In this document: piece after piece, positions 1 to 64,000 of the stretch
How the letters are laid out: the number at the start of each line of letters is the position of its first letter
Numbering within the stretch: the first letter of the stretch is position 1
Source of the DNA: Bacteroidota bacterium
Lineage (GTDB): Bacteria; Bacteroidota; Bacteroidia; 2-12-FULL-35-15
Direction of reading: 5' to 3'
Assembly (NCBI GenBank): GCA_025963715.1
Contig: JAOQAG010000048.1
Span: 5,553 to 69,552 of the forward strand
DNA length: 64,000 nucleotides
Made by a program: the position numbers and the translations under genes
Notes under the pieces: model-generated
Database searches by the model: none
What the model saw: only the letters and a program-made list of their open reading frames with translations
What the model was told of the DNA's origin: nothing

Positions 1-1
1 T

Positions 2-1615
2 TATGAAGATCCGCAGCATAATTTGTGGTTTGCAACGGCATACGGACTCAATAAATTTAATCCGAAGACCGAACATTTTGATCATTATTTTGAAAAGGAT
101 GGATTACCCAACGATTATGTGTATTGTGTAATGCCTGATAAACAGGGCTGTTTGTGGATGACCACGAACAAAGGCATTTCAAAATTTAATCCGGCTGTTA
201 AAAATACAGACGGTTCGGCATTCCGCAATTACGATATCAACGATGGTTTGCAGGGAATGGAACACAACCAGGGCGCTTTTTTCTGCAGCAAGAGCGGCGA
301 AATGTTTGTGGGCGGTGTGAACGGCTTCAATACATTTATTCCTGAAAAAATAACCGACAATAAAAATGTTCCGCCGGTACGCATTACTTCTTATAAACGC
401 TTTGGGAAAGAAGTGGAGCTGGATACGCTGATCTTCAATAAAACACATTTAGAGCTTTCGTGGTGGCAGAATTTCTTTTCCTTTGATTTTGTGGCGCTGG
501 ATTACCAGATGCCGGGAAAAAATAAATATTCGTACAAGCTGGAAGGTGTGGATGAAGATTGGTCACCGGCCGGATCGCAGCGTTACGCCAGCTATACCGA
601 GCTGCATGGTGGTGATTATGTGTTTCGTGTGCGTGCCGCTAACAGCGATGGCATCTGGAATGATGAAGGTGTAACGCTTTATATTCGGATCAATCCGCCG
701 TTCTGGCAAACAAAATGGTTTTATGCTTTGTGTGTGATCCTTATTGTTGCGGCTTTCTGGGGCTTTTTAAAATACAGGACCTCTTCGATCAAGCGCGAAA
801 ATAAAGTACTGGAAGAAAAAGTGGAAGAGCGTACCCAGGAGCTGGCGCAGAAAAACAAAGACATTACCAGCAGCATCCAGTATGCAAAACGGATTCAGCT
901 GGCCATTCTTCCACCGCTGGAACAGATCTTCAAATATTTTCCGCAATCGTTTTTGCTGTATAAGCCCAAAGATATTGTCAGTGGCGACTTTTACTGGTTT
1001 GGGATCAAAGACGGAAAAAAAATAATAGCAGTGGTGGATTGTACCGGTCACGGTGTACCGGGTGCATTTATGAGCATGATCGGGCATAACCTGTTGAACC
1101 AGATCATCAGTGAAAACGGTATTACAGAACCGGATCAGATCCTGGATGCTTTACACAAAGGCGTGCAGTCGGCGCTGAAACAAGGCACCAGCGTGGTGGA
1201 TACGAGCGATGGAATGGATGTGGCGCTGTGTACGATCAATGCCGACAATACGGAATTGCAGTATGCGGGTGCTTTCAGGCCATTGTTTATCATTAACGGA
1301 AACAAATTCGATAAAATAGAAGCGGATAAGATCCCGATCGGCGGTTCACAAACAGATGCGCAACGGAAATACAATTGTCATGCGATCAAAATAAATAAAG
1401 GCGATACGTTTTACATGACTTCCGATGGTTATGCCGATCAGTTTGGCGGCGACAAAGGAAAAAAATTCATGGTGAAGCGTTTTAATGAATTACTGTTATC
1501 CATCCAGGAGCTGCCAATGGAAAAACAGGGTGCTGTGCTGGAAGATGCATTTGAAAAATGGAAAGGCGGTTATCAGCAGGTGGATGATATTTTGGTTATG
1601 GGCATTCGTTTTTAA
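2..1615 (+). CDS. Sensor protein, 5'-partial: two-component-regulator propeller / Y_Y_Y repeats, one TM helix, C-terminal PP2C (SpoIIE/RsbU-type) serine phosphatase
   Basis: Open frame runs from the window edge. 'NLWFATAYGLNKFNP'-type propeller repeats, then a TM segment (FYALCVILIVAAFWGF), then PP2C motifs 'SGDFYWF' and 'DCTGHGVPGAFMSM'. Confidence 0.75.
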   Translation, partial: YEDPQHNLWFATAYGLNKFNPKTEHFDHYFEKDGLPNDYVYCVMPDKQGCLWMTTNKGISKFNPAVKNTDGSAFRNYDINDGLQGMEHNQGAFFCSKSGEMFVGGVNGFNTFIPEKITDNKNVPPVRITSYKRFGKEVELDTLIFNKTHLELSWWQNFFSFDFVALDYQMPGKNKYSYKLEGVDEDWSPAGSQRYASYTELHGGDYVFRVRAANSDGIWNDEGVTLYIRINPPFWQTKWFYALCVILIVAAFWGFLKYRTSSIKRENKVLEEKVEERTQELAQKNKDITSSIQYAKRIQLAILPPLEQIFKYFPQSFLLYKPKDIVSGDFYWFGIKDGKKIIAVVDCTGHGVPGAFMSMIGHNLLNQIISENGITEPDQILDALHKGVQSALKQGTSVVDTSDGMDVALCTINADNTELQYAGAFRPLFIINGNKFDKIEADKIPIGGSQTDAQRKYNCHAIKINKGDTFYMTSDGYADQFGGDKGKKFMVKRFNELLLSIQELPMEKQGAVLEDAFEKWKGGYQQVDDILVMGIRF

Positions 1616-2009
1616 AAAGAATAGTTCAAAGTTCAAAAGTTTAAAGTTCAAAGTTAGCTGTGTACGTGTAGGCGCTAGGCTCTGCCTAGTGACATTTAGT
1701 TTGTCACTAGGCAGAGCCTAGCGCCTACGATCACTCAATTCAAAGTTAGCTGTGTTTGCTACAAAAGAAATCAATTAATAAATTTAAAGATTTCAACGCT
1801 CAACTGTATTGTGTTTTCAGGCTTCGCCTTATGTGTTTCTTTGTACCTTATGTGATAGAAATTTTCGTACACAGCTTGCATGTAGTTTCGTTATCTGTAT
1901 TTTTTATTATCTTTGTTTTTGGATAAACAGAATACTAAATCAGAATACTAAAATTCACAAACTCCTGGTTTGTGCGTCATACTCTTACAAAACTTTTAAA
2001 CCAAAACTC

Positions 2010-2834
2010 ATGAAACGTATTTTTCTAGCTTCAGCCATCCTTATCACGGTCATGTCTGTAACATTTACATCGTGTAAAAAAACAGAACCGGATACGGAAA
2101 CCCAATCTGCAACGGATAATGATATCTGTGAAACAGAATTTACAAAATCTATGACTACTGTGAACAGCTTCGCGATCAAAGAAAACGGGATCAAAAGCAT
2201 GATGGACAGACAAAACCTTCGTTCCGGCGGCGGACCAACAATTACCGTTGACCCTGCGGATACACTGGATGGTTTTCCGGTAACGATGACCATTGATTAC
2301 GGAACAACCGGCATTATGGACAGTATTGACGGTAAATTCCGTAAAGGACAGGTGATTTGTGTGTTTTACAACAGCTGGCACATTGTTGGGGCTTCTGTTA
2401 AGGTTAACCTTGTTAATTACTCTGTGAACGGGATTACCTATGCCTGCGACAGTATGAGGATCACGCACAGTTCAACCAACGGATTTACACATCAAACCTT
2501 TAAAGGAAAATGTATGAATTCGGAGTGGAACCTACAATGGGAAGCCTTGCGTACTTACACGCAAACGGCCGGTGCAGGCGACCTGAATCCATTGAATGAC
2601 GTATTCAGCCTTACAGGAAATGCAAGCGGCGTTAACCGCGAAGGAAAATCGTATACGGTAAACATTACACAGCCGATCGTGAAAAGAAACTCCTGCAGCT
2701 GGATCGAATCGGGCCGTATGGACTTAACACCAGAGGGGCTGGCAGTACGTACGGTTGATTTTGGTACAGGAAATTGCGACAATAAAGCAACGCTGACGAT
2801 CAATGGCAACGTATTTACGTTTTCGATGAATTAA
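2010..2834 (+). CDS. Hypothetical lipoprotein
   Basis: Internal ATG at 2010 gives 'MKRIFLASAILITVMSVTFTSCKK', a signal peptide plus lipobox. The upstream part of the ORF lies in repeat sequence. Confidence 0.55.
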   Translation: MKRIFLASAILITVMSVTFTSCKKTEPDTETQSATDNDICETEFTKSMTTVNSFAIKENGIKSMMDRQNLRSGGGPTITVDPADTLDGFPVTMTIDYGTTGIMDSIDGKFRKGQVICVFYNSWHIVGASVKVNLVNYSVNGITYACDSMRITHSSTNGFTHQTFKGKCMNSEWNLQWEALRTYTQTAGAGDLNPLNDVFSLTGNASGVNREGKSYTVNITQPIVKRNSCSWIESGRMDLTPEGLAVRTVDFGTGNCDNKATLTINGNVFTFSMN

Positions 2835-2986
2835 TAGCGCTGAAACCGATTGTTTATCAGCGTTTTCCGGTGAAAAAGAATAAGTTTAAGAAAAATGCAA
2901 AATTCGCTTGTTTAATAAAACTTATTTCTATATTTGCTTAATTAATAATCAGAATAGTGAGCTTAATCGAATAAATTAGCGTTTTT

Positions 2987-3532
2987 ATGATGTTAGATAT
3001 TTACGATTTTTACGATAAAATGGAGCGTAATAATATTATGCTTTCTTTTAAGGGCGACATTACTTCTGAATTATTAACATCCATCCTGCAAATCATGGAA
3101 TCCAAACTGGATAATCTGCAGGAAGAGCCAAAGATCAAAAAGAAGGTTTATAATGTGTTGGTAGAGTGCCTGCAGAATTTATATCACCACATGGATGAGG
3201 TGGCGCCGGAACAAAATGACAAGATCCGCTCAGCGATCTTTATGATCGGAAAACTGGATAATCAATACAACATTATTACAGGAAATTATATCAAGAACGA
3301 AAACGTGGCTGGTTTGAAAAAACGCCTGGAAGATATAAACCTGCTTACAAAAGAAGAATTAAAGGAATATTACAAAGCAGTATTGAATAACGGCGAAATG
3401 TCGCTGAAAGGTGGCGGCGGATTAGGGATGATCGATATTGCACGTAAGACCGGTGAAAAATTAAATTTTAACTTTGCACCCGTAGACAATACATTTTCAT
3501 TTTTTACATTAAATATTAAAATTTCACAATAA
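2987..3532 (+). CDS. SiaB-like partner-switching kinase-like protein (DUF6272/GHKL-like)
   Basis: 181 aa with a glycine-rich 'GGGGLGMIDIARK' ATP-lid-like motif. It sits 15 bp upstream of a DUF1987 gene, matching SiaB-SiaC arrangements. Confidence 0.5.
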   Translation: MMLDIYDFYDKMERNNIMLSFKGDITSELLTSILQIMESKLDNLQEEPKIKKKVYNVLVECLQNLYHHMDEVAPEQNDKIRSAIFMIGKLDNQYNIITGNYIKNENVAGLKKRLEDINLLTKEELKEYYKAVLNNGEMSLKGGGGLGMIDIARKTGEKLNFNFAPVDNTFSFFTLNIKISQ

Positions 3533-3547
3533 AAAAATAAGCGTAGT

Positions 3548-3928
3548 ATGGAAACAATTTCAATTGAAGGAACACCAAAAACCCCGACCATTACTTTTAA
3601 CACAGGTAGTGGATTTTTAGAGATCAAAGGACGTTCAATACCTGAAAACTCAATTGAGTTTTATAAACCGTTGGTGGATTGGCTGGAAAAATATGCTGCA
3701 AAGCCTCAACCGACTACCAATGTAAATATTCAGTTAGAATATTTTAACACCAGCTCTTCTAAATGTATCCTGGATGTATTCAAAAAACTGGAAGCGATCA
3801 ACAAAGGCGGAAGCAAAGTAACCATTAACTGGCATTACGAAGAAGATGATGAAGATATGTTGGAAGCCGGAGAAGATTACCAGGCGATCATCAACGTACC
3901 TTTTAAAATGGTACAGGTAGAAGAATAA
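3548..3928 (+). CDS. DUF1987 (SiaC-like) protein
   Basis: 126 aa, 'ISIEGTPKTPTITFNTGSGFLEIKGRSIPENS...LEYFNTSSSKCI', an acidic C-terminus, and the size and architecture typical of SiaC/DUF1987. Confidence 0.6.
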   Translation: METISIEGTPKTPTITFNTGSGFLEIKGRSIPENSIEFYKPLVDWLEKYAAKPQPTTNVNIQLEYFNTSSSKCILDVFKKLEAINKGGSKVTINWHYEEDDEDMLEAGEDYQAIINVPFKMVQVEE

Positions 3929-3954
3929 GATCAGAAGCTTATTATCATATAAAA

Positions 3955-3986
3955 AAGAACGCATTCGTGAGAATGCGTTTTTTTGT
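3955..3986 (+). terminator. Rho-independent terminator
   Basis: Stem 'gaacgcattc gtga gaatgcgtt' followed by a T7 run, immediately after the DUF1987 stop. Confidence 0.7.
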
Positions 3987-4065
3987 TTAAGATTTTCCCC
4001 GTTCTGATAATTGTCTGAACCTATTTATATGGTAGGCAGATGATATTGATAAAGAGATTTTTTAG

Positions 4066-4183
4066 CCACAGATTCACAGATGAAAAAAACAATAAAAGAA
4101 TTTTCACAGATCATTTCAAATCGCTTTGCGATTTATGCATCTGTGAAATTTTAATCCAAATAAAAAATCTGTGAATCTGTGGC
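4066..4183. repeat. MITE-like element (~118 bp) with 16-bp terminal inverted repeats 'ccacagattcacagat'
   Basis: Left end 'gccacagattcacaga', right end 'tctgtgaatctgtggc'. The interior is the reverse complement of the second copy at 14101-14216. Confidence 0.8.
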
Positions 4184-4338
4184 AAAGATTTTGTTTTCTT
4201 TTGTTCCTTTTGTGGTTCAAATTACACGTTGGTATTCACAGTTTGCCTTATGTGTTTCTTTGTACCTTATGTGGTGAAAAAAACCTGCTGCTAAAAAATA
4301 AAAGAGTTTGATACAAACTTTCCGATAGTCATTTGATA

Positions 4339-4380
4339 AAAAAAAGAGTGCCTTCCGACACTCTTTTTTATTTTATAAAA
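4339..4380. terminator. Bidirectional terminator
   Basis: A-run, hairpin 'agagtg ccttccga cactct', then T-run. It lies downstream of the minus-strand ABC gene. Confidence 0.65.
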
Positions 4381-4388
4381 CGTTTTAT

Positions 4389-7300
4389 TTAATTCGCTTT
4401 TTTCCTTCTTCTGCCAAACAATCCGAAGATCCGTTCCAGCAGATTGATGAATTTTTTCAGTACATCAAAATACAATGTAATTGCCAGTAACAGCGACATT
4501 CCCCAGATCACCGAAATGTTTACCCAGAACGTGTCGTAATACGTGCCGAAGATCTTTTTACGCGGTGCAAAGAAATGCGCCCTGCCTAAATCCGAACTGG
4601 TAGGATCCTGGTATACCGGCTCAATTTTCTGAACATATTCGCCATTCAGGTCAAGAATGCGGTAAGGTGTGGTACGGTTAGTCACCAAATCGTGCAAACT
4701 TTCATTTTCGTAATCATCTTTGTCTTTCAAATATTGCTTGCGCGATACGCTGTCTTTTGTGAGATCGCTTACCTGTTTGTCTTTTTGTTCCGTTGCATTT
4801 TTAAAATTACGCAGGTAATTTTGTTTCAGGTTATCCAAACAAGTACGAACTTCATTGGCAACTGTCGGGCTGAAACGATCTACAGTAAGATCGGACATAC
4901 CGGTACAAATAATTTTGCCATTGCTTTTTACTTTCAATTCTTTTTCCAGTTCATTTTTGATCATCGTCAATGCTGCTGAAACTTCGGCACGGCTTTCCGG
5001 CTTTTTGTAATTGGCTTCGGCGCCTTCCAGTTTTTTGTACATTTCCGTCAGCCAGTAATCTTTTTTATACGTGGCAATGCTGATGGCTTTATCGAATTTG
5101 TATAAGTCCCTATTGAATTTATTATCCTTGAATTGTTTCACTGCCAATGCTTCAAACGCCCAGCGGGATGTCATGATCTCGCCGGAGAACGGAACATAGC
5201 TTTGTGATGTAATAGCAGGATTTAACTTATCGAATTTCACGATCACGCCGCTTAATAATAATTGCGGAATGATCAGAAATGGAATTAAAATGTAAATGGT
5301 TACTGCCGAGTTAAAGCTCGCCGAAATATTTAATCCCAGCATGTTTGCAAAGCAGGAAGTGGTAAACAGCACCAGCCAGTAGGATAAATTCATTCCGTGA
5401 ATTTCCAGCACGTAATTTCCAACGATGATGAACATAAATGTTTGGATTGCCGACAATACAAACATGATGATGATCTTGCTCCACAAATAACTTCCTTTAC
5501 TCAGGTTCAGGAACGACTCGCGTTTTTGAATTTTACGATCGCGGATAATTTCCTCGGCACTCACGGTAAGCCCGATGAACAAGGCAACTACAACGGACAT
5601 AAATAGATACGCCGGTAAATTTTCGTTTTCACGGAAAATGTATCCTACTTTATTGGAAAGGTCGGTGTTGTAAAATTTAATTAAGTACGACAGGATAAAA
5701 GCCAGCACCGGCGCTTCCAGCAGGTTGATGGATAAATATTGTTTGTTTGTTAATTTGGATAATACATCGCGTGTGATGAATACTTTGAACTGGTTAAATT
5801 TATTCGGGCGCTTGAACGTACTTTCCGGGATCTCGGTATAGTTGTCGGTCTCCTCGATTTTTTTCTCGATCTTATCTTTGTAAAAATTATTCCATTCGGA
5901 TGGAGACGTTTTTCTGTTCAGCGTTAAGTTCCCGTACTCATCCAGTACTTTCGATTCGATGATGTTGAATACCTGCTCCGGATTTACGTTACCGCACTCG
6001 ATACATTCGCTTTCGTTACTGTTGGCATGATTTACCACGGTTTTAAAATAGATCACCGAATCCACCGGGTTTCCGTAATAGATCGGGAAACCGCCCACAT
6101 CAAGGATCATCAGCTTATCAAACATTTTAAAAATGTCGGACGACGGCTGATGGATCACTACAAATACCAGCTTGCCTTTTAACGCAAGCTCTTTGAGCAA
6201 GTCCATGATGTTCTCCGAATCGCGGGAAGATAAACCGGAAGTTGGCTCATCCACAAACAAAACAGATGGTTCGCGGATCAGCTCCAATGCAATGTTCAGG
6301 CGTTTACGCTGTCCGCCGGAGATCGTTTTTTCCAGCGGGCTTCCTACTTTCAGGTCACGTGTCTCGATCAGGCCAATATCGGTAAGCACTTTCACCACCA
6401 TGTCGGAAATTTCTTTATCGCCTTTATTGCCGAAGCATAATTTTGCGTTGTAGAATAAATTCTGAAAAACGGTTAATTCCTCGATCAGCAAATCGTCCTG
6501 GGAAACCATCCCGATCACGCCTTCGATCTTATTTTTTTCCGTATGGATATTGATACCGTTAATTTTTACGGAACCGTTGCTTGGAACTTCGTTGCTGTTC
6601 AAAACGTTCAGCAAGGTGGATTTACCGGCACCGGAGCCGCCCATGATCCCGATCAGCTTGCCGGAATCTTCACTGAAATTAATATCGCGCAAGCCAAGCT
6701 TACCACCTTTGAATTTGTATTCGAGGTTTTGCACCACAAAGGATACTTTCGCTTTGGAAGTATCGCTCATGAACGTGCTGAGGATATCGCTGTAATAAAC
6801 CGGTTTTACTTTGGAGCTGCGCAGCGATGATCCCGGTGTGAGGATGTATACTTTACGCGGAATTAAAATTTGTCCGTTCAGCAACAGTTCGCTCTTACCA
6901 AAATAAAGCATGGCGTACATGTTCACGCTGTGGATCCAGAGCACGCGTGCCTGGCCGGTTACGCCTTCGGCATATAAATGTTTTGTTTCTTTAAAATCGT
7001 GTGTTGTTTTATTGTCGATCACCAGTACATTCGGTGAATCGGGGATGCTGGCTTCATTTGCCTGGATAAAGCTCATGCAGCGTTTGTACTCTGCATCTTC
7101 GATGTTAAATGTTTCGGCAACTGTAGTTACAAATTCCAATTCCTGTTCAGAAATTTCCGTATTGGAATTGATAAATTCAATTAAGCGGATGAGTACAACC
7201 ACTTTCTGAACCTGGGTAAGCTCGCTGTTGATCTGGGTACAGATCTTTAAAATTTTAACGGAATTGAGTGAGGTACGTTTGGCGGTACCGTCTTTCTTTT

Positions 7301-7484
7301 TGGTAAGCTGGTGATGTGCTTCCAGGAAATCATCAAAGATCGCGAGGTACTGATCTACTAATTCCTGGTTTAATTGCTGTTTTAAGAATGATTGTACGAT
7401 TAGCCTGCCGTTGTCATTAATTCCGTCGACCCGTGCAATGATCGCAAACATCTGCATCAGGGCTTTTAATATACGTTCACTCAT
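4389..7484 (-). CDS. Multidomain ABC half-transporter: TerB-like N-terminal domain, ABC ATPase, ABC-2 membrane domain, C-terminal extension with an extra TM helix
   Basis: Walker A 'GGSGAGKST', signature 'LSGGQRKRL', Walker B 'VLFVDEPTSG', then about 6 TM helices, in a 1031-aa protein. Confidence 0.8.
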   Translation of the reverse strand: MSERILKALMQMFAIIARVDGINDNGRLIVQSFLKQQLNQELVDQYLAIFDDFLEAHHQLTKKKDGTAKRTSLNSVKILKICTQINSELTQVQKVVVLIRLIEFINSNTEISEQELEFVTTVAETFNIEDAEYKRCMSFIQANEASIPDSPNVLVIDNKTTHDFKETKHLYAEGVTGQARVLWIHSVNMYAMLYFGKSELLLNGQILIPRKVYILTPGSSLRSSKVKPVYYSDILSTFMSDTSKAKVSFVVQNLEYKFKGGKLGLRDINFSEDSGKLIGIMGGSGAGKSTLLNVLNSNEVPSNGSVKINGINIHTEKNKIEGVIGMVSQDDLLIEELTVFQNLFYNAKLCFGNKGDKEISDMVVKVLTDIGLIETRDLKVGSPLEKTISGGQRKRLNIALELIREPSVLFVDEPTSGLSSRDSENIMDLLKELALKGKLVFVVIHQPSSDIFKMFDKLMILDVGGFPIYYGNPVDSVIYFKTVVNHANSNESECIECGNVNPEQVFNIIESKVLDEYGNLTLNRKTSPSEWNNFYKDKIEKKIEETDNYTEIPESTFKRPNKFNQFKVFITRDVLSKLTNKQYLSINLLEAPVLAFILSYLIKFYNTDLSNKVGYIFRENENLPAYLFMSVVVALFIGLTVSAEEIIRDRKIQKRESFLNLSKGSYLWSKIIIMFVLSAIQTFMFIIVGNYVLEIHGMNLSYWLVLFTTSCFANMLGLNISASFNSAVTIYILIPFLIIPQLLLSGVIVKFDKLNPAITSQSYVPFSGEIMTSRWAFEALAVKQFKDNKFNRDLYKFDKAISIATYKKDYWLTEMYKKLEGAEANYKKPESRAEVSAALTMIKNELEKELKVKSNGKIICTGMSDLTVDRFSPTVANEVRTCLDNLKQNYLRNFKNATEQKDKQVSDLTKDSVSRKQYLKDKDDYENESLHDLVTNRTTPYRILDLNGEYVQKIEPVYQDPTSSDLGRAHFFAPRKKIFGTYYDTFWVNISVIWGMSLLLAITLYFDVLKKFINLLERIFGLFGRRRKKAN

Positions 7485-7580
7485 TTGGTTTGGAGATAAT
7501 GTTTAATGCGTGGTTATTTGAAAAAAAAAGACATTAATACCGCAGTAATTAATGCCTTTCAAGCGTTTTGCAATGAATTG

Positions 7581-8015
7581 TTATTTTTGCTGTTTGAAGC
7601 CGATTAATACTACTGCACGGCCGGAACCCTGCGCTGCACCATCTAATTTAGCTTCAATGATACAATCCAATGTGTTTACAATTTTAAAATCCCAGTACGG
7701 TGCATTTTTATAATCACGGTTACTGAATAATAAATTATGTTCTGAATCGTACACGGAAAACACCAGGTTACCATCTGTTAAACCGCTGCAGGCAGCAATG
7801 CGGTATAATGTTCCACCGTAAAGTGTGGTGTGAAATTCTGCCGTTTCATCTGCATTCATCAAGAGTGCACGGTATTGCTGTCCATCGGAAATAAACTGGT
7901 TTTCCAAATGTTTCGCACAGGAGTTGGCAACTGTGTCACTAATTTGAGCAGTAGAAGCATTTGCAATGATAAGTCCACAAATGATAATGCCCAATTTTAA
8001 AAATCCCTTTTTCAT
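7581..8015 (-). CDS. Hypothetical secreted protein
   Basis: N-terminal signal peptide 'MKKGFLKLGIIICGLIIANA'. Confidence 0.5.
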   Translation of the reverse strand: MKKGFLKLGIIICGLIIANASTAQISDTVANSCAKHLENQFISDGQQYRALLMNADETAEFHTTLYGGTLYRIAACSGLTDGNLVFSVYDSEHNLLFSNRDYKNAPYWDFKIVNTLDCIIEAKLDGAAQGSGRAVVLIGFKQQK

Positions 8016-8077
8016 ATTCTATTCTATGTTTTGATAAACGTTGTGTACTGGTTAAAATCTGTCAGGATAAATGCGGT

Positions 8078-8974
8078 TTATCCAACTACCTGGCTTCTGA
8101 TGGATTTGATTTTTAATGTGATCGATTCGATTTGTTCCGGTGTGATCTTTACTTCTGTTTTGCTGTTGATGGTTGTTACTTTTTTATCAGCATCAGTTGT
8201 TGGTTTTTCATATTTGTATTGAAATTCAACGCCGTCAAAAACGGTAGAAAGATCATTCAGATTATCAATAAACTCGGTATACTCAGGCTGACTGTAGTAT
8301 GGAGTTAATAATTTGATAAGACTTTGCAGCGATGATTTTTGTTCTGCAATGCGGTGTTTTACATCTTCGTTCGGTTTTGTTTTGTACACATTGGTAGCAA
8401 AATACAATGTTTCGATCCATCCGCCTGCCAATACCAATCCGCTGACATCGCTGCGGTCGTTGTTTTTCAGGTAAGCATCGCTGGAGCGGTAAGCTGTACC
8501 AACAAGGCCAAGCATGGAATCTTTGGTACCTAAGTTCTTTTGAAAACGTTCTAATAATTTTGTGTCGAATGCGCCGGAAACTCCTAATTCGTCTGCTAAT
8601 TTTTTAGCAGAGTTCAGATAACCGATCGCGTCCTGCGTTTGATCGTAAATAGTTACGTAACCTAAGTCTGCACCATAAATCCCAAGGTTTAACGCTTTGG
8701 AAAAATTAGTGGAATATTGTGAAGATTTACTGGCTGCGTTCAAAATATCTTTGCTGTACGGAGCGCCGCTATTTTTGATCAGGAATGCAGTCTGGATCGG
8801 TGACGGAATACTGAAAATCTCACCATTAACATTTAAAATTGTAGTCTGAGTGCTGTCTACAGGAGCAATTTCGTCCGGATCTTTTGTGGTTCCATTTCCA
8901 CAGCCTGAACTTAAAATGGCAGATGCGGATAATAATAATGCTGCTGCTTTTAACGTATTCGTTTTCAATCTCAT
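8078..8974 (-). CDS. Hypothetical lipoprotein
   Basis: Signal peptide plus lipobox 'LSSGCGNG'. Confidence 0.55.
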   Translation of the reverse strand: MRLKTNTLKAAALLLSASAILSSGCGNGTTKDPDEIAPVDSTQTTILNVNGEIFSIPSPIQTAFLIKNSGAPYSKDILNAASKSSQYSTNFSKALNLGIYGADLGYVTIYDQTQDAIGYLNSAKKLADELGVSGAFDTKLLERFQKNLGTKDSMLGLVGTAYRSSDAYLKNNDRSDVSGLVLAGGWIETLYFATNVYKTKPNEDVKHRIAEQKSSLQSLIKLLTPYYSQPEYTEFIDNLNDLSTVFDGVEFQYKYEKPTTDADKKVTTINSKTEVKITPEQIESITLKIKSIRSQVVG

Positions 8975-9405
8975 TTCAACGTATGTTTTAAAGATGGTTT
9001 TGGTATATAAATGTTTTACTCGAAAATTTTCTAATGAAAGTCCAAAAATAACACTTTATCTAATAAAAATAACAATTCATCTCAAGAATTTTGAAGAAAA
9101 GCTGTTTTTAAATGAAGTGGTGTGAAAGTGACTGATAATGAATGCGTTTGATGCCCGTTAACAGCGCCTGAAAACGGAAAAAGCGGTTTATTTTTTCTGC
9201 GCAAAGCAAATCTGCTATCTGCACACCATTTTCTTTCCATACCAACGTTTGCTATCTACCCCTTCCAGGGGCAAAAAAGCCCTGAAAGGGATTTGTTTTT
9301 TTAACGCTTCAAGTATGGCATCAAAGTATCCGAAGATTTTTTTCTGCGATTGGCAAATTTGCACATCAGAAATCAGAAATCTGCAATCAATTTCGCGAAA
9401 GCGGA

Positions 9406-10008
9406 CTACTCGCGGTAAAAAAGTGTATGCGTTTGGCGGTCCTCAAAACCAAGAATGCCGTATTGCTTGTTGTAGTAGCTTTTCCAGACCATCAGGCCCG
9501 GTGAGGTAAGCGTATCCTGTTGCCCGGCATACACATCCGAGTAAGTAGTGCCGCCAAGTGTGAGGGAGCTGTAAACCTGCGCGGTCATGTACTGGTTGGG
9601 TACGATGGTGTTTGTTCCGTTGATGCTAAACGAACCAAAGCCGTCGAGGATCACATAGTAGATCCCTTCGTTGGGGCCGCCATCGGTATTACCGGTAGAT
9701 ATACTGAGCTGGAATTTATGATTGCGGGAAGAGTCGCTGTTGGCCGTAGCACCAGCATTGGCATAGCAGGGTTTGCAGTAATAGCTGTTGCCCGATTCCT
9801 TTTCACAGTCTTCGCTATAGGATGCCGACTGGCCTTTTATATTCACAACAAAAGAGATCTTCGTGTTATTGGCATTGGTAAAACGGATGGTATCGTTGTT
9901 ATTGTAAACCATCCAGGAAAGATCCCTTAATGCCGGACAATCCTTGGTATGTGAGCCGCAGGAAGCAAAAATGGTAATGAGGGCAAATGCGTACAGTAGA
10001 TATTTCAT
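9406..10008 (-). CDS. Hypothetical Cys-rich lipoprotein (paralog A)
   Basis: 'IFASCGSH' lipobox and a conserved C-terminus '...YYNKQYGILGFEDRQTHTLFYRE' shared with the next gene. Confidence 0.6.
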   Translation of the reverse strand: MKYLLYAFALITIFASCGSHTKDCPALRDLSWMVYNNNDTIRFTNANNTKISFVVNIKGQSASYSEDCEKESGNSYYCKPCYANAGATANSDSSRNHKFQLSISTGNTDGGPNEGIYYVILDGFGSFSINGTNTIVPNQYMTAQVYSSLTLGGTTYSDVYAGQQDTLTSPGLMVWKSYYNKQYGILGFEDRQTHTLFYRE

Positions 10009-10032
10009 GTTCTGATTTTCGTGTAAGGGTGC

Positions 10033-10623
10033 TTATTCCCGGTAAAAAAGCGAATGCGATGTGCGGTCGTAAAAGCCCAGCACTCCGTATTGTTTGTTGT
10101 AATATATTTTGGAAACAAATACGTTGGAGTGATGTGTCGTATCTGTTTCGGCCGAATAAACATCCTGGTACGTCGTTCCGCCCAGTACAAGTGTTGGTAA
10201 TACGGTGGCTCCCTGCGGCAGATGCGTTTGGTAATCAAAGGATAAAATGCCGGTAATGTCAAACACTTCAAAGTACATGCTGCCGGGTTCGCGCTCTTCT
10301 CCTTTGTGCATTCCCATGGACAAGTGTTTGGTATTTCCTCTCATGGTATCGCTGCTTCCGTAGATGTTTGCGTCTACGCTGCAGGGTTTGCAATAAGTAC
10401 CCATTGGTTCGCCTCTGCCGCATTCTTCGGTATAGGAAGGATCGATGGAAGGGGCGCTCATTACAAAGGATATTTTACTGCCTGCGGCATTGATAAATTT
10501 TGCGGTATCTCCGTTGTGATATGCAGCGATCCAGGAAGCGTCTTCGCCAACAAACCCCGGACAATCCTGGGAATGTTTACAGGCTGACAGAAGAAGGACT
10601 GCAAAGAGAAGATTACGGTACAT
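10033..10623 (-). CDS. Hypothetical Cys-rich lipoprotein (paralog B)
   Basis: Start taken at the internal Met 'MYRNLLFAVLLLSACK'. Shares the 'YCKPC' and 'NKQYGVLGFYDRTSHSLFYRE' motifs with paralog A. Confidence 0.6.
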   Translation of the reverse strand: MYRNLLFAVLLLSACKHSQDCPGFVGEDASWIAAYHNGDTAKFINAAGSKISFVMSAPSIDPSYTEECGRGEPMGTYCKPCSVDANIYGSSDTMRGNTKHLSMGMHKGEEREPGSMYFEVFDITGILSFDYQTHLPQGATVLPTLVLGGTTYQDVYSAETDTTHHSNVFVSKIYYNKQYGVLGFYDRTSHSLFYRE

Positions 10624-10689
10624 TTTCAATAATATCAAGGTTAACAAAAACAAAATGAATACTTTTGTAAAAATACTAAATATCATAAC

Positions 10690-11871
10690 GTGGAGCAAGA
10701 GAAGGATTTTAAAATGATTGCCAAAACTATTTTTGGTTTGGAGGAAACGCTGTCGACCGAGCTATTGCGGCTGGGTGCAAAAAATGTGGAGATCCATAAC
10801 CGTGCGGTAAGCTTTGAAGGCGATACGGGCTTTATGTACAAAGCCAATTTGTGTTTGCGCACGGCATTGCGCATTCTTGTTCCGTTTGAAACGTTTAAAG
10901 TAACGGATGAAAAATCGCTGTATGCTTCCATGCAAAAAATCGATTGGGAAAAATACATGGATGTGACAGATACGCTGGCGATTGATACGGTGATCAATTC
11001 GGAATTGTTTACGCATTCACAATACATTTCGCAAAAATCAAAGGATGCTATTGTGGATCAGTTTCGTGCCAGGCATGGCGAGCGTCCGTCCGTAGATCTG
11101 GATAAACCAACCATTCGCATCAACATTCATATTTACAATGATACGTGCACGGTAGCGCTGGATAGCTCCGGAGAATCGCTGCACAAGCGTGGCTACCGCG
11201 ATAAAACCAATCTGGCACCGATCAACGAAGTGCTGGCTGCAGGTTTGGTATTGCTAAGCGGCTGGGACAAGCGTACCAATTTTATTGATCCGATGTGCGG
11301 TTCAGGAACAATTGTGATCGAAGCGGCATTGATCGCCAATAATATTCCGGCAGGTTATTTTCGTGAAGATTTCGGGTTTCAGCGCTGGCATAAATTTATG
11401 CCGTATAATGAGGAATTGTGGGACCTGATCTTTGATTCGGCGGTAAACAAAATTACAGATCATCAGCAAACCATTATCGGTGGTGAGCTTTCGAGCAACG
11501 TGGCAAAAAAAGCAAAAGAAAATGTGAAGCTGGCAAAGGTGGATGATGTGGTGGTGATCAAAAATGTGGACATGAAAGATTTTGAAGTGCCACCGGGAAG
11601 AGGCGTGGTTATTATCAATCCGCCGTATGGCGAACGGATGGTAAAAGATAATATTGATGAGCTTTATAAAATGATGGGGGATACATTCAAGAAAAATTTT
11701 TCAGGATACGATTGCTGGATCTTAAGTTCCAACCTGGATGCTTTGAAGAATGTAGGTTTGCGTCCGTCGAGGAAAATATCATTGTTCAACGGTCAGCTGG
11801 AATGTAAATTCATGAAATATGAAATGTACCAGGGGACGAAGAAGATTCATAAGTTGGAAAATAAGGAATAG
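10690..11871 (+). CDS. THUMP-domain class I SAM-dependent RNA methyltransferase (RlmL/COG0116-like)
   Basis: THUMP-like N-terminus, SAM-binding region 'DPMCGSGT', catalytic 'NPPYGER'. The start could instead be at 10714. Confidence 0.8.
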   Translation: MEQEKDFKMIAKTIFGLEETLSTELLRLGAKNVEIHNRAVSFEGDTGFMYKANLCLRTALRILVPFETFKVTDEKSLYASMQKIDWEKYMDVTDTLAIDTVINSELFTHSQYISQKSKDAIVDQFRARHGERPSVDLDKPTIRINIHIYNDTCTVALDSSGESLHKRGYRDKTNLAPINEVLAAGLVLLSGWDKRTNFIDPMCGSGTIVIEAALIANNIPAGYFREDFGFQRWHKFMPYNEELWDLIFDSAVNKITDHQQTIIGGELSSNVAKKAKENVKLAKVDDVVVIKNVDMKDFEVPPGRGVVIINPPYGERMVKDNIDELYKMMGDTFKKNFSGYDCWILSSNLDALKNVGLRPSRKISLFNGQLECKFMKYEMYQGTKKIHKLENKE

Positions 11872-12187
11872 TTTAAAGTTCAAGGTTTGAAAGTTTAAAG
11901 TTTGCTGTGTGGCTCCTGCGGAGCGGTTTTTACCACTAAGGCACTTAGGGCACTGAGAAAAAAAAAGAGAAAAAGAGATTTTGATGTGTGGATCGCTTAC
12001 GCGATTATTTTTTACCACGAAGCCGCAAAGAAAAATTGAAGCGTGTTTTTGTTTTTTTAATGTTTGGTCACAAACTGATACACATAATTCACACACAGAT
12101 TCGTTATTCGTTTAATTCGCTATTCGTTGTACACAGATTGGTATATTAGTATAAATTAGTATTTAGCAGATTCATAGAGTAGATTAT

Positions 12188-13156
12188 ATGAAAAAAATTG
12201 CCGTATTAACATCCGGAGGCGATTCGCCGGGAATGAATGCTTGTTTAAGAGCTGTTGTGCGAACTGCTGTTTATCATAAAATAGAGGTGATGGGCATCAT
12301 GCATGGTTACAATGGGATGATCAAGGATGAGTTTATAAAAATGGATGCAAAATCGGTGGCGAGTATTATTAACCGTGGCGGCACCATTTTAAAAACAGCG
12401 CGGAGCACCGAATTTATGACGACTGAAGGCCGCGATAAAGCATTGACGAATTTAAAAAAACACGGGATCGAAGGCGTGGTGATCATTGGCGGCGACGGTT
12501 CTTTTAAAGGCGCGTTGGAATTCAGTACTATGTGCGATATACCGTTTGTGGGCTGTCCGGGTACCATTGATAATGATTTGCAGGGAACTGATTTTACGAT
12601 CGGTTATGACACTGCGATCAACACGGTGGTGGAAGCGGTGGATAAAATCAGGGATACAGCAGAAAGTCACGATCGTTTATTTTTTGTGGAGGTGATGGGC
12701 CGCGATGCCGGATTAATTGCATTGCGTGCGGGAATTGGCGTGGGAGCAGAAAGTATTTTGATCCCGGAAACAAAAACTGATATTGATGATCTCGTTGTTC
12801 GTTTGAAGAATAAACGCAAGAGTAAAACTTCCAAAATAATTATTGTGGCGGAGGGCGATGAAGCGGGTGGCGCTTTTAAAATTGCGCAAGAAGTAAAAAA
12901 ACAATTACCGGAATACGATACACGTGTAACTATTTTAGGTCACATTCAGCGTGGCGGAAATCCAAGTGCGATGGATCGTGTAAATAGCAGCAGGATGGGA
13001 TTTGCGGCGGTGGAAGCATTAATGCAGGGCAAAAAGAACTGCATGGTGGGGATCATCAATAAAAAAATAGAATACACACCGTTTGAAAATGCAGTAAAAC
13101 ATAATCCGGAGCTGGATCCCGATCTGATGCGCATGGTAAATATTTTGTCGATGTAA
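12188..13156 (+). CDS. pfkA: ATP-dependent 6-phosphofructokinase
   Basis: 'KIAVLTSGGDSPGMNA', 'GGDGS', 'PGTIDND', and the 'RGG' substrate motif. Confidence 0.92.
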   Translation: MKKIAVLTSGGDSPGMNACLRAVVRTAVYHKIEVMGIMHGYNGMIKDEFIKMDAKSVASIINRGGTILKTARSTEFMTTEGRDKALTNLKKHGIEGVVIIGGDGSFKGALEFSTMCDIPFVGCPGTIDNDLQGTDFTIGYDTAINTVVEAVDKIRDTAESHDRLFFVEVMGRDAGLIALRAGIGVGAESILIPETKTDIDDLVVRLKNKRKSKTSKIIIVAEGDEAGGAFKIAQEVKKQLPEYDTRVTILGHIQRGGNPSAMDRVNSSRMGFAAVEALMQGKKNCMVGIINKKIEYTPFENAVKHNPELDPDLMRMVNILSM

Positions 13157-13205
13157 ATCAAAACATTTTCATTTATCGTATGTTATCAGGTAAATAAACT
13201 GCATC

Positions 13206-13865
13206 ATGAGGTTACATAAATTAAAAATCCCGTTTTTCTTTCTGCTGGTGTTCATTACCGTTTCCGGATGTACGTTCTTTCGTCCCAGCCCCAATAAATT
13301 ATTCCGGCGCGCTTTAAAAAACGAACCGTATGATGTGATCATTGTGCCGGGCGTTCCCTTCGATGGAAATACCTGGAGCGTAGCGATGAAGGGACGCGTG
13401 ATCTGGGCGGTGTACCTGATGAAGCAAGGCATTGCAAAAAATGTGATCTTCTCCGGCGGCTCTGTTTATTCGCCGTATGTGGAAGGTAAAATAATGGCTT
13501 TGTATGCCGAAAAAATGGGTGTGGATTCCAGCCATGTTTTTGTGGAAGATAAAGCACAACACAGCACCGAAAATATTTATTATTCGTACTGGATGGCGAA
13601 AAAATTAGGCTTTAGTAAAATTGCCGTTGCTTCCGATCCATTCCAGTCCAATTTACTGATGCGTTTTACCAAACGTCGGTTCAAACTGCCGATCGCGCAC
13701 ATTCCGTATGTGATCGATACGCTGGCGAAAATTGATGATGTGCACCCGGTCATTGATCCTTCTTCCGCTCATGTGGAGAATTTTAAATCCATCGAGGAAA
13801 CGCAAACCATGCGTCAGCGCCTTAGAGGCACGCGGGGGAAGAATATTAAGTATATTAAAGAATAA
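13206..13865 (+). CDS. YdcF/ElyC-family (DUF218) protein
   Basis: Signal peptide, then 'VIIVPG...VIFSGG', typical of the DUF218 fold. Confidence 0.65.
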   Translation: MRLHKLKIPFFFLLVFITVSGCTFFRPSPNKLFRRALKNEPYDVIIVPGVPFDGNTWSVAMKGRVIWAVYLMKQGIAKNVIFSGGSVYSPYVEGKIMALYAEKMGVDSSHVFVEDKAQHSTENIYYSYWMAKKLGFSKIAVASDPFQSNLLMRFTKRRFKLPIAHIPYVIDTLAKIDDVHPVIDPSSAHVENFKSIEETQTMRQRLRGTRGKNIKYIKE

Positions 13866-14100
13866 GGTACGGATAACGCCCGCCTGAACGATTCGGGCAG
13901 GAACAGGAACGAAAAACGAATCTGAGGATCTACTAAATACCAATTATTACTAATATACCAATCTGTGTATTTGCTGTGTACAAATGTTTCTTTGGATCGT
14001 TACCATCTTACGAAGCTGTCATTCCGGGCCTGACCCGGGATCTCATAAATGTTTGCAGCGTTAATTCTTCGGCCTGTCTTGCTGATGCTACTGATCTTTG

Positions 14101-14216
14101 CCACAGATTCACAGATTTTTTATTTGGATTAAAATTTCACAGATGCATAAATCGCAAAGCGATTTGGAAGTATCCGCGTGAATTTTTGATTTCCTTTTTA
14201 ATCTGTGAATCTGTGG
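14101..14216. repeat. Second copy of the MITE-like 'ccacagattcacagat' TIR element (inverted orientation)
   Basis: 'ccacagattcacagat' at 14101 and 'atctgtgaatctgtgg' at 14201-14216. The interior matches the reverse complement of 4082-4167. Confidence 0.8.
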
Positions 14217-14333
14217 CTTCATTTTCTAACGATGCGTTGTCCTTCGGTATTCGTTGTAACTTCCTTCCGGAAATTTTTCCACAGCTTGATTTATCAATCA
14301 ATTTAAAGCGCCATTTGTGTGTATATTTGCACA

Positions 14334-16979
14334 ATGAGTCGCACCACCCTTTTTGTTGATGTAATTTTACCTTTAGCGGTTCCGAATTTATATACCTATC
14401 GCGTTCCATTCGACTGGAACGAGTCGGTAATTGTCGGGCAGCGCGTGATCGTACAATTCGGAAAAGGAAAATTATATTCGGCGCTGGTGCGCAGAGTTCA
14501 TGAACAACCTCCCAAAATTTACGAAGCAAAATACATTGATTCCATTTTGGATGAGTATCCGATTGTGAACGAAACACAATTTGCGTTATGGGAATGGATC
14601 AGCCAGTATTATATGTGTACGATCGGTGAAGTGATGCAGGCGGCATTACCCGGCGGATTGCGGCTGGCAAGCGAAACAAAGATCATTCTTAATCCCTCGT
14701 TTAATAATCAATCGGAAACGGAGCGCCCGCAGATCTTGATTTCCGATAAGGAATATTTGATCATGGATGCGCTGGAGATCCGGCAGGTATTAAGCATCAG
14801 CGATGTGTCGGAAATCCTTGATCAGAAAACAGTATATCCTGTGATCAAAAACATGATCGAAAAAGGAATTGTACTGATCCAGGAAGAGCTGAAAGAAAAA
14901 TACAAACCGAAGATCGAAAGCTTCGTCCGCTTTACGGAGCATGCAGAGCAGGAGGAAAATTTAAAAACCATTTTTGATTCGCTGGAAAAAAAAGCATCCA
15001 AACAGCTGGATGTGGTAATGGCGTTTATCAAACTTTCCGGCAGGTATTCCAAACAGATCAACGAAGTAAAAAAATCGGAGATTGTAAAATTGGTGGAAGG
15101 CGCCGATGCAGCAATAAAAGGATTGGCTAAAAAAAATATTTTTGAAATATACGAACGTGAAGTGGGGCGATTTGCTGCATACACCGGCGAATCAAGGGAT
15201 ACGCATCTGAATGAAATTCAGCAGCAGGTTTTTGATTCGATTAATGCGCAGTTTTTTACCGGACAAAAAGAGCAAGCTGCTAAGGATGTTGTTTTATTAC
15301 ACGGTGTTACATCATCCGGTAAAACCGAAATTTACATCAAGCTGATCGAGCAGGCCATTGCGCAGGGAAAACAAGTGTTGTACCTGTTGCCGGAAATTGC
15401 GCTGACAACACAGATCATCAATCGCCTGCGAAAATATTTTGGCGATGTGGTGGGTGTGTATCATAGTAAGTTTAATGAAAATGAAAGAGTAGAAGTATGG
15501 AACAATGTATTAAAAAGTTCCAATGCGGAAGTTCCAATGCGGAAGTTGGATGAGCTAAATGCAGAAAAAAAAGTTCAAAGTTCAAAGTTCAAAGTTGACG
15601 AACTAAACGCAGAAAAAAATACAGGATCAAACACAGAAACTTTAAAGGTTGAACTTTCCAACTTTAAACTTGTTGTTGGTGCGCGTTCCGCATTGTTTTT
15701 GCCATTCAGTAATTTAGGATTGGTGATCGTGGATGAGGAACATGATTCGTCGTACAAACAATACGATCCGGCGCCGCGCTACAATGCCCGTGATGGCGCA
15801 ATTTACCTGGCGCATCTGCACAAAGCAAAAACATTATTGGGATCGGCAACGCCCAGCATCGAAAGTTATTTTAATGCGCTGGAAGGCAAATACGGTTTTG
15901 CCGAAATGACCAAGCGTTTTGGTGGAATCCAGATGCCGGAGATCTTAATTTCAGATGTAAAAGAAGCGACGAAAAGGAAACAGATGAAATCGCATTTTTC
16001 GCCGATGCTGCTCGATCATGTGACTGCTGCGCTGGAAAATAAAGAGCAGGTGATTTTATTTCAAAACCGCAGAGGATTTGCACCGCAGCTGGAATGCAAT
16101 ACCTGCGCATGGGTGCCGCAATGTGTGAATTGCGATGTGAGCTTAACGTATCACAAAGCAAGCAATCAGCTGCGTTGTCATTATTGCGGATATACTTCCA
16201 AACCACCTGTAAAATGTGCCGCCTGCGGCGATACAGAATTAAAAATGAAAGGTTTTGGTACGGAAAAAATAGAAGAAGAATTGTCGATCTTTTATCCTAA
16301 AGCAAAAATTATGCGGATGGATCTGGATACCACGCGCAGTAAATTTGCGCACCAGCATATCATCCAGGATTTTGAAGATGGTAACATCGATATTTTGGTG
16401 GGAACGCAAATGGTAACCAAAGGATTGGATTTTGATAACGTGAGTTTGGTCGGAATTTTAAATGCGGACGGGATGCTTAATTTTCCTGACTTCCGTGCAT
16501 ACGAGCGCAGTTACCAGCTGATGGCGCAGGTATCGGGCAGGGCAGGGCGAAAAAATAAACGGGGGAAAGTAATTATCCAAACACAAAATCCGGATCACAG
16601 CATTATTCAGGATGTGTGGAACAATAATTATTTATCCATGTATACCAATGAATTGCTCGACAGGCGGAATTTTAATTATCCGCCTTATTTCCGGATCATT
16701 GAGATCACGCTGATCCATCGCGATGTGAACATGGTGAATGAATCGGCAAAATATTTTGCCAATGAATTAAAACATCATTTCGGTAAACGTGTGCTGGGCC
16801 CCGAATTTCCTATTGTTGCACGCGTTCGTAATTTATACCATAAAAATATTTTATTGAAGATCGAGCGGGATGCTTCTGCCTTGCAGGCGAAAAAAATTGT
16901 AGCAGACCTGCTGGTAAAATTCAAAGTGAATCCGGATTTTAAATCGGTAAGAGTGCAAATGGATGTGGATCCAATGTAG
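14334..16979 (+). CDS. priA: Primosomal protein N' (PriA helicase) carrying an in-frame ~50-aa repeat-derived insertion
   Basis: Walker A 'GVTSSGKTE', 'DEEH' box, Cys-rich zinc-binding region 'CNTCAWVPQCVNCDVSLTYH...CHYCGY...CAACG'. The ORF opens with GTG at 14319, and the likely ATG is at 14334. Confidence 0.9.
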   Translation: MSRTTLFVDVILPLAVPNLYTYRVPFDWNESVIVGQRVIVQFGKGKLYSALVRRVHEQPPKIYEAKYIDSILDEYPIVNETQFALWEWISQYYMCTIGEVMQAALPGGLRLASETKIILNPSFNNQSETERPQILISDKEYLIMDALEIRQVLSISDVSEILDQKTVYPVIKNMIEKGIVLIQEELKEKYKPKIESFVRFTEHAEQEENLKTIFDSLEKKASKQLDVVMAFIKLSGRYSKQINEVKKSEIVKLVEGADAAIKGLAKKNIFEIYEREVGRFAAYTGESRDTHLNEIQQQVFDSINAQFFTGQKEQAAKDVVLLHGVTSSGKTEIYIKLIEQAIAQGKQVLYLLPEIALTTQIINRLRKYFGDVVGVYHSKFNENERVEVWNNVLKSSNAEVPMRKLDELNAEKKVQSSKFKVDELNAEKNTGSNTETLKVELSNFKLVVGARSALFLPFSNLGLVIVDEEHDSSYKQYDPAPRYNARDGAIYLAHLHKAKTLLGSATPSIESYFNALEGKYGFAEMTKRFGGIQMPEILISDVKEATKRKQMKSHFSPMLLDHVTAALENKEQVILFQNRRGFAPQLECNTCAWVPQCVNCDVSLTYHKASNQLRCHYCGYTSKPPVKCAACGDTELKMKGFGTEKIEEELSIFYPKAKIMRMDLDTTRSKFAHQHIIQDFEDGNIDILVGTQMVTKGLDFDNVSLVGILNADGMLNFPDFRAYERSYQLMAQVSGRAGRKNKRGKVIIQTQNPDHSIIQDVWNNNYLSMYTNELLDRRNFNYPPYFRIIEITLIHRDVNMVNESAKYFANELKHHFGKRVLGPEFPIVARVRNLYHKNILLKIERDASALQAKKIVADLLVKFKVNPDFKSVRVQMDVDPM
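15514..15672 (+). repeat. Repeat-derived in-frame insertion within priA (direct repeats 'gaagttccaatgcg' x2, 'gagctaaatgcagaaaaaaa' x2, 'aaagttcaaagttcaaagttcaaagtt')
   Basis: Sequence composition matches the intergenic 'aaagttcaaagtt' repeat family. It translates to 'SSNAEVPMRKLDELNAEKKVQSSKFKVDELNAEK...' between conserved helicase blocks. Confidence 0.7.
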
Positions 16980-17082
16980 GGTATGGATCGTACGAATCTG
17001 TATCTACTAAATACCAATTTATACTAATATACCAATCTGTGTGTATGTTGTGTTTGATCCGGGGTGGGATTTATTCCTCGTC

Positions 17083-17180
17083 TTGTCATCCCGGACCTGA
17101 CCCGGGATCCGTCAATTAAAAACTAAAATCATCATCCTGCAAGCATTCATGAGATCCCGGGTCAGGCCCGGGATGACAGT
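17083..17180. repeat. Inverted-repeat hairpin element 'ctgtcatcccgg(a/g)cctgacccgggatc...gatcccgggtcaggcccgggatgacag'
   Basis: Two ~30-bp arms are reverse complements of each other around a ~40-bp spacer. A second full copy lies at 27388-27486, and half-copies at 14016-14057 and 30183-30226. Confidence 0.8.
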
Positions 17181-17356
17181 TTTTATAGTGATGTTATTTT
17201 AAGCAAACATCCAGCATCCACACAGATTAGTACATTCGTATTTATTCGTAATTCGTAACCATTCAGATTCGTAGTTTCGTTTCTGTTCGTTATTCGTAAC
17301 AAAAAAACGGAGCAGCTCCAACAGCCGCTCCGCACTCACAAACCACCACCCAAATT

Positions 17357-18922
17357 TTAATTTATTTTTACAGTCATCGGATTTATTTTTACCGGCAAGC
17401 CATCCGGCCCCACCGCGTATATATTTTCAAAATAAACCCTGTCATTTCTTTTTAGCTTGCCAAATGCATCTTTAGCTGATTGTGGAATGATATTGCCTTT
17501 TATCTTATCTGTTACAATAATTCCTTTTACAGGGTAGCTCACATCAAATGAAATTATTTTACAATGTGCCTCATACACAAAATCTTCATAATTGGCGATC
17601 GGTCCTAATATTGTTGTTAGCTTGTCCCTGCTCATGCTGCCGTCGCCAACCACATCACCAATTTTAGCAGTTGGTTTCGGAATGCGTTTTACACGGAAGG
17701 TCATCACACCCATACTTCTTCTTTCTCCGTTTTCCATTATTGCTGAAACAGTGATATCCGTTTTTGCCCCATCTTTTACATTTAACAAATATTTACCGCT
17801 GCCATCGGGTTTTAACGTTCCATTGTTGATGGAAACACTTAATTTTTCATTTGGGATTCCCGGAACAGAAACTGAAATTGGATTGTCCAGCCCGATGTAC
17901 ACGACATTCATCTTTTCAGCAGAAACAGTGAGCGCAGGCCTTGCCACAATGTATTCGGATTTGAACGGGAATATCATTGGCTTGTTTTGCGGCGACATCA
18001 TTTTAATTGTTCCCGAATAGGTCACAATTCCTTCCTTGCTTGTCTTCACATTGTATTTTCCAAGTCCGCGTTCCACATCAATCGGACTTGTATTTCCATC
18101 GATGGTGATCTCCGGATTTTTTGTTTTGTTAAAAGCAGCAATAAACAGATCGGCTTTGTATTCCTCACCCAGCAATACATAATTACTTTGCGGGATCACT
18201 TTTGCAGCCACGGTATCAAATTTTAAATTCATGGCATCCGTTGCTTTTAACAAATAATCCACGGTTGCCGCTTCTGCATTTTTTACATCATTTTTCATTT
18301 TCGAAAGGATGGTCATGCTGGCAACAATAGGGCGATGGAAAAAATTATACATTTCCCAGTTCTCATTATTTTCGCTGTGTTCCGGATCTTTTGTGTCGAT
18401 GTCGATCCTGATGGATTTTCGATCCGCCGGTTCAATATAATTGGTCAGCAGCGTTCTGTAGTCATTCAATTTGTTTTTCAGCTTCAGGGATTCCCCTCCC
18501 GATCCATCTTCCGAATCACCGATCATCAGGTTGGTTACAGCATCGTAACTGTCCTTGCCGTTGATATTTTCCATTTGCAGTGTATCTGCAATGCTTTGGG
18601 AAACACCTTCCGATTTTACGATCATTTGTTTTTGCAGCCCGTCGATGTAAGCAACAAGCTCTGTCGATTGTTTTTTTATCTGCTGCGCTTTTTCCCAATT
18701 GGGTTTTACCTTTACGGGATCAACGCTTTTTGCCAGATCGAATGCCGAATAGAGCAAATCATTGTGTTCCGAAAAGTTGGTGTTCGTATTTTCTAATCCT
18801 TTGTTTACAACAACAAATGCATCTAAAATATCTTTAGAAACATTCAGTGCCAGCAATGCGGTTAGTACGAGGTACATCATTCCGATCATTTTCTGACGTG
18901 GTGATTCTTTTCCTGAAGCCAT
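17357..18922 (-). CDS. gldM: Gliding motility / T9SS protein GldM (PorM family)
   Basis: N-terminus 'SPRQKMIGMMYLVLTALLALNVSKDILDAF', a single TM helix, and ~520 aa length match the GldM family. Confidence 0.8.
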   Translation of the reverse strand: MASGKESPRQKMIGMMYLVLTALLALNVSKDILDAFVVVNKGLENTNTNFSEHNDLLYSAFDLAKSVDPVKVKPNWEKAQQIKKQSTELVAYIDGLQKQMIVKSEGVSQSIADTLQMENINGKDSYDAVTNLMIGDSEDGSGGESLKLKNKLNDYRTLLTNYIEPADRKSIRIDIDTKDPEHSENNENWEMYNFFHRPIVASMTILSKMKNDVKNAEAATVDYLLKATDAMNLKFDTVAAKVIPQSNYVLLGEEYKADLFIAAFNKTKNPEITIDGNTSPIDVERGLGKYNVKTSKEGIVTYSGTIKMMSPQNKPMIFPFKSEYIVARPALTVSAEKMNVVYIGLDNPISVSVPGIPNEKLSVSINNGTLKPDGSGKYLLNVKDGAKTDITVSAIMENGERRSMGVMTFRVKRIPKPTAKIGDVVGDGSMSRDKLTTILGPIANYEDFVYEAHCKIISFDVSYPVKGIIVTDKIKGNIIPQSAKDAFGKLKRNDRVYFENIYAVGPDGLPVKINPMTVKIN

Positions 18923-19093
18923 GGTATGAGAGTTTAAGAGGGTGAATGAACAATTACTTTTTTGTAAACCGGTTTGTCCTCCTAATGCAGTTGCTTTAAA
19001 AAAGATACAGAAAAAAATAAAAAAAGCGCTTTCCCTTTCGGAGAAGCGCTTCTAAGATGAATTACTGATGTGCAGATTTTAACTATATAAGCC

Positions 19094-19240
19094 TTTGCGC
19101 TCTCTGCGCCTCTGCGGGAAAATGCACACAGCATTTCACACACACAGCTCAGCGTTCTCAGCGTCTCTGCGAGAAATGTATATCATTTCACACGCAGCTT
19201 TGCGAACTTTGCGTCTTTGCGGGAAAATGTACGCAGCTAA
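19094..19240. repeat. Degenerate tandem repeats (~50 bp x3) 'ttgcgc(t)ctctgcg...gaaaatg.a.a.agcatttcacac'
   Basis: Three successive related units lie between the gldM start and the upstream gene. Confidence 0.6.
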
Positions 19241-20124
19241 TAAATTTCAAAAATAATATCGTATGTATCGTTCCCGGATTTGATTGTTTTTAAACAAACC
19301 TTATCCTGTACATGCGCTTGTTTGTGAAAGAGATTGAATTCGTATTTATAATCGCCTTTTCTTGTGTAGGTAATTTCCTCCAGCTTTCCCGGGCCTTTTG
19401 CAGTTTCTTCAATTGTCCAGTCATCATTCATGCATTTACGCAATTGATCATCCACCTGCTTCATGATCATTTTGGAACTTTCCAGCCCAATGTCCACCGA
19501 ATAAACCACGCGGTACGTCCGTGGCCCATCTGCATTTTTTAATCCTTCGATCACGGCAGGCGCTTCAAAAAATAAATTGCAGTATACTACTTTTCCTGCA
19601 TCAGGATAGGTGTGATTGACATTTACAGGCACAAACTCAAAATTGGTATGACTTAGTTTTAATAAAAAATCCAGTTTCTGGCAGCTGGTCCACAAGGGAT
19701 CAATGCGTATTTTTTTATCATGCGCCCAAAAAAGCTGCACCGTTGCATTTCCTTTTTCATGCGGCTTTTGTGTTGTAAAATAAAATTCATAAAGTCCTTC
19801 TTCTCCCGCTGTAAAAGTAAAATCATAAGAGGCAAAGGGCAGGGTGGAAGCATTATTATTGCTCACATTTTGTATGTGGCCGTTCGGATCTTTTACATAA
19901 GCAGCAGTTGTGAATGTTCCCGACTGATAACTGATAAAAAATTTGTCGCCGGGTTGTAAATTCTTGCTGATGCATTCATACAAGCATCCTTTTTTATCCT
20001 GCAGGGAAGTGGATTTTAATTCAATGTCATGCTGTTCATACCAGATCATGCTATCAATGCCCTGCGATTTTAATTGCGGGCACAGCTGAAAAATAAAAGC
20101 CAGGAGGATCACCAGATGTTTCAT
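19237..20124 (-). CDS. Hypothetical secreted protein
   Basis: Signal peptide 'MKHLVILLAFIFQLCPQLKSQG'. Confidence 0.5.
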   Translation of the reverse strand: MKHLVILLAFIFQLCPQLKSQGIDSMIWYEQHDIELKSTSLQDKKGCLYECISKNLQPGDKFFISYQSGTFTTAAYVKDPNGHIQNVSNNNASTLPFASYDFTFTAGEEGLYEFYFTTQKPHEKGNATVQLFWAHDKKIRIDPLWTSCQKLDFLLKLSHTNFEFVPVNVNHTYPDAGKVVYCNLFFEAPAVIEGLKNADGPRTYRVVYSVDIGLESSKMIMKQVDDQLRKCMNDDWTIEETAKGPGKLEEITYTRKGDYKYEFNLFHKQAHVQDKVCLKTIKSGNDTYDIIFEIY

Positions 20125-20126
20125 GC

Positions 20127-21425
20127 TTATTGTTTATTGAGTTGAATATAATTTAAAACCCCCTGAAAGTAGGCTTCTGCCACCTGCTGCACGCGTCCGT
20201 TTTTTGTTTTGTCCGTTTCCATACTCAGTAATTTTAATTCGCTGAGATTGTCCTGGAACAATGTTTCGCCGTATACAAGTGGCGAGTGGATGTATCGCGT
20301 TAACTGTAAGTTCCGGCAATACACGCCTTTTGTTTTTGTGGGTAAACAACCTTCTTTTAAATAATTGGCATCGGTAATACCAGCAGTCGGCACATTCAAT
20401 TTTTTTTCAAAACTATTGACAACACAGGTACTCAACCCGATTGATTTTTCCAGGTCGTCGGTAATTAATAAACGCAAAAACTCAAATCTTTTTTCCAGAC
20501 TTACCAAATCATTTTTCATAAACGCGCCTCCAACAAACGTCATGTCAAAATCACGATCGCCTGGCTTTTCCCATTCCTTGTTGGTTTCATCCACATTGTA
20601 ATGAATAATAATGGTAAGATCCGGTTTGTAATTATTGATGATCTCCGCGCGTTTTGCCAATTCCAGATCTTTAAAAATGATCCTGAAAATATCACGGTCC
20701 TGTGCTTTTGCACTTAATAAATATTGTTTTTGATTTGCTTTTAATTCTCCGATCTTATACAAACTATCCACTGCATTTTTCAGATCCTCTTTTTTCCATT
20801 GTGCGTAGGTTTTCCCAAATGCGGTGTTGCCGTTTTTGCGTGTTAAAAATACTTCCGCGCCTTCTTTTTCTAATTTTTCTTTTAGTAATTGTGCCGTTGC
20901 GTATGTTAGCATCCCTTCCGCGATCTCCATCGAATCAAGCAATCCGGCTGCCGTATCCGCTTTCATTTTAATGTGCTTTTTTTCGAGATCACCCATTTCA
21001 AAATCGTAGGCTATGTGCCCGGGATCAATCGCGATCTTTAAATGCTGCAGTTTTTTTATCCCGGAAGGATCGCCCGGTGGGGGTGGTGAGATCAGGAACA
21101 TACATGGAGCCGGTGCATCGTATATTTTGTTTTGATAGGTATTGAATGCAACGTCGGCCGGACAGTTTTTTAATTCAAATTTCAGTTCCGGTAAATCTTT
21201 CCAGCTAATCGTAAATTCAGCTTGCTGCATACTTTTATTTTGTGCAGATGCATACATTTTTATTCCATCCTTATCAATGGAATAAAAACCCGACAATGCT
21301 TTTTCCTTGTCTAAATACGTTTGTGCTTTTTCTGTATAATATTTAATGTTGGCTTGCACATCATTTATTTGTGCAAAAGAGGAAATGCTGATAAATAAGA
21401 AAAGAAAATGAATTCTGAATTTCAT
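20127..21425 (-). CDS. Secreted protein with a putative N-acetylmuramoyl-L-alanine amidase (Amidase_3-like) domain
   Basis: Signal peptide. 'IAIDPGH' and '...EGAEVFLTR' resemble the Zn-amidase motifs DxGHGG and V.LTR. Confidence 0.45.
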   Translation of the reverse strand: MKFRIHFLFLFISISSFAQINDVQANIKYYTEKAQTYLDKEKALSGFYSIDKDGIKMYASAQNKSMQQAEFTISWKDLPELKFELKNCPADVAFNTYQNKIYDAPAPCMFLISPPPPGDPSGIKKLQHLKIAIDPGHIAYDFEMGDLEKKHIKMKADTAAGLLDSMEIAEGMLTYATAQLLKEKLEKEGAEVFLTRKNGNTAFGKTYAQWKKEDLKNAVDSLYKIGELKANQKQYLLSAKAQDRDIFRIIFKDLELAKRAEIINNYKPDLTIIIHYNVDETNKEWEKPGDRDFDMTFVGGAFMKNDLVSLEKRFEFLRLLITDDLEKSIGLSTCVVNSFEKKLNVPTAGITDANYLKEGCLPTKTKGVYCRNLQLTRYIHSPLVYGETLFQDNLSELKLLSMETDKTKNGRVQQVAEAYFQGVLNYIQLNKQ

Positions 21426-21516
21426 AATGGAAGTATTCGTTTTGACGTTGAGATAAAAACGCTATCAAAAATAACGAAATTACAGATGAAGTAGTATTTA
21501 TGCTTAATTTTGTTTT

Positions 21517-21921
21517 ATGAACATCAAAGGAATTATTTTTAACCCCGAATTTACGTTTAAGGTGAGTAGGAGCGGTGGAGCAGGCGGACAAAATGTAAAT
21601 AAAGTTTCTACGAAAGTGGAGCTGGATTTTGATGTGGTCAATTCCCAATTGCTTGACGAAGAGCAAAAACAAATCATTTTAAACAAGCTTACCAACAAGA
21701 TCAGCAAGGAAGGCATCCTGCAGATCATTTCTCAAACCGAGCGGAATCAGCTTGGAAATAAGGAAATTGTGATCAAAAAGTTTTATGAACTGATCCAGAA
21801 ATGTTTTGTGGTTCAAAAAAAACGCAGGCCTACCAAACCTTCCAAATCAGCAAAGGAAAAACGTTTGACAACCAAAAAACGCGACGGGGAAATCAAAAAA
21901 ATGAGAAAAAAAGACTGGTAG
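21517..21921 (+). CDS. arfB: Alternative ribosome-rescue factor ArfB (peptidyl-tRNA hydrolase, RF-1 domain)
   Basis: 'GAGGQNVNKVSTKVEL' GGQ motif, a basic C-terminal tail, 134 aa. Confidence 0.8.
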   Translation: MNIKGIIFNPEFTFKVSRSGGAGGQNVNKVSTKVELDFDVVNSQLLDEEQKQIILNKLTNKISKEGILQIISQTERNQLGNKEIVIKKFYELIQKCFVVQKKRRPTKPSKSAKEKRLTTKKRDGEIKKMRKKDW

Positions 21922-21998
21922 ATTGGATGTTGGATTTTAGATGTTGGACGCTGTGTGTTGCTATTGGTGAAGCATTCAATTGTAGAATTTTGCTGCTG

Positions 21999-22131
21999 GC
22001 GCGAGCGTCCCGCTCGTGCCAACTATTTGATGGCGTCCCGCCATCTTACATATAATACTATCTGTCAAGTTTTATTACTAACGCGAGCGTCCCGCTCGTG
22101 CCGATTATTTGATGGCGTCCCGCCATCTTAT
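21999..22131. repeat. Two tandem copies of a double-hairpin element 'gcgagcgtcccgctcgtgcc...gatggcgtcccgccatc'
   Basis: Copies at 21999-22050 and 22081-22131, lying between the convergent arfB and rluA-family genes. Confidence 0.75.
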
Positions 22132-22141
22132 CTTAATATAA

Positions 22142-22831
22142 TTAACCCACTCTTTTCACAAACTCATTCCACAGCACTTCATTTGGCGGCGGAGCAACGA
22201 TCGTTACCGGTTCTTTTTTTACAGGATGTACAAATTCGATCCTGCGCGCATGCAAATGTATAGAGGCATCTTTGTTGCTCCGGTCGAAACCGTATTTTAA
22301 ATCGCCTTTGATCGGGCAGCCCATGCTGGCCAGCTGTACGCGGATCTGGTGATGGCGCCCGGTATGTGGCGTGATCTGCAATAAATGATAATTATCCGAG
22401 CTGCAGATCAGTTCATAATCCAGCTCCGAGCGCAATGCTCCCGGCGTTTCATTTGCGTATGCTTTCGACATGTTTTTTGCTTCATTCTTTTTTAAATAAT
22501 GAATGAGCTTTCCGCTTTCCTTTGCCGGTTTATTTTTCACCACCGCCCAATACGTTTTTTGGATCTCTTTGGTTTGAAACATTTGATTGAGCCTTGCGAG
22601 CGCTTTGCTTGTGCGTGCAAAAAGTACAATGCCGCTAACCGGCCGGTCGATCCGGTGAACCGTACCAATAAACACTTCGCCGGGTTTGTCGTATTTTTCC
22701 TTTACGTATTTTTTTACGAAATCACTCAATGGAGTATCACCCGTTTTATCGCCCTGTACAAGATCCGATGGCCGCTTGTTCACAGCAATAATGTGATTGT
22801 CTTCGTATAATACCTGTAATTGTTTTTCCAT
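22142..22831 (-). CDS. RluA-family pseudouridine synthase
   Basis: 'HRIDRPVSGIVLFARTSKA' catalytic Asp motif. Confidence 0.8.
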   Translation of the reverse strand: MEKQLQVLYEDNHIIAVNKRPSDLVQGDKTGDTPLSDFVKKYVKEKYDKPGEVFIGTVHRIDRPVSGIVLFARTSKALARLNQMFQTKEIQKTYWAVVKNKPAKESGKLIHYLKKNEAKNMSKAYANETPGALRSELDYELICSSDNYHLLQITPHTGRHHQIRVQLASMGCPIKGDLKYGFDRSNKDASIHLHARRIEFVHPVKKEPVTIVAPPPNEVLWNEFVKRVG

Positions 22832-22870
22832 AAATTCAACATCTGTATAGCAGATTCTAATTGAGTAAAA

Positions 22871-22934
22871 GTAGGCGCCAGGCTCTGCCTAGTGACACTC
22901 TAAATTTTGTCACTAGGCAGAGCCTAGCGCCTAC
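22871..22934. repeat. ~62-bp palindromic element 'gtaggcgc(c/t)aggctctgcctagtgaca...tgtcactaggcagagcctagcgcctac'
   Basis: Near-perfect long hairpin. Other copies at 1668-1728 and 33423-33485. Confidence 0.85.
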
Positions 22935-23126
22935 ATCGAAATAGCAAATTTAAAATTAGTTTTCTAATAAACAGATCCCGTGTCGTAGCACGGGATGACG
23001 ATCTGCGATAATGATTTGATTTCTTATTTAGCAACCGCAGCGTCTGCGCCCAGCAAACTTTTGAACCTTGAACTTTGAACTTTTTTGCACACAGCAAAAC
23101 TTTAAACTTTTGAACTTTAAACTCCC

Positions 23127-23942
23127 TTAATATTGTTCGGAGGAATTCGGAAAGTCTTTCGATTTAATATCCTTGATGTATTGCCCGACAGCGCCGGTAA
23201 TATCATCGTATAAATTCAGGTAACGTCTTAAAAAACGCGGATTAAATTCGTTATTCAAACCCACCATGTCGTGGAAAACCAATACCTGCCCGTCAACACC
23301 GCCGCCAGCACCAATTCCGATCACCGGAATAGTGATCGATTTTGCAACCTGTTCAGCTAATTTTGCCGGGATTTTTTCCAGCACCAGTGCAAAACAACCT
23401 GCCTGCTCCAGTATTTTGGCATCTTCCATCAGTTTGATCGCTTCCACTTCCTCTTTTGCACGCACATTGTAAGTCCCGAATTTATAAATGCTTTGCGGGG
23501 TAAGCCCCAAATGTCCCATTACCGGGATGCCTGCGGTTAAGATCCGCTCGATCGATTCTCTTACTTCGCGGCCACCTTCCAGCTTTACCGCATGCGCACC
23601 GCTTTCTTTCATGATCTTGATGGAAGAATTCAACGCTTCCTTCGAGTTGCCCTGGTAGCTTCCAAATGGCAGATCGACTACGATCAGCGCCCTGTCAACC
23701 GCACGCACCACCGAAGATGCATGATAGATCATCTGGTCCAGCGTGATCGGCAGCGTGGTTTCGTGCCCGGCCATTACGTTAGAGGCGCTATCGCCTACCA
23801 AAATCACATCAATACCGGCATGATCCACTATTTTTGCCATGGTGTAATCATAGGCGGTAAGCATGGATATTTTTTCCCCTCCGTTTTTCATTTCCTGTAA
23901 AACGTTGGTGGTTACTTTTTTTACTTCTTTATGTACTGACAT
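23127..23942 (-). CDS. panB: 3-methyl-2-oxobutanoate hydroxymethyltransferase
   Basis: '[17 protein letters not shown]', 'VVDLPFGSY', 'AHAVKLEGG'. Confidence 0.9.
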
Positions 23943-24167
23943 AGCTTTAGATGTTGAAGGTTAGAACGGATCCGGTCCGGAATGAACGAAGAAATAAACA
24001 GTCAGTTTTTGCTTTTTCCGGTGCCCCGGTTATTTTATACAAAGTTACGAATTGTTTTCAGATAGGAAATGCCTCCGCTCATCAGCAAAAGGCTGCCACT
24101 TAAACAATTATTTGGGTAAAAATCAAATAAATTGATACATTTGTGACTATTCAAAAAAACGCTCAAA

Positions 24168-25217
24168 GTGAAAAATAAATTCTATATTTTAATATTCGCG
24201 TCAGCTATCCTGCTTTCCGCATGCAGTACGGATTTTCAGGTAACAGGCGACTGGAAGGAAACAATGGTAGTGTACGGTTTGCTGGACCAGTCGCAACCCA
24301 AACAATACATCAAAATAAATAAAGCATTTTTAGGCGAAGGAAATGCTTTTACCTATGCACAGGTAAAGGATTCTGTTCAGTATGCCAATGCACTTAGCGT
24401 GACGTTGCAACGGATCAGAAACGGAACGAACATTGGGTTGCCGATCGTTTTAAGCCGCGATGGCTCTATTCCAAAGGACCCCGGTATTTTTTATTCCGAC
24501 GATCAGGCCAATGCCATTTATTCGTTTAACTCTACCGGTATTAATGCATTGCAGGACGACAGCCAGTATAAAATCATAGTAAGAAATTCTGATACAGGCG
24601 TGGAAGTATACTCACAAACCGGTTTGGTAAAGGATTTCGGAGCATTAAGCTCGCCATCTCCTGCTGCACCATCTTATTCACTGATCTCATCCGGAAATGA
24701 TAACTACAAGTTTATCATTAAATTCAATAGTGGCGTAAATGCACGTTTATACCAGGTAATGATCCGTTTGCATTATACCGATTCTACTGCTACCGGAACG
24801 GTTAAGGATAGTCTCGACTGGACATTTGCACAACAAACCACCAGTGGACTCGGCGGTGGCGAAGTAATGGATTTTGGCTTTGTAGGGCAGGATTTCATGA
24901 GATACGTTGGTCACAACTTAAATGATTACCCTGCTTTGATCCAGCGTACTGCCGGAAAGCTTGATATTTTTGTGATCGGAGCGGCGGATGAATTAAATAC
25001 ATTTATCAATGTGAATAAGCCTTCTACGAGCATTAACCAGGACAAACCGGAATATACCAATATCACCAACGGTTTGGGAATATTTTCCTCACGCTATTAT
25101 AAAGCACCTGTATCAAAAGTATTGAGCGGAATAACGCTGGATACCTTATCCCAGGGCTACAATACCTGTCACCTGAAGTTTGGTGATGCTGCCGGTGTTT
25201 GGCATGGCTGTAATTAG
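24168..25217 (+). CDS. Hypothetical lipoprotein (possibly DUF4249-like)
   Basis: 'ILLSACSTDF' lipobox. Confidence 0.5.
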   Translation: MKNKFYILIFASAILLSACSTDFQVTGDWKETMVVYGLLDQSQPKQYIKINKAFLGEGNAFTYAQVKDSVQYANALSVTLQRIRNGTNIGLPIVLSRDGSIPKDPGIFYSDDQANAIYSFNSTGINALQDDSQYKIIVRNSDTGVEVYSQTGLVKDFGALSSPSPAAPSYSLISSGNDNYKFIIKFNSGVNARLYQVMIRLHYTDSTATGTVKDSLDWTFAQQTTSGLGGGEVMDFGFVGQDFMRYVGHNLNDYPALIQRTAGKLDIFVIGAADELNTFINVNKPSTSINQDKPEYTNITNGLGIFSSRYYKAPVSKVLSGITLDTLSQGYNTCHLKFGDAAGVWHGCN

Positions 25218-25251
25218 GCCTGTCGCTTTGTCAGTTATTATTCAGCGCTCT

Positions 25252-25273
25252 TCCCCGGAAGGGCGCTTTTTTT
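25252..25273 (+). terminator. Rho-independent terminator
   Basis: 'agcgctcttccccggaagggcgc' followed by a T7 run. Confidence 0.55.
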
Positions 25274-25367
25274 ATGCCATTTTTTCCCCTAAATTCCAAT
25301 GGCATAATGATTGAAAAAGGCAGAATGTAAAAATTAAAACAAGTAACAACTAAACCCAACATAAATT

Positions 25368-27284
25368 ATGAGTAAAATAATAGGCATCGATTTAGGAACA
25401 ACAAACTCTTGTGTATCTGTAATGGAAGGTAACGAGCCGGTAGTGATTCCTAACAGCGAAGGAAAAAGAACAACTCCTTCAGTTGTAGCTTTTGTAGAAA
25501 ACGGCGAACGTAAAGTAGGTGATCCTGCAAAACGCCAGGCGATCACAAATCCTACAAAAACAGTTTATTCCATTAAACGTTTTATGGGACACACTTTTGA
25601 CGAAGTAACGACAGAAGCAAGCCGTGTTCCATACAAAGTAGTAAAAGGCGATAATAATACGCCACGTGTATTGATCGACGACCGGAAATACACACCACAG
25701 GAGATCTCTGCGATCATTTTGCAAAAAATGAAAAAAACAGCGGAAGATTATCTTGGACATGAAGTAACTGAAGCGGTTATTACCGTTCCTGCATATTTTA
25801 ACGACTCGCAACGCCAGGCAACCAAAGAAGCCGGAGAAATTGCGGGATTGAAAGTAAAACGGATCATCAACGAGCCTACTGCAGCTGCATTGGCTTACGG
25901 CCTTGATAAAAAACACGACATGAAAATTGTGGTGTTCGATTGCGGTGGTGGTACACATGACGTATCCGTACTGGAGCTTGGTGATGGCGTGTTTGAAGTA
26001 AAATCTACTGACGGTGATACACACTTAGGTGGTGATGACTTTGACCAAAAGATCATTGACTGGCTGGTTGCTGAATTTAAATCGGAGAACGGTGGTTTGG
26101 ATCTGTCAAAAGATCCAATGGCATTGCAACGTTTGAAAGAAGCTGCTGAGAAAGCAAAAATTGAGTTATCAAGCACTGCTTCTTCTGAGATCAACCTGCC
26201 TTACATTATGCCTGTTGACGGGATCCCAAAACACTTGGTACGTACCTTAACAAAAGCAAAATTTGAGCAATTGGTGGATGACCTGGTAAAACGTACTATT
26301 GAGCCTTGTAAATCAGCATTGAAAAATGCAGGTTTGAGCACAACAGATATTAACGAGATCATTTTAGTAGGTGGTTCCACACGGATTCCTGCTGTTCAGG
26401 AAGCGGTACAAAAATTCTTCGGAAAAGCACCTTCCAAAGGTGTAAACCCGGATGAAGTAGTTGCCGTTGGTGCTGCAATTCAGGGTGGTGTATTAACCGG
26501 CGAAGTAAAAGATGTATTGTTGCTGGATGTAACGCCTCTTTCTTTAGGTATTGAAACGATGGGTGGTGTATTCACTAAATTAATTGAAGCGAATACAACG
26601 ATCCCTACTAAAAAATCGGAAACATTCTCTACCGCGAGTGACAACCAGCCTTCCGTACAAATTCACGTATTACAAGGTGAGCGTCCGATGGCAAAAGATA
26701 ACCGTACGATCGGACAATTTAACCTGGACGGAATTCCACCGGCACCACGCGGTGTACCTCAGATCGAAGTAACATTTGATATTGATGCAAACGGGATCAT
26801 CCAGGTTTCTTCAAAAGATAAAGCAACCGGTAAATCACAACAGATCCGTATTGAAGCGGGATCGGGCTTATCAAAAGAAGACATCGAAAAAATGAAACGC
26901 GAAGCAGAAGCAAATGCCGATTCGGATAAAAAAGCGAAAGAAGAAGTAGAAAAAGTAAATGCTGCCGATTCAATGATTTTCCAAACAGAAAAACAATTGA
27001 AAGAATACGGCGAGAAAATTCCGGCTGAGAAAAAATCAGTCATTGAAGCTGCGTTAACTGAATTAAAATCAGCACACGGTTCAAGAGACATCACAGCGAT
27101 TGATGCAGCAATGGAAAAAATAAACGCTGCATGGCAGGCTGCTTCACAGGATATGTACAATGCACAGCAACAACCAGGCGCTGATGCAACTGCAAATCCT
27201 CAGGGCGATGCAGGAGCAAATGCTTCAGCTGATTCGGAAGTTACGGATGTAGATTTCGAAGAAGTAAAAGACGATAAAAAATAA
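25368..27284 (+). CDS. dnaK: Molecular chaperone DnaK (Hsp70)
   Basis: '[12 protein letters not shown]', 'DLGGGTFD'-type motif '[16 protein letters not shown]', C-terminal lid, 638 aa. Confidence 0.97.
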
Positions 27285-27305
27285 TTTTCATTTGGTTTGT
27301 GATTT

Positions 27306-27343
27306 GCAGGCGTTCCGCATTCGTGTGGGGCGCCTGTTTTTTT
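27306..27343 (+). terminator. Rho-independent terminator after dnaK
   Basis: 'gcaggcgttccgca ttcg tgtggggcgcctg' followed by a T7 run. Confidence 0.7.
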
Positions 27344-27387
27344 GTGATGTGACGTGAAGCTTAATGTGGAACAATTCTTTCTTTATA

Positions 27388-27486
27388 CTGTCATCCCAGG
27401 CTTGACCCGCCGGGATCTGTTAATTAAGAACTATTAATAAAACTCTGCAAACATTTATGAGATCCCGGGTCAAGCCCGGGATGACA
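27388..27486. repeat. Second full copy of the 'ctgtcatccc...gggatgacag' inverted-repeat element
   Basis: Arms 'ctgtcatcccaggcttgacccgccgggatc' and 'gatcccgggtcaagcccgggatgaca'. Confidence 0.8.
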
Positions 27487-27571
27487 TTTTGGGAAGGAGA
27501 TAATTAAAGATTAGCAAAAAAAATCCCGGAGCAATAATTTTGCCCCGGGATTTTTTTGTTTGAAAAAGATC

Positions 27572-28417
27572 TTAGTACAAATAAATAGTATAGGTTGTGC
27601 CGTTTAAAAGTGCTGTAGCCGTTGCATCGCAGGTTCCTGCACCGTAATCAAATACGATAGGGTAAGTTGGGTAATCTGCCATTGTTAAAGTAAATGAGCC
27701 GCTTACGATCCAAGGGCAGCCAACGTTCACACGCAATGGAGAGTTGGTAACAATGGTGTATGCTTCACCGCTTGAAGAAACGCCGTTTGCATTTCCGGTG
27801 ATCAGGTATACATCATCAAAAATATTGAAGTTGGTGTTGTATCCCGCAGCAAATTCGCGGTTTTGATTGGTATTCCATGTGCTGTGTGCCGTTCCTGCAG
27901 GATTTGTAACAGTTGCACCGGATACGATCACATTAAACACCAAATGTCCGGCTGAATTATGGCCCATGTTTTTGATGGTTTGTGTTCCTTCCACATGGTA
28001 ATCATTGTGGTAATAATTGCTAAGTGTAACAGTGATCACGGTAGCTGAATCCTGGTAAGGACCGCTGAATACTGCCGTAATTGTTCCTCTTCTGTTCACG
28101 CCGTCTGATCCCAGGCAATTGGTAGTTGCAGTTCCAAATGTCATCACTACTGTTTTTGGCCATGTCGTAAGGTCAAAAGGAGTAATGCTTGCCGTAGAGC
28201 AGCCGGAAGAAGCCGTAGAACGCAATGTGTTGGAGCTATCCGTTACCGTGCTGATCTGTTTCCAGATACCGGCAAATGCATTGTCGGCATTGGCATTATC
28301 CGTTGCAGAAGAATAATCGGTTGGTTTTTTTTCTTCCTTCTTACACCCTGTATAAAGGAACGTTGCGAATGCAAGAAGTGCAAGTGCTGAAAATAATTTA
28401 ATGCTATTTTTTTTCAT
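27572..28417 (-). CDS. Hypothetical lipoprotein
   Basis: 'FLYTGCKKEEKK' lipobox, Thr/Asn-rich. Confidence 0.5.
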   Translation of the reverse strand: MKKNSIKLFSALALLAFATFLYTGCKKEEKKPTDYSSATDNANADNAFAGIWKQISTVTDSSNTLRSTASSGCSTASITPFDLTTWPKTVVMTFGTATTNCLGSDGVNRRGTITAVFSGPYQDSATVITVTLSNYYHNDYHVEGTQTIKNMGHNSAGHLVFNVIVSGATVTNPAGTAHSTWNTNQNREFAAGYNTNFNIFDDVYLITGNANGVSSSGEAYTIVTNSPLRVNVGCPWIVSGSFTLTMADYPTYPIVFDYGAGTCDATATALLNGTTYTIYLY

Positions 28418-28453
28418 TTTTGGAGTATTTGTTTTAGCGTTTATAGATCAAAT

Positions 28454-28954
28454 TTAACCAATTTTATCTAATGTAATGTAATCGTGCGCAAATTTGTTCT
28501 TTTCGTCCACAATCCCTTTTGTACGTTGCGTTTCTTTCCATTCGGACGGATCTAAATCCGGAAAAAAAGTATCTCCCTCAAATGTGTGATAGATCTTTGT
28601 CAGGTAAACCCGGTCGGTATATTTTAAGGATTGTTTAAAAATCTCGCCACCACCAATAATAAAAATCTCGGGATCGCCGGTTTGTTTTGCTTTTTCAATT
28701 GCTTCTTCAATGGAGCTAACTACAATTGCTCCCGGTGCAGAATAGTCTTTTTGCCGCGTGATCACAATATTGGTGCGGTTGGGGAGCGGCCGGAATTTTT
28801 CCGGAATGGATTCATAATTTTTTCGCCCGGTAATAATGCAATGTCCGTTTGTTTTCTCTTTAAAGAATTTCATATCGGCAGGTAAATGCCAGATTAAGGT
28901 ATTGTCTTTTCCTATTACATTGTTTTCGGATGTCGCAACGATTATTGAGATCAT
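28454..28954 (-). CDS. folA: Dihydrofolate reductase
   Basis: 'MISIIVATSENNVIGKDNTLIWHLPADMKFFKEKT...IMGRKTYESIP'-type DHFR signature. Confidence 0.9.
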   Translation of the reverse strand: MISIIVATSENNVIGKDNTLIWHLPADMKFFKEKTNGHCIITGRKNYESIPEKFRPLPNRTNIVITRQKDYSAPGAIVVSSIEEAIEKAKQTGDPEIFIIGGGEIFKQSLKYTDRVYLTKIYHTFEGDTFFPDLDPSEWKETQRTKGIVDEKNKFAHDYITLDKIG

Positions 28955-29256
28955 ATCTACTAAATACTAATTAATACTAATATACCAATCTGTGTACAAC
29001 GAATAGCGAATTAAACGAATAACGAATCTGTGTGTGAATTATGTGTATCAGTTTGTGACCAAACATTAAAAAAACAAAAATCTATTTTACCTTCTTCGCG
29101 CCTTCGCGCCTTCGTGGTAAAAAATAATCGCGTAAGCGATATACACAGCAAAAACTCTTTTTTCTTCTTTCCTTCTCAGTGCCTTAGTGGTAAAAACCGC
29201 TCCGAAGGAGCACACACAGCAAACTTTGAACTTTAAACTTTAAACTTTGAACTTAT

Positions 29257-30051
29257 TTACACCGCTACAGCAGCCTTAATATGCGGATGCGGATCATATC
29301 CTTCCAATGTAAAATCTTCGAATTTAAATCCGAAAAGATCTTTTACTTCCGGGTTGATCTTTAAGGTAGGAAGCTTGCGGAAATCGCGTGATAACTGCAG
29401 CTTCGCCTGTTCGATGTGATTGGAGTAGAGGTGAGCATCACCTAAGGTGTGAATAAATTCTCCGGCTTTTAAGCCGCAAACCTGCGCTACCATCATGGTT
29501 AAAATTGCGTACGAAGCAATGTTGAACGGTACGCCTAAAAATATATCGGCGCTGCGTTGGTAGAGCTGACAACTCAATTTCCCATCGGCGACATAAAACT
29601 GAAAAAAAGCATGGCAGGGAGGTAATTTCATTTTATCAATTTCCCCCACATTCCAGGCGCTCACAATCATTCTGCGGCTATCCGGATTGGTCTTGATCTG
29701 GTTGATCACCTGTGTGATCTGGTCGATGTGCCTTCCGTCGGCAGCAGGCCAGCTGCGCCATTGCGAGCCGTATACAGGCCCGAGGTTGCCGTTTTCATCT
29801 GCCCATTCATCCCAGATGCTTACGCCGTTATCCTTTAAATATTTGATGTTTGTATCGCCTTTTAAAAACCAAAGCAGCTCATGCAAAATGGATTTCATGT
29901 GTACTTTTTTGGTGGTCATCATCGGGAAACCTTCCTGCAGATCAAAACGCATCTGGTATCCGAAAACACTGATGGTTCCTGTTCCTGTACGGTCGGTTTT
30001 GGTGGCGCCTTTGTCAAGGACATGCTGCATTAAATCGTGGTACTGTTTCAT
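29257..30051 (-). CDS. thyA: Thymidylate synthase
   Basis: '[15 protein letters not shown]...DRTGTGT', '[12 protein letters not shown]' active-site Cys region, 264 aa. Confidence 0.95.
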
Positions 30052-30251
30052 ATCTACTAAATACTAATTTTTACTAATGTACTAATCTGTGGGTACGGAT
30101 AACGAACAGGAACGAAATTACGAATCCGGGTGTTTACTGTGTGTGTAGGTGTTATGTTTTTCAATACTAATTTTTTTAAGAACTGTCATTCCGGGCTTGA
30201 CCCGGGATCTCATAAATGTTTGCAGGATCCGGTCTCAGCAAACATCCAACT

Positions 30252-31028
30252 CTAATCCACCTTTTTCAACTGATAAAGCATTTCGCCCAATTTCAGGTCA
30301 ATGCATACTTTATCGGTTGTATCAAAGTCCGTGCATGTTGTTTTATAAAGGATCAAACTATCATTTATAAACTTAAAACCCATTTTCAGCACGAATTGTT
30401 TATCGTTTAAAAAATCAATTGTGTTAAAATGGGGAACGCCTTCATAATCTGAGTAATCAATTTTCGGTTTGTAAGAATTTAACATCGGGAAACCAATCAA
30501 ATCACCGTTTTCTTTAAACTCCACCGTTTTATTTCCCATCATGTATTTTCCTTTGAACAGGAATTTTTCTAAGATTTTATAATCGTTTTGCTGATCCTGT
30601 TTTCCTGCAAAAATAAAAATGTTTGTATCGATCTTTATTTTGTTCGTGTCCGGCATTTCAATTTTTAAATTTTGTGAATAACCGGTCGCACTTTTTGTCG
30701 CACTTTTTAAATAATAATCGTTTGCATTTTTTGTAAGGACCAATCCTTCAGCACCGTCATAAAAACCATAAACAAACCAGGTTGTATCTCCTGTTTTTTC
30801 AGGAATGTAAATACAACTCCGGTCGGCAATAAATTGTGCATCTATCGGCGAACGGTCTTTACTGATCGCATCCACATATTTTTTATTTACCCAAAGTCCC
30901 GGAAGTAAAATGCCTCCGGTTGTGTTTACAATACTGTCTTTTGCCGCTATTTGTTGCCCGCCGTTATTTGGCGCGCTGCAAGAGCAGATCAGTAATGTAC
31001 CCAAAAATGCAAACGAAAATAATCTCAT
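30252..31028 (-). CDS. Hypothetical lipoprotein
   Basis: 'LLICSCSAP' lipobox. Confidence 0.5.
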   Translation of the reverse strand: MRLFSFAFLGTLLICSCSAPNNGGQQIAAKDSIVNTTGGILLPGLWVNKKYVDAISKDRSPIDAQFIADRSCIYIPEKTGDTTWFVYGFYDGAEGLVLTKNANDYYLKSATKSATGYSQNLKIEMPDTNKIKIDTNIFIFAGKQDQQNDYKILEKFLFKGKYMMGNKTVEFKENGDLIGFPMLNSYKPKIDYSDYEGVPHFNTIDFLNDKQFVLKMGFKFINDSLILYKTTCTDFDTTDKVCIDLKLGEMLYQLKKVD

Positions 31029-32972
31029 TTATTTTTTAATATCGCCGTTTGGGTTATTGTCTTTTTTCGGTTCCGCTCCATCATTCTTTTTTGTTGCGTC
31101 GATCATCTCCATCAGTTTCAATCCCAGCAAACCATTCATTGGATTGGCTTCGCCACCGTTTCCGTTGATCAATACATCCGGAATGATTTTGATCTTGCCT
31201 TTTCCGATCTCTTCCGTGATCTTGTATTTTGTAAAGTTATCGCCGCCCATTGCACCAACTGCTAATTGATATGCTTCCGCAGTGGATTTACCGATCGCTA
31301 AAATTTTTCCCGCTTCGGCATTTCCGGTTACTGCAATTTTTTCTGCGTCTGCATTCGCAATTAATTTGGTTGCTTCTGCATCGGCTTGTGCTTTGTAACG
31401 TGTAGCTTCTGCAGATGCATTGGCGCGCATCTTGATCGTTTCAGCTTCAGCCTGTACCTGTAATTTGATACTGGTTGCATCACCTTCCGCTTTCTTAACA
31501 GTAGCATTGGCAGTACGTTCAGCGATCTCCACACTTTGCTGTGCTTTTACGATCTCTTTCTGCATATCGGCAATTGCCGTTTCTTTTTCTACACCCTGGC
31601 GTTTTTCCTGCGCTTTTTTCTGTGTTTCAAATGTCAGTTCTTCTTCCTGCGCAATTTTACGATCCGTTAATGTTTTCATCAGCGATGCAGGTGGAACAAT
31701 GTCGCCGATCAGCGTATCCACTGCATTTACATTGTATTCCTGCAATACTTTGCTGATGTGCTCTTTTGCCGATTGCTGGCGCTCTTTACGCGATCCAAGG
31801 AAAGAGATCACATCACTGTCCTGTGCCGAGTTACGGAAATAGTTACCAATAGTAGGTTCCAGCACCTGCGATACTAAATTGTTCATATTCCCGAAACGCG
31901 CAATTACTTTTGGCGCTTCCGTAGATGGAATGTGAATGATCTGCGCCACATCCAGGTTGAACGGGAAACCGTCTTTGGAACGTACCGTGATCGTGGATAA
32001 ATTTTTATCCAGGCTGTGCGATTCGCTGCGTGCATTTGCCCAGTTCAATACTAGATTGGTGGTAGGTACCAATTCCACTTTCATGATGTATTTGTTCAGC
32101 GGATATTTTCCCGGACCGTAAGGCTCGTTCCATACCCCTTTGTGTCCTTTTTCATAAATATTACCGTGCTTAAATTCCAGCCCGCTGGTATCTGTTCCTT
32201 CTAAACCAATGTAGGAAATTACCACGCCCACATGCCCGATCGGAATCTCCGTCATCGGTGTTTCTTCAATTTGTACCGCCCATGGATTGATGTTGTATGA
32301 ACCTGCCAGGATAATCTGCGGCTGCAAACCCCTGTTTCCGCCATTGCTCAGGAAAAAGTCGAAATCCTGGAAATTATTATGTCCTTCAATTGTTTTACCG
32401 GCAATCTGTCCGCCTTCAATGGGTGTCCCATCCAGCGTGGTTACAATCCCCACCATACTTTCGTGGATCTGAATCATGTCCACTTCGTTTACCGTAAATA
32501 AAAATGTATTGATCCTGTACGATCCTGCTGTAATGTATGCCGACTGGCGGCCTTTTTGTCCGCCGTTATTTAAAAATTTTTCAGCATCCTGAAAATTTTC
32601 ACAATCCACTTTACGGCCTAAAATGGCACCGGTTGGGATAGAATTTCCATCTTTTGAAAGCACCAAACCGATTTTTCCCTGCGGAATAATAATGAAGGGT
32701 TGGCGCATCACTTCGTATTGCCATACCCACATTCCGAAATACAATCCCGGCGCAAGTGTTTTTGCCTGGAAACCTGCTTCACCACCGGTAGCGATGATGC
32801 GGCTGTCGGATAATTGCCTGTTGAGGCCGAAGAGCGCAAACTTTTTTGTTACCAGTCCGATCCGGTCTTCCGGAATGATTACCATTCCGCAAAGGATGCG
32901 GAGAATAACTTTGTAAAGTGCAATCATGAGGATCAATAAAATGATCCACCAGTAGCTTGATAAAAATGCCAT
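31029..32972 (-). CDS. Flotillin-like SPFH/band-7 family protein
   Basis: N-terminal TM helix, SPFH domain, a long coiled-coil ('EKRQGVEKETAIADMQKEIVKAQQSVEIAER...') and an Ala/Glu-rich repeat region. Confidence 0.8.
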   Translation of the reverse strand: MAFLSSYWWIILLILMIALYKVILRILCGMVIIPEDRIGLVTKKFALFGLNRQLSDSRIIATGGEAGFQAKTLAPGLYFGMWVWQYEVMRQPFIIIPQGKIGLVLSKDGNSIPTGAILGRKVDCENFQDAEKFLNNGGQKGRQSAYITAGSYRINTFLFTVNEVDMIQIHESMVGIVTTLDGTPIEGGQIAGKTIEGHNNFQDFDFFLSNGGNRGLQPQIILAGSYNINPWAVQIEETPMTEIPIGHVGVVISYIGLEGTDTSGLEFKHGNIYEKGHKGVWNEPYGPGKYPLNKYIMKVELVPTTNLVLNWANARSESHSLDKNLSTITVRSKDGFPFNLDVAQIIHIPSTEAPKVIARFGNMNNLVSQVLEPTIGNYFRNSAQDSDVISFLGSRKERQQSAKEHISKVLQEYNVNAVDTLIGDIVPPASLMKTLTDRKIAQEEELTFETQKKAQEKRQGVEKETAIADMQKEIVKAQQSVEIAERTANATVKKAEGDATSIKLQVQAEAETIKMRANASAEATRYKAQADAEATKLIANADAEKIAVTGNAEAGKILAIGKSTAEAYQLAVGAMGGDNFTKYKITEEIGKGKIKIIPDVLINGNGGEANPMNGLLGLKLMEMIDATKKNDGAEPKKDNNPNGDIKK

Positions 32973-33422
32973 AAGAGAATTGTTTGGTTAGTGTAAGATC
33001 TGCTTTAAAAACGCCACAGGGCGCAATTAATCGCAATCGAGTGCACAAAGATACTGCGAATTTTAACGGCGCGGCAGAAAGCAGGGCGTGATAATATTCA
33101 CAACATATTAACTAAAAATAGTTCAAAGTTTAAAGTTCAAAAGTTTAATTTTGCTGTGCGGATAACGCCCGCCTGAACGATTCGGGCAGGAACAGGAACG
33201 AATATTACGAATCTGTGGATCTACTAAATACCAATTTGTACTAATATACTAATCTGTGTGGTATGGATAACGAACAGGAACAAAACTTCGAATCTGTGGA
33301 TCTACTAAATACCAATTTGTACTAATATACTAATCTGTGTGTTATACAGATAGCGAACAGAAATGAATATTACGAATCCGTGTGATACTGTGTGTGATTA
33401 ATTTAAAATTTGTTGTGTACAT

Positions 33423-33485
33423 GTAGTTGCCAGGCTCTGCCTGGTGACAAATATCGAATGTCACCAGGCAGAGCCTGGCGCCTGC
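33423..33485. repeat. Third copy of the ~62-bp palindromic element
   Basis: 'gttgccaggctctgcctggtgacaaatatcgaatgtcaccaggcagagcctggcgcctgc'. Confidence 0.8.
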
Positions 33486-33524
33486 TTAAAAACTTTGAGA
33501 TTAAAATTTTGAATTATAAAACGC

Positions 33525-34766
33525 TTAGTGGCTGATATTTTCCAGCGCCTTTGGATCGTGTTTGTATTTGAAAACAAAAGGGAAAATAAGGCCCAGAACC
33601 AGCACGTATGCCGAAAATGTAAGCCAGATGCTTTGCCAGTCGCGCACATCGCCGCTGGTAAAATGATCGACGATGAGGCCGCTGCAATAACCGCCTGCCA
33701 TCGCGCCAAGCCCGTTGGTCATGAACATGAACAGGCCTTGTGCGCTTGCACGGATATTGGAAGGCGTTTCTTTTTCCACGAATAAAGATCCGGAAATGTT
33801 GAAAAAATCGAAAGCCATACCGTAAATGATCATGGAAAGTACCAATAAGGGCAACCTGCTGCCGGGATCACCGAAAGCGAATAATCCGAAGCGGAATACC
33901 CAGGCAAAGATGCTGATGAGCATTACTCTTTTAATGCCGAAACGGCGCAAAAAGAAAGGAATGGTAAGGATAAAAAGTGTTTCTGAGATCTGGGAAACGG
34001 ACAATAAAAGGTTGGAATGTTTTACGCCGAATGAATCGGGAAGTGTAGTTTTAAAGCTTTCAAGGAAAGAGCCGCCGAATGCGTTGGTGATTTGCAATGC
34101 CGCGCCTAAGAACATGGCGAATAAAAAGAAAACGAACATTTTGCGTTGTTTGAACAATACAAATGCATCGAGCCCCAGCGTTGAAAAAAGCGAGCTGCCT
34201 TTGGTTGCTTTTATGGGCGGACATTTAGCCAGTGTAAAGGCATAAATCCCCAGTACAAATGCAGAAGCAGCGCTAAAAATGAGCTGCATGGAGCTGGACG
34301 TCCAGCCGCACAGATCAACCACCCACATAGCCACTACAAAACCAATGGTGCCCCATACACGGATCGGCGGGAACTCTTTTACAATGTCATGTCCTTTTTG
34401 CTCAAGAATGGTATAGGAAACGCTATTGTTCAATGCAATGGTAGGCATGTAAAACATGGAATTGAGCAGCATTACCCAGAAAAAAGCATTGGGATCGGAG
34501 ATGGTGGAAGCGTACAATAAAAGTGCGCCGCCGATGATGTGGCAAGCACCCAGAACACGTTCGGCGTTGATCCATTTATCGGCTACAATACCCATTAACG
34601 TTGGCATAAACAGGGAGGCAATTCCCAGTGTGGAAAATACGGCGCCAATTTGCGAGCCGCTGAAATGCAGCGTGCCACCCAAATAATTACCGATAGAGAT
34701 TAACCAGGATCCCCATACGAAAAACTGCAGGAAATTTAAAAGAACAAGACGATTTTTAATTCCCAT
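33525..34766 (-). CDS. MFS nucleoside:H+ symporter family permease (NupG/XapB-like)
   Basis: 12 predicted TM helices; N-terminus 'LNFLQFFVWGSWLISIGNYL' is typical of nucleoside permeases. Confidence 0.7.
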   Translation of the reverse strand: MGIKNRLVLLNFLQFFVWGSWLISIGNYLGGTLHFSGSQIGAVFSTLGIASLFMPTLMGIVADKWINAERVLGACHIIGGALLLYASTISDPNAFFWVMLLNSMFYMPTIALNNSVSYTILEQKGHDIVKEFPPIRVWGTIGFVVAMWVVDLCGWTSSSMQLIFSAASAFVLGIYAFTLAKCPPIKATKGSSLFSTLGLDAFVLFKQRKMFVFFLFAMFLGAALQITNAFGGSFLESFKTTLPDSFGVKHSNLLLSVSQISETLFILTIPFFLRRFGIKRVMLISIFAWVFRFGLFAFGDPGSRLPLLVLSMIIYGMAFDFFNISGSLFVEKETPSNIRASAQGLFMFMTNGLGAMAGGYCSGLIVDHFTSGDVRDWQSIWLTFSAYVLVLGLIFPFVFKYKHDPKALENISH

Positions 34767-34816
34767 TGATCAAGGTATTGATGATTGGTTTGGATGTAAA
34801 AAGAAGATGTTTGAGC

Positions 34817-35467
34817 TTACGATTTTTTACGATTGTTCAATTCGTCACGGATGCGCGATGCTTTTTCATAATCTTCGTCAGACAATGCAGCATCTAATAA
34901 TTGCTTTAATTCCTCCGTTGATTTTTTTAAATAATCGTTCACATCAGCTTCCACCAGGTCGTCAATGTTTTCGGTCTCTCCGGTGGCATGTATCGCTTCG
35001 TCATCAAGGATGATCCCGGCTTGTGATAAAATAAATTCGTAAGTATTGATAGGGCAGTTAAACCGAACGGCAATGGCAATGGCATCGGAGGTCCGTGCAT
35101 CGATCTCCACATTTTTTTCGCTGTTGTTGCAAATGATCTTGGCAAAGAAAATACCTTCCACCAGGTTATAGATCAGTACTTCGCTTACGCTGATATCAAA
35201 ACCTTCTGCAAAGCTTTTAAATAAATCATGTGTAAGCGGGCGGCTTGGTGTCATTTTTTCCAGCTCAATGGCAATGGCCTGCGCTTCAAAGCCGCCAATA
35301 ATGATCGGCAGTCGGCGTTTACCTTTGGCCTCGCCCAATACCAGTGCATAAGCGCCGGTTTGTGTCTGGCTGTATGAGAGTCCTACGATTTCTAATTTAA
35401 CTTTTTTCACTTTCCAGTTTTTTACCGCCCTTGTTTGTCTTTCAACATTTTGCGCGGGGATTTCCAC
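34817..35467 (-). CDS. Bifunctional nuclease (DUF151/BFN) with C-terminal UVR motif
   Basis: 'LPIIIGGFEAQAIAIELE...RPLTHDL', C-terminal 'DEDYEKASRIRDELN' (UvrB/C-like). Confidence 0.7.
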   Translation of the reverse strand: MEIPAQNVERQTRAVKNWKVKKVKLEIVGLSYSQTQTGAYALVLGEAKGKRRLPIIIGGFEAQAIAIELEKMTPSRPLTHDLFKSFAEGFDISVSEVLIYNLVEGIFFAKIICNNSEKNVEIDARTSDAIAIAVRFNCPINTYEFILSQAGIILDDEAIHATGETENIDDLVEADVNDYLKKSTEELKQLLDAALSDEDYEKASRIRDELNNRKKS

Positions 35468-35537
35468 AGTGTGTGCAGAAGTAAATATAAAAAATATTCT
35501 GCTTTATTTAAACATCACAATACTTGTAAGCAGTGAT

Positions 35538-36509
35538 TTAGTGATGATTTGCCTTGAACTCTTTCACTGCTGTAATTAATTTTGGTACGATCTCAAATGC
35601 ATCGCCCACAATACCATAATCAGCAGATTTAAAAAACGGTGCTTCTTTATCGGAATTGATCACGACAATGGTTTTGCTTCCGTTTACGCCAGCTAAATGC
35701 TGGATAGCGCCGGAAATCCCGATCGCGATGTATAAGTTTGGACGGATAGCAACGCCTGTTTGGCCCACATGCTCGTGGTGCGGACGCCAGTGCATATCTG
35801 CTACCGGGCGCGAACATGCAGTTGCAGCGCCTAATTCATGTGCTAATTCTTCGATCATTCCCCAGTTTTCAGGGCCTTTTAATCCGCGTCCTGCAGAAAC
35901 AACCAGTTCGGCATCCGGTAAATTCAATTCGGTAGTCACTTTTTTCACTTCTTTTACTTTTACAGGAGAGTTCACCGCATCTAAATTTACAGGAAAATCA
36001 ACTGCTTCCGCGGTTCCGTCGGTTAATGCTACCGGAAATGAATTGGGTAATAATGAAATAATTTTTACAGCAGAATTGATGCTGTACATGGCGGTTGCTT
36101 TTCCGGAGAACACATTTTTCTTAACGGAAAAAGCATCGCCTGAAATAACCGGATTATCAACCGCACCGGCAACAATGCCTGCTTTTAATTTAGCAGCCAG
36201 GCGTGGTGCAATTTCTTTTCCTGTAAAATCGTGGGAGAAGATGATGATCTTTGCGTCTTCGGATTTTACAGCCTGCTCAATGGCAGCGGTTAAATACATT
36301 CCGTCGAGGTTGGCTAACTTATCGTTTTTTAATTTCAATACTTTTTTTGCACCTGCTTTACCAAGGTCGGTAAGATCGGCATCACCGGCGATCACAGCCG
36401 TTGCAGTAGTGTTTAATTGTGCAGCAATGCGGCTTCCATAATTAATGGCTTCCAACGATGATTTTTTGACTTTGCCTTTTGCTATTTCTGTGTAAATGAG
36501 AACTGACAT
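35538..36509 (-). CDS. etfA: Electron transfer flavoprotein subunit alpha
   Basis: FAD-binding C-terminal domain 'IVAINKDKEAPIF'-like ('VINSDKEAPFFKSADYGIVGD'). Confidence 0.9.
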   Translation of the reverse strand: MSVLIYTEIAKGKVKKSSLEAINYGSRIAAQLNTTATAVIAGDADLTDLGKAGAKKVLKLKNDKLANLDGMYLTAAIEQAVKSEDAKIIIFSHDFTGKEIAPRLAAKLKAGIVAGAVDNPVISGDAFSVKKNVFSGKATAMYSINSAVKIISLLPNSFPVALTDGTAEAVDFPVNLDAVNSPVKVKEVKKVTTELNLPDAELVVSAGRGLKGPENWGMIEELAHELGAATACSRPVADMHWRPHHEHVGQTGVAIRPNLYIAIGISGAIQHLAGVNGSKTIVVINSDKEAPFFKSADYGIVGDAFEIVPKLITAVKEFKANHH

Positions 36510-36597
36510 GTTATAAATTTTAGATTTTTTGAATTTTAAATTTTTTGAATGTGTGCAAATTGAAAATAATTACCCTGATTTTTGAATTGTATTAAAT

Positions 36598-36987
36598 TTA
36601 AGAATGTCTGTAGTTATTCCTGGCTGTTGCAATTGATTTTGCTACTATTTTTAAAATTTCTTCACTTTCTTGTTTTAATTGCGTCAGTTGTTCTGCTTTG
36701 TAATCCAGATCTTCTATTACTTCAAGCCAGAATACTGTTTCATCTGCTTCTTCATTAACAATTCCAAGCTTTGCTATGAAATCGGCTTTTGATTTTCCCC
36801 TACAAGCTGCTCTGTAATTCGCTGCCGTGGAAGTTGCTGATTTTATAAGCTGATGTTTAATCACCAGCATTTCCTCATTTGATTTTATAGTTTTTAAATA
36901 CTTTATAATTGATACCGCTTGTTTTTTTGTTCTGGCTTTAAATGCATCAGCAAAAGCTGTATTTATTTTATTTTCCTCTATCTCCAC
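36598..36987 (-). CDS. Four-helix-bundle protein (TIGR02436 / '23S rRNA intervening-sequence protein' family)
   Basis: 'KSATSTAANYRAACRGKSKADFIAKLGIVNEEADETVFWLEV', the hallmark of this family. Confidence 0.75.
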   Translation of the reverse strand: MEIEENKINTAFADAFKARTKKQAVSIIKYLKTIKSNEEMLVIKHQLIKSATSTAANYRAACRGKSKADFIAKLGIVNEEADETVFWLEVIEDLDYKAEQLTQLKQESEEILKIVAKSIATARNNYRHS

Positions 36988-37021
36988 AATTCTAAAATTC
37001 TATAAATCAAAAATTCAAAAA

Positions 37022-37762
37022 TTAAATCACCTTAGCTTCGTTGTGCAGCAATTCGATCAGCTGCTCCGGATGAGCGGCATCAATATATTTGCAATCTGTG
37101 CGGCCTGCTGATAAGGTGTAAGAAGCAATGCTTGTTAATTTATCTGCAGCAGCAGCCGGTACTACCAGTAATGGTTTTGTACGTGCGCTCATGATTCCTT
37201 TCATGTTCGGGATGCGTTGTTCCGCCATTCCTTTGTTTGCAGAAAGCACTAATGGCAGCGGACATTCAACCACTTCGGTGCCGCCGTCAATATCATGCTC
37301 GATGGTAGCCACATTGTTTGTCACTTCCAGCTTGGTAGCTAAGGAAATATATGGGAGGCTCATCAATTCGGCAAGCATTGCGCCCACCATTGAACCGTTG
37401 TAATTGATCGTTTCTTTACCGGCCATGATCAGGTCAAAGCCTTTGTCTTTCGCGTAAGCGGCAATTTGCTCAGCCACGGCAAATGCATCATTTGCTTCCG
37501 CATCAATGCGTACAGCATCATCAGCACCAATTGCCAATCCTTTGCGGATGGTAGCTTCGCTATCGGCAGCGCCTACGTGGATAATGGTAACATTTCCTCC
37601 TTGTGCTTCCTTTAATTCCAGGGCACGCACCAAAGCATACCATTCGTCGTACGGGTTGATCACAAACTGAACGCCTGCAGTATTAAAGGTGGTATTGTCC
37701 GGGGAAAAAGTAATTTTAGTAGTAGTGTCGGGCACATTACTGATACAAACTAATATTTTCAT
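37022..37762 (-). CDS. etfB: Electron transfer flavoprotein subunit beta
   Basis: 'MKILVCISNVPDTTTKI...NPYDEWYALV'. Confidence 0.9.
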   Translation of the reverse strand: MKILVCISNVPDTTTKITFSPDNTTFNTAGVQFVINPYDEWYALVRALELKEAQGGNVTIIHVGAADSEATIRKGLAIGADDAVRIDAEANDAFAVAEQIAAYAKDKGFDLIMAGKETINYNGSMVGAMLAELMSLPYISLATKLEVTNNVATIEHDIDGGTEVVECPLPLVLSANKGMAEQRIPNMKGIMSARTKPLLVVPAAAADKLTSIASYTLSAGRTDCKYIDAAHPEQLIELLHNEAKVI

Positions 37763-37871
37763 ATAGTATATTGATTTATGTGATTTTTTTAAACGAAGCG
37801 CAAATTTAACAAATTAAGCTGTATAAAAAAAATGGAATTTTCGGGCTGTTTTCAGGTTGAAAAACAGGGTG

Positions 37872-38687
37872 TTAGAATTTAAACCCGATGGAAAGGGAAG
37901 AGCTGAAAGATGCGAATTGGATATTGTGAGAAAAGGAGTCGTTAATCAAATTAGCGCTGGCGCCTTTTTGAGTATAGGCATACGAAATACGATTGTAATA
38001 ATCGGCCTGCAACTCGGTAAAAAATGAAAGTGAGTGAATGGTAAAGTTATATCCTACAATCAATCCGCCTCCGGCAACAACTTTGCTTTGGTGGTTTTTA
38101 ACATGAGTGATCGTGGTTTCTGAAGTGGGAGCATAAGAAATTCTTGTATCTGTTGTTCTGATGGAGGTGGTATCGGTAGCAGCAGATACAAAAACGATGT
38201 GCAGCAAATTAAATTTAGGCTCCGCATACAGGTGTTTTCCATGGAATTCGAGCCCCAGGCTGTAGGTCATGTTATGGGAAATAATCTCAAAATGTTGCAC
38301 CTGGTCTTTCGTATAACTGGAACTCCAGTAAGGCGGTGATGTATGGTATCCTATGCTAAAATAACTGTAATAAGCTGCATACGCCAGCTTGTTGTAATTG
38401 TAATCAAAATTGAAACAAAAATTAAGGTGTTTTTTCAGTTTTACGCCTATGTATACTTTTATGATGGGTGAAAAACCGGTTGTATCATTACTGTATTTTA
38501 TGGACTGCGTTTCTGCATTAAAATGGCCGTATGAGTTTGCAAGGCGAATATCGTAATGAGGCCTTAAAACGTTATAATTAATACCAGCAGAAACTTTAAA
38601 TGAAAATATGCTATCGCCTGCAAAGCAATAATAAGGTATTGCTTGTAAAAAAATAAATATAAATGCAATGCAATATTTCCGTTTCAT
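37872..38687 (-). CDS. Hypothetical outer-membrane beta-barrel-like protein
   Basis: Signal peptide, alternating aromatic/hydrophilic pattern, C-terminal 'SLSIGFKF'. Confidence 0.5.
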   Translation of the reverse strand: MKRKYCIAFIFIFLQAIPYYCFAGDSIFSFKVSAGINYNVLRPHYDIRLANSYGHFNAETQSIKYSNDTTGFSPIIKVYIGVKLKKHLNFCFNFDYNYNKLAYAAYYSYFSIGYHTSPPYWSSSYTKDQVQHFEIISHNMTYSLGLEFHGKHLYAEPKFNLLHIVFVSAATDTTSIRTTDTRISYAPTSETTITHVKNHQSKVVAGGGLIVGYNFTIHSLSFFTELQADYYNRISYAYTQKGASANLINDSFSHNIQFASFSSSLSIGFKF

Positions 38688-38951
38688 ACAGCGCAGGATT
38701 GTAGCGGTTATTTTATATCTGTAAATGTAAGCAAAGAAAGCAATTGGTTAATTGCCGTTTGTGAAGTCATATCAGCCGTTTCTGAATTTTATTGACCAAA
38801 ATAAAATTTTTAATCCAAAACAAGTCATTTGATCTGCTTGAGTAGTTTGGATAAAAAAATACCAGAGGATCCTGCTGGTTGAATTCCAATAAAATGATTA
38901 CCTTTGAGGACTCAATTATTATTGAAGATACCACCAACCAATATAGATCAG

Positions 38952-39671
38952 ATGGAATACAATACTGCTCTGCCAAAAATGATTATCCCCGAATATGGCA
39001 GAAACATTCAAAAAATGATCGATTTTGCAATTACAGTTGCTGATCGTGAAGAACGTAATAAAGTGGCACGCGCCATTATTGATGTAATGGGTCAGTTGAA
39101 CCCGCATTTGCGCGATGTGACTGATTTTAAACACAAGCTGTGGGATCACTTGTTCATCATTTCCGATTTTCAGCTCGATGTGGATTCGCCATACCCGAAA
39201 CCAACCCGTGAAACGTTCCAGACAAAACCCGAGATCCTGAAATACCCGAGCAACGATATCCGTTACAAACATTACGGAAAAACGGTGGAGCACATCATCG
39301 CGAAAGCAAAAGAATACCCTGAAGGAGAAGAGCGCAACGAGCTGGTGAATCAAATTGCCAACCTGATGAAACGCTCGTATTTAAACTGGAACAGGGATAG
39401 TGTGAACGATGAGGTGATCCTGAAACAACTGACTGAATTATCGAAAGGACAGTTGGTTTTGGCGGATGCCAATGCATTGCGCAGCACACAAACATTTGTT
39501 CCGCGCAACAATAATGCAAGCAGCAATACCAGCAGCAGCAACCAGCACCGCGATAAAAAGAAACAAAACAATAACGGTGGTAAGCAGAATAATAATAACA
39601 ACAATAACGGGCACCGCCATCATAAAAATAATAACAACAACAATCCTAATTTTAAACGCAAGCCGTTTTAA
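38952..39671 (+). CDS. DUF4290-family protein with Asn/Lys/His-rich low-complexity C-terminal tail
   Basis: 'MEYNTALPKMIIPEYGRNIQKMIDFA' matches the conserved DUF4290 N-terminus. Tail is 'NNNNNNNGHRHHKNNNNNN'. Confidence 0.65.
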   Translation: MEYNTALPKMIIPEYGRNIQKMIDFAITVADREERNKVARAIIDVMGQLNPHLRDVTDFKHKLWDHLFIISDFQLDVDSPYPKPTRETFQTKPEILKYPSNDIRYKHYGKTVEHIIAKAKEYPEGEERNELVNQIANLMKRSYLNWNRDSVNDEVILKQLTELSKGQLVLADANALRSTQTFVPRNNNASSNTSSSNQHRDKKKQNNNGGKQNNNNNNNGHRHHKNNNNNNPNFKRKPF

Positions 39672-40130
39672 ATAATTGATTGTTTCAATTTTTTGAAAGC
39701 ACTTTTCTCTAAGGAAAGTGCTTTTTCTTTTTAAAGAAGTTCAAAGTTTAAAGTTCAAAAGTTTAATTTTGCTGTACGGATAACGCCCGCCTGAACGATT
39801 CGGGCAGGAACAGGAACGAATATTACGAATCTGTATATCTACTATACTAATATTTACCAATATACTAATCGGTGTGTATTATCCGCTTTGCGTTTTTCTT
39901 TGCGCCTTCTTTGCGTTTTTGGCGTTTAGCTTTTTCTGCGTTTAGCGAACTTTGAACTTTAAACTTTTGAACTTTAAACTTATTTAGCTATTAACAATCT
40001 TTAGTTCGTAAAAACCGCTTTTCCAGCTTCGGCTTTTACCATTTTAACTCTTACTTCGTAAAGCCGGTTTGGCAACTTTGATCCCGATAGCTATCGGGAT
40101 TAAACTTTTGAACTTTAAACTAAAGAAAAG

Positions 40131-41435
40131 ATGAGTGTATTTGAAATTATAGGCGGAACAAAATTAAAAGGGGAGATCAGTCCACAAGGCGCAAAAAATG
40201 AAGCATTGCAGATTATTTGTGCAGTTTTGCTCACACCCGAAAAAGTAGTGATTCAAAACATTCCGGACATTGTGGATGTGAATAAGCTGATTGACCTGCT
40301 GCGCGATTTGGGCGTAAAAGTGGAGAAAACAGGCTATGAAGAATATACCTTCCAGGCAGATGATGTGAATGTGGATTACCTGAATTCGGAGGAATTTAAA
40401 AGGAAAGGCGGCAGTTTGCGCGGTTCTATCATGATCGTGGGGCCATTGCTGTCGCGATACGGAAAAGGCTACATCCCGCGTCCGGGTGGCGATAAGATCG
40501 GTCGCCGCCGTTTGGATACACACTTTATCGGGTTTCAGAACCTGGGCGCCAAATTTATTTACGACGAAGGAAATGATTTTTATAAAGTAGAAGCCAGTAG
40601 CTTAAAAGGATGTTACATGCTGCTGGATGAAGCATCCGTGACCGGTACTGCCAATATTATCATGGCAGCTGTTTTGGCCGAAGGTAGAACCACTATTTAT
40701 AATGCTGCCTGTGAGCCGTACATCCAGCAATTGTGCAAAATGCTGAACAGCATGGGCGCAAAAATAACGGGGATCGGTTCCAATTTACTGTTTATTGACG
40801 GGGTGGAGAAAATGAGCGGCTGCACGCACCGTATGCTGCCCGATATGATCGAGATTGGTAGCTTTATTGGCATGGCAGCCATGACCCAATCTGAGATCAC
40901 TATCAAAAATGTGGCGTATGACGAGCTGGGAATTATTCCGAATACCTTCCAGCGCCTGGGAATTAAAATGGAACGCCGCGGCGATGATATTTTTATCCCG
41001 GAGCAGGATCATTACGAGATCGATACGTTTATCGACGGCTCGATTTTGACCATCGCAGATGCCATCTGGCCGGGCTTAACGCCCGATCTGTTAAGCATTA
41101 TACTGGTAGTGGCAACACAGGCAAAAGGCACCGTGCTGATCCACCAGAAAATGTTTGAAAGCCGTTTATTTTTTGTGGATAAGCTCATCGACATGGGTGC
41201 GCAGATCATCCTGTGCGATCCGCACCGCGCTACCGTTATCGGGCTTAACCACGAACACCGCCTGAAGGGAATTTCGATGACCTCGCCGGATATCCGCGCC
41301 GGTGTATCGCTTTTAATTGCAGCGCTTTCCGCGAACGGCAAAAGCACAATTCATAATATTGAGCAGATCGACAGGGGCTATCAGAACATTGACGCCCGTT
41401 TACAGAAACTTGGCGCACAAATTGTTAGGAAATAG
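40131..41435 (+). CDS. murA: UDP-N-acetylglucosamine 1-carboxyvinyltransferase
   Basis: 'FEIIGGTKLKGEI...GAKNEAL', active-site region 'RPGGDKIGRRRLDTH', 434 aa. Confidence 0.95.
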   Translation: MSVFEIIGGTKLKGEISPQGAKNEALQIICAVLLTPEKVVIQNIPDIVDVNKLIDLLRDLGVKVEKTGYEEYTFQADDVNVDYLNSEEFKRKGGSLRGSIMIVGPLLSRYGKGYIPRPGGDKIGRRRLDTHFIGFQNLGAKFIYDEGNDFYKVEASSLKGCYMLLDEASVTGTANIIMAAVLAEGRTTIYNAACEPYIQQLCKMLNSMGAKITGIGSNLLFIDGVEKMSGCTHRMLPDMIEIGSFIGMAAMTQSEITIKNVAYDELGIIPNTFQRLGIKMERRGDDIFIPEQDHYEIDTFIDGSILTIADAIWPGLTPDLLSIILVVATQAKGTVLIHQKMFESRLFFVDKLIDMGAQIILCDPHRATVIGLNHEHRLKGISMTSPDIRAGVSLLIAALSANGKSTIHNIEQIDRGYQNIDARLQKLGAQIVRK

Positions 41436-41459
41436 CCGAAAATTTGTAAATTTGTAATT

Positions 41460-42014
41460 ATGAAAAAAATAAACATCCTTTTGATCCTTGCCGCAACATC
41501 TGTGCTGGCGTTTGGATTTATTGCTAAAAATAACACCATTCAGTCGGGTGCCGTTGAAGGAACAAATGTGGGAAACATTGCTCCGGAGTTAAAATTCAAA
41601 AATCCACAGGACAAAGAGATCGCACTTTCTTCGCTGAGAGGAAAAATTGTGCTGGTAGATTTTTGGGCATCCTGGTGCGGTCCATGCCGCAGGGAAAATC
41701 CAAATGTGGTAATTGCTTACAACAAATACAAAGACACGAAATTTAATAAAAAAGCAAAAGGATTTACCATCTATAGTGTTTCCCTGGATAATGCAAAAGA
41801 TCCATGGGTGAATGCCATTGCAAAGGACGGTTTGGTTTGGGAAAACCACGTATGTGATTTTGGCGGATGGCAATCAATGGCAGGTGCAAAATACGGCATC
41901 AACTCCATTCCTGCCGGATTTTTACTGGACGAGAACGGTGTGATCGTGGCAAAAGGTGATGATTTACGTAACGGTGGGCTGGAAACACAGCTTGAAAAAC
42001 TGATCAAAAAATAA
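41460..42014 (+). CDS. TlpA-like thiol-disulfide oxidoreductase (thioredoxin fold)
   Basis: Signal peptide plus 'FWASWCGPCR'. Confidence 0.8.
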   Translation: MKKINILLILAATSVLAFGFIAKNNTIQSGAVEGTNVGNIAPELKFKNPQDKEIALSSLRGKIVLVDFWASWCGPCRRENPNVVIAYNKYKDTKFNKKAKGFTIYSVSLDNAKDPWVNAIAKDGLVWENHVCDFGGWQSMAGAKYGINSIPAGFLLDENGVIVAKGDDLRNGGLETQLEKLIKK

Positions 42015-42036
42015 GGATCAGCAACGATATTTTTTA

Positions 42037-42069
42037 AAACAGAACTCGAAAGAGTTCTGTTTTTTTTTG
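42037..42069 (+). terminator. Rho-independent terminator
   Basis: 'aacagaactc gaaa gagttctgtt' followed by a T9 run. Confidence 0.8.
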
Positions 42070-42115
42070 CAGCTACATCGCGTTTTTTTCTAGCTTTGAC
42101 ATAAATAATGATCAG

Positions 42116-43672
42116 ATGAAAAAGATAATTTTATTTATTTTTCTATTGGGCTCCTTCACTGCTTTTTCGCAAAAAGAAAAGTCACCTGTTCATTTAGGAT
42201 GTTATTCAGACGGCGATACGTTGACCGTAGCCGCTGTTAAAACCGTTAAAGCAGTTAATTTACTGGGATATAGCTCCGACAATCCTTACTCGCTGAAGCA
42301 ATGGAACCTTTCCGTTACGCTGAAGAATAAAAAAACATACATTTTTAAGTCGGACCCTAAATTTCCGGAACTGCTTACCGATAAAATGCGGGATGTGCTG
42401 CTTGACCGATTTAAAGTGGTGACGAGTGTAATGATCCGGGATGTGGTGATCACCAATGGATTCGAAAATGGGAATCTTGACCCGGTTACATTTTACCTGG
42501 ATGATAAAGCAGTTAAACGCTGCGATGAAAAAACGGCGCTGGCAAAAGACGATCTGTTATTGAAATTTTCCTGCTTTAAAAGCGGCGATTTTGCAACGGT
42601 AAAAGACCTGCTGCATTTCCCTACATTCTCCATCGTGAATTACAATCCGAAGGTGGATGTTAAAATTATTTCCTTCAATTTAGTAGTGCCTAAAATGGAC
42701 CAGCACCGCAATCCACAGGCGCTGGAAAGTATTACAAATACAGGCATCGAGTTGAATGCACTGAGTTTCGACATGGCAAAAAGGCTGCAGGCGGGTGAAG
42801 ATTTTGTATTGGATAATATTGTTGTGGAATTCAGTAACCGCAAAACAAAAACAAAAGAAACCGTTACGCTGCCAGCTTTCCGGGTGAAGATCGCTAAAAA
42901 GAGTATCAGCGAATGCGGGGATCCGGGTTCCGATTCGCTTTTTGTACTGGAATATGCCGGAAAATTATTGACAGGAAAAGACAGGAATCAACCGTTGGTA
43001 GGACAAAAAGTATTTTTGAAAAATGGGAAGGATACCGTGGTGCAGATCACGGTAACCAATAGTTACGGGGATTTTACATTCCGGAATTTAAGAGCGGATG
43101 AAGCTTACAAGATCAGCGTACCGGTGGACGATAATCCCAAATTGAAGGATCAGCAATTGTATCTTGCCAAAGTGGATGGAACGATCGTGAAAAGTTTTGA
43201 ACGATCAGGCAATTCATTTATTTACTCGGTGTTGCCAACCGAATTATTTTCGCTTTCCAAAGAAGTGGAAGAGGATACGGAATTGAAGATCAAAAACTTT
43301 GGTACTTCGGCACAAAAGGAGCTGACGGTGATCGAAAATATTTATTATGCGCCAAACTCGGCGGAGATCAACGATGAATCGCAGGCGAACCTGAACAAGA
43401 TCATCAATGCCATGAAGCTAAATCCGGCATTAAAACTGTCGATTTCCAGCCATACAGATGCCATTGGCGACGATGCTTACAATATGACATTATCCGAAAA
43501 ACGGGCAAAAACGGTGATGGATTATATCCTTTCGAAAGGCATTGCCAAAGAGCGGTTATCTGCAAAAGGATACGGCGAAACACAGATCAAGAACAGGTGT
43601 AAAAATGGCGTGGATTGTTCGGAACTGGAGCACGAGCTGAACCGGAGGACGGAATTTAAATTTACAAAATAA
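42116..43672 (+). CDS. OmpA-family protein (C-terminal OmpA/MotB peptidoglycan-binding domain)
   Basis: Signal peptide. C-terminus 'YYAPNSAEINDESQANLNKII...SHTDAIGDDAYNMTLSEKRAKTV'. Confidence 0.8.
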   Translation: MKKIILFIFLLGSFTAFSQKEKSPVHLGCYSDGDTLTVAAVKTVKAVNLLGYSSDNPYSLKQWNLSVTLKNKKTYIFKSDPKFPELLTDKMRDVLLDRFKVVTSVMIRDVVITNGFENGNLDPVTFYLDDKAVKRCDEKTALAKDDLLLKFSCFKSGDFATVKDLLHFPTFSIVNYNPKVDVKIISFNLVVPKMDQHRNPQALESITNTGIELNALSFDMAKRLQAGEDFVLDNIVVEFSNRKTKTKETVTLPAFRVKIAKKSISECGDPGSDSLFVLEYAGKLLTGKDRNQPLVGQKVFLKNGKDTVVQITVTNSYGDFTFRNLRADEAYKISVPVDDNPKLKDQQLYLAKVDGTIVKSFERSGNSFIYSVLPTELFSLSKEVEEDTELKIKNFGTSAQKELTVIENIYYAPNSAEINDESQANLNKIINAMKLNPALKLSISSHTDAIGDDAYNMTLSEKRAKTVMDYILSKGIAKERLSAKGYGETQIKNRCKNGVDCSELEHELNRRTEFKFTK

Positions 43673-43693
43673 GATCGGTTTTTCTATACCGGG

Positions 43694-43726
43694 GACAGGG
43701 CGGCTTTCGTTCTGTCTTTTTTATTT
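43694..43726 (+). terminator. Rho-independent terminator
   Basis: 'gacagggcggctttcgttctgtc' followed by a T6 run. Confidence 0.65.
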
Positions 43727-43801
43727 GCCCGAAATTATGTCAAAATGTCTTATTATCTTTGTTGGCAGGTATTTTGAATACAATGGAGACCTGAAAAACG
43801 A

Positions 43802-44368
43802 ATGAAAAACATTAAAAATATTTTTAAAAAAATGAGCACACAAGAGAACGAAACTGTGAACGAACAGAACGAGGAACAACAGGAAAGTACAGAGCAGGAA
43901 ACTGTTGATCCGAAAGATCAGCAGATTGCGGAGCTGCAGCAAAAAACAAACGAGCTGAATGATAAATACCTGCGTTTGTACTCGGAGTTTGATAATTTCA
44001 GAAAACGTACAGCAAAAGAAAAAGTGGAGCTGATCCAAAGCGGTGGTGAAGATGTATTTAAAAGCATTTTGCCCGTAATGGATGATTTTGAACGTGCCAT
44101 TAAATCCAATTCTGAAACCACGGATGTAAAAGCGGTGAACGACGGGGTAAACCTGATCTACAACAAGCTGAAATCAACACTGACGCAGAAAGGCCTGGAA
44201 GAAATGAAATCGGCGGGAGAACCTTTTAATGCGGATATTCACGAGGCGATCACCAATGTGCCTGCTCCTTCTGAAGACCTGAAAGGGAAAGTAATTGACG
44301 AGCTGGAAAAAGGATACATGCTGAACGGAAAGATCATTCGTTTTGCAAAAGTGATCATCGGACAATAA
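43802..44368 (+). CDS. grpE: Nucleotide exchange factor GrpE
   Basis: 'YLRLYSEFDNFRKRTAKE', 'VLPVMDDFERA', 'GEPFNADIHEAI'. Confidence 0.9.
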   Translation: MKNIKNIFKKMSTQENETVNEQNEEQQESTEQETVDPKDQQIAELQQKTNELNDKYLRLYSEFDNFRKRTAKEKVELIQSGGEDVFKSILPVMDDFERAIKSNSETTDVKAVNDGVNLIYNKLKSTLTQKGLEEMKSAGEPFNADIHEAITNVPAPSEDLKGKVIDELEKGYMLNGKIIRFAKVIIGQ

Positions 44369-44435
44369 AATAAAGAATCAAGGAAGCTAACCCTTGCCTT
44401 TTGTGGATACAAACGGGCATGAAAAATATCTGAAC

Positions 44436-45581
44436 ATGAGTAAACGTGATTATTACGAAATACTGGAAATTACCAGGAGTGCCAATGCCGACGAAATAAA
44501 GAAAGCATACCGCAAGATGGCGATCAAATTCCATCCGGATAAAAACCCGGGCGATAAGGCTTCGGAAGAAAAATTTAAAGAAGCGGCAGAGGCGTATGAG
44601 ATCCTGAGCAACGGCGATAAAAAAACGCGTTACGATCAGTATGGCCATGCGGGCCTGGGTAACAATGGCGGCTTTGGCGGTGGAGGCGGAGCAGGTGGCT
44701 TTAACATGGATGATATTTTCAGCCAGTTCGGCGATATTTTCGGCGGACATTTTGGCGGCGGGAGAGGTGGCAGCCGCGGACGGCGCGTGAATCGCGGATC
44801 AGACCTGCGTGTGAAAGTAAAATTAACGCTGGAAGAAATTGCGAACGGCGTAGAGAAAAAAATAAAAGTAAATAAGTTTGTGAGCTGTAAACCCTGCAGG
44901 GGAACCGGCGCACAGGATGGATCGGCGATGAATACCTGCGCTACCTGCCGTGGAACCGGGCAAGTGGTGCGCATGACGCAAACCATACTGGGCACGATGC
45001 AAACAGCCAGCACCTGCCCAAGCTGTGGAGGCGAAGGGCAAACCATTACTGACAAATGTAAATCCTGCCATGGCGAAGGAATTGTGCGTGAAGAAGAGGT
45101 GATCAGCATTAATATCCCCGCAGGCGTGGCGCAAGGCATGCAATTATCCGTTGCCGGAAGAGGAAATATGGGTGCGCGTGGAGGTGTTGCAGGCGATTTA
45201 ATTGTGGTGGTGGAAGAAACCGAACATGAATATCTGAAACGCGACGGGCTGCATTTATTTTACGATCATTACATCAGCTTTACAGATGCTGCGTTGGGAA
45301 TACAGGTGGAAGTGCCTACGATTGACGGAAAAGCGAAAATAAAAATTGACCCGGGTACGCAAAGCGGAAAAGTATTGCGCTTAAAAGGCAAAGGCTTGCC
45401 GGATATTAACAGTTATTCGCGCGGCGATATTTTGGTGAACATTAACGTATGGACGCCGCAGCAATTAACAAAAGAGGAGAAAAAAATACTGGAAGACCTG
45501 CGTGGTGCGGAAAACTTTAAACCGCATCCGGGGAAAAAAGACAAAGGTTTTTTCGAACGCATGAAAGAGTATTTTGAGTAA
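44436..45581 (+). CDS. dnaJ: Molecular chaperone DnaJ
   Basis: J-domain with the 'HPDKN' motif, G/F-rich linker, four CxxCxGxG zinc-finger repeats. Start at ATG 44436 ('[12 protein letters not shown]'). Confidence 0.95.
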
Positions 45582-45612
45582 TGCATTTTACAAAGAAAAA
45601 GAAATATAACGC

Positions 45613-45690
45613 AGAGCGTCATTGCGAGCGGTAGCGAAGCAATCTCATTCCAGTAAATAGCTGGAATTACTTCGTTCTTAGCAATGACGT
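45613..45690. repeat. Imperfect inverted-repeat element 'cgtcattgcgagcg...gaagcaatctca' (related copy at 53759-53856)
   Basis: Shares 'gtcattgcgag' and 'gaagcaatctca' arms with the 53759-53856 palindrome. Confidence 0.6.
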
Positions 45691-45726
45691 ACTTAACAAG
45701 CGTTAAATTAAAATACAAAGCAATCT

Positions 45727-45757
45727 CTATTTAGAGATTGCTTTTTTCGTAAGTTTA
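45727..45757 (+). terminator. Rho-independent terminator after dnaJ
   Basis: 'gcaatctcta tt tagagattgc' followed by a T6 run. Confidence 0.8.
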
Positions 45758-45791
45758 GAATTCCAAACACTCATTCTGGCGGAGCATAAAA

Positions 45792-46232
45792 ATGAAAAAA
45801 AATTTCTTTACACTGTTTGTAATTCTGTTGCTTTGCAATGTTGCACTGGCGCAGGATACAGTGCACGTGAGAAGAGAGGGGCGTATGGATGATGAAGCAT
45901 CCTGCGGGCCGGAGATCTACGCAAGTGGCAGCAGTTTTACGGATACTATTCCGCAAAGCCTGGTAACAGGCGGAAATAACCTGGAACTGCGGATCAATGC
46001 AGATTGCCCGGTAAAGAAAAAATCGGATGTGTTTATTGTTTCTTTTGAAATTGTGGTAGATGCAGGTGCGGGCATAAAATTTTCTTCTGCAGAAAGTTCG
46101 TTTTTTACAGACCGGCAAAAGAAGCTGATCCAAAAACTAAAACCGGGTGATTCTTTTACGATCAGAAATATTGTGGTGCATGCACCGGATGGATTCAAAA
46201 AAATAGATAACTTTAAAGTCACGCTTAACTAA
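45792..46232 (+). CDS. Hypothetical secreted protein
   Basis: Signal peptide 'MKKNFFTLFVILLLCNVALA'. Confidence 0.5.
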   Translation: MKKNFFTLFVILLLCNVALAQDTVHVRREGRMDDEASCGPEIYASGSSFTDTIPQSLVTGGNNLELRINADCPVKKKSDVFIVSFEIVVDAGAGIKFSSAESSFFTDRQKKLIQKLKPGDSFTIRNIVVHAPDGFKKIDNFKVTLN

Positions 46233-46237
46233 TTAAT

Positions 46238-47188
46238 ATGCAACACATTTTATCTGCAAAAAATATTGTTAAACGGTATGCCTCGCATACTGCTTTGGAC
46301 GATGTAACTCTTGAAATTCCAACACAAAGCATTTATGGATTGCTTGGTCCGAACGGTGCCGGAAAAACGTCACTCATCCGGATCATCAACCAGATCACCG
46401 GTCCCGACAGTGGAACTGTTTTATTTGAAGGCCAGCCGCTTTCGCCGAAACACATTGAGAACATCGGTTATCTGCCGGAAGAACGCGGTTTGTATAAAAA
46501 AATGGAGGTAGGCGAACAGGCTTTGTACCTGGCGCAATTGAAGGGAATGAAAAAAGCGGAAGCGAAACAGAAATTAAAATACTGGTTCGAAAAATTCGAC
46601 ATGGGTGCATGGTGGAATAAAAAAGTGGAAGAACTGTCGAAAGGAATGCAGCAAAAAGTACAGTTTATTGTAACGGTGCTGCATGAACCAAAATTACTGA
46701 TCCTGGATGAACCGTTCAGCGGTTTCGATCCGATCAATGCCAATTTGATCCGTAATGAGATCTTACATTTGAAGGAACAAGGCTCTACTATTTTATTTTC
46801 CACACACAACATGGGATCGGTAGAAGAGCTGTGCGATTACATTGCATTGATCAACAAATCAAAAAAGATTTTGGATGGATCGGTAAAAGAGATCCGCAAA
46901 CAAAATAAATCGAACACGCTGGAAATTGAATTTACAGGCAATATGATGGGTTTTACCAATTCGTTATGGACATTCGGAAAATTGGGCGAGCACAAAGTGG
47001 AAGGCGAGCTATGCAAAGCGCAGGTGGCGCTTACGCCGGGAAGCACCTCCAATCAATTGATTGAATCGGTTTTAAAAGCAGTGGAAATTCATTCGTTCCG
47101 CGAACTGATCCCGAGCATGAATGATATTTTTATTTCAAAAGTAAATGCGGAAAATCCACTGGGAACGCAGAGTAATTTTACGGAGTAA
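46238..47188 (+). CDS. ABC transporter ATP-binding protein (with ~90-aa C-terminal extension)
   Basis: 'GLLGPNGAGKTS', 'LSKGMQQKV', 'LILDEPFSG'. Confidence 0.9.
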   Translation: MQHILSAKNIVKRYASHTALDDVTLEIPTQSIYGLLGPNGAGKTSLIRIINQITGPDSGTVLFEGQPLSPKHIENIGYLPEERGLYKKMEVGEQALYLAQLKGMKKAEAKQKLKYWFEKFDMGAWWNKKVEELSKGMQQKVQFIVTVLHEPKLLILDEPFSGFDPINANLIRNEILHLKEQGSTILFSTHNMGSVEELCDYIALINKSKKILDGSVKEIRKQNKSNTLEIEFTGNMMGFTNSLWTFGKLGEHKVEGELCKAQVALTPGSTSNQLIESVLKAVEIHSFRELIPSMNDIFISKVNAENPLGTQSNFTE

Positions 47189-47189
47189 T

Positions 47190-47531
47190 AAAATAGTTCA
47201 AAGTTTAAAGTTCAAAAGTTTAATCCCGATAGCTATCGGGATTGCTGGGTGGCTCCTTCGGAGCGTTTTTTACCACTAAGGCACTGAGAAAATACTAAGA
47301 AGGAAAAGAAGAAAAAGAGCTTTGCTGTACGTGTTCCTTCGGAACGTTTTTTACCACGAAGGCGCTAAGACGCGAAGGAAAGCAAAAAGATAATAAGTTT
47401 TTAACAGGCTTTGGTCACAAACTAAAAAAGCATAGTTCACACACAGATTGGTATATTAGTACTAATTAGTATTTAGTAGATCAGATCACACAGATTAGTA
47501 TATTGGTATAAATTAGTATTTAGTAGATATT
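47190..47531. repeat. Composite repeat mosaic separating the ABC ATPase and permease genes
   Basis: In order it contains 'aaagttcaaagtttaaagttcaaaagtttaa', the palindrome 'atcccgatagctatcgggat', two 'ggagcgttttttaccac.aaggc' units, the 'ggtcacaaactaaaaaagcatagttcacacacagattgg' module, and three 'cagattagtatattggtataaattagtatttagtaga' units. Confidence 0.8.
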
Positions 47532-48872
47532 ATGAATAAGATCCTTCTCATCATCAAGCGCGAGTACCTTTCGAGGGTAAAGAAAAAATCGTTCATCATC
47601 ATGACCATTTTGGGTCCTGTATTAATGGCGGGCATCATGGTTGTTCCGATCTGGCTGTCGATGCAGAAAGCAGAAAAGCAAAAAGTGGAAGTGATCGACG
47701 ATAGTGGATTGTTCAAAGGACTGATCCCGGAAAAAGACGGCATTGTTCATTTTGATTATCCGCCGATTACACTGGACCAGGCCACAAAAGGTTTTTACGA
47801 TACGGACTATGATGCGATCCTGTGGATGCCAAAAAATATTATAGAAGGCGGACAGGCGATCAAAATATTTTATAAAAAGCAGCTGGGAATTAACACCGAA
47901 GAGTACATGGGAACGGAGATCAGCCAGATGTTGAAAAATACGATCCTTGCATTCAATAAAGTAAACATCAATGTGATCAAAGATGCGGAAGAACATTCCA
48001 AGCTCAAAGTGATCACAGAAAAATTGGAAACATCCGGCAAAAGTGAAAAAACGAATACAGGATTATTCATGGGAATTGGCCTCGGAGCAGGCGTTTTGAT
48101 CTACCTGTTTATTTTTCTTTACGGCGTGCAGGTAATGCGCGGCGTGATGGAAGAAAAAACAAACCGCATTGTGGAAGTAATTCTTTCCTCCGTAAAACCT
48201 TTTCAGCTGATGATGGGAAAAATTGTAGGTGTGGCATTGGTGGGCTTAACGCAATTTGTATTGTGGATCATCCTTACCACCACATTGTACAGCATTGCAG
48301 CCGTTACGGTTTTAAAAGATGTGGATATGAAACAGATCCAGCAAAAGGAGCAAACTTATACTACCGGCGCTGATCTGAGATATACGGAAATGAAAAAGAT
48401 CCAAAAGCCGAATGCTGTTACGGAAGTGCTCAATGATTTTAAATCGGTGGATGTAAAAGCAATTGTGCTGTGCTTTTTATTTTATTTCCTTGGCGGATAT
48501 TTAATGTACAGCGCGCTGTTTGCAGCGGTGGGCGCGGCGGTTGACAATGAAGCGGACACACAGCAATTTATGCTGCCGATCACGATCCCGCTTGTATTCT
48601 CGTTTTTTATTGCGCAGGCAATTATTCAAAATCCGGAAAGCCCAATGGCATTCTGGTTTTCCATCATTCCGTTTACATCACCGATCGTGATGATGGTGCG
48701 TTTGCCTTTTGGTGTTCCCGGCTGGCAGATAGCATTATCTATGGGTTTGCTGGTGCTTGGCTTTTTATTCACTACCTGGATCGCAGGGCGGATCTACCGC
48801 ACCGGAATTTTAATGTATGGTAAAAAAGTAACCTGGAAAGAACTGGGAAAATGGCTTTTTTATAAAGGATAA
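47532..48872 (+). CDS. ABC-2 family transporter permease
   Basis: N-terminal TM helix, a large extracytoplasmic loop, and 5 C-terminal TM helices, as in NatB/YhaP-type permeases. Confidence 0.8.
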   Translation: MNKILLIIKREYLSRVKKKSFIIMTILGPVLMAGIMVVPIWLSMQKAEKQKVEVIDDSGLFKGLIPEKDGIVHFDYPPITLDQATKGFYDTDYDAILWMPKNIIEGGQAIKIFYKKQLGINTEEYMGTEISQMLKNTILAFNKVNINVIKDAEEHSKLKVITEKLETSGKSEKTNTGLFMGIGLGAGVLIYLFIFLYGVQVMRGVMEEKTNRIVEVILSSVKPFQLMMGKIVGVALVGLTQFVLWIILTTTLYSIAAVTVLKDVDMKQIQQKEQTYTTGADLRYTEMKKIQKPNAVTEVLNDFKSVDVKAIVLCFLFYFLGGYLMYSALFAAVGAAVDNEADTQQFMLPITIPLVFSFFIAQAIIQNPESPMAFWFSIIPFTSPIVMMVRLPFGVPGWQIALSMGLLVLGFLFTTWIAGRIYRTGILMYGKKVTWKELGKWLFYKG

Positions 48873-48943
48873 AAATAAAAATCCGGGAACCGGTAAGTAT
48901 AAAGATCGTGTATCTCCTGCATGATGAAACCTGACGCTGTTAT

Positions 48944-49867
48944 ATGAGAATTGCAATCATTGATCTTGGTACCAATACATTCAACATTTTAATTGTTGAG
49001 ATAAAAGAAGATAAATCCTATCACACAATATTTCAAACCAAACTTCCCGTTAAATTAGGCGAAGGCGGGATCAACGATCACCTGATCCGGCCGGTTCCGT
49101 TCCAGCGCGGGATCGATGCATTAAAACAGCATCAGAAAACCATTGAAAAATACGATGTGCACCAGGTATATCCCTTTGCTACATCGGCAGTGCGGGAAGC
49201 GGTGAACGGACAGGAATTTGTAGAAAAATTAAAGCTGGAAACGGGGTATGATGTGCGGACGATCAGCGGTGAGAAAGAAGCGGAGCTGATCTATTACGGT
49301 GTGCGGGAAGCGGTAAAAATGACGGATGAATTATCGCTGATCATTGATATTGGCGGCGGGAGCACTGAATTTATAATTGCCAACAAAGAAAAAATATTCT
49401 GGAAAGAAAGCTTTTTATTGGGCGCGGCCCGTTTGCTTGAAAAATTTAATCCTTCGGATCCCATTACGGACGGGCAGATCAGGGAAGTTGAGGAGTACCT
49501 GAAACAGGAATTACAACCGCTTTTTGATGCGGTAAAAAAATACCCGATCACAGAGCTGATCGGTTCTTCCGGTTCTTTTGATTCGCTGGCGGAAATGATC
49601 GCGCACCGGTTTTACTCTCCTGATATTTTAAATGATACTACAGAATATGATTTTCGCATGAGCGATTTTGAAACGCTTTACGATACCATTTTAAAATCCA
49701 CCAAAGAAGAGCGCCTGCAGATAGAAGGGCTCGTGGAGATGCGCGTGGACATGATCGTGATCTCGAGTGTGTTGGTACACTTCATTCTTAGCGCTTTTAG
49801 CATCCAAAAAATGAGATTATCGACCTTCTCCTTAAAAGAGGGTATTTTGTACGAATTGTTGAAGTAG
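48944..49867 (+). CDS. Ppx/GppA-family phosphatase (N-terminal domain only)
   Basis: 'MRIAIIDLGTNTFNILIVE', 'DIGGGSTEF', the actin-like ATPase fold of Ppx/GppA. Confidence 0.8.
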   Translation: MRIAIIDLGTNTFNILIVEIKEDKSYHTIFQTKLPVKLGEGGINDHLIRPVPFQRGIDALKQHQKTIEKYDVHQVYPFATSAVREAVNGQEFVEKLKLETGYDVRTISGEKEAELIYYGVREAVKMTDELSLIIDIGGGSTEFIIANKEKIFWKESFLLGAARLLEKFNPSDPITDGQIREVEEYLKQELQPLFDAVKKYPITELIGSSGSFDSLAEMIAHRFYSPDILNDTTEYDFRMSDFETLYDTILKSTKEERLQIEGLVEMRVDMIVISSVLVHFILSAFSIQKMRLSTFSLKEGILYELLK

Positions 49868-49923
49868 TGTGGTTGTTTTTTGGTAAAAAGATATACTTTT
49901 GGCCAAATCATAAAAACAACAAA

Positions 49924-50517
49924 ATGAAACTACTCAAACTACTCGTATTTGCAGGTGTGTTAACTACCCTTGCATTGTCCGGTGGATGCCGTAAAAAAAC
50001 AGAGGCTGAAATGGACATGGCTACCAAGCCGCTGCATTGTTACAATGAAGAAATGGATGCGGATGAAACTTTGCCGGATTTCGGCGGAAGCTGCGGAACA
50101 GGCTCTGCAGCAGTATCACTGACAAGTGATTGTTCAATGACAAACAATACAGCTGATCTCACTACCAGCTTTGGTTCTACGGTGAACTATACAGTATCCA
50201 GCTGCGTAAAAACGGTTTCCGGTGGATATTTTACCTATAACCTTACCTTATCCGGCGGCAACTACATTCATGTTAAGACTACTTCTGCAGTTTTAGTGAA
50301 TCATGAGCTTACATTAACAACAAGCACTCCTGCTGCATCCGATGAATGCGAAATTGATTTTTACATGAGCGGTATTGCTGCTTCCTGCAGCAGCAGCGGA
50401 ATAGGTACGCATGTGAGCATTAAATACAACGGAACAAATTATGCGATCAATATTTGTAATGCTCCATGGTATGCCAGTTCCTACGGTGGCATCGATGCAT
50501 ATGCAATGGTTAACTAA
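49924..50517 (+). CDS. Hypothetical lipoprotein
   Basis: 'LALSGGCRKK' lipobox at an internal Met, Cys-rich. Confidence 0.5.
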   Translation: MKLLKLLVFAGVLTTLALSGGCRKKTEAEMDMATKPLHCYNEEMDADETLPDFGGSCGTGSAAVSLTSDCSMTNNTADLTTSFGSTVNYTVSSCVKTVSGGYFTYNLTLSGGNYIHVKTTSAVLVNHELTLTTSTPAASDECEIDFYMSGIAASCSSSGIGTHVSIKYNGTNYAINICNAPWYASSYGGIDAYAMVN

Positions 50518-50536
50518 TAACTAAACAATAATCCTT

Positions 50537-51523
50537 ATGAAAAAAATAACAATCATATTAGGGCTTATCAGTGTAGTTACTGTCAAGTCGTATGCACAAA
50601 AATCCCTTGGCGGATCTTCTGATTCTCCGGTAACGGTAACGATGACGGATGAAAATACAAATCCCGATTATATTGAAGGACACATTCCTTTTTTAGAGCT
50701 GGATTTTGCGAAGTCGAATTCTACACTGTTTGCCGATTTCGGAGGTAAATTAAAGATCAAACGCTTTTATGCGGATCTTGATTTTCATGTGAGCTATGCA
50801 AACGGTTTGGATGAATTTTATTACACAGAGCCCATCATTACTGCTAATTCGGTGTATGCTTACAAAGCGTCGAAGGATTTCAGGGCGATGCTGGGTTTTG
50901 TACTGGTTCAAAAAGAAGTAGCAACAACGGTTAAGTTCCATTTAAAATCGGTTGGACAAACCTCGTATGTTACAAAGGTGCCGACTAAAAAAACATTTTT
51001 TGTAATGGCGGACCTGGGTTTCAGAAAAGGATTTACATGGGTATATGGCGGTGGAAAAGACCTTACGTTTACAAATGTGAATTCGCCGGAAGGCTTTACA
51101 CCACCGGATCCTACCGTTACCCGTACCATGATGGATTATACAATGCTACAGGTTGGCGTTTCTACAGGATCGCTTGGTTTTTACAAAGCAAACATCAGCG
51201 GATACGGCGATCGCAGAGCGGAACAATCGGTGCGTTATTATCTTGACATGTTGGTTTTATTGGGTTCAAAGATTGATGATGTGTATCAGAAAAACGATTT
51301 GGGCGGCAACCTGGACAATACGCTTTATACGCGTTACGGACTGAATGACAGCAAGCGCTCGAAAGTTGGTTTTTGCCTGGGCGCTCAGTTGGATAACATT
51401 AGCCGGTTTGGAATTGCAGGCGGAGTGGAAACAGGATATATCCCGGGAATAAAAGGAAATTTTGGAAGTAACTTCTGCTTCTCAATCAAAAGCTCTTTAT
51501 CCTTAGCGAAAATATTGAATTAG
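50537..51523 (+). CDS. Hypothetical outer-membrane protein
   Basis: Signal peptide 'VKSYAQ', beta-strand-rich. Confidence 0.45.
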   Translation: MKKITIILGLISVVTVKSYAQKSLGGSSDSPVTVTMTDENTNPDYIEGHIPFLELDFAKSNSTLFADFGGKLKIKRFYADLDFHVSYANGLDEFYYTEPIITANSVYAYKASKDFRAMLGFVLVQKEVATTVKFHLKSVGQTSYVTKVPTKKTFFVMADLGFRKGFTWVYGGGKDLTFTNVNSPEGFTPPDPTVTRTMMDYTMLQVGVSTGSLGFYKANISGYGDRRAEQSVRYYLDMLVLLGSKIDDVYQKNDLGGNLDNTLYTRYGLNDSKRSKVGFCLGAQLDNISRFGIAGGVETGYIPGIKGNFGSNFCFSIKSSLSLAKILN

Positions 51524-51631
51524 TAAATCATTATTGGCATAGGATTTTTAACATTATTGCATACAAATGACGATTTTTTTGTACATTTGTATTAGAATTT
51601 TGATTAGCAGAAATGCAGATCAACAAATTAA

Positions 51632-52233
51632 ATTGGCTTTACAACTTCGATAGCAATTGCAGCTTTCCTACTTGTTTAAGCCAATTTTTTATTTTGTCCC
51701 TGTCAACATATCCGATCTCATTTATTGAAAGTGCTATTTTCAATAAATCTTCTAATTGATTATGAGAACGGGTATGAATAGTTACAATTACGTTTGACTT
51801 TGTACGGCCAACCTGGGCATCAGTTCGGAACTATTACGGTTTCTCTTTTTGCATCTTTTATTTCAGTAAAAAGTACTTTTGAATTAGGTTGGGTAATACT
51901 TTCAATAATAATAACAGGATTTTGAACCGCAAAAGGCAAAGTCGTTAAATGTGCGCATTTTACCTCATGAGCAGCATCTTGTTTGTGCTTTATGTTACCG
52001 ATAGCTTTATTTACGACTACTTGTGTAAGGATAATAGGTAAATCAGGAATCCCGGCATCTAGTAATTTTTGAGAAGGCTTACCAATATAAAATATCTGCG
52101 ACCTGTTTGCAAATACAAATCCATTGGTTTCAAATTCTTTTAGTTCCCTGAGAAATTTATCTTCAATACTTTCAACAATTTCTATCTTTTTTTGATTTTC
52201 TGTTTTTCCTTTTTCAGGCTCCCGCTCTTCCAC
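51632..52233 (-). pseudogene. Hypothetical gene apparently split by a frameshift at about 51820
   Basis: The 137-aa ORF 51820-52233 ends at TGA. A 64-aa open frame 'AQVGRTKSNVIVTIHTRSHNQLEDLLKIALSINEIGYVDRDKIKNWLKQVGKLQLLSKL' continues directly downstream in the -1 frame. Confidence 0.4.
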
Positions 52234-52300
52234 ATCAATTAATTTGCATAATTATAATGATGTTTACTCACATGACAATACTATTTATAAATTAATTTTT

Positions 52301-52320
52301 AAACTGAACATATTCAGTTT
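52301..52320. promoter_or_regulatory. Perfect 20-bp palindrome 'aaactgaacatattcagttt' in a divergent promoter region
   Basis: It lies between the minus-strand gene start (52233) and the plus-strand sigma-54 activator start (52471). Confidence 0.4.
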
Positions 52321-52470
52321 GTTCAATGCAGATAAAAAAATATTTAATTACACAATGTAATGTTTTTGGATCTTAGGATCTTAAACATAGATTTACGTAA
52401 TTAAGATCATTCGGAGCTTTTTTTATGTAAATTCGTTTTGATAAAATAACCAATTATTTTTTTAAAACAG

Positions 52471-53637
52471 ATGGCAAAGATCTTAATCATTGACGACGAA
52501 AAAAGTATCCGTAAAACATTGCGTGAGATTTTGGAATATGAAAAATACCAGGTGGATGAAGCGGCAGATGGAGTGGAAGGACTTGCGCTGATCCAAAAGG
52601 AAAAATACGACATTGTACTTTGCGATATTAAAATGCCGAAGATGGATGGCATTGAGGTGCTGGATAAGATCATGCAGCTTTCGGCAGATCTTCCGGTGGT
52701 GATGGTATCCGGGCACGGGAATATAGAAACAGCTGTGGAAGCAGTAAAAAAAGGCGCGTTTGATTTTATTGCAAAACCGCTGGATCTGAACCGCCTGTTG
52801 GTTACGATCCGCAATGCAATGGATAAATCCACACTGGTGACGGAAACAAAGGTGCTGAAGAAAAAAGTGAGCAAAACATTTGACATGGTGGGCGAATCAA
52901 AAGCCATCATGCAGATCCAGGAAATGATAGAGCGTGTGGCGCCAACGGATGCACGGGTGCTGATCACAGGAGGGAATGGCAGCGGGAAAGAGCTGGTGGC
53001 ACGCTGGCTGCATGAAAAAAGTAACCGTGCGGCTGCGCCGTTGATCGAGGTAAATTGTGCTGCGATCCCGAGCGAGCTGATCGAAAGTGAATTATTCGGG
53101 CACGAGAAAGGCGCGTTTACATCGGCGATCAACCAACGTAAAGGAAAATTTGAGCAGGCAGAAGGCGGAACGCTTTTTATGGATGAGATCGGCGACATGA
53201 GCTTATCTGCGCAAGCAAAAGTATTGCGTGCCCTGCAGGAAAATAAAATTACACGGGTTGGCGGCGAAAAAGAAATAAAAGTAAATGTACGTGTGGTTGC
53301 TGCTACCAATAAAGATCTGCAAAAAGAAATTGCAGCTGGAAATTTCCGGGAGGATCTGTATCATCGCCTGAGCGTGATCCTGATCCATGTGCCATCGCTG
53401 AACGAGCGCAAGGAAGATATTCCGCTGCTGGCCGAACATTTTCTGAAAATGATCTGCGAGGATCATGGCATGCCGGCAAAAACATTTTCGAAGGATGCGA
53501 TTAAAGAATTGCAAAAAATAAACTGGACCGGAAATATCCGTGAGTTCAGGAATGTGGTGGAACGGCTGATCATCCTGTGTGATAAAACGATCACGGATAA
53601 AGATGTGATCGCGTATGCACGGCCGCTGAAGAATTAA
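52471..53637 (+). CDS. Sigma-54-dependent response regulator (REC + AAA+ sigma-54 activator) lacking a C-terminal HTH
   Basis: REC with 'IIDDE...D' phospho-acceptor 'LCDIKMPKMDG'. Walker A 'GGNGSGKE', 'GAFTSA' (variant of GAFTGA), 'LFMDEIGDM', R-finger 'REDLYHRL'. Ends about 20 aa after the AAA+ domain. Confidence 0.85.
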   Translation: MAKILIIDDEKSIRKTLREILEYEKYQVDEAADGVEGLALIQKEKYDIVLCDIKMPKMDGIEVLDKIMQLSADLPVVMVSGHGNIETAVEAVKKGAFDFIAKPLDLNRLLVTIRNAMDKSTLVTETKVLKKKVSKTFDMVGESKAIMQIQEMIERVAPTDARVLITGGNGSGKELVARWLHEKSNRAAAPLIEVNCAAIPSELIESELFGHEKGAFTSAINQRKGKFEQAEGGTLFMDEIGDMSLSAQAKVLRALQENKITRVGGEKEIKVNVRVVAATNKDLQKEIAAGNFREDLYHRLSVILIHVPSLNERKEDIPLLAEHFLKMICEDHGMPAKTFSKDAIKELQKINWTGNIREFRNVVERLIILCDKTITDKDVIAYARPLKN

Positions 53638-53658
53638 CACAGAGGGCACAGAAAAAGA

Positions 53659-53692
53659 AGAGCTTCACAGGAATTGTGAAGCTTTTTTATTT
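53659..53692 (+). terminator. Rho-independent terminator
   Basis: 'agcttcaca ggaat tgtgaagc' followed by 'ttttttattt'. Confidence 0.75.
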
Positions 53693-53758
53693 AATGGACA
53701 ATGATTATCGGAAAGTTTATACCAGGCTATTTTATTTTATTGAAAAAAAATTTGATCA

Positions 53759-53856
53759 ACGCGTCATTGCGAGGGCTTTTCGCCCGAAGCAATCTCACAC
53801 CAGCGTATAAAGCCAGAATGAGATTGCTTCGGGCGAAAAGCCCTCGCAATGACGTT
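53759..53856. repeat. Near-perfect 38-bp-arm palindrome 'acgcgtcattgcgagggcttttcgcccgaagcaatctca ... tgagattgcttcgggcgaaaagccctcgcaatgacgt'
   Basis: The arms are exact reverse complements with a ~22-nt loop, and each arm contains a nested 'gggcttttcgccc' hairpin. Confidence 0.85.
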
Positions 53857-54000
53857 CTTAAAGTAAATTGTTTTATGGTACAAAGTTCCGGATACTTATT
53901 TAATGGATGTTCCCAACTGCTTGCGTATGCCTGCCTGATGAAAAGCTGATACAATATTTTTGCTGATCCTTCGTTCTTCATTGTCTAAAAAAAAACTACG

Positions 54001-54675
54001 ATGAAGCTATCCACTACTTTCGTTTGCGCAATTACGTTACTGTTCACGTTCAATGCCTGTAAAAGGGATAAGGATGAAACGCCTGTCCCTGCTGCTACAA
54101 CAGCTACATACGATAATTATTCAAACCTTAAGGTCGGGAATTACTGGATCTACCAAACGTACAACCTGGATACGATTGGAAATGTTGTTGGAATTGGTGA
54201 GATAGATAGCTGTTATGTGGAAAAAGATTCAATATTTAACGGACACACATTTCAGAAAATTGTGGATGTAACCTTCACTGGAACATCGACCCCTCCTGCT
54301 TCTTATTTTTATTTGCTGCGCGATTCACTTTCATATACGGTGGATGCCCTGGGGAAAGTAGTTTTTTCTTCTACTGATTTCAGCAGCTCGTTCAACCATT
54401 ATTTTTCTATGACCGTACCACTGGATACTTTTGCAGAAATACACAGTAATATGTTACCGGGCATGGAATCGAAAGTGGTACCTGCGGGATTTTTTAATAC
54501 GCTGGATTTTAGAACAACGTACGATATGTATCCTCATTATTCTTATGGTACAGGAATCCGGTATGCGTATTCGTGGTATGCTAAAAATATAGGTTTGGTA
54601 GCCAGGAGGGATCCTGCAGCTTATCAAATCACTGCATCGAATGAAAAGCGACTGATCCGTTATCACCTGAATTAA
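54001..54675 (+). CDS. Hypothetical lipoprotein
   Basis: 'LLFTFNACKRD' lipobox. Confidence 0.5.
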   Translation: MKLSTTFVCAITLLFTFNACKRDKDETPVPAATTATYDNYSNLKVGNYWIYQTYNLDTIGNVVGIGEIDSCYVEKDSIFNGHTFQKIVDVTFTGTSTPPASYFYLLRDSLSYTVDALGKVVFSSTDFSSSFNHYFSMTVPLDTFAEIHSNMLPGMESKVVPAGFFNTLDFRTTYDMYPHYSYGTGIRYAYSWYAKNIGLVARRDPAAYQITASNEKRLIRYHLN

Positions 54676-54712
54676 CACAGGGTGCGCGGAGAAAAAAGAG
54701 TTTCACAGGGAA

Positions 54713-54748
54713 AAAAGAGCTTTACGTTTCATCGTAAAGCTCTTTTTT
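54713..54748 (+). terminator. Rho-independent terminator
   Basis: 'aagagctttacg tttcat cgtaaagctctt' followed by a T6 run. Confidence 0.75.
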
Positions 54749-54769
54749 ATGAATAATTTTTTGTGCTGC

Positions 54770-55519
54770 TTACAATGTATTGTTGAGCAGTTTACCGCTC
54801 CCGATCAATTGCTGCAAATGGGGTTCGTACACTACTTCTTTCATCAGGTTAATGTGCCCCATGTGATGACAATCAGTGCCAAGGAAAGAGATCATGTTTT
54901 GTTCGATCATTTTTTCTGCCACTTTTTTTGTAGGCATGGAATAATAACCGGTAAGTGAATTGATGTTCATTTGCAGGAGCACGCCTTTATCAATAAAATC
55001 CTGGTATTTTTCAAATTCCATGTGCCAGAAATTGTACCGCTCCGGGTGCGCCAATACGGGGATGTAGCCCTGCAGCTGCATTTTAAAAATAACGTGGTAT
55101 AAATTATCAGGTGGATTTAAATAGGACACTTCAAACAATACATATTTTTTTTCGCCGAAGGTCAGTAATTTTTCATTTTCTATCTTACGTTCAAAATCAA
55201 AATCTACATAATATTCAGCAGCAGCGGATAGATCCAGGTTATTGTTGCTCTCTTTCAACGCAGCTTTTATGGGTTCCAGTCCTCCTAAAATAGTTTCGGG
55301 TGTGTTGCGGTAACCGTCGCTCATGATGTGCGGCGTGGTAATAATTTTTGAATAACCCATTGCCTGTAGCTCAGCAATCATACTAAGGCTGTCGTCCAGT
55401 CCTTTTGATCCATCATCCACATTGGGAACCAAATGAGAATGCACATCGCATTTTAATACCGATAGATCTACCGGAGTTTGAAGGCGTTTGTTTCTTTTGA
55501 AAATATCAAAAATTCCCAT
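54770..55519 (-). CDS. PHP-family tyrosine-protein phosphatase (CpsB/CapC-type)
   Basis: 'DVHSHLVPNVDDGSK', 'TPHI' His motifs of the PHP domain, 249 aa. Confidence 0.8.
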   Translation of the reverse strand: MGIFDIFKRNKRLQTPVDLSVLKCDVHSHLVPNVDDGSKGLDDSLSMIAELQAMGYSKIITTPHIMSDGYRNTPETILGGLEPIKAALKESNNNLDLSAAAEYYVDFDFERKIENEKLLTFGEKKYVLFEVSYLNPPDNLYHVIFKMQLQGYIPVLAHPERYNFWHMEFEKYQDFIDKGVLLQMNINSLTGYYSMPTKKVAEKMIEQNMISFLGTDCHHMGHINLMKEVVYEPHLQQLIGSGKLLNNTL

Positions 55520-55560
55520 TGTTTGTTTTTATTGGAGTAGTGAGTAAAAAAAGAATCAAG

Positions 55561-55693
55561 ATGCAAGAATCAAGACTTTGCGTGTATGCTGTGTTTGTTA
55601 TTGTTAGAATCAAGATGCAAGAATCAAGATGCTGTGTACATGCTGTGTTTAACACACCCCTGGCCCCTCTCAAGAGGGGAATTGATCCTGCTA
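55561..55693. repeat. Two ~50-bp tandem units 'agaatcaagatgcaagaatcaaga...gctgtgtttgtt' followed by the 'acacacccctggcccctctcaagaggggaattgatcctgcta' hairpin module
   Basis: Direct repetition is visible at 55561-55609 and 55613-55655. The hairpin is 'cccctctcaagagggg'. Confidence 0.75.
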
Positions 55694-55775
55694 ATGTTTA
55701 AATTCTAGTCCTTATTTGTAATTTTTTTAACAAGCACAGCAGACTTTAAACTGTTGATCCCGATAGCTATCGGAA

Positions 55776-56771
55776 TTAAACTTTGAACTTCCCTCTATTA
55801 AACCATTCGAGTGTATATTTTAATCCTTCCTCGATTTTTATTGCCGGGGCATATCCCAACATATTTTTTGCTTTGGAAATATCTGCGAGTGAATCGCGGA
55901 TATCGCCTGCACGCTCAGCGCGATAGGTTGGATTTACTGCTGATCCGGTCAGATCTTTTAACGTATTGATCAATTTGTTCAATGAAATGCGATCACCGAC
56001 AGCGATGTTAAAAATATCGCCCTGCGTATTTGCAATTGGTGTAAGCATTGCTTTAACATTGGCTTGTACGGCATTGGCAACAAAAGTAAAATCGCGTGTT
56101 TGTTCGCCGTCGCCGTTAATTGCCGGTGCCTGGTCATTTAACAATGCGTTTATGAATAACGGGATCGCGGCAGCGTATTCGCCTTTCGGATTTTGTCGCG
56201 GCCCGAAAATATTAAAATAACGCAAGCCTACAATTTCCATGTTGTAAGTTTTGGCGAAAATTTCGCCGTACAGTTCATTCGTCATTTTTGAAACGGCATA
56301 GGGCGAAAGCAAGCGTCCCACCTGGTGTTCCACTTTCGGAAGAATAGGACTATCGCCGTAAACGGAAGATGAGCTGGCATACACTACACGTTTTACTTTT
56401 GCATCGCGTGCAGCGATAAGCATGTTTACAAAACCGGTTGCATTTACATTGTGTGTGGCAATCGGATTTAAAATAGAGCGGGGCACAGAACCCAATGCTG
56501 CCTGGTGAAACACATAATCCACACCGGCGCATGCTTTGCTGCAATCATCCGGGTTACAAATGTCGCCTTTGATGAATTGAAAATTTGGTAATGACAAAAA
56601 AGGCTGAATGTTATCTTCAAAGCCGGTGGAAAGATTATCGAGCACCACTACTTTTCCGGCTTTGTATTTAAACAGATATTCCACAATGTTGGAGCCGATA
56701 AAACCGGCACCACCCGTTACTAAAAACGTTTTGCCGGTAAGGTCTGCTGTATGAAATGGAGTAGTATACAT
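55776..56771 (-). CDS. NAD-dependent nucleotide-sugar 4-epimerase (WbpP/TviC/CapI-like)
   Basis: 'GGAGFIGSN' Rossmann motif, the catalytic 'YAVSK' YxxxK motif, 331 aa. Confidence 0.75.
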   Translation of the reverse strand: MYTTPFHTADLTGKTFLVTGGAGFIGSNIVEYLFKYKAGKVVVLDNLSTGFEDNIQPFLSLPNFQFIKGDICNPDDCSKACAGVDYVFHQAALGSVPRSILNPIATHNVNATGFVNMLIAARDAKVKRVVYASSSSVYGDSPILPKVEHQVGRLLSPYAVSKMTNELYGEIFAKTYNMEIVGLRYFNIFGPRQNPKGEYAAAIPLFINALLNDQAPAINGDGEQTRDFTFVANAVQANVKAMLTPIANTQGDIFNIAVGDRISLNKLINTLKDLTGSAVNPTYRAERAGDIRDSLADISKAKNMLGYAPAIKIEEGLKYTLEWFNRGKFKV

Positions 56772-56786
56772 GTCCGTTAAATTGAA

Positions 56787-57836
56787 TTATCGTTTGGTGT
56801 ATTGTTGTTCGTAATACTTTTTATAATCACCGGAAGTTACATTGTTCAGCCATTCTTCATTCTGAAGATACCATTCCACTGTTTTTTCCAATCCTTCTTC
56901 AAACTGCAATGATGGAGTCCAGCCCAATTCTTTTTGCAGTTTTGTAGAATCGATCGCGTAACGCAAATCGTGTCCGGCACGGTCTTTCACAAATGTGATG
57001 AGTTTTGCGGATTCTCCTTGTGCACGGTTTAATTTCTTGTCCATTATTTTACATAACAACCGGATCAGGTCGATGTTGGTCCATTCATTATGCCCGCCGA
57101 TGTTATACGTTGTTCCGGTTTTTGCGTTGTGAAAGATCACATCGATGGCGCGTGCATGATCTTCTACAAACAGCCAATCGCGAACGTTTTCGCCTTTTCC
57201 GTAGATCGGGATGGATTTATTGTTCTTGATATTGTAAATAGAAAGCGGAATTAATTTTTCCGGAAAATGGTAACTGCCGTAATTATTGGAGCAGTTGGAG
57301 ATCACTACATCCATGCCGTATGTATCGTGGTAGGCTCTTACAAAATGGTCGGAGCTGGCTTTTGATGCGGAGTAGGGACTGTGCGGATCGTATGCGGTTG
57401 TTTCGGTAAACATGCCGGTTTCGCCTAATGTTCCATATACTTCATCTGTGGAAACGTGGTAAAAACGGTTGTTTGGAGCAGCAGTCCAATTTGCTTTTGC
57501 TGCATTTAATAAATTCACGGTACCGATCACGTTGGTCATTACAAATTCCAATGGATTGGAAATGCTTCTGTCTACGTGGCTTTCGGCGGCAAGGTGAATG
57601 ACTGCATCAAATTTATGCGTGGCAAATAAATCGCTGATAAATGCTGCATCCACAATATCGCCTTTTACAAATGTGTAATTGGATTTGTTTTCGATGTCTT
57701 TTAAATTCGCAAGATTGCCTGCGTAGGTTAGCTTATCCAGGTTTACGACCTGGTAATCCGGGTATTTATTTACAAATAACCGTACTACGTGTGATCCGAT
57801 GAATCCGGCGCCGCCGGTGATTAAAATCTTTTTCAT
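56787..57836 (-). CDS. rfbB: dTDP-glucose 4,6-dehydratase
   Basis: 'MKKILITGGAGFIGSHVV', 'HVSTDEVYG', 'YSASKASSDHFVRAY', 349 aa. Confidence 0.85.
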   Translation of the reverse strand: MKKILITGGAGFIGSHVVRLFVNKYPDYQVVNLDKLTYAGNLANLKDIENKSNYTFVKGDIVDAAFISDLFATHKFDAVIHLAAESHVDRSISNPLEFVMTNVIGTVNLLNAAKANWTAAPNNRFYHVSTDEVYGTLGETGMFTETTAYDPHSPYSASKASSDHFVRAYHDTYGMDVVISNCSNNYGSYHFPEKLIPLSIYNIKNNKSIPIYGKGENVRDWLFVEDHARAIDVIFHNAKTGTTYNIGGHNEWTNIDLIRLLCKIMDKKLNRAQGESAKLITFVKDRAGHDLRYAIDSTKLQKELGWTPSLQFEEGLEKTVEWYLQNEEWLNNVTSGDYKKYYEQQYTKR

Positions 57837-57870
57837 TAATGTATCTGCTAAATACTAATTATTACTAATA

Positions 57871-58170
57871 TACTAATCTGTGTTGTCTACTAAATACGAA
57901 TTATTACTAATGTACCAATCTGTGTGTAACACACCCCTGGCCCCTCTCAAGAGGGGAATTGATCCTGCTATACTAATCTGTGTTGTCTACTAAATACGAA
58001 TTACTACTAATGTACCAATCTGTGTGTAACACACCCCTAGCCCCTCTCAAGAGGGGAATTGATCCTGCTATACTAATCTGTGTTGTCTACTAAATACGAA
58101 TTATTACTAATGTACCAATCTGTGTGTAACACACCCCTAGCCCCTCTCAAGAGGGGAATTGATCCTGCTA
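57871..58170. repeat. Tandem array: 3 copies of a 100-bp unit ('tactaatctgtgttgtctactaaatacgaatta.tactaatgtaccaatctgtgtgtaacacacccct.gcccctctcaagaggggaattgatcctgcta')
   Basis: Units start at 57871, 57971 and 58071 with 1-2 substitutions per copy. Each ends in the 'cccctctcaagagggg' hairpin. Confidence 0.9.
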
Positions 58171-58254
58171 ATGTTTAAATTTTAGTGCTTATTATAATTT
58201 CTTTTTTAACAAACACAGCAAACTTTGAACTTTAAACTTTTGAACTTTGAACTA

Positions 58255-59544
58255 TTACAGGCTCCAGTAATTCAAATTTTTAATTTTCCCTTTTAAAATT
58301 CCTTTAATGTCTACTAAAATTCCACCTTCCGAAAGGATGGAGGTATAATATTTTTCATCCAGTGTTAAATAATCTTTGTGATTTACGGCAACCACCACCG
58401 CATCGTAACCTTTGCCAACGCTGGCTGCCAGCCCGAAACCGTATTCGTGATTTAATTCTGCTGAATCTGCATACGGATCAACAATATCCACATGTACGCC
58501 GAATGATTTAAATTCCTTGATCACATCCGCTACTTTTGAATTACGGATATCGCTTACATTTTCTTTGAAAGTGGCACCCATCACCAATACACGTGATTCG
58601 GAAATATTTTTCTTAGCTGCAATTATTTTTTTAACGGTTTGTTTCGCTACGTAAAATCCCATAGAGTCGTTTACGTAACGGCCCGAATTGATCACGCGTG
58701 CATGATATCCCAGCTCTTCCGCTTTATACGTTAAATAATACGGGTCTACGCCGATGCAATGGCCGCCTACCAAACCCGGCGAGAATTTAAGAAAATTCCA
58801 TTTTGTTCCTGCAGCTTCCAGTACATCATAGGTGTTGATACCGATGCGGCTGAAAATAATGGAAAGCTCGTTCATCAATGCAATGTTAACATCGCGCTGT
58901 GTGTTCTCAATAATTTTCGCAGCTTCTGCAACTTTGATGGATGCAGCTTTGTACACGCCGGGCTCTACAATTATTTTATAGGTTTCTGCAATTACTTCCA
59001 GTGATTCTTCATCGCAGCCGGAAACAACTTTTAAGATCTTTGTGATCGTATGTTCTTTATCGCCCGGGTTGATGCGCTCCGGCGAATAACCAACTTTAAA
59101 ATCGGTTTTGAATTTTAATCCCGACATTTCTTCTAACACCGGGATACAATCTTCTTCGGTACAACCGGGATACACGGTGGATTCATATACCACGTAATCG
59201 CCTTTTTTCAAAGCTTTACCTACGGAGCGGGATGCGCCCAGCAGCGGTTTCAGATCCGGTAAATTGTGTTCGTCAATAGGAGTTGGAACAGCTACAATAA
59301 AAAAATTGGCTTGTCGCAACACCTCAATGGAAGCGGTAAATTCAATGTCGCAATTCTCAAAATCGGTTGCTTCCAGCTCCTGTGAAGGATCAACGTGATT
59401 CTGCATCATTTTTACACGTTCTTCATTAATGTCGAAGCCGATCACTTTTACTTTTTTCGCAAAAGCCAAAGCAATTGGTAATCCAACGTAACCAAGTCCG
59501 ATGACTGCAATTTTCGCTTCTTTGTTTTTTATTTTATCAATCAT
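58255..59544 (-). CDS. Nucleotide-sugar dehydrogenase (UDP-N-acetyl-D-glucosamine/mannosamine 6-dehydrogenase, WbpA/TviB/WecC-like)
   Basis: 'KIAVIGLGYVGLPIA' at an internal Met (start taken at about 59544), central 'GGHCIG' catalytic Cys region. Confidence 0.8.
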   Translation of the reverse strand: MIDKIKNKEAKIAVIGLGYVGLPIALAFAKKVKVIGFDINEERVKMMQNHVDPSQELEATDFENCDIEFTASIEVLRQANFFIVAVPTPIDEHNLPDLKPLLGASRSVGKALKKGDYVVYESTVYPGCTEEDCIPVLEEMSGLKFKTDFKVGYSPERINPGDKEHTITKILKVVSGCDEESLEVIAETYKIIVEPGVYKAASIKVAEAAKIIENTQRDVNIALMNELSIIFSRIGINTYDVLEAAGTKWNFLKFSPGLVGGHCIGVDPYYLTYKAEELGYHARVINSGRYVNDSMGFYVAKQTVKKIIAAKKNISESRVLVMGATFKENVSDIRNSKVADVIKEFKSFGVHVDIVDPYADSAELNHEYGFGLAASVGKGYDAVVVAVNHKDYLTLDEKYYTSILSEGGILVDIKGILKGKIKNLNYWSL

Positions 59545-59768
59545 AAAGGAGATGTTAGATGTTAGACATGAGATGTTAGATTTGATACTGAACATCTCAG
59601 GATCTTATTCTTTATTTATAATTTTATTTTTGTTTTAAATTTTCTATTCCCGTTATAATAATCAATCAGCATCATTTTCAAATTTTCAAATCAGCACATT
59701 TTCAAATTGCTTTTCATCTGCACATCAGTAATCAATCTTCACCATTTTCAAATTGATTAATTTTCAAA

Positions 59769-60803
59769 TCATCCCTTCCTGTTTTCTTTTCTCAAGGCAT
59801 AAATCCGTTCAATAATGTCCACTACTTTCAGGCCTTCCATCGCATTGGTGGTAATGGCTGTTCTGCCTTTGAGCGTATCAATTACATTTTCAATTACCTG
59901 CGGATGATTATTGGCGGAGCCTTTGTAAGCGCCATAATCATTTGCTTCATTGGTAGGTGCCAGATCCGGCAGCGTATAATCTTTAATGTTGCATTGCTCC
60001 ACCTGGTCCATGTATTGTCCGCCTACTTTTACGCTTCCTTTGCTGCCGATGATCGTGAGGCTGCTTTCCAGGTTGCTGTTCCAAACAGCGGTGGAATAAT
60101 TGATGCTTCCCATGCCGCCATTCGCGAAATTGAAATTCACAAATCCACTGTCCTCAAAATCCGTAAGTGCAGCATGGTTAAAATCATTGAATTTTGCCTG
60201 GATGTCTTTCAGATCGCCAAACAGCCAGTACATAATATCAATGAAATGCGAGAATTGTGTAAAAAGTGTTCCGCCATCCAACTCCTGTGTGCCTTTCCAG
60301 CCACCTTTTTTATAATAACGCTCATCGCGGTTCCAATAGCAATTGAGCTGTACCATGTACACATCGCCAATGATCTTATTTTCCACAATGTTTTTTAACC
60401 AGATGGAAGGTGGTGAAAAACGATTTTGCATCACACAAAACACATTTTTATTGACGCGTAATGCTTTAAAAATAACGGCTTCACAATCAGCTTTACTTAA
60501 AGCCATTGGCTTTTCGCATACAATGTGCTTGTTAGCTTCCAGCGCAGCTAAAGAGTGTTGTGCGTGCAATCCGTTAGGCGTACAAATATTGATCACTTCC
60601 ACTTCCGGATGCGCTGTAAGCATCTCTTCCATGGAAGCATAAAAATCCTCTTTCAATTCCGAAAGCCCCAGTTGTTCTTTGGACGCGACATCGCATACTG
60701 CCACTAATTCTGCTTCCGGGTTTCTGCGGATCATTTCTGCATGGCGCTTACCAATGTGGCCTTGCCCGATGACTGCAAATTTTATTTTATTATTTAAGTT
60801 CAA
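59769..60803 (-). CDS. Gfo/Idh/MocA-family oxidoreductase (WbpB-like UDP-sugar 3-dehydrogenase candidate)
   Basis: 'KFAVIGQGHIGKRH' Rossmann motif. Apparent TTG start at 60803 lies inside an 'aaagtt' repeat block. Confidence 0.7.
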   Translation of the reverse strand: MNLNNKIKFAVIGQGHIGKRHAEMIRRNPEAELVAVCDVASKEQLGLSELKEDFYASMEEMLTAHPEVEVINICTPNGLHAQHSLAALEANKHIVCEKPMALSKADCEAVIFKALRVNKNVFCVMQNRFSPPSIWLKNIVENKIIGDVYMVQLNCYWNRDERYYKKGGWKGTQELDGGTLFTQFSHFIDIMYWLFGDLKDIQAKFNDFNHAALTDFEDSGFVNFNFANGGMGSINYSTAVWNSNLESSLTIIGSKGSVKVGGQYMDQVEQCNIKDYTLPDLAPTNEANDYGAYKGSANNHPQVIENVIDTLKGRTAITTNAMEGLKVVDIIERIYALRKENRKG

Positions 60804-60885
60804 AGTTTAAAGTTTAAAAGTTCAAAGTAAGTTCAAAGTAAGTTCAAAGTTTAAAGTTCAAAAGTTTAATTTTGCTGTGTGTAAA
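60795..60885. repeat. Expanded 'aagttcaaagt/aaagtttaaagttcaaaagtttaa' simple-repeat block
   Basis: 'ttaagttcaaagtttaaagtttaaaagttcaaagtaagttcaaagtaagttcaaagtttaaagttcaaaagtttaattttgctgtgtg'. Confidence 0.85.
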
Positions 60886-60988
60886 ACAAAACATTTTACT
60901 GCAAATTCATTTTTGTTTACTTCTTTCTTTTTACTTTTTTTATTTATCTATTGTCTACTGCCAATTGCCAACTGTTATTCCCAATTCC

Positions 60989-61564
60989 TTAATCAATCAA
61001 TTTCGTGATTTTTCCATTTTCCAATTTATACTTTTCCTTACTTTCTTCGCATTCTGCAATTCCGTTTGCATCAAATTTTAAGCGGTGTCCGTATTCGCTG
61101 ATCCAGCCCATTTGTTTCGCCGGATTGCCAACCCATAATGAATAAGGCTGTACGTTTTTTGTAACCACTGCACCAGCGCCAATAAAAGCATATTCGCCAA
61201 TATCATGTCCGCATACAATAGTAGCGTTTGCACCGATGGATGCACCTTTGCCAACATGTGTTTTTGCATATTCGTTTTTGCGGTTGATAGCGCTGCGCGG
61301 GTTGATCACGTTGGTAAATACCATGGATGGCCCCAGGAACACATCATCATCGCAGGTAACGCCGGTATAAATGGAAACATTGTTTTGCACTTTCACATTT
61401 TTTCCCAACACCACTTCCGGCGAGATCACTACGTTTTGTCCGATGTTGCAATTTTCACCCAGCACACAATTAGGCATGATGTGTGAAAAATGCCAGATCT
61501 TAGTGCCTTTGCCGATGGTACAGCCGGGGTCGATGATCGCGGTTTCGTGTGAAAAATATTCCAT
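60989..61564 (-). CDS. Left-handed beta-helix (hexapeptide) acetyltransferase (WbpD-like UDP-sugar N-acetyltransferase candidate)
   Basis: Hexapeptide repeats ('IGKGTKIW', 'LGENCNIGQNVVI', 'IGANATI'). Start at internal Met 'MEYFSHETAII', because the upstream part of the ORF lies in repeat sequence. Confidence 0.7.
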   Translation of the reverse strand: MEYFSHETAIIDPGCTIGKGTKIWHFSHIMPNCVLGENCNIGQNVVISPEVVLGKNVKVQNNVSIYTGVTCDDDVFLGPSMVFTNVINPRSAINRKNEYAKTHVGKGASIGANATIVCGHDIGEYAFIGAGAVVTKNVQPYSLWVGNPAKQMGWISEYGHRLKFDANGIAECEESKEKYKLENGKITKLID

Positions 61565-61681
61565 TTGTGATGTTGCTAATTTTAATAATTTTTCTTTGGT
61601 ACGGATAACAAACAGGAACGAATATTGCGTCCCGATAGCTATCGGGGCTGTGTGGTTACTGTGTTTTATTTGCTGTGTTTT

Positions 61682-61815
61682 ACACACCCCTGGCCCCTCT
61701 CAAGAGGGGAATGCATCCTGCACCAATTTATTATTAGATTATTATTTCTGATTTTCATTTAAAACTAAAATTCCAAAATTAGTAGTATCAAATTCCCCTC
61801 TTGAGAGGGGTTAGG
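61682..61815. repeat. Inverted pair of the 'acacacccctggcccctctcaagagggg' module flanking a 70-bp AT-rich spacer
   Basis: 61682-61713 and its reverse complement at 61784-61815. Confidence 0.8.
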
Positions 61816-61894
61816 GGTGTGTTCTTGTTTCTTTCTGTTACCAATCAATTTTAATAATCCGTCTACTAACAACCAACTACTAACAACTCCAAAC

Positions 61895-62863
61895 TCAAAA
61901 CTGTCTATGTTCCGTTTTATTCAATTCCTCTTTCGATAACGATTTAAAATAATCGTAGGTGATCTTTAATCCTTCTGCACGGCCAACTTTTGGTTCCCAG
62001 CCTAAAATGGCTTTTGCTTTTGTAATGTCCGGTTTGCGTTGTTTGGGATCATCCTGCGGCAAGGGCAATGAAATTAATTTTTGTTTGGTACCGGTTAATT
62101 TGATGATCTCTTCACCAAATTCTTTGATCGTGATCTCGCTTGGATTACCGATGTTCATTGGCTGCACATAATCACTCATCAACAAGCGGTAAATGCCTTC
62201 CACCAAATCATCTACATAACAGAATGAGCGGGTTTGAGAGCCATCGCCGAACATGGTAAGGTCTTCTCCGCGCAACGCCTGGCCAATAAATGCAGGCAGT
62301 ACACGACCGTCATTCAGGCGCATGCGTGGCCCGTATGTGTTAAAGATCCGGATGATGCGGGTTTCCAGTCCGTGGTGTGTATGATATGCCATGGTTATCG
62401 CTTCCATAAAACGTTTTGCTTCATCGTATACACCGCGTGGGCCAACAGTATTTACATTACCCAGGTATTCTTCTGTTTGCGGGTGTACAAGCGGATCGCC
62501 GTACACTTCGGAAGTAGAGGCAACGAGGATGCGCGCTTTTTTTACACGTGCTAATCCTAATAAATTATGCGTTCCAAGCGAGCTTACTTTCAATGTCTGG
62601 ATCGGAATTTTTAAATAATCAATGGGAGATGCAGGCGATGCAAAATGCAGGATATAATCCAGTTCGCCGGGAACGAATACAAATTTGGAAACATCATGAT
62701 GGTAAAATTCAAAATGTTCCAGCTTCATCAAATGCTCAATATTTTTAAGATCGCCCGTAATTAAATTATCCATGCCGATCACGTGGTATCCTTCTTTGAT
62801 AAAACGGTCGCAAAGATGTGAACCTAAAAAACCTGCAGCACCTGTAATTAAAATTCGTTTCAT
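61895..62863 (-). CDS. UDP-glucuronate decarboxylase (UDP-xylose synthase)
   Basis: '[20 protein letters not shown]', 'YDEAKR' catalytic motif, 322 aa. Confidence 0.85.
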
Positions 62864-62955
62864 AAAATTTGTTCGTTTGTACGTTGTCGTGTTTATAATC
62901 GATCCATAAAAAAACGTCTTTTACAATGTTGATGAAAGTAAAAGACGCTTCATTT

Positions 62956-64000
62956 TTATTTTACATTTTCCCGGCCGATGCTGTAATACGTGTAACCCAG
63001 TTCTTTCATCTGGTCGATGCCGTATAAATTACGTCCGTCGAAGATCACTTTGTTTTTTAACAACCCGCTTACTTTATCAAAATCCGGAGTGCGGAACAAT
63101 CCCCATTCCGTTGCGATCAGCAAAGCATCGGCATCGCGCAAAGCATCGTATTCATCTTTTGCATACGTGATCGCATTGCCTTTCAGTGCCTGCACATTGT
63201 TCATTGCTTCCGGGTCGTAAGCGGTAACGGTTGCACCTGCCTCGATCAGTTCATCGATCAGGTATAAAGCCGGAGCTTCACGAATATCGTCGGTATCCGG
63301 CTTGAACGCCAATCCCCACAATGCTATTTTTTTGCCTTTTAAATCGTTGTTGAAATGTGCTTTGATGCGTGGAATGATGATGGTTTTTTGTTTGTCGTTC
63401 ACATCCATCACTGCATCTAAAATTTTGAAATCGTATTTTGCTTCGGCCGCTGATTTTGCCAATGCCTGCACATCTTTTGGAAAACAGCTACCGCCGTATC
63501 CAATTCCCGGAAACAGGAAACGCTTGCCAATACGGTCGTCGGAGCCAATACCAATGCGAACGGAATCGACATCAGCACCCAACAGCTCGCACAAATTCGC
63601 GATCTCGTTCATGAAGGTGATCTTGGTCGCTAAAAATGCGTTGGCTGCATATTTGGTAAGCTCCGCGGATTTTTCATCCATAAAAATAATTGGATTTCCC
63701 TGGCGTACATACGGTTTGTACAGCTCTTCCATTGTTTTACGCGCTTTTTCGGATGAGGTACCGATCACAACCCTGTCCGGTTTTAAAAAATCATCCACGG
63801 CAAAACCTTCGCGTAAAAATTCAGGATTGGAAACAATATCAAATTCCACTTTCGCATTTTTTGCTACCGCTTCACGCACTTTGTCGGCTGTTCCAACCGG
63901 TACGGTGCTTTTATCCACAATTACTTTATAATCTTTGATGATCTTTCCCAGGTCGTTTGCAACGCCAAGGATGTAGCTCAGGTCGGCAGATCCGTCCTCA
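62956..64000 (-). CDS. ugd: UDP-glucose 6-dehydrogenase, N-terminally truncated by the window edge
   Basis: 'GGSCFPKD' catalytic Cys motif, UDPG_MGDP_dh C-terminal domain. The frame is open through position 64000. Confidence 0.85.
   Translation of the reverse strand, partial: EDGSADLSYILGVANDLGKIIKDYKVIVDKSTVPVGTADKVREAVAKNAKVEFDIVSNPEFLREGFAVDDFLKPDRVVIGTSSEKARKTMEELYKPYVRQGNPIIFMDEKSAELTKYAANAFLATKITFMNEIANLCELLGADVDSVRIGIGSDDRIGKRFLFPGIGYGGSCFPKDVQALAKSAAEAKYDFKILDAVMDVNDKQKTIIIPRIKAHFNNDLKGKKIALWGLAFKPDTDDIREAPALYLIDELIEAGATVTAYDPEAMNNVQALKGNAITYAKDEYDALRDADALLIATEWGLFRTPDFDKVSGLLKNKVIFDGRNLYGIDQMKELGYTYYSIGRENVK

Follow-up and report, generated by a model that had tools for sequence, protein, structure and literature searches.

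Results

Genes at the locus

The DNA analyzed here, which we call the window, is 64 kb long, and at its start lie four genes on the + strand that form a module closed by a hairpin and T-run at positions 3951–3990. The first open reading frame (2–1615) is cut by the 5′ edge of the window, with the 5′ part of the gene lying outside it, and encodes the C-terminal 537 aa of a SiaA-like sensor phosphatase. This fragment has Pfam matches to Reg_prop (1.4e-8), Y_Y_Y (1.6e-17), and SpoIIE/PP2C (4.3e-18) and a single transmembrane (TM) helix at aa 238–256. Full-length orthologues are 1099–1100 aa long, with an N-terminal signal or TM segment and a TM helix at ~796–814, and the whole sensor is predicted to be ~1100 aa, composed of a periplasmic Reg_prop propeller with Y_Y_Y, the TM helix, a cytoplasmic coiled coil, and the PP2C domain. 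In sequence searches of the PDB (E ≤ 0.001), the sole match of the sensor was the PP2C domain of SiaA (6K4E, 5.9e-40), and comparison with 6K4E shows that the metal-site motifs GDFY, VDCxGHG, (S/T)DG, and DDI are retained, so that the protein is a membrane-bound homologue of SiaA whose PP2C metal-binding site is intact. The NCBIfam model prot_phos_SiaA gave 218.8 bits over the C-terminal 280 of its positions (378–657 of 658), below its equivalog cutoff of 700 bits because of its different N-terminal sensor part and the truncation of the gene at the window edge.

The second gene (2010–2834, +) encodes a 274-aa lipoprotein with a signal peptide and a lipobox cysteine at position 22, followed by KK and acidic residues. 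The protein is rich in β-strands and its cysteines are conserved, and it has zero matches in Pfam and NCBIfam. A fold comparison pointed to nothing specific, and we can only guess that the protein assists the sensor outside the cytoplasm, which seems probable. We count in favor of this idea that a DUF4154 protein (YfiR/HmsC-like) and a TPR lipoprotein adjoin the PP2C in other relatives (L054, L066, L081).

The third gene (2987–3532, +) encodes a 181-aa protein that covers all 134 positions of Pfam PF19788 (DUF6272; 7.6e-43, 145.8 bits, cutoff 26.6) and all 177 positions of the NCBIfam model NF038262, SiaB_fam_kinase (170.5 bits, cutoff 85), and that scores 89.5 bits, under the cutoff of 225, on the NCBIfam equivalog kinase_SiaB. 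At the same E-value limit, its sole PDB match is SiaB 6KKO_A (8e-14, residues 3–176). An AF2 model (pLDDT 78.9) has SiaB as its top Foldseek match (TM 0.78/0.82), followed by SpoIIAB, RsbW, UsfX, and the CA domains of histidine kinases. The catalytic residues E60 and N64 (the E..N box) and the glycine lid GGGGLGMIDIARK are kept across 137 unique SiaB homologues, among which 27 positions are at least 95% conserved. From sequence and model, the 181-aa protein belongs to the SiaB-type GHKL kinases, with putative Ser/Thr protein kinase activity.

Exactly 15 bp separate the siaB stop from the start of the fourth gene (3548–3928, +), which encodes a 126-aa SiaC-family (STAS-like) regulatory phosphoprotein. 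It matches positions 1–119 of the 120 in Pfam PF09345 (SiaC, formerly DUF1987; 1.1e-45, 154.6 bits, cutoff 24.5) and, as its sole PDB hit at that limit, SiaC (6KKO_C/6K4F, 1.2e-22), and gives 102.3 bits, under the cutoff of 150, on the NCBIfam equivalog. The putative phospho-acceptor is Thr68, at the NTSS site of YFNTSSSK, which aligns with Thr68 of Pseudomonas aeruginosa SiaC; among 92 diverse representatives of the family, 87 have Thr or Ser there, which bears out the earlier expectation of a conserved phosphorylatable residue. The matches of the module proteins to these profiles are strong, and chance is excluded.

The hairpin beyond siaC consists of AAAAAAG, a 9-bp stem (AACGCATTC/GAATGCGTT) around the loop GTGA, and then TTTTTTGTTT. 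We read it as a probable intrinsic terminator closing siaBC, to which no strand is assigned; bordered as it is by an A-run and a T-run, it is potentially bidirectional. A convergent ABC transporter gene follows. The −7 promoter motif of Bacteroidota has the consensus TAnnTTTG. Read from the sequence, TATATTTG at 2929–2936 (+), ~50 bp upstream of the siaB start, matches this motif, so that siaBC may possibly have its own promoter; in relatives, the gap between the lipoprotein gene and siaB has a median of 147 bp.

The initial annotation had described a membrane sensor with a propeller/Y_Y_Y region and a PP2C domain, an intervening lipoprotein gene, a GHKL-like 181-aa protein, a DUF1987 protein 15 bp downstream, and a strong terminator. 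We recovered all of these elements at the same coordinates, and the assignment to SiaA, SiaB, and SiaC is supported at the level of both sequence and fold by the PDB and Foldseek matches given above.

Spread and conservation of the module

The SiaB–SiaC pair occurs in at least 361 species-level genomes. Adjacency of the two genes is nearly universal (82/83 close loci and 72/79 metagenomic loci), with median gaps of 13–24 bp across 151 loci, and DUF6272–SiaC fusion proteins are also found. The phosphatase is less constant. Among 56 evaluable close relatives, 36 have a SiaA-like PP2C on the same strand within 2 kb upstream, 13 have two tandem PP2Cs (the small one, of 468 aa, gives 175 bits on the SiaA model), and 16 have no PP2C within 10 kb of siaBC; in distant Bacteroidales-type loci, almost none has a PP2C beside siaBC. 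The link between phosphatase and pair is therefore not universal, and the co-conservation of PP2C and pair that had been proposed holds in most close relatives but is lost in more distant Bacteroidota.

In close relatives, identity to the window proteins is 88% for SiaC, 83% for SiaB, 60% for the PP2C, and 47% for the lipoprotein. In distant loci, the medians are 72% for SiaC, 43% for SiaB, 47% for the ABC transporter, and 46% for a THUMP methyltransferase, and 60 of the 126 SiaC positions are at least 95% conserved among 142 unique Bacteroidota homologues. Part of this conservation could stem from SiaC binding the kinase and several phosphatases, not an output protein. TIR–SiaC fusion proteins exist as well, and for this reason we considered anti-phage defense; no PADLOC defense model matched the PP2C, the lipoprotein, SiaB, or SiaC, the transporter gave generic ABC ATPase matches only, and we do not place the locus in this class.

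Our search for a cyclase covered the window and the sampled loci, i.e., it was a search in cis. In a six-frame translation of the 64-kb window, phmmer found nothing with E. coli DgcC at E ≤ 10 or with a SiaD-like GGDEF protein at E ≤ 1, and the motif GG[DE]EF is absent. Neither a GGDEF nor a class III cyclase is present in 82 related Bacteroidota loci (~1.3 Mb in total) or in ~70 Bacteroidales-type metagenomic loci. A co-transcribed SiaD diguanylate cyclase is thus not the output in the window or the 82 loci, and the earlier statement that no GGDEF gene is present was borne out. Across a very large Bacteroidota clade of hundreds of genomes, the module normally has no cyclase gene beside it. 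The cyclase-less module of the initial annotation is real, but its exceptionality was overstated, since the layout is usual in Bacteroidota and proteins of this kind already carry the NCBI label "SiaB family protein kinase." Outside the clade, cyclase-linked versions have a SiaD-like gene in Ca. Thermochlorobacter and a GAF–class III cyclase gene in a Leptospiraceae locus.

Discussion

A probable threonine-phosphorylation switch with a proposed output in trans

Judged from its sequence, the locus is a genuine counterpart, in Bacteroidota, of the Pseudomonas SiaA/SiaB/SiaC switch, and no cyclase gene stands beside it. We base the reading as a switch on homology to the P. aeruginosa trio, the catalytic and acceptor residues that are kept, the gene order, and the lack of a cyclase in cis; the phosphotransfer itself, the role of the lipoprotein, and the kind of target are our inference. 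The GHKL kinase SiaB would phosphorylate the STAS-like SiaC on Thr68, and the membrane PP2C sensor would dephosphorylate SiaC once its periplasmic propeller/Y_Y_Y region receives an envelope or glycan-type signal, probably with the lipoprotein encoded between sensor and kinase as an extracytoplasmic accessory. In close relatives, the second, multi-TM SiaA-like PP2C just upstream may also dephosphorylate SiaC. Unphosphorylated SiaC would then bind and regulate a target that is highly conserved in Bacteroidota. That SiaC keeps 72% identity in distant loci while SiaB and neighboring genes keep 43–47% suggests that this target is encoded elsewhere in the genome, and we count toward the same view that the genes flanking the module vary even among near-identical relatives. 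Most likely the target is something other than a diguanylate cyclase. We consider it reasonably probable that the locus is a SiaABC-type threonine-phosphorylation switch with such an output in trans.

The switch might still govern a nucleotide cyclase, SiaD-like GGDEF or class III, whose gene has been relocated elsewhere in the genome. The SiaD-contacting residues of the phospho-loop (Y65, N67, T68, S69) are identical in the window SiaC, and outside the clade Ca. Thermochlorobacter and a Leptospiraceae locus have a cyclase gene directly 3′ of siaC. We think this unlikely given that none was found in the window, the 82 close loci, or the ~70 metagenomic loci. The statement that Bacteroidota lack c-di-GMP signaling, which also argues against it, rests on an old census, from 2005, of only the four Bacteroidetes genomes then available, which found neither diguanylate nor adenylate cyclases. 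Furthermore, the window SiaC departs from P. aeruginosa SiaC at 9 of the 14 positions that contact SiaD; this carries little weight, since several of these positions are also changed in the Thermochlorobacter SiaC. The neighboring ABCG-type transporter with an N-terminal TerB-like domain (4389–7484, −), together with two small secreted or lipoprotein partners (7581–8015 and 8078–8974), is another candidate output, with SiaC gating transport via the cytoplasmic N-terminal domain. Of 48 evaluable distant loci, 21 have the transporter as the next gene after siaC, in convergent orientation, and 26 have it within three genes, a position that is kept although the transporter itself is only ~47% identical there; it lies within 10 kb downstream in 18/50 close relatives, and the median gap to siaC is 67 bp. 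However, as convergent genes the two do not share a transcript, and the block around them (S1, RNase Z, GuaA, CtpA, THUMP methyltransferase) reflects general synteny of housekeeping genes. Moreover, many relatives have unrelated genes inserted between siaC and the transporter, three genomes (L168–L170) have the transporter cluster with siaBC absent within 10 kb, and the TerB match is under the Pfam threshold. We find this output quite unlikely.

In a classical partner switch, the kinase would be the effector: SiaB would sequester a regulator, much as RsbW and SpoIIAB do with a sigma factor, and unphosphorylated SiaC would free it. The resemblance of the SiaB AF2 model to the anti-sigma kinases SpoIIAB, RsbW, and UsfX is consistent with this, as are published structures of SiaC, which are STAS-like and akin to an anti-sigma-factor antagonist (PMC7647112; PMC8457831). 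Yet distant relatives conserve SiaB much less than SiaC (43% vs. 72% identity; 27 vs. 60 positions at ≥95%), contrary to the expectation for a protein bearing the conserved output contact, and in P. aeruginosa SiaB did not bind the output protein. Since, in addition, the loci compared show no sigma-factor gene as a consistent neighbor of the pair, we judge an effector role of the kinase very improbable. Least credible to us is that the PP2C sensor and lipoprotein are an independent system beside siaBC, with the SiaC phosphatase encoded elsewhere or nonexistent. The relatives and distant loci that have no nearby PP2C, and the putative promoter of siaBC, would fit such an arrangement; against it, the PP2C domain is specifically SiaA-like (sole PDB match SiaA-PP2C, 219 bits on the SiaA model), it stands within 2 kb on the same strand in 36/56 relatives, and a like sensor heads a complete siaABCD-like operon in Ca. 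Thermochlorobacter.

Comparison with known systems

The closest characterized system is P. aeruginosa SiaABCD (PA0172–PA0169). There, the kinase SiaB phosphorylates SiaC at Thr68, the PP2C phosphatase SiaA removes the phosphate, and phosphorylated SiaC is kept from binding the output, the diguanylate cyclase SiaD. The three signaling proteins are homologous (PDB matches 6K4E and 6KKO), the order phosphatase–kinase–phosphoprotein is the same, and conservation extends to the metal site of the PP2C, the E/N box and G-lid of the kinase, and the NTSS loop with Thr68. Unlike SiaABCD, the window locus has no SiaD or other cyclase, it carries a lipoprotein gene between siaA and siaB, the sensor N terminus is a ~770-aa periplasmic double-propeller/Y_Y_Y region, close relatives have the second, tandem SiaA-like PP2C, and SiaA, SiaB, and SiaC are all under the NCBIfam equivalog cutoffs. 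In SiaC, the contacts to the SiaD stalk on helices α2/α3 are changed (D79K, R103D, L107A, D114I).

An uncharacterized operon of Ca. Thermochlorobacter aerophilum (L084–L086), found in the present analysis, has a sensor with a Reg_prop/Y_Y_Y propeller, TM helix, and SiaA-like PP2C directly before genes for a SiaB-family kinase and a SiaC with the YFNTSSSK loop. It differs from the window in having, 19 bp after siaC, a gene for a 250-aa SiaD-like GGDEF protein (best NCBIfam match diguan_SiaD, 188 bits), in having no lipoprotein gene, and in its SiaC, which belongs to another subgroup near P0380 (P0380 is 41% identical to the window SiaC).

With RsbU/RsbV/RsbW and SpoIIE/SpoIIAA/SpoIIAB of Firmicutes, the module shares its logic, built on a phosphatase of the PP2C type, a Ser/Thr kinase of the GHKL type, and a small STAS-like phospho-antagonist, and the SiaB model aligns with SpoIIAB/RsbW at the level of the fold only. 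Unlike in Rsb/SpoIIA, the Sia output is carried by the phosphoprotein, not the kinase, and the module has no sigma-factor gene close by; SiaB and SiaC have no Pfam STAS or HATPase match, HATPase_c_2 included, and we do not class the module as a sigma-factor switch of this type. An analogy limited to the accessory lipoprotein is provided by YfiBNR (outer-membrane lipoprotein YfiB, periplasmic YfiR, inner-membrane cyclase YfiN), as both have an extracytoplasmic lipoprotein gene adjoining that of a membrane signaling enzyme; we detected no similarity of the window lipoprotein to either YfiB or YfiR, and the two systems are alike in arrangement, not by homology. Finally, the sensor resembles the hybrid two-component sensors of Bacteroides, in which a periplasmic double propeller of Reg_prop repeats and Y_Y_Y are likewise followed by one TM helix, but where those proteins have histidine kinase, receiver, and AraC domains as their cytoplasmic output, it has a PP2C phosphatase.

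Gene content of the module

The first 4 kb of the window contain four genes, all on the + strand. The window begins within the gene for a large sensor PP2C (2–1615, +, open at the window edge), and the ORF matches Pfam Reg_prop, Y_Y_Y, and SpoIIE/PP2C, with a single hydrophobic helix separating Y_Y_Y from the phosphatase. The region upstream of this point was inferred from relatives L002 and L004. In close relatives, full-length orthologues of the large sensor are 1099–1100 aa long and consist of an N-terminal signal/TM segment, ~770 periplasmic residues, a TM helix, a coiled coil, and the PP2C domain. The sensor gene is followed by the gene for a 274-aa lipoprotein that matches neither a Pfam nor an NCBIfam family (2010–2834, +), then by siaB (2987–3532, +; 181 aa; Pfam DUF6272, 7.6e-43; NCBIfam "SiaB family protein kinase", 170.5 bits with a cutoff of 85), and, 15 bp after siaB, by siaC (3548–3928, +; 126 aa; Pfam "SiaC family regulatory phosphoprotein", 1.1e-45), whose product has the accession MCW3086068.1 (locus tags JWP12_*) and is annotated as hypothetical in the source record. 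A terminator-like hairpin at 3951–3990 has a 9-bp GC-rich stem followed by TTTTTTGTTT. The initial annotation had described this four-gene layout, the 15-bp spacing, and the terminator, and the ORFs together with the Pfam and NCBIfam profile matches show it to be correct in every detail. The next gene, which is convergent to siaC, encodes an ABCG-like transporter whose N-terminus is weakly TerB-like (4389–7484, −).

The Bacteroidota-type promoter TTTG-N17-23-TAnnTTTG is not enriched in the window and does not occur upstream of the module, and a lone TATATTTG is the sole promoter-like element ahead of siaB. When the 64 kb were searched for regulatory RNAs and c-di-GMP riboswitches, no Rfam family was found at gathering thresholds.

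Two kinds of repeat lie around these genes. A perfect 27-bp inverted repeat, GTAGGCGCTAGGCTCTGCCTAGTGACA, with a 7-nt loop is located between the PP2C and lipoprotein genes (1668–1728), and near-identical copies are present at two more intergenic sites (22874–22931 and about 33460–33482); it resembles a REP-like palindromic element. The lipoprotein–siaB–siaC block is bracketed by a 49-nt direct repeat, with copies at 1813–1861 and 4232–4280 that are 84% identical. This direct repeat has an exact core of 29 nt, GCCTTATGTGTTTCTTTGTACCTTATGTG, is absent from the rest of the window, and among 170 fetched loci is found only in L001, which is from the same sample as the window; it may be an intergenic repeat or the trace of a rearrangement. 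The remainder of the window is ordinary chromosomal housekeeping, with genes that by eye resemble those for DnaK, DnaJ, MurA, thymidylate synthase, and PriA, and it includes a complete four-domain gene for GldM of gliding motility/type IX secretion (17357–18922, −).

Homology to P. aeruginosa SiaA, SiaB, and SiaC

A plain sequence search of the PDB suffices to link each of the signalling proteins to the crystal structure of its P. aeruginosa counterpart. The PP2C domain matches SiaA-PP2C (6K4E, 5.9e-40) as its only PDB match at E ≤ 0.001, the 181-aa protein matches SiaB end to end (6KKO_A, 8e-14), and the 126-aa protein matches SiaC (6KKO_C/6K4F, 1.2e-22). The metal-site residues of the SiaA PP2C are D457, D474, G477, D600, G601, and D653 (PMC7647112), and the corresponding motifs are kept in the window PP2C as GDFY, VDCTGHG, SDG, and DDI. 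In the window SiaB, E60 within a VECLQN box is the counterpart of E61, the predicted catalytic Glu of Pseudomonas SiaB, and E60, N64, and the glycine lid are conserved throughout 137 unique homologues. As had been proposed, the 181-aa protein has a GHKL-like kinase fold: the top Foldseek match of its AF2 model (pLDDT 78.9) is SiaB (TM 0.78/0.82), followed by SpoIIAB, RsbW, UsfX, and histidine-kinase CA domains. Thr68 of the window SiaC, in the motif YFNTSSSK, aligns with Thr68 of Pseudomonas SiaC, and the expectation of a conserved phosphorylatable residue in this DUF1987 protein is upheld by Thr or Ser at position 68 in 87 of 92 diverse family representatives.

Gene order in close relatives

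Relatives of the SiaB-like protein number 4565 at E ≤ 0.001. Among the best 120, all of which come from Bacteroidota/Bacteroidia MAGs, identity is 77–98%, and several already carry the NCBI name "SiaB family protein kinase". With each GTDB species represented by a single genome, a relative was found in at least 361 genomes, and we analysed the best 80 loci together with L001 and L002. siaB and siaC are neighbours in 82/83 close loci, where a median of 13 bp separates them. The genes are typically arranged as ZIP transporter (−), methyltransferase (−), small multi-TM PP2C (+), large propeller PP2C (+), lipoprotein (+), siaB (+), and siaC (+). Upstream counts were limited to the 56 loci having at least 5 kb of upstream sequence, and 36 of these have a SiaA-like PP2C within 2 kb, encoded on the strand of siaBC, so that the suggested co-conservation of a PP2C with the siaB–siaC pair holds for most of them; two tandem PP2Cs occur in 13 and the lipoprotein gene in 39. 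The small 468-aa PP2C of the relatives is also SiaA-like (175 bits) and has about five TM helices, and thus two different sensors probably feed one SiaC in these genomes. In other subclades, siaBC lies downstream of genes that by eye are Era/Der GTPase-like or RecQ-like, with no PP2C within 10 kb. The genes downstream of siaC differ even among relatives whose SiaB is 98–99% identical; in L002 they encode a LytTR response regulator and a histidine kinase, and in the window the ABC cluster.

Several variant arrangements were observed. In L054, L066, and L081 (about 11100–14400), siaB–siaC is followed by genes for a TPR lipoprotein and a 595-aa PP2C, and in L054 a YfiR/HmsC-like DUF4154 protein precedes the TPR lipoprotein; by analogy, this arrangement may be likened to YfiBNR with a phosphatase in place of the cyclase. 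L065 has a second siaB–siaC pair (12064–13557) whose kinase, of 366 aa, carries two DUF6272 domains in tandem, and in L020 siaC is directly followed by an additional orphan SiaB-like gene on the other strand (4053–4631, −).

The lipoprotein

The lipoprotein belongs to a small family of 158 proteins confined to the window's clade. Its members share an invariant lipobox Cys, with Lys and acidic residues after it, and have other invariant cysteines too. These features are what an extracytoplasmic protein would be expected to show, and the lipoprotein cannot partner cytoplasmic SiaC directly. Its gene always adjoins the sensor gene, and the PP2C of other relatives has a YfiR/HmsC-like DUF4154 protein and a TPR lipoprotein as flanking neighbours. 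From the adjacency to the sensor, the extracytoplasmic features, and the flanking genes of these relatives, we infer with low confidence that the lipoprotein modulates the periplasmic propeller domain or delivers a signal to it.

Cyclase search and the distant sample

A phmmer search with E. coli DgcC gave no match at E ≤ 10 in six frames of the 64-kb window and 82 related loci. The GG[DE]EF motif is likewise absent from the six-frame translations of these sequences, and neither a SiaD-like GGDEF query nor a class III cyclase domain query matched the window or the 82 loci. The reported lack of a GGDEF gene is therefore borne out for the 64-kb window. For the wider statement that Bacteroidota lack c-di-GMP signalling, the literature support found is a single 2005 census, which detected none in the four Bacteroidota genomes then available.

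Searching metagenomes with the YFNTSSSK loop of SiaC as the anchor returned 80 loci, and siaB–siaC adjacency was observed in 72 of 79. Three of the loci encode a propeller-PP2C, SiaB, and SiaC and then, 19 bp on, a 250-aa GGDEF protein that among NCBIfam models matches SiaD best (188 bits over 22–252 of 252); their SiaC cluster is labelled Ca. Thermochlorobacter aerophilum. In L097, a Leptospiraceae metagenome contig, an operon (2153–12534) encodes a giant 1776-aa Ser/Thr-kinase/AAA/TPR/GAF/PP2C protein ahead of SiaB, then SiaC and a GAF-class III cyclase, along with an 817-aa protein without a known family, which suggests that the cyclase coupled to this SiaC-type switch is of the cAMP/cGMP type and not a GGDEF enzyme. 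In metagenomic locus L088, a 397-aa Hanks-type Ser/Thr protein kinase with a 120-aa N-terminal region of no assigned type is encoded directly 3′ of siaC (10389–11582) and is another candidate output class. Most of the remaining metagenomic loci have neither a PP2C nor a cyclase, and their named sources are Bacteroidales or "Bacteroidetes" MAGs. Thus, in the sampled loci, cyclase-linked versions lie outside Bacteroidia, and the cyclase-less form is the rule inside. A recurrent distant order is THUMP RNA methyltransferase (+), siaB (+), siaC (+), and then, on the − strand, the same transporter, 144-aa, and 298-aa genes as in the window. Proteins of 112 aa that by eye resemble STAS anti-sigma antagonists also recur in Bacteroidales synteny blocks (e.g., L148, 3973–4311, −), near rpsA and an RNase Z gene in metagenomic loci.

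The SiaC family as a whole comprises 5134 clusters at 50% identity and includes TIR–SiaC, HEAT-repeat–SiaC–SiaC, DUF6272–SiaC, and tandem SiaC–SiaC fusions (examples are the representatives P0295, P0297, P0245/P0276, and several of ~255 aa), a variety in keeping with the idea that SiaC is a portable regulatory module (PMC8457831). A link to defence systems, prompted by the TIR–SiaC fusions, was rejected, as PADLOC gave no matches. Several NCBI records (clusters 3, 4, and 8) call bacterial SiaC-family proteins "nuclear pore complex subunit", an evident misannotation spreading among Bacteroidetes MAGs.

SiaC is more conserved than SiaB

In close relatives, median identity to the window proteins is 88% for SiaC, 83% for SiaB, 74% for the ABC transporter, 60% for the PP2C, and 47% for the lipoprotein; this set was picked by SiaB similarity, so SiaB conservation is inflated in it. 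In the distant sample, picked by an 8-residue SiaC motif that biases SiaC only slightly, the medians are 72% for SiaC, 43% for SiaB, 47% for the ABC transporter, and 46% for the THUMP methyltransferase. Across 142 unique sequences, 60 of the 126 SiaC positions are at least 95% conserved, including the phospho-loop and the acidic helix EEDDEDMLEAGEDY (alpha3), as compared with 27 of 181 positions in SiaB. SiaC is among the most conserved small proteins of these loci, and because the phosphoprotein is conserved far beyond its own kinase, the alignments suggest that it has an additional conserved binding partner.

Discussion

The best-supported reading is a switch whose target is encoded in trans. 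SiaB would phosphorylate SiaC at Thr68, the sensor PP2C (or PP2Cs) would reverse this upon an envelope signal with the lipoprotein helping in sensing, and unphosphorylated SiaC would act on a conserved target encoded elsewhere. More specifically, we propose tentatively, and at slightly below an even chance, that Bacteroidota SiaABC is uncoupled from cyclic-nucleotide synthesis and that SiaC is a phospho-regulated adaptor for a conserved non-cyclase target in trans. The recurrent neighbours, namely the TerB-like ABCG transporter cluster, the THUMP rRNA methyltransferase, and the by-eye Era/Der-like GTPases, serve as target leads only.

A cyclase encoded in trans is a possible but unsupported output of the switch; differences at the SiaD-contact residues are a weak argument against it, since the cyclase-linked Thermochlorobacter SiaC differs there too. 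The adjoining ABC transporter cluster is a minor rival for the output. This − strand trio encodes the 1031-aa ABCG-like protein, a 144-aa secreted protein (7581–8015), and a 298-aa lipoprotein (8078–8974), the latter two without a known family, and it is kept beside siaBC in many distant Bacteroidota loci (21/48, and 18/50 close loci). However, the cluster is convergent to siaBC, its surroundings are housekeeping synteny, and a reciprocal look-up from the 144-aa partner found it without siaBC in three loci (L168–L170), which is why we downgraded it. We also disfavour SiaB itself as an anti-sigma-like effector, because it is less conserved than SiaC, and a chance placement of the PP2C next to siaBC, because the similarity of the PP2C is SiaA-specific and its position is conserved.

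Bacteroidota have been thought to depend on hybrid two-component and ECF systems, and, to our knowledge, SiaABCD is the sole characterised DUF1987 system. In the published model of that system, SiaC activates the adjacent diguanylate cyclase. In Bacteroidota, the phosphatase–kinase–phosphoprotein core persists without an adjoining cyclase, here and in hundreds of similar loci, with SiaC under much stronger constraint than its own kinase. If our proposal is true, DUF1987 proteins would gain a new class of output, and this phylum an envelope-to-cytoplasm signalling route not recognised before. The concrete question raised is which partner unphosphorylated SiaC binds in Bacteroidota; the answer would be a new switch output and would also assign a function to the propeller/Y_Y_Y sensors with phosphatase output. 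The locus type is widespread and NCBI annotation already gives its proteins family names, and the interest lies in the output and in the conservation of SiaC; we found no literature on DUF6272 or on SiaB/SiaC in Bacteroidota.

The window locus would work like P. aeruginosa SiaABC, and its proteins pass the curated SiaB and SiaC family thresholds. Unlike SiaABCD, the window locus has no SiaD, and the equivalog thresholds are not reached. The sensor type also differs from that of Pseudomonas, there is an extra lipoprotein, and relatives add a second phosphatase. Finally, whereas hybrid two-component sensors have kinase and transcription-factor output, the propeller/Y_Y_Y sensor in the window has a phosphatase.

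What the first reader, a model, noticed from the sequence alone, without database searches (positions are those of the whole stretch)
15514..15672. Intergenic-type repeat inserted in-frame inside the essential helicase gene priA
Between the conserved PriA blocks '...EVWNNVLKS' and 'LVVGARSALFLPF' lies a ~50-codon stretch made of direct repeats ('gaagttccaatgcg' x2, 'ga[ga]ctaaa[tc]gcagaaaaaaa' x2) and 'aaagttcaaagttcaaagttcaaagtt'. These are the same motifs that populate intergenic spacers in this window. The reading frame is preserved, so PriA carries a low-complexity insertion ('KLDELNAEKKVQSSKFKVDELNAEKNTG...') in its helicase core.
Basis: seen in the sequence. Interest (0 to 1): 0.65.

Follow-up and report, generated by a model that had tools for sequence, protein, structure and literature searches.

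The report
Heptamer-repeat DNA inside the priA gene
A replication-restart helicase gene (priA) of an uncultured Bacteroidota bacterium carries about 46 extra, apparently unstructured codons. They are built from the same 7-base tandem repeats that fill this genome's intergenic spacers, and the same loop is remodelled in every related species, so it is a long-standing hypervariable site and not a recent one-off insertion.

Summary
Window 15514-15672 is an in-frame repeat patchwork inside priA (14334-16979). It contains a 14-nt tandem repeat, a 23-nt module duplicated 48 nt apart, a forward (AAAGTTC)x3.9 array and a reversed array.

The heptamer array, an array-CTGTGT junction and a CTAAACGCAGAAAAA module recur at the ends of this genome's intergenic mosaic elements. 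GAAGTTCCAATGCG is a local duplication found only in priA.

The loop between W389 and GARS is 59 aa here. It is 11-23 aa in 125 diverse PriAs. A confident AlphaFold model (pLDDT 91.9) is low-confidence only at residues 397-440.

The insert is not strain-specific. In 121 orthologues (71-95% identity) the loop spans 10-68 aa with 95 distinct sequences. Many encode the same arrays (KVQSSKF...TLNFELSNFKL) or other heptamers, and the loop varies even within 90%-identity clusters. The sister species shares the left half. The right half, which carries the element-end signature, was replaced in this lineage.

Best reading: a tolerated, translated, array-seeded surface loop that evolves by slippage, duplication and re-seeding. 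It is analogous to Rickettsia palindromic elements but belongs to the heptanucleotide-repeat class.

The same 26-mer sits in-frame in many unrelated genes in metagenomes, so priA is not special.

The parts
14334..16979 (+). priA coding sequence. Start is ATG 14334; the deposited protein starts at GTG 14319. Stop codon included.
   Evidence: ORF. Pfam architecture PriA_3primeBD/DEAD/Zn_ribbon_PriA/Helicase_C/PriA_C in orthologues. PDB PriA E=1e-112. AF2 model matches 6DGD/8FAK/4NL4 at E about 1e-55. Identical to MCW3086078.1.
15514..15659 (+). Extra, repeat-built segment of the loop, about 46-48 codons (residues about 394-442).
   Evidence: No counterpart in E. coli PriA or in 150 representatives. 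Holds all 32 gap columns and shows 67% nt identity against the sister species, versus 90.4% identity and 0 gaps in the rest of the gene.
15522..15653 (+). Codons for residues 397-440, the only low-confidence (pLDDT<50) part of the PriA model.
   Evidence: AF2 with a 136-sequence alignment: mean pLDDT 91.9, pTM 0.89. The only segments below 50 are 397-409 and 411-440, lying between helix 382-393 and strand 446-449.
15515..15547 (+). 14-nt tandem repeat AAGTTCCAATGCGG x2.4, encoding SSNAEVPMRKL. A local duplication, not an intergenic motif.
   Evidence: TRF 100% match. The motif is found nowhere else in the window. It is shared with sister species L080.
15549..15571 (+). Module copy 1, GATGAGCTAAATGCAGAAAAAAA (DELNAEK).
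   Evidence: Direct repeat D2. Its GCAGAAAAA is absent from L080, a 9-nt indel.
15570..15596 (+). Forward heptamer array (AAAGTTC)x3.9, encoding KVQSSKFKV. This unit is stop-free in all three frames.
   Evidence: TRF. Enrichment 35 versus 0.7 expected. Frame analysis.
15597..15619 (+). Module copy 2, GACGAACTAAACGCAGAAAAAAA. Together with the array to its left it matches an intergenic element end.
   Evidence: 49-nt local alignment to the reverse complement of about 39931-39976, covering array plus CTAAACGCAGAAAAA. Exact 15-mer at 39931-39945(-).
15631..15642 (-). Array-CTGTGT junction (AAGTTTCTGTGT), the signature of the inner end of intergenic array modules.
   Evidence: AAGTT-N1-9-CTGTGT occurs 10 times against 0.23 expected. 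All hits other than this one lie in intergenic elements. It is absent from the L080 priA insert.
15638..15659 (+). Reversed, degenerate heptamer array AACTTTAAAGGTTGAACTTTCC, encoding TLKVELS. The 8-nt step CTTTCCAAC keeps it free of stop codons.
   Evidence: Inverted repeats I1/I2, 85% complementary over 20 nt. The same LSNFKL step is present in many orthologues.
15660..15671 (+). AACTTTAAACTT (NFKL), probably native priA codons that happen to resemble the array.
   Evidence: 111 of 121 family loops end in a matching hydrophobic-basic-hydrophobic tail, and the alignments show that insert-less members such as P0004, P0025, P0060 and P0064 share it.
39886..39981 (-). Closest intergenic comparator: heptamer array, then GCTAAACGCAGAAAAA, then CTTTGCG-type units. 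It forms the right end of the mosaic element 39737-39981.
16980..17300 (.). 320-nt mosaic palindromic element immediately after the priA stop codon. It is absent from the sister species.
   Evidence: WIN versus L080 comparison.

Best explanation
The segment is heptanucleotide-repeat DNA lodged in a permissive surface turn of PriA helicase lobe 1. The turn lies between the helix ERVEVWNNVL and the strand LVVGARS.

An ancestor of this Bacteroidota family acquired an inverted pair of about 4-unit heptamer arrays in this turn. The forward array lies on the left and encodes KVQSSKF. The reversed array lies on the right and encodes TLNFELS.

The forward unit has no stop codon in any frame. The reversed arm survives because an 8-nt step shifts it past its TGA/TAA codons. 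The result is translated as a hydrophilic, disordered loop that does not disturb the fold.

Since then the site has behaved as a microsatellite-like hot spot. It changes by replication slippage in in-frame units of 15 nt (7+8) or 21 nt, by local duplications (here 14 nt x2.4 and a 48-nt duplication), by decay, by deletion and by replacement. In this lineage the right half was replaced by, or converted to, sequence carrying the end signature of the genome's proliferating intergenic mosaic elements.

Shown: the repeats, the frame, the extra length, the shared modules, the hypervariability between and within species, and the localisation of low model confidence to the insert.

Inferred: origin by insertion, neutrality for PriA function, and gene-conversion-like re-seeding.
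For: - Anatomy and enrichment.
- Extra relative to baseline: loop 59 aa versus 11-23 aa in 125 representatives. phmmer alignments split at the insert in 150 of 150. No counterpart in E. coli PriA.
- Disordered excursion: AF2 pLDDT 91.9 overall, below 50 only at residues 397-440. The fold matches solved PriA structures.
- Hypervariability: 10-68 aa and 95 distinct loops in 121 sequences. Presence/absence, replacement and 5-aa copy-number changes occur within 90%-identity clusters.
- Same architecture at the DNA level in about 73%-identical species (L088, L041, L009), with the shared CTTTCCAAC step.
- Other heptamers occupy the same site in other lineages: AAATCCA, GAGTTnn/nnAACTC, CCAACAA.
- Versus the sister species, the rest of priA is 90.4% identical with no gaps. 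The insert is 67% identical and holds every gap. The left half is conserved and the right half replaced.
- The element-end junction is present in this priA but not in the sister's.
- Intergenic elements are recent in this lineage; for example, the 320-nt insert after the priA stop is absent in the sister.
- Generality: the same 26-mer lies in frame in PolA, UvrA, CarA/B, enolase, MnmA, ArgS, ValS, Mur ligases and others in metagenomes.
Against: - No target-site duplication or defined element boundary was found.
- The insert in this genome has no better-than-random hairpin (z -0.3 to -0.6), so a mobile palindromic element is inferred only from orthologues where the arms are intact (z -4.4).
- Relatives with arrays in priA lack them in flanking spacers. 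The direction of transfer between priA and intergenic DNA is therefore unresolved, and in-situ origin from native KS.../NFKL codons is not excluded.
- Neutrality is inferred from variability, not measured.
Confidence: 0.7

Rival explanations
1. Pure in-situ microsatellite. The loop grew by slippage-driven amplification of native codons (AAR TCN AAR GTN... / AAY TTY AAR YTN). Nothing was inserted. The resemblance to intergenic arrays only reflects a genome-wide mutational bias that makes the same heptamer arrays everywhere.
For: - NFKL is native and already resembles the array.
- Different lineages carry different heptamers at the same site.
- Copy number changes in 15-nt steps within species.
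- Relatives carry priA arrays without nearby intergenic arrays.
- Array-rich metagenome loci carry many different heptamers, each of about 4-5 units, as a local process would produce.
Against: - This priA shares non-array sequence with intergenic elements: an exact 15-mer next to the array in the same order, and the array-CTGTGT junction.
- The arms are inverted, which simple slippage does not produce.
- An A/T-rich 26-mer array sits inside genes of 66-67% GC contigs.
Confidence: 0.2
2. Adaptive hypervariable or contingency locus. The arrays are kept in priA either because frameshifting by plus or minus one heptamer switches PriA off and on, or because a rapidly changing surface loop escapes a phage factor that targets or hijacks PriA.
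For: - Four hypervariable loops in this PriA family.
- Period-7 arrays at 0.32 per kb in priA against 0.026 per kb in other coding DNA of the same loci.
- Polymorphism within species.
- A unit length that is not a multiple of 3.
Against: - Tracts are short (at most 4 perfect units here) and interrupted.
- No frameshifted allele was seen.
- The priA enrichment is confounded by shared ancestry of the site.
- The same arrays lie in frame in about 25 unrelated housekeeping genes, and none of 39 genic metagenome hits is priA.
- Loop composition is low-complexity, with no conserved motif.
Confidence: 0.07
3. Assembly or sequencing artefact: a repeat-induced chimeric join or collapsed repeat inside priA in a metagenome-assembled genome.
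For: The window comes from a MAG that is rich in dispersed repeats.
Against: - An independent Logan assembly of SRR13312996 is identical over 2,971 nt, including the insert.
- The reading frame is intact.
- The sister species and dozens of orthologues from other studies carry homologous inserts at the same codon positions.
Confidence: 0.01

Closest known systems
Heptanucleotide simple-sequence repeats. These include the STRR of heterocystous cyanobacteria (Mazel 1990, cited from my own knowledge), long SSRs (Mrazek 2007, as cited in PMC4679880), GGGAATC repeats of Xanthomonas/Nostoc (Rehm 2015, PMC4692102) and TAACTGA repeats of Beggiatoaceae, Cyanobacteria and some Bacteroidetes (MacGregor 2015, PMC4679880).
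   Same: - 7-nt unit.
- Strong genome-wide over-representation.
- Preferred size of about 4 units.
- Position within a few bases of stop codons on the sense strand.
- Frequent inverted pairs.
- Strain-to-strain copy-number change.
   Different: - Those repeats are described as intergenic and under-represented in coding DNA. Here an inverted pair is translated inside a conserved helicase and has persisted across a family.
- The unit is A/T-rich, so the G-quadruplex rationale for 4 units cannot apply.
- In this genome the arrays form the ends of larger mosaic palindromic elements.
Rickettsia palindromic elements (RPE; Ogata et al. 2000, from my own knowledge; discussed in PMC1779305 and PMC10969869).
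   Same: Repeated DNA that also lives in intergenic regions is inserted in frame into conserved, even indispensable, genes. It is translated and tolerated because it lands in surface loops. It has inverted-repeat architecture.
   Different: - RPEs are 100-150-bp elements with a family consensus. Here only short modules are shared.
- The copy in this genome no longer folds better than random.
- The site is hypervariable rather than a fixed insertion.
- The phylum is different.
REP/BIME/REPIN and bacterial MITEs (PMC3116915, PMC3733652, PMC10969869).
   Same: The intergenic elements of this window are mosaic, palindromic, short, non-coding and evidently mobile, since they are present here and absent at syntenic sites in the sister species.
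   Different: - No cognate transposase was identified.
- No target-site duplication could be established.
- The priA copy is coding.
SSR-based contingency (phase-variable) loci of host-adapted pathogens.
   Same: A tandem repeat with a unit that is not a multiple of three lies inside an ORF. Copy number differs among close relatives.
   Different: - The tract is short and impure.
- All observed changes are in frame.
- The gene is a housekeeping replication-restart helicase.
- No on/off variants were seen.

Membership tests
Heptanucleotide simple-sequence repeats (STRR / long SSR class) | Head-to-tail copies of a 7-nt unit | tested here: met
   TRF: (AAAGTTC)x3.9, 100% matches, 15570-15596.
Heptanucleotide simple-sequence repeats (STRR / long SSR class) | Over-represented in the genome relative to chance | tested here: met
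   35 hits against 0.7 expected.
Heptanucleotide simple-sequence repeats (STRR / long SSR class) | Preferred array size of about 4 units | tested here: met
   3.9 units here. In metagenome loci, 73 of 184 other period-7 arrays have 4.0-4.9 units and 87 of 184 are 27-35 nt long.
Heptanucleotide simple-sequence repeats (STRR / long SSR class) | Intergenic location close to gene ends | tested here: not met
   The other arrays of the window meet it. The priA copy is internal to a coding sequence, which is the unusual point.
Heptanucleotide simple-sequence repeats (STRR / long SSR class) | Copy-number polymorphism among close relatives | tested here: met
   Changes of 5 aa (15 nt) and presence/absence within 90%-identity clusters of orthologues. 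Not testable for this strain itself.
Rickettsia palindromic elements | Element of 100-150 bp with a consensus shared by all copies | tested here: not met
   Only the array, a 15-mer module and a 12-nt junction are shared with other copies.
Rickettsia palindromic elements | Palindromic sequence folding into a stable hairpin | tested here: not met
   z = -0.3 (RNA), -0.4 (DNA) and -0.6 for this insert. Met in orthologues L088 and L086 (z = -4.4).
Rickettsia palindromic elements | In-frame insertion in a conserved ORF, translated, at the protein surface | tested here: met
   ORF intact. Low pLDDT only at residues 397-440 in an otherwise confident model. Natural length variation of 10-68 aa. Surface exposure itself is inferred.
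MITE / REPIN | Terminal inverted repeats | tested here: inconclusive
   Arms of 20 nt are 85% complementary, but they are low-complexity arrays.
MITE / REPIN | Target-site duplication and a cognate transposase (IS or RAYT) | tested here: inconclusive
   No duplication was recognisable at the priA site or at the 16980-17300 insertion, though a possible TA could not be excluded. Transposase genes were not searched for.
PriA (primosomal protein N') | 3'BD, winged helix, two RecA-like lobes with a Cys-rich zinc ribbon, C-terminal domain; Walker A and DEEH motifs | tested here: met
   Pfam domains of orthologues. GVTSSGKTE and VDEEHD seen. PDB PriA E=1e-112. Foldseek to 6DGD/8FAK/4NL4 at E about 1e-55.
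SSR contingency locus | Frameshifting length variants in the population that switch the gene off and on | not testable with these tools
   Needs read-level data. Only intact alleles are visible in protein databases.

The most novel reading that the evidence does not exclude
The priA loop may be one visible scar of a dedicated, heptamer-specific DNA-writing or repair process found in several phyla. That process would lay down about 4-5 copies (about 30-33 nt) of a 7-nt unit at a lesion, inside genes as well as between them. Selection would then keep only the in-frame, stop-free products in permissive loops.

The quantised size holds whatever the unit sequence. The same arrays occur inside UvrA, PolA, CarB, enolase, tRNA synthetases and other genes in contigs of 29-68% GC. 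Both points would then reflect a mechanism, such as a polymerase footprint or templated fill-in, and not ordinary slippage.
Probability: 0.15. Interest if true: 0.85.

Novelty: new variant of a known kind. Interest (0 to 1): 0.5.

Why it matters
The result shows that heptanucleotide arrays, so far treated as intergenic curiosities, can be translated. They can persist for long evolutionary times inside a conserved replication-restart helicase, producing a loop that differs in almost every species and even within species.

This gives a Bacteroidota counterpart to the Rickettsia palindromic elements. It also provides a natural map of insertion-tolerant sites in PriA, at about residues 125, 241, 308 and 398.

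The metagenome scan shows that in-frame arrays of about 30 nt are widespread in housekeeping genes. The size preference of 4-5 units holds for A/T-rich units. This questions the G-quadruplex explanation and makes the mechanism of array formation a testable problem.

Tried and rejected
1. A stable RNA or DNA hairpin in this insert: not better than shuffles.
2. A known RNA family: no Rfam hit in the whole window.
3. First AlphaFold run with 63 close orthologues: pLDDT 60, unusable. It was replaced by a run with 136 diverse sequences.
4. 'priA is a special target of arrays': the 12-fold excess over other coding DNA in family loci is confounded by inheritance of one site. It is not seen in an unbiased metagenome sample, where 0 of 39 genic hits are priA.
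5. A strict regex for AAGTTCA arrays suggested that relatives have none in spacers. Direct reading showed that the sister species has degenerate arrays at some syntenic spacers, so absence claims are limited to intact arrays.
6. Target-site duplication at the 320-nt element after priA: a TA is possible, but the result is inconclusive.
7. The only other coding indel between this genome and its sister (amidase gene 20130-21461) is not array-derived.
8. The exact sequence of the ATG-started protein is not in the protein collection. The GTG-started form is, as P0121.
Full report
**What is there.** Window 15514-15672 lies inside one long ORF (14319/14334-16979, + strand), and that ORF is PriA. It has the PriA domain set in orthologues, matches solved PriA chains at E=1e-112, and its model superposes on 6DGD, 8FAK and 4NL4. 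From the GTG start the protein is identical to MCW3086078.1, 'MAG: primosomal protein [Bacteroidetes bacterium]', so the window comes from a metagenome-assembled genome.

The stretch is a patchwork of repeats:
- a perfect 14-nt tandem repeat x2.4 at 15515-15547;
- a 23-nt module present twice, 48 nt apart, at 15549 and 15597;
- a perfect (AAAGTTC)x3.9 array at 15570-15596;
- a degenerate reversed array at 15638-15659, followed by AACTTTAAACTT.

An independent Logan assembly of run SRR13312996 reproduces 14193-17163 without a mismatch. It is therefore not an assembly artefact.

**Relation to the intergenic repeats.** AAGTTCAAAGTT with at most 1 mismatch occurs 35 times in the window against 0.7 expected. 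Apart from the four priA hits and the last codons of one other gene (55776-56771, ending ...KFKV*), all are in spacers.

In the spacers the arrays form the outer modules of mosaic palindromic elements, for example 39737-39981 and 33120-33522. They usually begin 0-8 nt after a stop codon, in the stop-free orientation relative to the upstream gene.

Two further features tie the priA segment to these elements:
- The array plus CTAAACGCAGAAAAA aligns over 49 nt with the end of the element at 39931-39976(-).
- The junction AAGTT-N1-9-CTGTGT occurs 10 times against 0.23 expected. One hit is at 15631-15642(-) in priA and all the others are in intergenic elements.

By contrast, GAAGTTCCAATGCG is found only in priA. 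It is a local duplication, not an intergenic motif.

**It is extra, and it is a disordered loop.** The alignment to E. coli PriA simply skips residues 400-441. All 150 representatives from a 1.8-billion-protein library (42-56% identity, typically 810-830 aa) align in two pieces that break at the insert.

In 125 of those representatives the stretch between the conserved W and GARS is 11-23 aa (median 13), against 59 aa here.

An AlphaFold2 model built on 136 diverse sequences is confident (mean pLDDT 91.9, pTM 0.89). Its only segments below pLDDT 50 are residues 397-409 and 411-440, between helix 382-393 and strand 446-449 of helicase lobe 1. A first model from close orthologues only was unusable.

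The insert lies upstream of the DEEH motif, in a helix-to-strand turn. Calling this the 'helicase core' overstates its location. Surface exposure is inferred from the low model confidence and the natural length variation. It was not measured on coordinates.

**It is not strain-specific.** In 121 family members (71-95% identity) this loop ranges from 10 to 68 aa, with 95 distinct sequences.
- Many loops read ...SKFKVQSSK...TLNFELSNFKL, the translation of the same forward and reversed arrays.
- At the DNA level, species about 73% identical (L088/L007, L041, L009) have AAAGTTCAAAGTTCAAAGTT ... AACTTTAAACTTTGAACTTTCCAACTTTAAACT at the same position. They share the 8-nt step CTTTCCAAC, which moves the reversed arm past its TGA/TAA codons.
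- The forward unit is stop-free in all three frames, and the reversed unit is not.
- Other lineages hold other heptamers at the same site: (AAATCCA)4.7 in L087; (GAGTTnn)5 facing (nnAACTC)16 in L086; and CCAACAA and AAGTCAA in others.
- Where the arms are intact they form strong hairpins (z=-4.4 in L088 and L086). In this genome and several others they have decayed (z -0.1 to -1.6).
- Within 90%-identity clusters the loop shows presence/absence, wholesale replacement and 5-aa (15 nt = 7+8) copy-number steps.
- Three further loops of PriA (about residues 125, 241 and 308) are also length-variable in the family. Site 308 carries the same kinds of array-derived peptides.
- The terminal NFKL is native, because insert-less orthologues have it too.

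**History in this lineage.** The sister species (GCA_900291705.1, L080) is 90.4% identical across priA with no gap outside the insert. The insert is 67% identical and contains all 32 gap columns of the gene.
- The left half (the 14-nt duplication, the forward array and the module) is shared with the sister apart from a 9-nt indel, so it predates the split.
- The right half (15621-15659), which carries the array-CTGTGT signature, is unrelated to the sister's sequence.
- At syntenic spacers the sister lacks most of the mosaic elements of this genome. One example is the 320-nt element that starts at the priA stop codon.
- Among about 17 syntenic genes, only priA and one amidase gene have indels of 3 aa or more, and the amidase indel is not array-derived.

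My reading is that an old array-seeded loop was partly overwritten in this lineage from the expanding intergenic family. The direction and mechanism of that event are inferred.

- Of the 80 loci returned (29-68% GC), 39 have the array inside an ORF of at least 250 aa.
- Pfam confirmed bona fide genes in 28 of the 29 distinct ORFs tested: PolA 5'-3' exonuclease, UvrA, CarA, CarB, enolase, MnmA (twice), ArgS, ValS, MoaA, RseP, Mur ligases, PolX, LarC, IspD and others. None is priA.
- In the cases checked (MnmA, PolX), the Pfam domain spanning the array is 11-14 residues longer than its profile.
- These loci are full of other period-7 arrays of many different units, with a clear mode at 4.0-4.9 units (27-35 nt).
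- The literature describes heptanucleotide repeats in Xanthomonas, Nostoc, Beggiatoaceae and a few Bacteroidetes. It reports a preference for four units, a position within 50 bp of stop codons, inverted pairs and under-representation in coding DNA (PMC4692102, PMC4679880).

The priA case therefore belongs to that class. What differs is that it is translated and has persisted as a hypervariable loop.

The 12-fold excess of arrays in priA over other coding DNA in the family loci is confounded by inheritance of the site. The metagenome sample does not support it as a priA-specific effect.

The most likely mechanism is tolerated repeat DNA that evolves by slippage, duplication, decay and occasional re-seeding, with no role in PriA function (confidence about 0.7). 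In-situ microsatellite growth without any transfer is the main rival (about 0.2). An adaptive or phase-variable role is unlikely (about 0.07). An artefact is excluded for practical purposes.

From my own knowledge, priA is not strictly essential in E. coli, although null mutants are very sick, so 'essential' is also somewhat overstated.

Noticed in passing
window 13866-14330, 16980-17300, 33120-33522, 39737-39981, 57844-58254 and most other spacers: Intergenic spacers are filled with mosaic palindromic elements. Their outer modules are heptamer arrays of two families: (AAGTTCA/AAGTTTA)n and (TACGAAT)n plus (ACTAAT)n. Their inner ends share CTGTGTG/CACACAG. They include 81-nt x2.3 and 100-nt x3 tandem blocks. 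No transposase was identified.
   Followed up: partly
window 16977-17300 versus L080 12656-12716: A 320-nt mosaic element begins exactly at the priA stop codon (TAG here, TAA in the sister species) and is absent from the sister. This suggests recent mobility and perhaps insertion at or inside stop codons. A TA target duplication could not be established.
   Followed up: partly
window 1622, 11870, 23097, 29221, 33486, 39737, 47194, 58220, 55776: Arrays next to stop codons are all in the stop-free 'forward' orientation relative to the upstream gene. Most lie 0-8 nt from the stop. One gene (55776-56771, - strand) ends in array-coded ...KFKV*.
   Followed up: partly
window 1665-1735, 22870-22935, 33430-33485: Long, nearly perfect GC-rich hairpins of one family (TAGGCGCyAGGCTCTGCCTAGTGACA ... 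TGTCACTAGGCAGAGCCTAGCGCCTA) sit inside the mosaic elements.
   Followed up: no
L090-L169 (metagenome loci): Period-7 arrays of many unrelated units cluster at 4.0-4.9 copies (27-35 nt) and far outnumber other periods (284 TRF rows against 90 for period 9). The size preference holds for A/T-rich units, which argues against the G-quadruplex explanation offered for GGGAATC repeats.
   Followed up: partly
L110, L091, L142, L151, L153, L149, L111, L133, L140, L114 and others: The identical (AAGTTCA)n 26-mer lies in frame inside conserved housekeeping genes (UvrA, PolA exonuclease, enolase, CarB, ArgS, MnmA, PolX, LarC, Mur ligase). These include contigs of 66-67% GC, where such an A/T-rich tract is compositionally foreign.
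   Followed up: partly
L086 5260-8019 (GCA_036170475.1 priA): One orthologous priA holds five heptamer arrays at two loops. These include a 16-unit (AACTCAn) array organised as 39 nt x3.6, giving a 13-aa x3 protein repeat, and a perfect inverted pair (z=-4.4).
   Followed up: partly
PriA family alignment, residues about 123-130, 241, 308: Three additional length-hypervariable loops exist in this PriA family. Site 308, just before the Walker A strand, carries VQSSKFKV, ESSKLKVESS and NQQPTTN peptides in many members, but is short in this genome.
   Followed up: partly

Follow-up and report, generated by a model that had tools for sequence, protein, structure and literature searches.

Few ion-driven rotary motors are known, and GldLM is one of them; the usual view is of one gldL-gldM pair belonging to the gldKLMN operon. 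In other 5:2 ion-driven cores, several stator sets work in one flagellar motor, and several TonB proteins use one ExbBD. We know of no demonstration of subunit swapping of this sort for GldLM.

The operonic proteins GldM of F. johnsoniae (6ys8/6ey4) and PorM of P. gingivalis (7cmg/6ey5) have one transmembrane helix, at the N-terminus, which carries R9 and Y17. It is followed by a helical domain, D1, and by D2-D4, which are beta-rich, and the equivalog model is passed. GldM acts as a dimer inside GldL5, and R9 and Y17 have a functional role in GldL coupling (bioRxiv 10.1101/2020.05.11.089193). In PorM, D2-D3 mediate dimerisation, while D4 is sufficient for PorN binding and required for PorK binding (PMC5790014). 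F. johnsoniae offers a case in which one T9SS core component is duplicated and the rest is single-copy: gldO adjoins gldN, and the two products are partially redundant (PMC9127263). We found no description in the literature of a gldM paralog lineage or of an unlinked gldM. The phrase "extra orthologues of porM" appears for F. johnsoniae as a passing mention (PMC5790014).

Here we analysed a 64-kb stretch of DNA (the window) from a Bacteroidota metagenome-assembled genome (MAG). It carries an intact, stand-alone second gldM of its genome, which we call gldM2. GldM2 has in common with operonic GldM/PorM the N-terminal helix carrying R9 and Y17, the layout of D1-D4, the match to the equivalog model and a GldL encoded by its own genome. 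However, gldM2 lies apart from gldL, gldK and gldN and looks monocistronic. The genome also has an operonic GldM, which is only 36% identical to GldM2, and D4 is the least conserved domain of GldM2 but not of the operonic copy of its clade. Compared with GldN/GldO, the duplication again concerns one core component. Conversely, gldM2 is ~277 kb off the operon in a relative with a 4.5-Mb contig, and on another contig in this MAG. GldM2 is also an old lineage and an inner-membrane motor protein, not a part of the ring.

Identity and domains of gldM2

The gene and its parts are located in the window as follows.

17357..18922, minus strand: gldM2, stand-alone paralog of the T9SS/gliding motor gene gldM/porM, stop codon included (ORF and translation, Pfam, TIGR03517, PDB matches)
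18833..18901, minus strand: codons for residues 8-30, the transmembrane helix PRQKMIGMMYLVLTALLALNVSK, carrying R9 and Y17 (F. johnsoniae GldM is collinear from its first residue; AF2 helix at residues 8-25)
18245..18832, minus strand: D1, residues 31-226, all-helical (Pfam GldM_1st, E 1.8e-42; AF2 helices 30-232)
17942..18235, minus strand: D2, residues 230-327, beta-rich (Pfam GldM_2nd, E 1.8e-23; AF2 strands)
17687..17932, minus strand: D3, residues 331-412, bearing MNV.Y.G..NP, a conserved motif (Pfam GldM_3rd, E 5.8e-25)
17360..17680, minus strand: D4, residues 415-521, well folded and the fastest-evolving part of GldM2 (Pfam GldM_4th, E 2e-13; AF2 pLDDT 81-92)

The ORF runs from the ATG at 18922 to the stop at 17357 on the minus strand and encodes 521 aa. 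The product is 100% identical to NCBI MCW3086079.1 / JWP12_3445, on a 174,343-bp contig. It reaches 359.6 bits with the NCBIfam equivalog TIGR03517 (PorM/GldM, cut-off 180), covering the 524-position profile from 1 to 519-522, and Pfam finds all four GldM domains. A preliminary description of this DNA had proposed a full-length gldM/porM homolog and quoted a GldM-like N-terminus. These results bear out the first, and the quoted residues are present in the translation. That description was silent on the minus-strand location.

The closest solved structures are PorM 7cmg (E 7.8e-63) and GldM 6ys8 (E 1.7e-39). The AF2 model of GldM2 has a mean pLDDT of 77, and Foldseek matched it to 7cmg with an E of 5.8e-31 over 502 columns. 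Against 6ey6 (D3-D4), the TM-score was 0.75-0.79. For D1, comparison with the GldM/PorM chains in solved GldLM/PorLM motors gave a TM-score (target) of 0.72-0.80. The conserved columns 338-355 of D3 are retained.

Location of the partner genes

None of gldK, gldL, gldN and porP was found within the window when its main ORFs of at least 150 aa, chosen not to overlap, were scanned with Pfam and NCBIfam. HMMs built from 76 canonical operons also gave none among all ORFs of at least 60 aa. Searched for remnants with the same HMMs, six-frame fragments of the window of at least 25 aa gave only E > 0.4. The lack of adjacent gldK, gldL and gldN noticed earlier thus extends to the whole 64 kb. In contrast to gldM2, gldM has gldL directly upstream at 76/79 genome loci and at 75/75 informative metagenome loci.

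The canonical porP-gldK-gldL-gldM-gldN operon is intact on a separate contig of the same MAG (locus-tag prefix JWP12). Its genes were assigned by exact look-ups.

118,604-bp contig: JWP12_996, PorP; MCW3083629.1, GldK; JWP12_994, GldL; JWP12_993, GldM1

JWP12_994 scores 258.5 bits with TIGR03513 (cut-off 68.3), and the GldK, PorP and GldN genes flank it. GldM1 has 533 aa, and its gene follows gldL. The order porP-gldK-gldL-gldM-gldN was seen in both operon contexts, L173 and L171. In the latter, the operon is located between an arginase-family gene and DUF2461.

That the two JWP12 contigs belong to one MAG is a binning assignment, which is mitigated by a single-contig case in a relative (Ga0590898). 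There, the operon and a stand-alone gldM are both on one 4,523,429-bp contig, ~277 kb apart, the stand-alone copy P0053 at ~207 kb and the operon at ~478-498 kb. A GldM-alignment scan of genome contigs gave one close relative among the 600 matches listed. A GldL profile search recovered JWP12_994 and one GldL on the 4,523,429-bp contig, the only GldL there among the 120 matches listed. The metagenome scan with GldL showed no gldK-gldL-gldN locus without gldM, and no contig in common with the stand-alone gldM clade. GC content was uninformative as a linking criterion.

Since this MAG also has an intact operonic gldM, and in the relative one contig carries both genes, the window gene is an extra paralog. 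Of the two origins considered in the preliminary description, the orphan paralog is the one that holds. The gldK, gldL, gldN and second gldM that it suggested searching for are those of the canonical operon on the 118,604-bp contig. The window gene is thus not the sole gldM of a split operon.

Paralogy and phylogeny of GldM2

GldM1 and GldM2 are 36% identical in the JWP12 genome, and 36-38% over both genomes compared. Between JWP12 and Ga0590898, the identity is 61% for GldM1 and 63% for GldM2. The two proteins have diverged equally (~62% each). They have the same four Pfam GldM domains and similar TIGR03517 scores (327-342 bits for GldM1 and 353-360 for GldM2).

All GldM trees were neighbour-joining only. 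In them, the GldM1 and GldM2 clades each have 100/100 bootstrap support and are sisters in 0/100. A phylogeny against operonic GldM, which had been suggested, therefore sets the window copy in a separate clade, never sister to GldM1. The GldM2 clade contains >120 sequence clusters with full-length relatives and a depth to 57% identity; no cultured member of it was found. On the sequence comparisons, GldM2 is an old paralog lineage, inherited together with the operon, and no recent duplicate of the operonic gene.

Further stand-alone gldM genes occur in L015, L024, L079 and as a second copy in L117 (L117_M2; WBZX01001548.1). They are full-length, above the TIGR03517 cut-off and have no adjacent gldL. 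In L117, the stand-alone gldM and the operon are on one contig. Of these, L015 alone joins the window clade, as its sister in 56-70% of bootstrap replicates. The other three arise elsewhere in the tree and are therefore independent events.

Conserved helix and divergent D4

Neither alignment A1 nor 127 operonic GldMs show any variation at R9 and Y17, and GldM2 keeps them at the same positions as F. johnsoniae GldM. Residues 8-30 are identical between GldM1 and GldM2 of the JWP12 genome. The GldL-coupling helix, whose conservation had been raised as a point to check, is thus kept. Gene conversion between the two copies was considered as the source of the identical helix. It was rejected because many synonymous sites are not the same in the two genes (67/90 nt identical). 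Over the whole protein, 71 columns are conserved in 80% or more of the 127 operonic GldMs, and GldM2 keeps 69 of them.

D4 shows another pattern. In the GldM2 clade, its identity is 43%, versus 65-69% for D1-D3. In operonic GldMs, D4 has 53% versus 53-59%. Relative to D1-D3, D4 stands at -24 identity points in the GldM2 clade, -3.5 in operonic GldMs and +8 in the GldM1 of the same clade; these pairwise statistics come from non-independent pairs, which inflates the p-value. Among the periplasmic domains of this GldM1, D4 does not rank last for conservation, and in most comparisons it ranks first. D1-D3 are more conserved in GldM2 than in GldM1.

Between the window gene and L002, dN is 0.30 in D4 and 0.024-0.045 in D1-D2. 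The gldM2 dN/dS values of 0.04-0.18 (~0.18 in D4) mean purifying selection over the whole gene, with dS of the compared pairs near saturation.

Flanking genes and transcription unit

The surroundings of gldM2 include the following features.

14319-16979, plus strand: priA, convergent to gldM2 (Pfam/NCBIfam scans)
17297..17333, minus strand: intrinsic-terminator-like hairpin (11 pairs, 7 G-C) and T-run, 24 nt past the gldM2 stop codon (terminator scan; RNA fold -25.8 kcal/mol, z = -4.45)
18923..19236, minus strand: 314-bp spacer upstream of gldM2 (sequence)
18923-19000, minus strand: 78-nt conserved leader in the upstream spacer (nearly identical in L002)
about 19020-19056, minus strand: terminator-like hairpin of the 295-aa gene, in the upstream spacer (fold z = -2.76)
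19093-19237: three ~40-nt direct repeats upstream of gldM2 (repeat search; the final base overlaps the stop codon of the 295-aa gene)
19237-20124, minus strand: secreted 295-aa protein of no family, upstream of gldM2 (Pfam/NCBIfam scans)
20127-21425, minus strand: 432-aa Amidase_3 protein, upstream of gldM2 (Pfam/NCBIfam scans)

The upstream spacer with its hairpin, and the downstream terminator, suggest that gldM2 is a monocistronic unit. The upstream genes are the secreted hypothetical and the amidase-like protein announced by the preliminary description. Its statement that only repeat sequence lies downstream is right as to the REP-like palindromes. Nevertheless, the spacer has just 377 bp, contains the terminator, and is followed by convergent priA.

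The other proposed origin, in which repeat-rich DNA displaced the partner genes, fails. The REP-like elements that flank gldM2 are short and missing in relatives with the same gene order. Relatives with as little as 63% protein identity keep the gldM2-priA arrangement, so these elements displaced nothing. The repeats of the window, sought in other loci as a link to the lineage, gave no matches. Apart from the priA synteny, no gene was consistently linked to gldM2 across relatives, and no candidate partner emerges from them.

Three other proteins were examined as possible gliding proteins and rejected. The 295-aa protein is no divergent GldL: it is secreted, matches no GldL model and has a sub-threshold GOLD-like match only. 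An FGE-sulfatase protein near gldM2 in L005, taken as a stray GldK, matches no GldK or GldJ model. An ABC transporter adjoining a small D4-like protein reaches 181 bits as GldA, against a cut-off of 403.

Proposed role of GldM2 and alternative explanations

GldM2 probably, though far from certainly, joins the GldL of the operon in a second type of motor unit whose distal coupling is altered. The gene would be transcribed alone. A GldM2 dimer would sit in the inner membrane inside a pentamer of the GldL encoded by the operon, whose gldL is the only one detected. Judging by the identical transmembrane helix, the proton-motive force could turn GldM2 as it does GldM1. The part that docks to PorN/PorK in PorM seems freed from GldM1-type constraint, so the GldL-GldM2 unit probably couples differently to the outer-membrane side. 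It might act on a partner that varies between lineages, or on some machine that is not the GldKN ring. The outcome would be two kinds of motor unit in the cell, with one stator-like core common to both. By analogy with the flagellar stators and TonB-ExbBD, a proton-driven core would be combined with alternative partners for different outputs. The difference is that the duplicated part here would be the inner "2" subunit, in the GldM position.

A more specific form of this proposal is tentative, and we hold it to be somewhat doubtful. GldM1 and GldM2 would be two interchangeable rotor subunits of the T9SS/gliding motor in this uncultured Bacteroidia clade. GldM1 would couple GldL to the GldKN secretion ring. 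GldM2, on the same GldL, would drive something else via its fast-evolving D4 tip; a track for surface adhesins and a different machine of the envelope are examples. Microscopy in F. johnsoniae suggested two GldLM populations (PMC8986121), and this reading, if true, would be their genetic separation. Stand-alone gldM genes arose several times in Bacteroidota (L015, L024, L079, L117), so a solution with two rotors may be recurrent. A conserved second gldM, with the GldL-coupling helix unchanged and the distal domain freely evolving, suggests alternative drive shafts for one motor core. Such shafts would bear on how the same motor powers both secretion and adhesin movement.

It is rather unlikely, but still to be reckoned with, that GldM2 is a redundant or condition-specific isoform. 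It would dock to the same GldKN ring and add or replace motor units (e.g. from another promoter) with no distinct output, and D4 would drift as GldM1 bears the essential load. One equivalog model accepts both proteins and scores them similarly, and GldM2 keeps the D4 structural core residues P415, P417, F448, P506 and G508 in a domain that AF2 folds confidently. The partial redundancy of the F. johnsoniae paralogs GldN/GldO (PMC9127263) offers a precedent, and the fast D4 could be mere relaxation of a redundant copy. However, the D4 dN/dS still means constraint, though with dS near saturation. The relaxation is also confined to the single domain that binds PorN/PorK in PorM. Neither an intact ORF across a clade of such depth nor D1-D3 above the conservation of GldM1 would be expected of a redundant copy.

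An improbable alternative is that GldM2 drives nothing itself and tunes or brakes the motor, through heterodimers with GldM1 or competition for GldL pentamers. The identical helices and the GldM dimer inside GldL5 make mixed assemblies sterically conceivable. Nevertheless, the dimerising D2-D3 are only 36-46% identical between GldM1 and GldM2.

A split operon, with the window gene as the sole gldM parted from gldK, gldL and gldN by rearrangement, is refuted by the intact operonic gldM of the MAG and relative and by the 0/75 informative metagenome loci with gldL lacking an adjacent gldM, even though operonic GldMs differ among themselves at least as much as GldM2 differs from them, and the window has, without the operon, the sugar-nucleotide cluster that lies next to gldN in eight related lineages. 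The cluster lacks the operon in clade relatives too, and this is only a lineage-specific change of operon location. Equally remote is a decaying relic or an assembly or binning artefact, as the flanking REP-like repeats and the MAG source might suggest, given a full-length ORF in >120 clusters, dN/dS far below 1, 69/71 conserved positions kept, and gene order conserved in other assemblies. In L001, assembled independently from a public run, gldM2 and its neighbours are identical.

PGAP-style pipelines label both copies "PorM/GldM". Consequently, gldM counts, or T9SS loci inferred from gldM alone, can mislead.

Identity of the gldM2 product

The gene gldM2 encodes a bona fide full-length GldM.

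17357-18922, minus strand: gldM2 ORF, 521 aa, N-terminus MASGKESPRQKMIGMMYLVLTALLALNVSKDILDAF

Pfam places the four GldM domains (D1 to D4) in sequence at residues 31-226, 230-327, 331-412 and 415-521. The NCBIfam equivalog TIGR03517 (PorM/GldM) covers nearly the entire protein with 359.6 bits (cut-off 180). By sequence, the nearest solved structure is P. gingivalis PorM (7cmg, E 7.8e-63, residues 5-520); F. johnsoniae GldM (6ys8) is also near, with E 1.7e-39 and collinear starting at residue 1. An AlphaFold2 model made from 50 relatives (mean pLDDT 77) presents a transmembrane helix at residues 8-25, an all-helical D1 and three beta-rich domains. Its top Foldseek matches are PorM/GldM structures (7cmg, E 5.8e-31, 502 columns), and the TM-score with the D3-D4 fragment 6ey6 is 0.75-0.79. 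The domains, the TIGR03517 score and the structure matches therefore confirm the full-length gldM/porM homolog of the preliminary description. On each test of sequence and fold, GldM2 classes as a GldM; the single defining feature that it lacks is operon membership.

Absence of partner genes at the locus

Among 79 GldM loci of species-representative genomes (32-41% identity), gldK-gldL lie directly upstream of gldM in 76; porP upstream and gldN downstream are also present in most. Likewise, a GldL profile search gave 80 metagenome loci, and gldM adjoins gldL in 75/75 of those extending past gldL. The window shows no gldK, gldL, gldN or porP, either in Pfam and NCBIfam scans of its main non-overlapping ORFs (at least 150 aa) or in all ORFs of at least 60 aa searched with custom HMMs from canonical operons. 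Six-frame fragments of at least 25 aa matched these HMMs only with E > 0.4, and contain no partner-gene remnant. So, the reported lack of adjacent gldK, gldL or gldN holds down to small fragments.

A lone gldM occurs elsewhere in L015, L024 and L079, and as a second copy in L117, all above the TIGR03517 cut-off. The first three loci belong to species-representative MAGs (uncultured Flavobacteriales, CG18 Bacteroidetes and a MAG labelled Chitinophaga pinensis), and the neighbours of each lone gldM are unrelated. L117 (WBZX01001548.1, 872-9707) carries gldK-gldL-gldM-gldN, two more GldN-model ORFs, an ABC-F-like gene and then a full-length second gldM (8055-9707), 4.7 kb past the complete operon. 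The second GldM has 39% identity to the first copy and 30% to the window protein. L117 is an example of an extra stand-alone gldM independent of the window.

Copy number also varies in other core genes. GldN/GldO are known duplicated T9SS core components. Locus L009 has four tandem gldN paralogs (11637-15458), and a second gldK directly follows gldN in four Prolixibacteraceae-like loci (L054, L057, L064 and L069, at about 12.5-13.9 kb).

A complete gld operon in the same genome

The best 120 matches of a GldL profile search (alignment A2) include JWP12_994, which has the locus-tag prefix of the window MAG, and a GldL on the 4,523,429-bp JGI contig Ga0590898_0013, the contig of the stand-alone GldM P0053. 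Both contexts are one canonical locus: sigma-54 activator, MiaB-like, topA, arginase-family, porP, gldK, gldL, gldM and gldN, with or without another gldN. Exact look-up found the operonic set JWP12_993-996 on a 118,604-bp contig of the window MAG.

JWP12_993: operonic GldM (GldM1), 533 aa
JWP12_994: GldL
MCW3083629.1: GldK
JWP12_996: PorP

Assembly of one sequencing run, SRR13312996, gave both the operon contig (L173) and the window gene (L001). Ga0590898_0013 has the stand-alone gldM near 207 kb and its operonic counterpart near 486-487 kb. It follows that the window gene is a paralog in addition to the operonic copy, in line with the orphan-paralog reading proposed earlier. A split operon, with the sole gldM relocated, is refuted by the operonic gldM in the same MAG and on Ga0590898_0013. 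A GldK of this cluster lies on a 174,649-bp JGI contig, and the contig of P0073, another GldM2, is also 174,649 bp. Judging only from this equal size, it is probably a third co-occurrence of operon and GldM2.

Another window cluster has counterparts beside the gld operon of other lineages.

56787-63999, minus strand: sugar-nucleotide cluster (dTDP-glucose 4,6-dehydratase, UDP-sugar dehydrogenase, acetyltransferase, epimerase, UDP-glucose dehydrogenase)

It is collinear (64-81% identity) with the cluster that directly follows gldN, in convergent orientation, in eight Flavobacteriales-like lineages (L044, L073, L084, L099, L104, L105, L155 and L162). Beside this cluster the operon is absent in the window and its clade (L168-L170), and lies at another locus (L171/L173). 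The comparison reflects a relocation of the operon in the window lineage.

Ancestry of the two copies

Within one genome, GldM1 and GldM2 are 36% (JWP12) or 38% (Ga0590898) identical. From one genome to the other, identity is 61% for GldM1 and 63% for GldM2. Since the divergence is equal, both copies were inherited together. In neighbour-joining trees of 146 GldMs, GldM1 and GldM2 form separate clades (100/100 bootstrap each) and are sisters in 0/100. In 56-70% of replicates, GldM2 clusters with the lone L015 gene; the GldM1 clade joins ordinary operonic GldMs (L009 and L109). With 36-38% identity and separate clades, GldM2 is no recent duplicate but either a paralog of long standing or an old acquisition.

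Genomic context of gldM2

At NCBI, the window protein has a 100% identical entry, MCW3086079.1 (JWP12_3445, 'Bacteroidetes bacterium' MAG, 174,343-bp contig). Its full-length relatives comprise more than 120 clusters (57-84% identity), and every one of these stems from an uncultured 'Bacteroidia/Bacteroidota bacterium' source.

14319-16979, convergent with gldM2: priA, downstream neighbour
17005-17299 and 19093-19237: REP-like intergenic elements, flanking gldM2 on both sides
17084-17109 / 17153-17178: palindrome, 26 nt, 96% complementary (REP-like)
17218-17299: tandem pair, 41 nt (REP-like)
19093-19237: three ~40-nt direct repeats, CTTTGCG...GCGGGAAAATG (REP-like)
19237-20124, minus strand: secreted protein, 295 aa, no family, upstream of gldM2
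20127-21425, minus strand: Amidase_3 protein, 432 aa, upstream of gldM2

The upstream spacer (314 bp) holds the terminator-like hairpin of the upstream gene and the three direct repeats. The downstream spacer (377 bp) holds REP-like palindromes and, 24 nt past the stop, a hairpin (11-bp stem) with a T-run (fold z = -4.45). With hairpins in both spacers, gldM2 looks monocistronic.

In every relative with fetched context gldM2 stands alone, including L008 (71%). L002/L003 (84% identity) and L005 (63%) have priA facing it convergently. L004 (67%) keeps the convergent priA on that side, with four two-component genes in between, and in L006 (57%) gldM2 lies between murF-alr and a sigma-70 gene. The REP-like elements of the window were not found in the orthologous spacers of relatives or in other fetched loci, except L001, an independent assembly. 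Displacement of the partner genes by repeat-rich DNA, the other earlier proposal, fails because relatives without those repeats also carry gldM2 alone. The repeats are therefore not the cause of the lone state, which is old and stable. No gene is consistently linked to gldM2 across the fetched contexts, so no partner can be named.

The Amidase_3 and 295-aa protein pair is kept upstream in L002/L003, and the amidase alone in L004. A GOLD/EMP24-like Pfam match of the 295-aa protein is sub-threshold (25.8 bits, cut-off 25.9). In L005, the gene next upstream of gldM2 (6473-9742) encodes a large Reg_prop/Y_Y_Y/SpoIIE-phosphatase regulator. L008 has an ORF of similar size (4763-8047, 1094 aa, known from size alone) two genes upstream, and a homologous regulator occupies the left edge of the window (23-1615, plus strand), ~16 kb from gldM2. 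This link is too inconsistent for partner status.

The 5' end of gldM2 (window 18833-19000, minus strand: first 90 nt plus a 78-nt leader) is almost identical to L002 9923-10090. At the CDS start, 88/90 nt match, with 0 synonymous changes in 30 codons; in the rest of the gene pS is 0.4-0.67. Recent gene conversion between GldM1 and GldM2 is ruled out here (67/90 nt identical). The pattern suggests nucleotide-level selection, on the translation start or a regulatory RNA.

Conserved and divergent domains of GldM2

The GldM2 clade keeps 69 of the 71 columns conserved in at least 80% of 127 operonic GldMs. Among these are P8, R9, Q10, Y17, N27, the D3 motif and the linker R410/P415/P417. Within the JWP12 genome, GldM1 and GldM2 do not differ over residues 8-30 (PRQKMIGMMYLVLTALLALNVSK), a stretch with R9 and Y17 of the GldL-coupling helix. 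In the GldLM structure paper (bioRxiv 10.1101/2020.05.11.089193), GldM Y17 and GldL E49 are invariant, and an R9-E49 salt bridge is linked to the motor cycle.

Identity (%) per domain in sets of comparable overall divergence; pairs are non-independent and GldM1 domain borders approximate
Set; overall; TM; D1; D2; D3; D4; D4 minus mean(D1-D3)
GldM2 clade, 7,168 pairs; 63; 89; 68; 69; 65; 43; -24
Operonic GldMs, 185 pairs; 57; 91; 53; 58; 59; 53; -3.5
Four GldM1, same clade; 63; 95; 54; 63; 65; 68; +8

D4 falls below the mean of D1-D3 in 100% of GldM2-clade pairs. Between JWP12 and Ga0590898, D4 identity is 86% in GldM1 and 37% in GldM2, and a 20-residue profile agrees. For the closest GldM2 pair (window and L002), dN is 0.024-0.045 in D1-D2, 0.16 in D3 and 0.30 in D4, with dN/dS from 0.04 to 0.18 and dS close to saturation. 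D4 of GldM2 is modelled at pLDDT 81-92. With dN/dS up to 0.18 and the highest dN, D4 is thus still constrained, yet much freer than the rest of the protein. In PorM, D4 is sufficient for PorN binding, and D4 plus D2-D3 are needed for PorK binding (PMC5790014).

Possible roles of a second GldM

The gene gldM2 is a second gldM that is intact, evolves under purifying selection and has been inherited together with a complete operon. Its product has an unchanged GldL-coupling helix and a distal domain released from the constraint of the operonic copy. On its function, we infer that operon-encoded GldL and GldM2 would form a second kind of motor unit, and that the altered tip may give different or variable coupling at the outer-membrane side. 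Such a unit would fit F. johnsoniae, where foci counts suggest two GldLM populations, one attached to GldKN rings and the other free or on the SprB-moving track (PMC8986121). Two alternatives remain. GldM2 may be a redundant or differently regulated isoform on the same ring as GldM1, or it may modulate the motor, either by competition for GldL or by heterodimerisation with GldM1.

A second motor shaft that is conserved and evolves fast at its tip is not what a specialist would have predicted, and the GldM1/GldM2 pair offers a handle on one motor serving two outputs. Our full-text literature search, of partial coverage, found no conserved stand-alone gldM lineage, and an earlier mention is possible; the sole trace, the words 'extra orthologues of porM' in PMC5790014, stands there unexplained.

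The window also encodes a free-standing D4-like protein.

45792-46232, plus strand: D4-like protein, 146 aa, signal-peptide-like N-terminus, C-terminal half GldM_4th

It scores 27.6 bits against PF12080 (Pfam cut-off 24.6), and is nearer to D4 of the operonic GldM1 than to that of GldM2. The gene lies between dnaJ and an ABC-2 exporter pair (not GldA), a position conserved in clade relatives (counterparts at L169 19111-19548 and L170 19060-19497). This protein could act in soluble form at the GldN/GldK-binding site, as a competitor or an adaptor.

Follow-up and report, generated by a model that had tools for sequence, protein, structure and literature searches.

Bacterial intergenic DNA is known to harbour several families of composite repeats. 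In E. coli and related enterobacteria, short motifs arranged in a defined order make up extragenic mosaics, the BIMEs (bacterial interspersed mosaic elements), which are dispersed in many copies. Their building blocks are REP palindromes that carry a GTAG tag and alternate in orientation. BIMEs are linked to RAYT transposases (IS200-like Y1 transposases) and are classically encountered in the ABC-transporter operons malEFG and hisJQMP. BIMEs occupy transcribed sites, either at 3' ends or within operons, and are absent from divergent promoter regions; those located within operons can function as attenuators (PMC3049150). The BOX elements of Streptococcus pneumoniae (boxA-boxB(n)-boxC) are ordered composites in which the terminal modules are fixed and the internal ones vary in number. 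They fold extensively and are transcribed with operons, which they extend on the 5' or the 3' side; an effect on the adjacent genes is assumed (PMC3049150).

Two other systems are relevant. Direct repeats of the heptamer TAACTGA were described in Beggiatoaceae, Cyanobacteria and five Bacteroidetes, and a role in translation was proposed (MacGregor 2015, PMC4679880). These 7-nt words are found in tandem sets of 2-6, mostly in intergenic regions, in forward orientation and ending a few nucleotides before the start codons of genes without Shine-Dalgarno sequence; they contain stops in all frames, show sporadic lineage-specific expansion and are occasionally found in frame within ORFs (PMC4679880). 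In the Neisseria mosaics (dRS3 and CGTC REPs) and the GTAG/CGTC REP superfamilies, small repeat families are interleaved in long intergenic regions, and CGTC repeats have been reported in Bacteroidetes (PMC3733652).

The locus described here is the spacer between an ABC transporter ATPase and its permease in a metagenome-assembled Bacteroidota genome. In our preferred reading, which we hold to be probable, this spacer is a vertically inherited copy of an ordered, non-coding mosaic repeat element of ~300 bp that lies in a transcribed intercistronic region and has been spread by recombination. By analogy with the systems above, we regard the element as a variant of the BIME/BOX-like mosaic intergenic repeats and not as a new kind of system.

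The ATPase-permease pair and its spacer

The window, that is the whole 64-kb stretch of DNA that was analysed, carries the two genes on the forward strand:

46238-47188, + strand: ABC transporter ATPase of the DrrA/NatA type, 316 aa, with the Pfam domains ABC_tran and DrrA1-3_C; upstream partner
47532-48872, + strand: ABC-2 permease, 446 aa, with the Pfam domain ABC2_membrane_3; downstream partner

A non-coding spacer of 343 bp (47189-47531) extends from the stop codon of the ATPase to the ATG of the permease. A sequence-only reading of this DNA had supposed that the two genes would normally be adjacent. This is borne out by the analysis of 80 Bacteroidota loci containing relatives of the permease (one genome per species was scanned): in 77 of them an ATPase homologue is found directly 5' of the permease on the same strand, and the gap is mostly of 0-60 nt. 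A spacer of 343 bp is thus unusual for this conserved pair. In the closest outgroups (62-80% permease identity) the gaps comprise 9 to 127 nt and none contains the composite described below; several of these outgroups possess short ATTCGTA-type word arrays immediately 5' of the permease ATG. Two objections to the sequence-only reading were checked, namely that the genes are not paired and that the spacer is unique sequence. Neither is the case: the pair is genuine and conserved, and the spacer consists wholly of repeat modules.

The spacer was compared by blastn with plasmids and phages and gave no match. A lone match of the E pattern (see below) in a viral contig was a chance match in coding sequence. 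The sequences of the modules themselves yielded only irrelevant primer matches in the literature.

Modules of the spacer

Five modules, designated A to E, were delimited in the spacer:

47195-47223, + strand: A, array of AAGTTYA heptamers (AGTTCAA AGTTTAA AGTTCAAA AGTTTAA), stop-proximal, TRF period 7
47224-47241, no strand: B, perfect palindrome TCCCGATAGCTATCGGGA of 18 nt (20-22 nt including flanks), 4 sites in the window
47242-47322, + strand: C1, junction TTGCTGGGTG, 5-bp hairpin (47252-47264), GTTTTTTACCAC, TAAGGCAC words and a purine-rich tail; repeat family D13
47323-47385, + strand: C2, junction TGCTGTACGTG, hairpin (47331-47347), GTTTTTTACCAC and GAAGGCGC/GACGCGAAGG words
47410-47440, + strand: D, conserved block TTTGGTCACAAACT...TAGTTCACA (also written TTTGGTCACAAACT...TTCACACACAG), ending in TTCACA, 3 loci in the window
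47441-47481, + strand: E1, CACAG head followed by an ATTRGTA word array, 41 nt
47488-47528, + strand: E2, CACAG head and ATTRGTA array, 41 nt, ending 3 nt 5' of the permease ATG

All five are present in multiple copies in the window, far above chance. The pattern of A has 26 matches for 0.06 expected, and that of E (CACAGATTRGTAYATTRGTA...) 15 matches for 0 expected. The pattern of C (hairpin, GTTTTTTACCAC and KAAGGCRC words, in units of the T6ACCAC type) recovers six units at three loci, again for 0 expected; the junctions of C1 and C2 resemble GCTGTGT. The five modules named in the sequence-only reading are therefore all confirmed, except that three E units were claimed where two full ones are found, and that the supposed second copy of ggagcgttttttaccac is actually ggaacgttttttaccac (ggagcg replaced by ggaacg).

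The fold of the whole spacer is not significant (z = -1.3), and the spacer is predicted to be mostly unstructured. Only B stands out, with a fold of -12.8 kcal/mol (z = -4.3) that is not followed by a U-tract. The E array next to the ATG is AU-rich and has stop codons in all three frames. Could the spacer hide a small gene, encoding an sRNA or a micro-peptide? A hairpin with U-tract could end a short transcript, and a few ORFs of 20-44 codons exist, none of them worth considering. These short ORFs run over module borders at which the sister genome presented below has indels, the whole-spacer fold is the non-significant one just given, and Rfam returned nothing, neither on the spacer at E <= 1 nor on the whole window at the gathering thresholds. 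We consider a small gene very improbable.

An ordered composite with three copies in the window

Two other regions of the window align collinearly with the spacer:

11872-12187, + strand: composite copy 2, between the gene of an RlmL-like methyltransferase and pfk
28955-29256, - strand: composite copy 3, between thyA (thymidylate synthase) and folA (dihydrofolate reductase)

The genes thyA and folA are another classically coupled pair. The spacer is collinear over its full length with the first region and with the reverse complement of the second, with a mean column identity of 80%. Each of the three copies fills its spacer exactly, from the stop codon of one gene to the ATG of the next; all are oriented alike with respect to transcription and have in common the order A, C1, C2, D, word array, E. 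D is invariant across them, and B is an extra insertion that, among the three, is found in the ABC copy only. The terminal modules (A and E) are fixed; the internal C units number one (in the sister genome) or two, and the E-type arrays one or two. The orientation rule that may be read from this comparison concerns three or four related copies.

A different combination, A-F-inverted E, is found at 33110-33420, 39730-40125 and 13866-14318. Further E-type arrays are present at 57837-58254. Unlike in MITEs, the ends of the spacer are not inverted repeats of each other. A separate element of the window, J, has TIRs of 17 bp.

The modules had been claimed to recur in other orders and orientations, as a sign of combinatorial assembly from a repeat toolkit. 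This holds for 33110-33420 and 39730-40125 and fails for 11872-12187 and 28955-29256, where the order and the orientation relative to the genes are the same as in the spacer. The spacer itself is an ordered composite, A-[B]-C1-C2-D-E, and not a free shuffle; its order and its orientation relative to the genes are shared by the three window copies and by the orthologue of the sister genome. What remains of combinatorial assembly are indels and swaps of modules and one inversion, which occur on top of this ordered scaffold. Modularity is real throughout the window, and the module order at the ABC locus is inherited.

In the preferred reading, the element would comprise, in order, the stop codon, an AAGTTYA array, one or two hairpin-T6ACCAC units with octamer words, the TTTGGTCACAAACT block, one or two CACAG-headed ATTRGTA arrays and the ATG. 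It would be a member of an extensive family of intergenic modules that expanded in an uncultured Bacteroidota lineage. The later changes at the ABC locus concerned whole modules: the insertion of B, a C unit gained or lost between direct repeats of GCTGTGT, and the replacement of one word array.

The ABC locus in a sister genome

The contig OLLL01000070.1 of the sister genome GCA_900291705.1 was recovered by a metagenome scan with the E pattern and then through cluster mates, and 59.6 kb of syntenic DNA were compared. The proteins are mostly 88-99% identical between the window and the sister, but the four-fold degenerate sites are just 62% identical, which indicates that the two genomes are well separated. 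At the ABC locus, the sister displays the same gene order and a collinear version of the composite of 242 bp. The element thus entered the ATPase-permease junction before the lineages split: the separation of the two genes is old, not recent, and predates the divergence from the sister species. The ORF of the permease is intact in both genomes, although this protein is unusually diverged (69% amino-acid identity), so the spacer has long been compatible with the expression of the permease.

The same comparison bears on a possible artefact, in which repeats would have been misjoined or collapsed in a metagenome-assembled genome. Short-read Logan contigs from the same sample do break exactly at the modules (L001 at 22 nt into A, L100 at the 61894 spacer). 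The sister, however, was assembled independently and has the same gene order with its collinear spacer; moreover, both the stop and the start codon are preserved, and no inconsistency is seen among the three window copies. An artefact is extremely improbable, and the modules explain why short-read assemblies break at nearly every long spacer in the lineage.

Relative to the sister orthologue, A, C2, D and E2 are 85-91% identical (C2 88%, D 86%, E2 91%). The unique spacers of the two genomes are 83-96% identical, i.e. as conserved as the modules, and both are far above the four-fold sites. The value of 85-91% therefore indicates no more than a constraint on the modules that is not below that on ordinary intergenic DNA; this identity could alternatively stem from concerted evolution. 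B and C1 together form a single indel of 96 nt, bounded by direct repeats TTGCTG(T/G)GTG. B is missing from both comparable orthologous sites of the sister and from the whole 59.6 kb of syntenic sister DNA. The slot of E1 is occupied in the sister by an unrelated (GAACCAAT)n array. No other copy of this array was detected in the sequences compared; it looks locally generated rather than part of a dispersed family.

Repeats across the window

In the window, 31% of the intergenic DNA has a second copy inside the 64 kb, against 0.2% of the coding DNA. The repeat coverage of the four divergent (promoter-only) spacers, a small sample, is 0%. Eighteen spacers devoid of repeats agree in length to within 2 nt between the window and the sister, whereas about 20 repeat-bearing spacers differ by 60-320 nt, the window version being usually the longer. 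The numbers of module loci in the syntenic region, in the window and in the sister respectively, are 15 and 7 for A, 4 and 0 for B, 4 and 1 for C, 3 and 0 for D, 13 and 3 for E, 5 and 0 for H, 6 and 0 for I, and 4 and 0 for J. GTAG-tagged palindromes (G) and CGTC/TGTC-tagged palindromes (K and H) are also present in the window, at loci other than the ABC spacer.

The 3' end of priA illustrates where the modules are inserted. In the sister, a terminator hairpin follows the stop codon immediately, while in the window ~320 nt of modules are found between the stop codon and the same terminator, which places modules in transcribed 3' regions (3' UTR). Two inverted A arrays, at 39738 and 39951, flank a segment whose orientation is reversed in the sister. 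With synonymous sites saturated and unique spacers of equal length, the two genomes constitute a natural experiment on the making of bacterial intergenic DNA, in which nearly all structural change is the gain, loss, swap or inversion of modules.

Recent copying and a proposed mode of spread

Two junctions have been filled by sibling copies recently. The thyA-folA gap, which contains the composite of 302 bp in the window, is of only 18 nt in the sister (TAA-ATCAGTTAAAATAAAAAA-ATG). Between rlmL and pfk, the sister has A and C2 only (154 nt), and the window additionally contains C1 and a D-ATTCGTT-E block. This block, of 126 nt, is 98% identical between the two loci (28955-29080 and 12046-12171, pair I1), and such an identity between loci of the window indicates that the copying is much younger than the species split. 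From this identity, the thyA-folA difference would be an insertion in the window lineage and not a deletion in the sister; the 80 loci contain no outgroup for this junction.

At both newly filled sites, the native spacer has been replaced and not duplicated, and neither TIR nor TSD is observed. One border falls in an already shared module (C2) or in an A-like microhomology (ATCAGTTAAAA versus ATAAGTTCAAAG). Replacement without TIR or TSD, with borders in shared modules or microhomology, favours template switching or gene conversion over classical transposition. The element would accordingly have spread by such events, anchored in shared modules and microhomology, rather than through a transposase acting on TIRs and TSDs. 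None of the 55 proteins encoded in the 64-kb window has a transposase or RAYT domain.

A composite of 300 bp can thus enter tight coupled pairs, such as ABC ATPase-permease and thyA-folA, without destroying them. The survival of these pairs implies that some property of the element is compatible with the expression of the downstream gene, or even supplies it.

Transcription through the spacer

Two terminator-like sites in sense orientation, each composed of a hairpin followed by T6, were detected in the spacer for 0.9 expected. In the C units, the stem is of only 5 bp and has a predicted energy of -4.9 to -9.7 kcal/mol, with z-scores that are not significant, whereas the five genuine terminators of the window fold at -14.7 to -17.3 kcal/mol. 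As the C hairpins are much weaker, the ATPase and the permease are likely co-transcribed across the spacer, on this prediction. The two sense hairpins with their T6 could still terminate a useful fraction of the transcripts.

These sites are also the starting point of a reading of the element as a portable cassette of terminator and promoter: the C units would end the ATPase transcript, D and E would provide a promoter and a leader, and the permease would be a separate transcription unit, in an operon that is split in fact. Besides the excess of terminator-like sites, it is consistent with the sense orientation of all six C units of the window relative to the flanking genes, with the fact that D is the most conserved unique block, and with a permease that has long been functional behind a spacer of 240-340 nt. 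The weakness of the C hairpins argues against it. Moreover, D and E contain no match to TTTG-N19-TAnnTTTG, which is a weak test because the Bacteroidetes consensus (TTTG-N18-20-TAnnTTTG) matches nowhere in the whole window, for 1.95 matches expected. A -33/-7 promoter in D/E is thus unsupported, without being disproved. In D, only three of the six positions of the candidate -7 box match, and this box is not conserved in the sister. On balance, we judge a cassette of this kind unlikely.

In the preferred reading of a tolerated mosaic element, one transcript would cover both genes and the spacer, which would form a long intercistronic region. No more would be expected of the weak hairpin/U-tract units than some attenuation of the read-through or a buffering of the upstream 3' end. 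The E array abutting the ATG may act as an unstructured leader for independent initiation. In Bacteroidota, initiation does not rely on Shine-Dalgarno pairing.

Word arrays and gene ends

Most modules are arrays of words of 7-8 nt bounded by CACAG or GCTGTGT. The words include AAGTTYA, ATTRGTA, ATTCGTT, GAAGGCGC, CTTTGCG, AAGAATC and TTGGATG. The density of CTGTGT is 7.7 times higher in intergenic than in coding DNA, and that of CACAGATT ~140 times. Periodicity at a lag of 7-8 is higher in the 30 nt downstream of intergenic CACAG sites than in the 30 nt upstream. The window contains 12 arrays of type A and 15 of type E, and TRF detects a period of 7 at many sites besides module A of the spacer. 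An in-frame word array is also present inside PriA.

Several of these arrays are positioned at gene ends. E arrays are in forward orientation and end at no more than 16 nt from a start codon at 5 of 10 loci (rough binomial P ~5e-5), and A arrays are in forward orientation and start at no more than 6 nt from a stop codon at 6 of 11 loci (rough binomial P ~6e-8); both tests are generous, the copies being related by descent. The same words are found at stop- or start-proximal sites in distant Bacteroidota (loci L005, L010, L016 and L030).

From these positions it could be proposed that E arrays mark the starts of genes and A arrays their ends, the spacer being then a regulated leader and trailer and not a tolerated selfish insert. 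The like positions of the words in the four distant loci, the ATTCGTA-type arrays just 5' of the permease ATG in the relatives and the precedent of the TAACTGA repeats (PMC4679880) all point in this direction. Nevertheless, about half of the A and E copies are distant from gene ends or point the other way, and an insert in a tiny spacer automatically abuts both genes, so that its contact with the stop and start codons says little about function. The arrays are also dispensable: other Bacteroidota have 34-80 times fewer A and E arrays, and the sister has far fewer at the orthologous genes. In the sister, moreover, an unrelated word array takes one E slot. No protein emerged as a candidate for binding the arrays. 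We find it quite unlikely that the arrays serve as gene-end marks.

A more radical proposal is that the CACAG/GCTGTGT-headed arrays are products or substrates of a dedicated and undescribed mechanism of Bacteroidota, either an enzyme that writes or copies arrays of short words where genes begin and end, or a gene-boundary code whose reading factor takes the place of signals of the Shine-Dalgarno type. Such a mechanism would account for the boundary words in distant Bacteroidota, for the replacement of spacers from stop codon to ATG and for the in-frame array of PriA. We give it little credence.

Comparison with the described systems

The element shares with BIMEs the extragenic mosaic organization, the defined order of short motifs and the many dispersed copies. 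It shares also the location at transcribed sites and the absence from divergent promoter regions, as far as can be judged from the small sample available here. In contrast with BIMEs, the ABC spacer has no tagged REP: it contains one untagged palindrome (B), tiny hairpins that all face the same way and, for the most part, arrays of 7-8-nt words.

The ordered composite with fixed terminal modules and a variable internal number is reminiscent of BOX. The sequences and the phyla are unrelated, and the present element is mostly unstructured. Furthermore, BOX elements contain no arrays of heptamer words and do not replace spacers from stop to start codon. Judged by reading alone, we know of no resemblance of the spacer sequence to boxA, boxB or boxC.

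Concerning the Neisseria mosaics, the interleaving of small repeat families in long intergenic regions is similar, but tagged REPs are lacking in the ABC spacer and an ordered scaffold oriented by the genes has not been described for Neisseria.

The TAACTGA repeats are the closest to the word arrays. The likeness includes the tandem 7-nt words in sets of 2-6, the mostly intergenic location, the downstream genes without Shine-Dalgarno sequence, the stops in all frames, the sporadic expansion in a lineage and the occasional in-frame copies; the forward arrays ending a few nucleotides before start codons correspond to 5 of the 10 E loci and not to the others. The words are different (AAGTTYA, ATTRGTA, ATTCGTA, GAAGGCGC and others). 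Contrary to the TAACTGA repeats, several word families coexist here, headed by CACAG or GCTGTGT and joined to hairpin units in composites that are copied as blocks. If the start-proximal arrays are functional, the TAACTGA observation, which is still unexplained, would be extended to a second and richer system.

A gene pair split by the composite, and rearranged spacers

The composite, an ordered mosaic repeat element of about 300 bp that also fills the spacer between the ABC ATPase and permease genes, occupies 302 bp between thyA and folA (window 28955-29256), against 18 nt at the same place in the related, syntenic sister genome GCA_900291705.1 (sequence piece L098, 9447-9464). After the ABC pair, thyA-folA is thus the second pair of tightly coupled genes that the composite interrupts, and this split is lineage-specific.

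The modules were also found expanded and inverted. Between two sugar-nucleotide genes, a 100-bp unit composed of the E array (CACAG and ATTRGTA words) and of the CCCCTCTCAAGAGGGG hairpin module is present in three tandem copies of 98% identity (window 57869-58170); the sister spacer is unexpanded and measures 197 nt. At 39738-39981, the segment delimited by an A array (heptamer AAGTTYA) and its inverted copy, which contains the module F and a CTTTGCG array, is inverted in comparison with the sister sequence (L094, 430-630), an arrangement compatible with recombination between word arrays of opposite orientation.

Contigs assembled by Logan from the short reads SRR13312996 of the same organism terminate exactly within modules (L001 in the modules K and A, L100 in the 61894 spacer); the module repeats are therefore a cause of fragmentation when this lineage is assembled from short reads.

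The permease gene downstream of the ABC ATPase (47532-48872) displays 69% identity with its sister orthologue, and 46% at four-fold sites, whereas its neighbours are 92-99% identical. The permease gene is therefore evolving much faster, or was exchanged.

In-frame insert in PriA

An insert of repeat words, of about 42 amino acids, is located in frame within PriA (window 15510-15672; priA, 14319-16979). It is composed of (AAGTTCCAATGCGG) x2.4, an AAAGTTC x4 array and an inverted A-like array. The query residues 405-446, which correspond to the loop preceding the LVVGARSALF motif, were left unaligned with the solved PriA structures. The sister PriA (885 amino acids) belongs to the same 90%-identity cluster as the window protein, and the insert is therefore probably common to both genomes. 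It is similar to the in-frame insertions of palindromic elements known in Rickettsia.

Other repeats and genes variable between the two genomes

One repeat of the window is MITE-like: it measures about 120-130 bp, carries terminal inverted repeats of 17 bp (GCCACAGATTCACAGATT) and is present as two mutually inverted copies that are 88% alike. The window also contains palindrome pairs of known tagged REP superfamilies, represented by a GTAG-tagged dimer (GTAGGCGC...) and by CGTC/TGTC-tagged hairpins (CGTCATTGCGAG..., TGTCATTCCGGG...).

MITE-like copies and tagged palindrome sites in the window
4066-4182, MITE-like copy
14101-14216, MITE-like copy
1668-1728, tagged palindrome, set 1
22871-22934, tagged palindrome, set 1
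33432-33483, tagged palindrome, set 1
45605-45690, tagged palindrome, set 2 (dimer, missing in the sister)
53760-53855, tagged palindrome, set 2
14017-14058, tagged palindrome, set 3
17084-17178, tagged palindrome, set 3
27445-27486, tagged palindrome, set 3
30184-30225, tagged palindrome, set 3

Both MITE-like copies are missing from the orthologous sister spacers, and the element is found elsewhere in that genome (L083, L092).

A gene annotated as "23S rRNA intervening sequence protein" lies between etfB and etfA (36598-36987); the sister has there a 46-nt gap without this gene (L098, 3237-3282). The sister carries such a gene elsewhere (L099, 5202-5462), at a place represented in the window by I/B repeats (61688-61894). 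These small genes also appear to move between spacers.

About 1.85 kb around 50537-52233 is missing from the sister contig; this region encodes an ORF of 328 aa, without Pfam hit, and one of 137 aa that includes a phage MuF C-terminal domain. The interval between the Band-7 gene and thyA contains another ORF without Pfam hit, of 258 aa (30252-31028); in the sister, these two genes are 147 nt from each other and the ORF lacks a counterpart.

No match to the canonical promoter of Bacteroidetes (TTTG-N18-20-TAnnTTTG) was found in the 64-kb window, against 1.95 expected. One perfect TAAATTTG box was detected within an array of AAATTTGT words, 3 nt upstream of the ATG at 41460.
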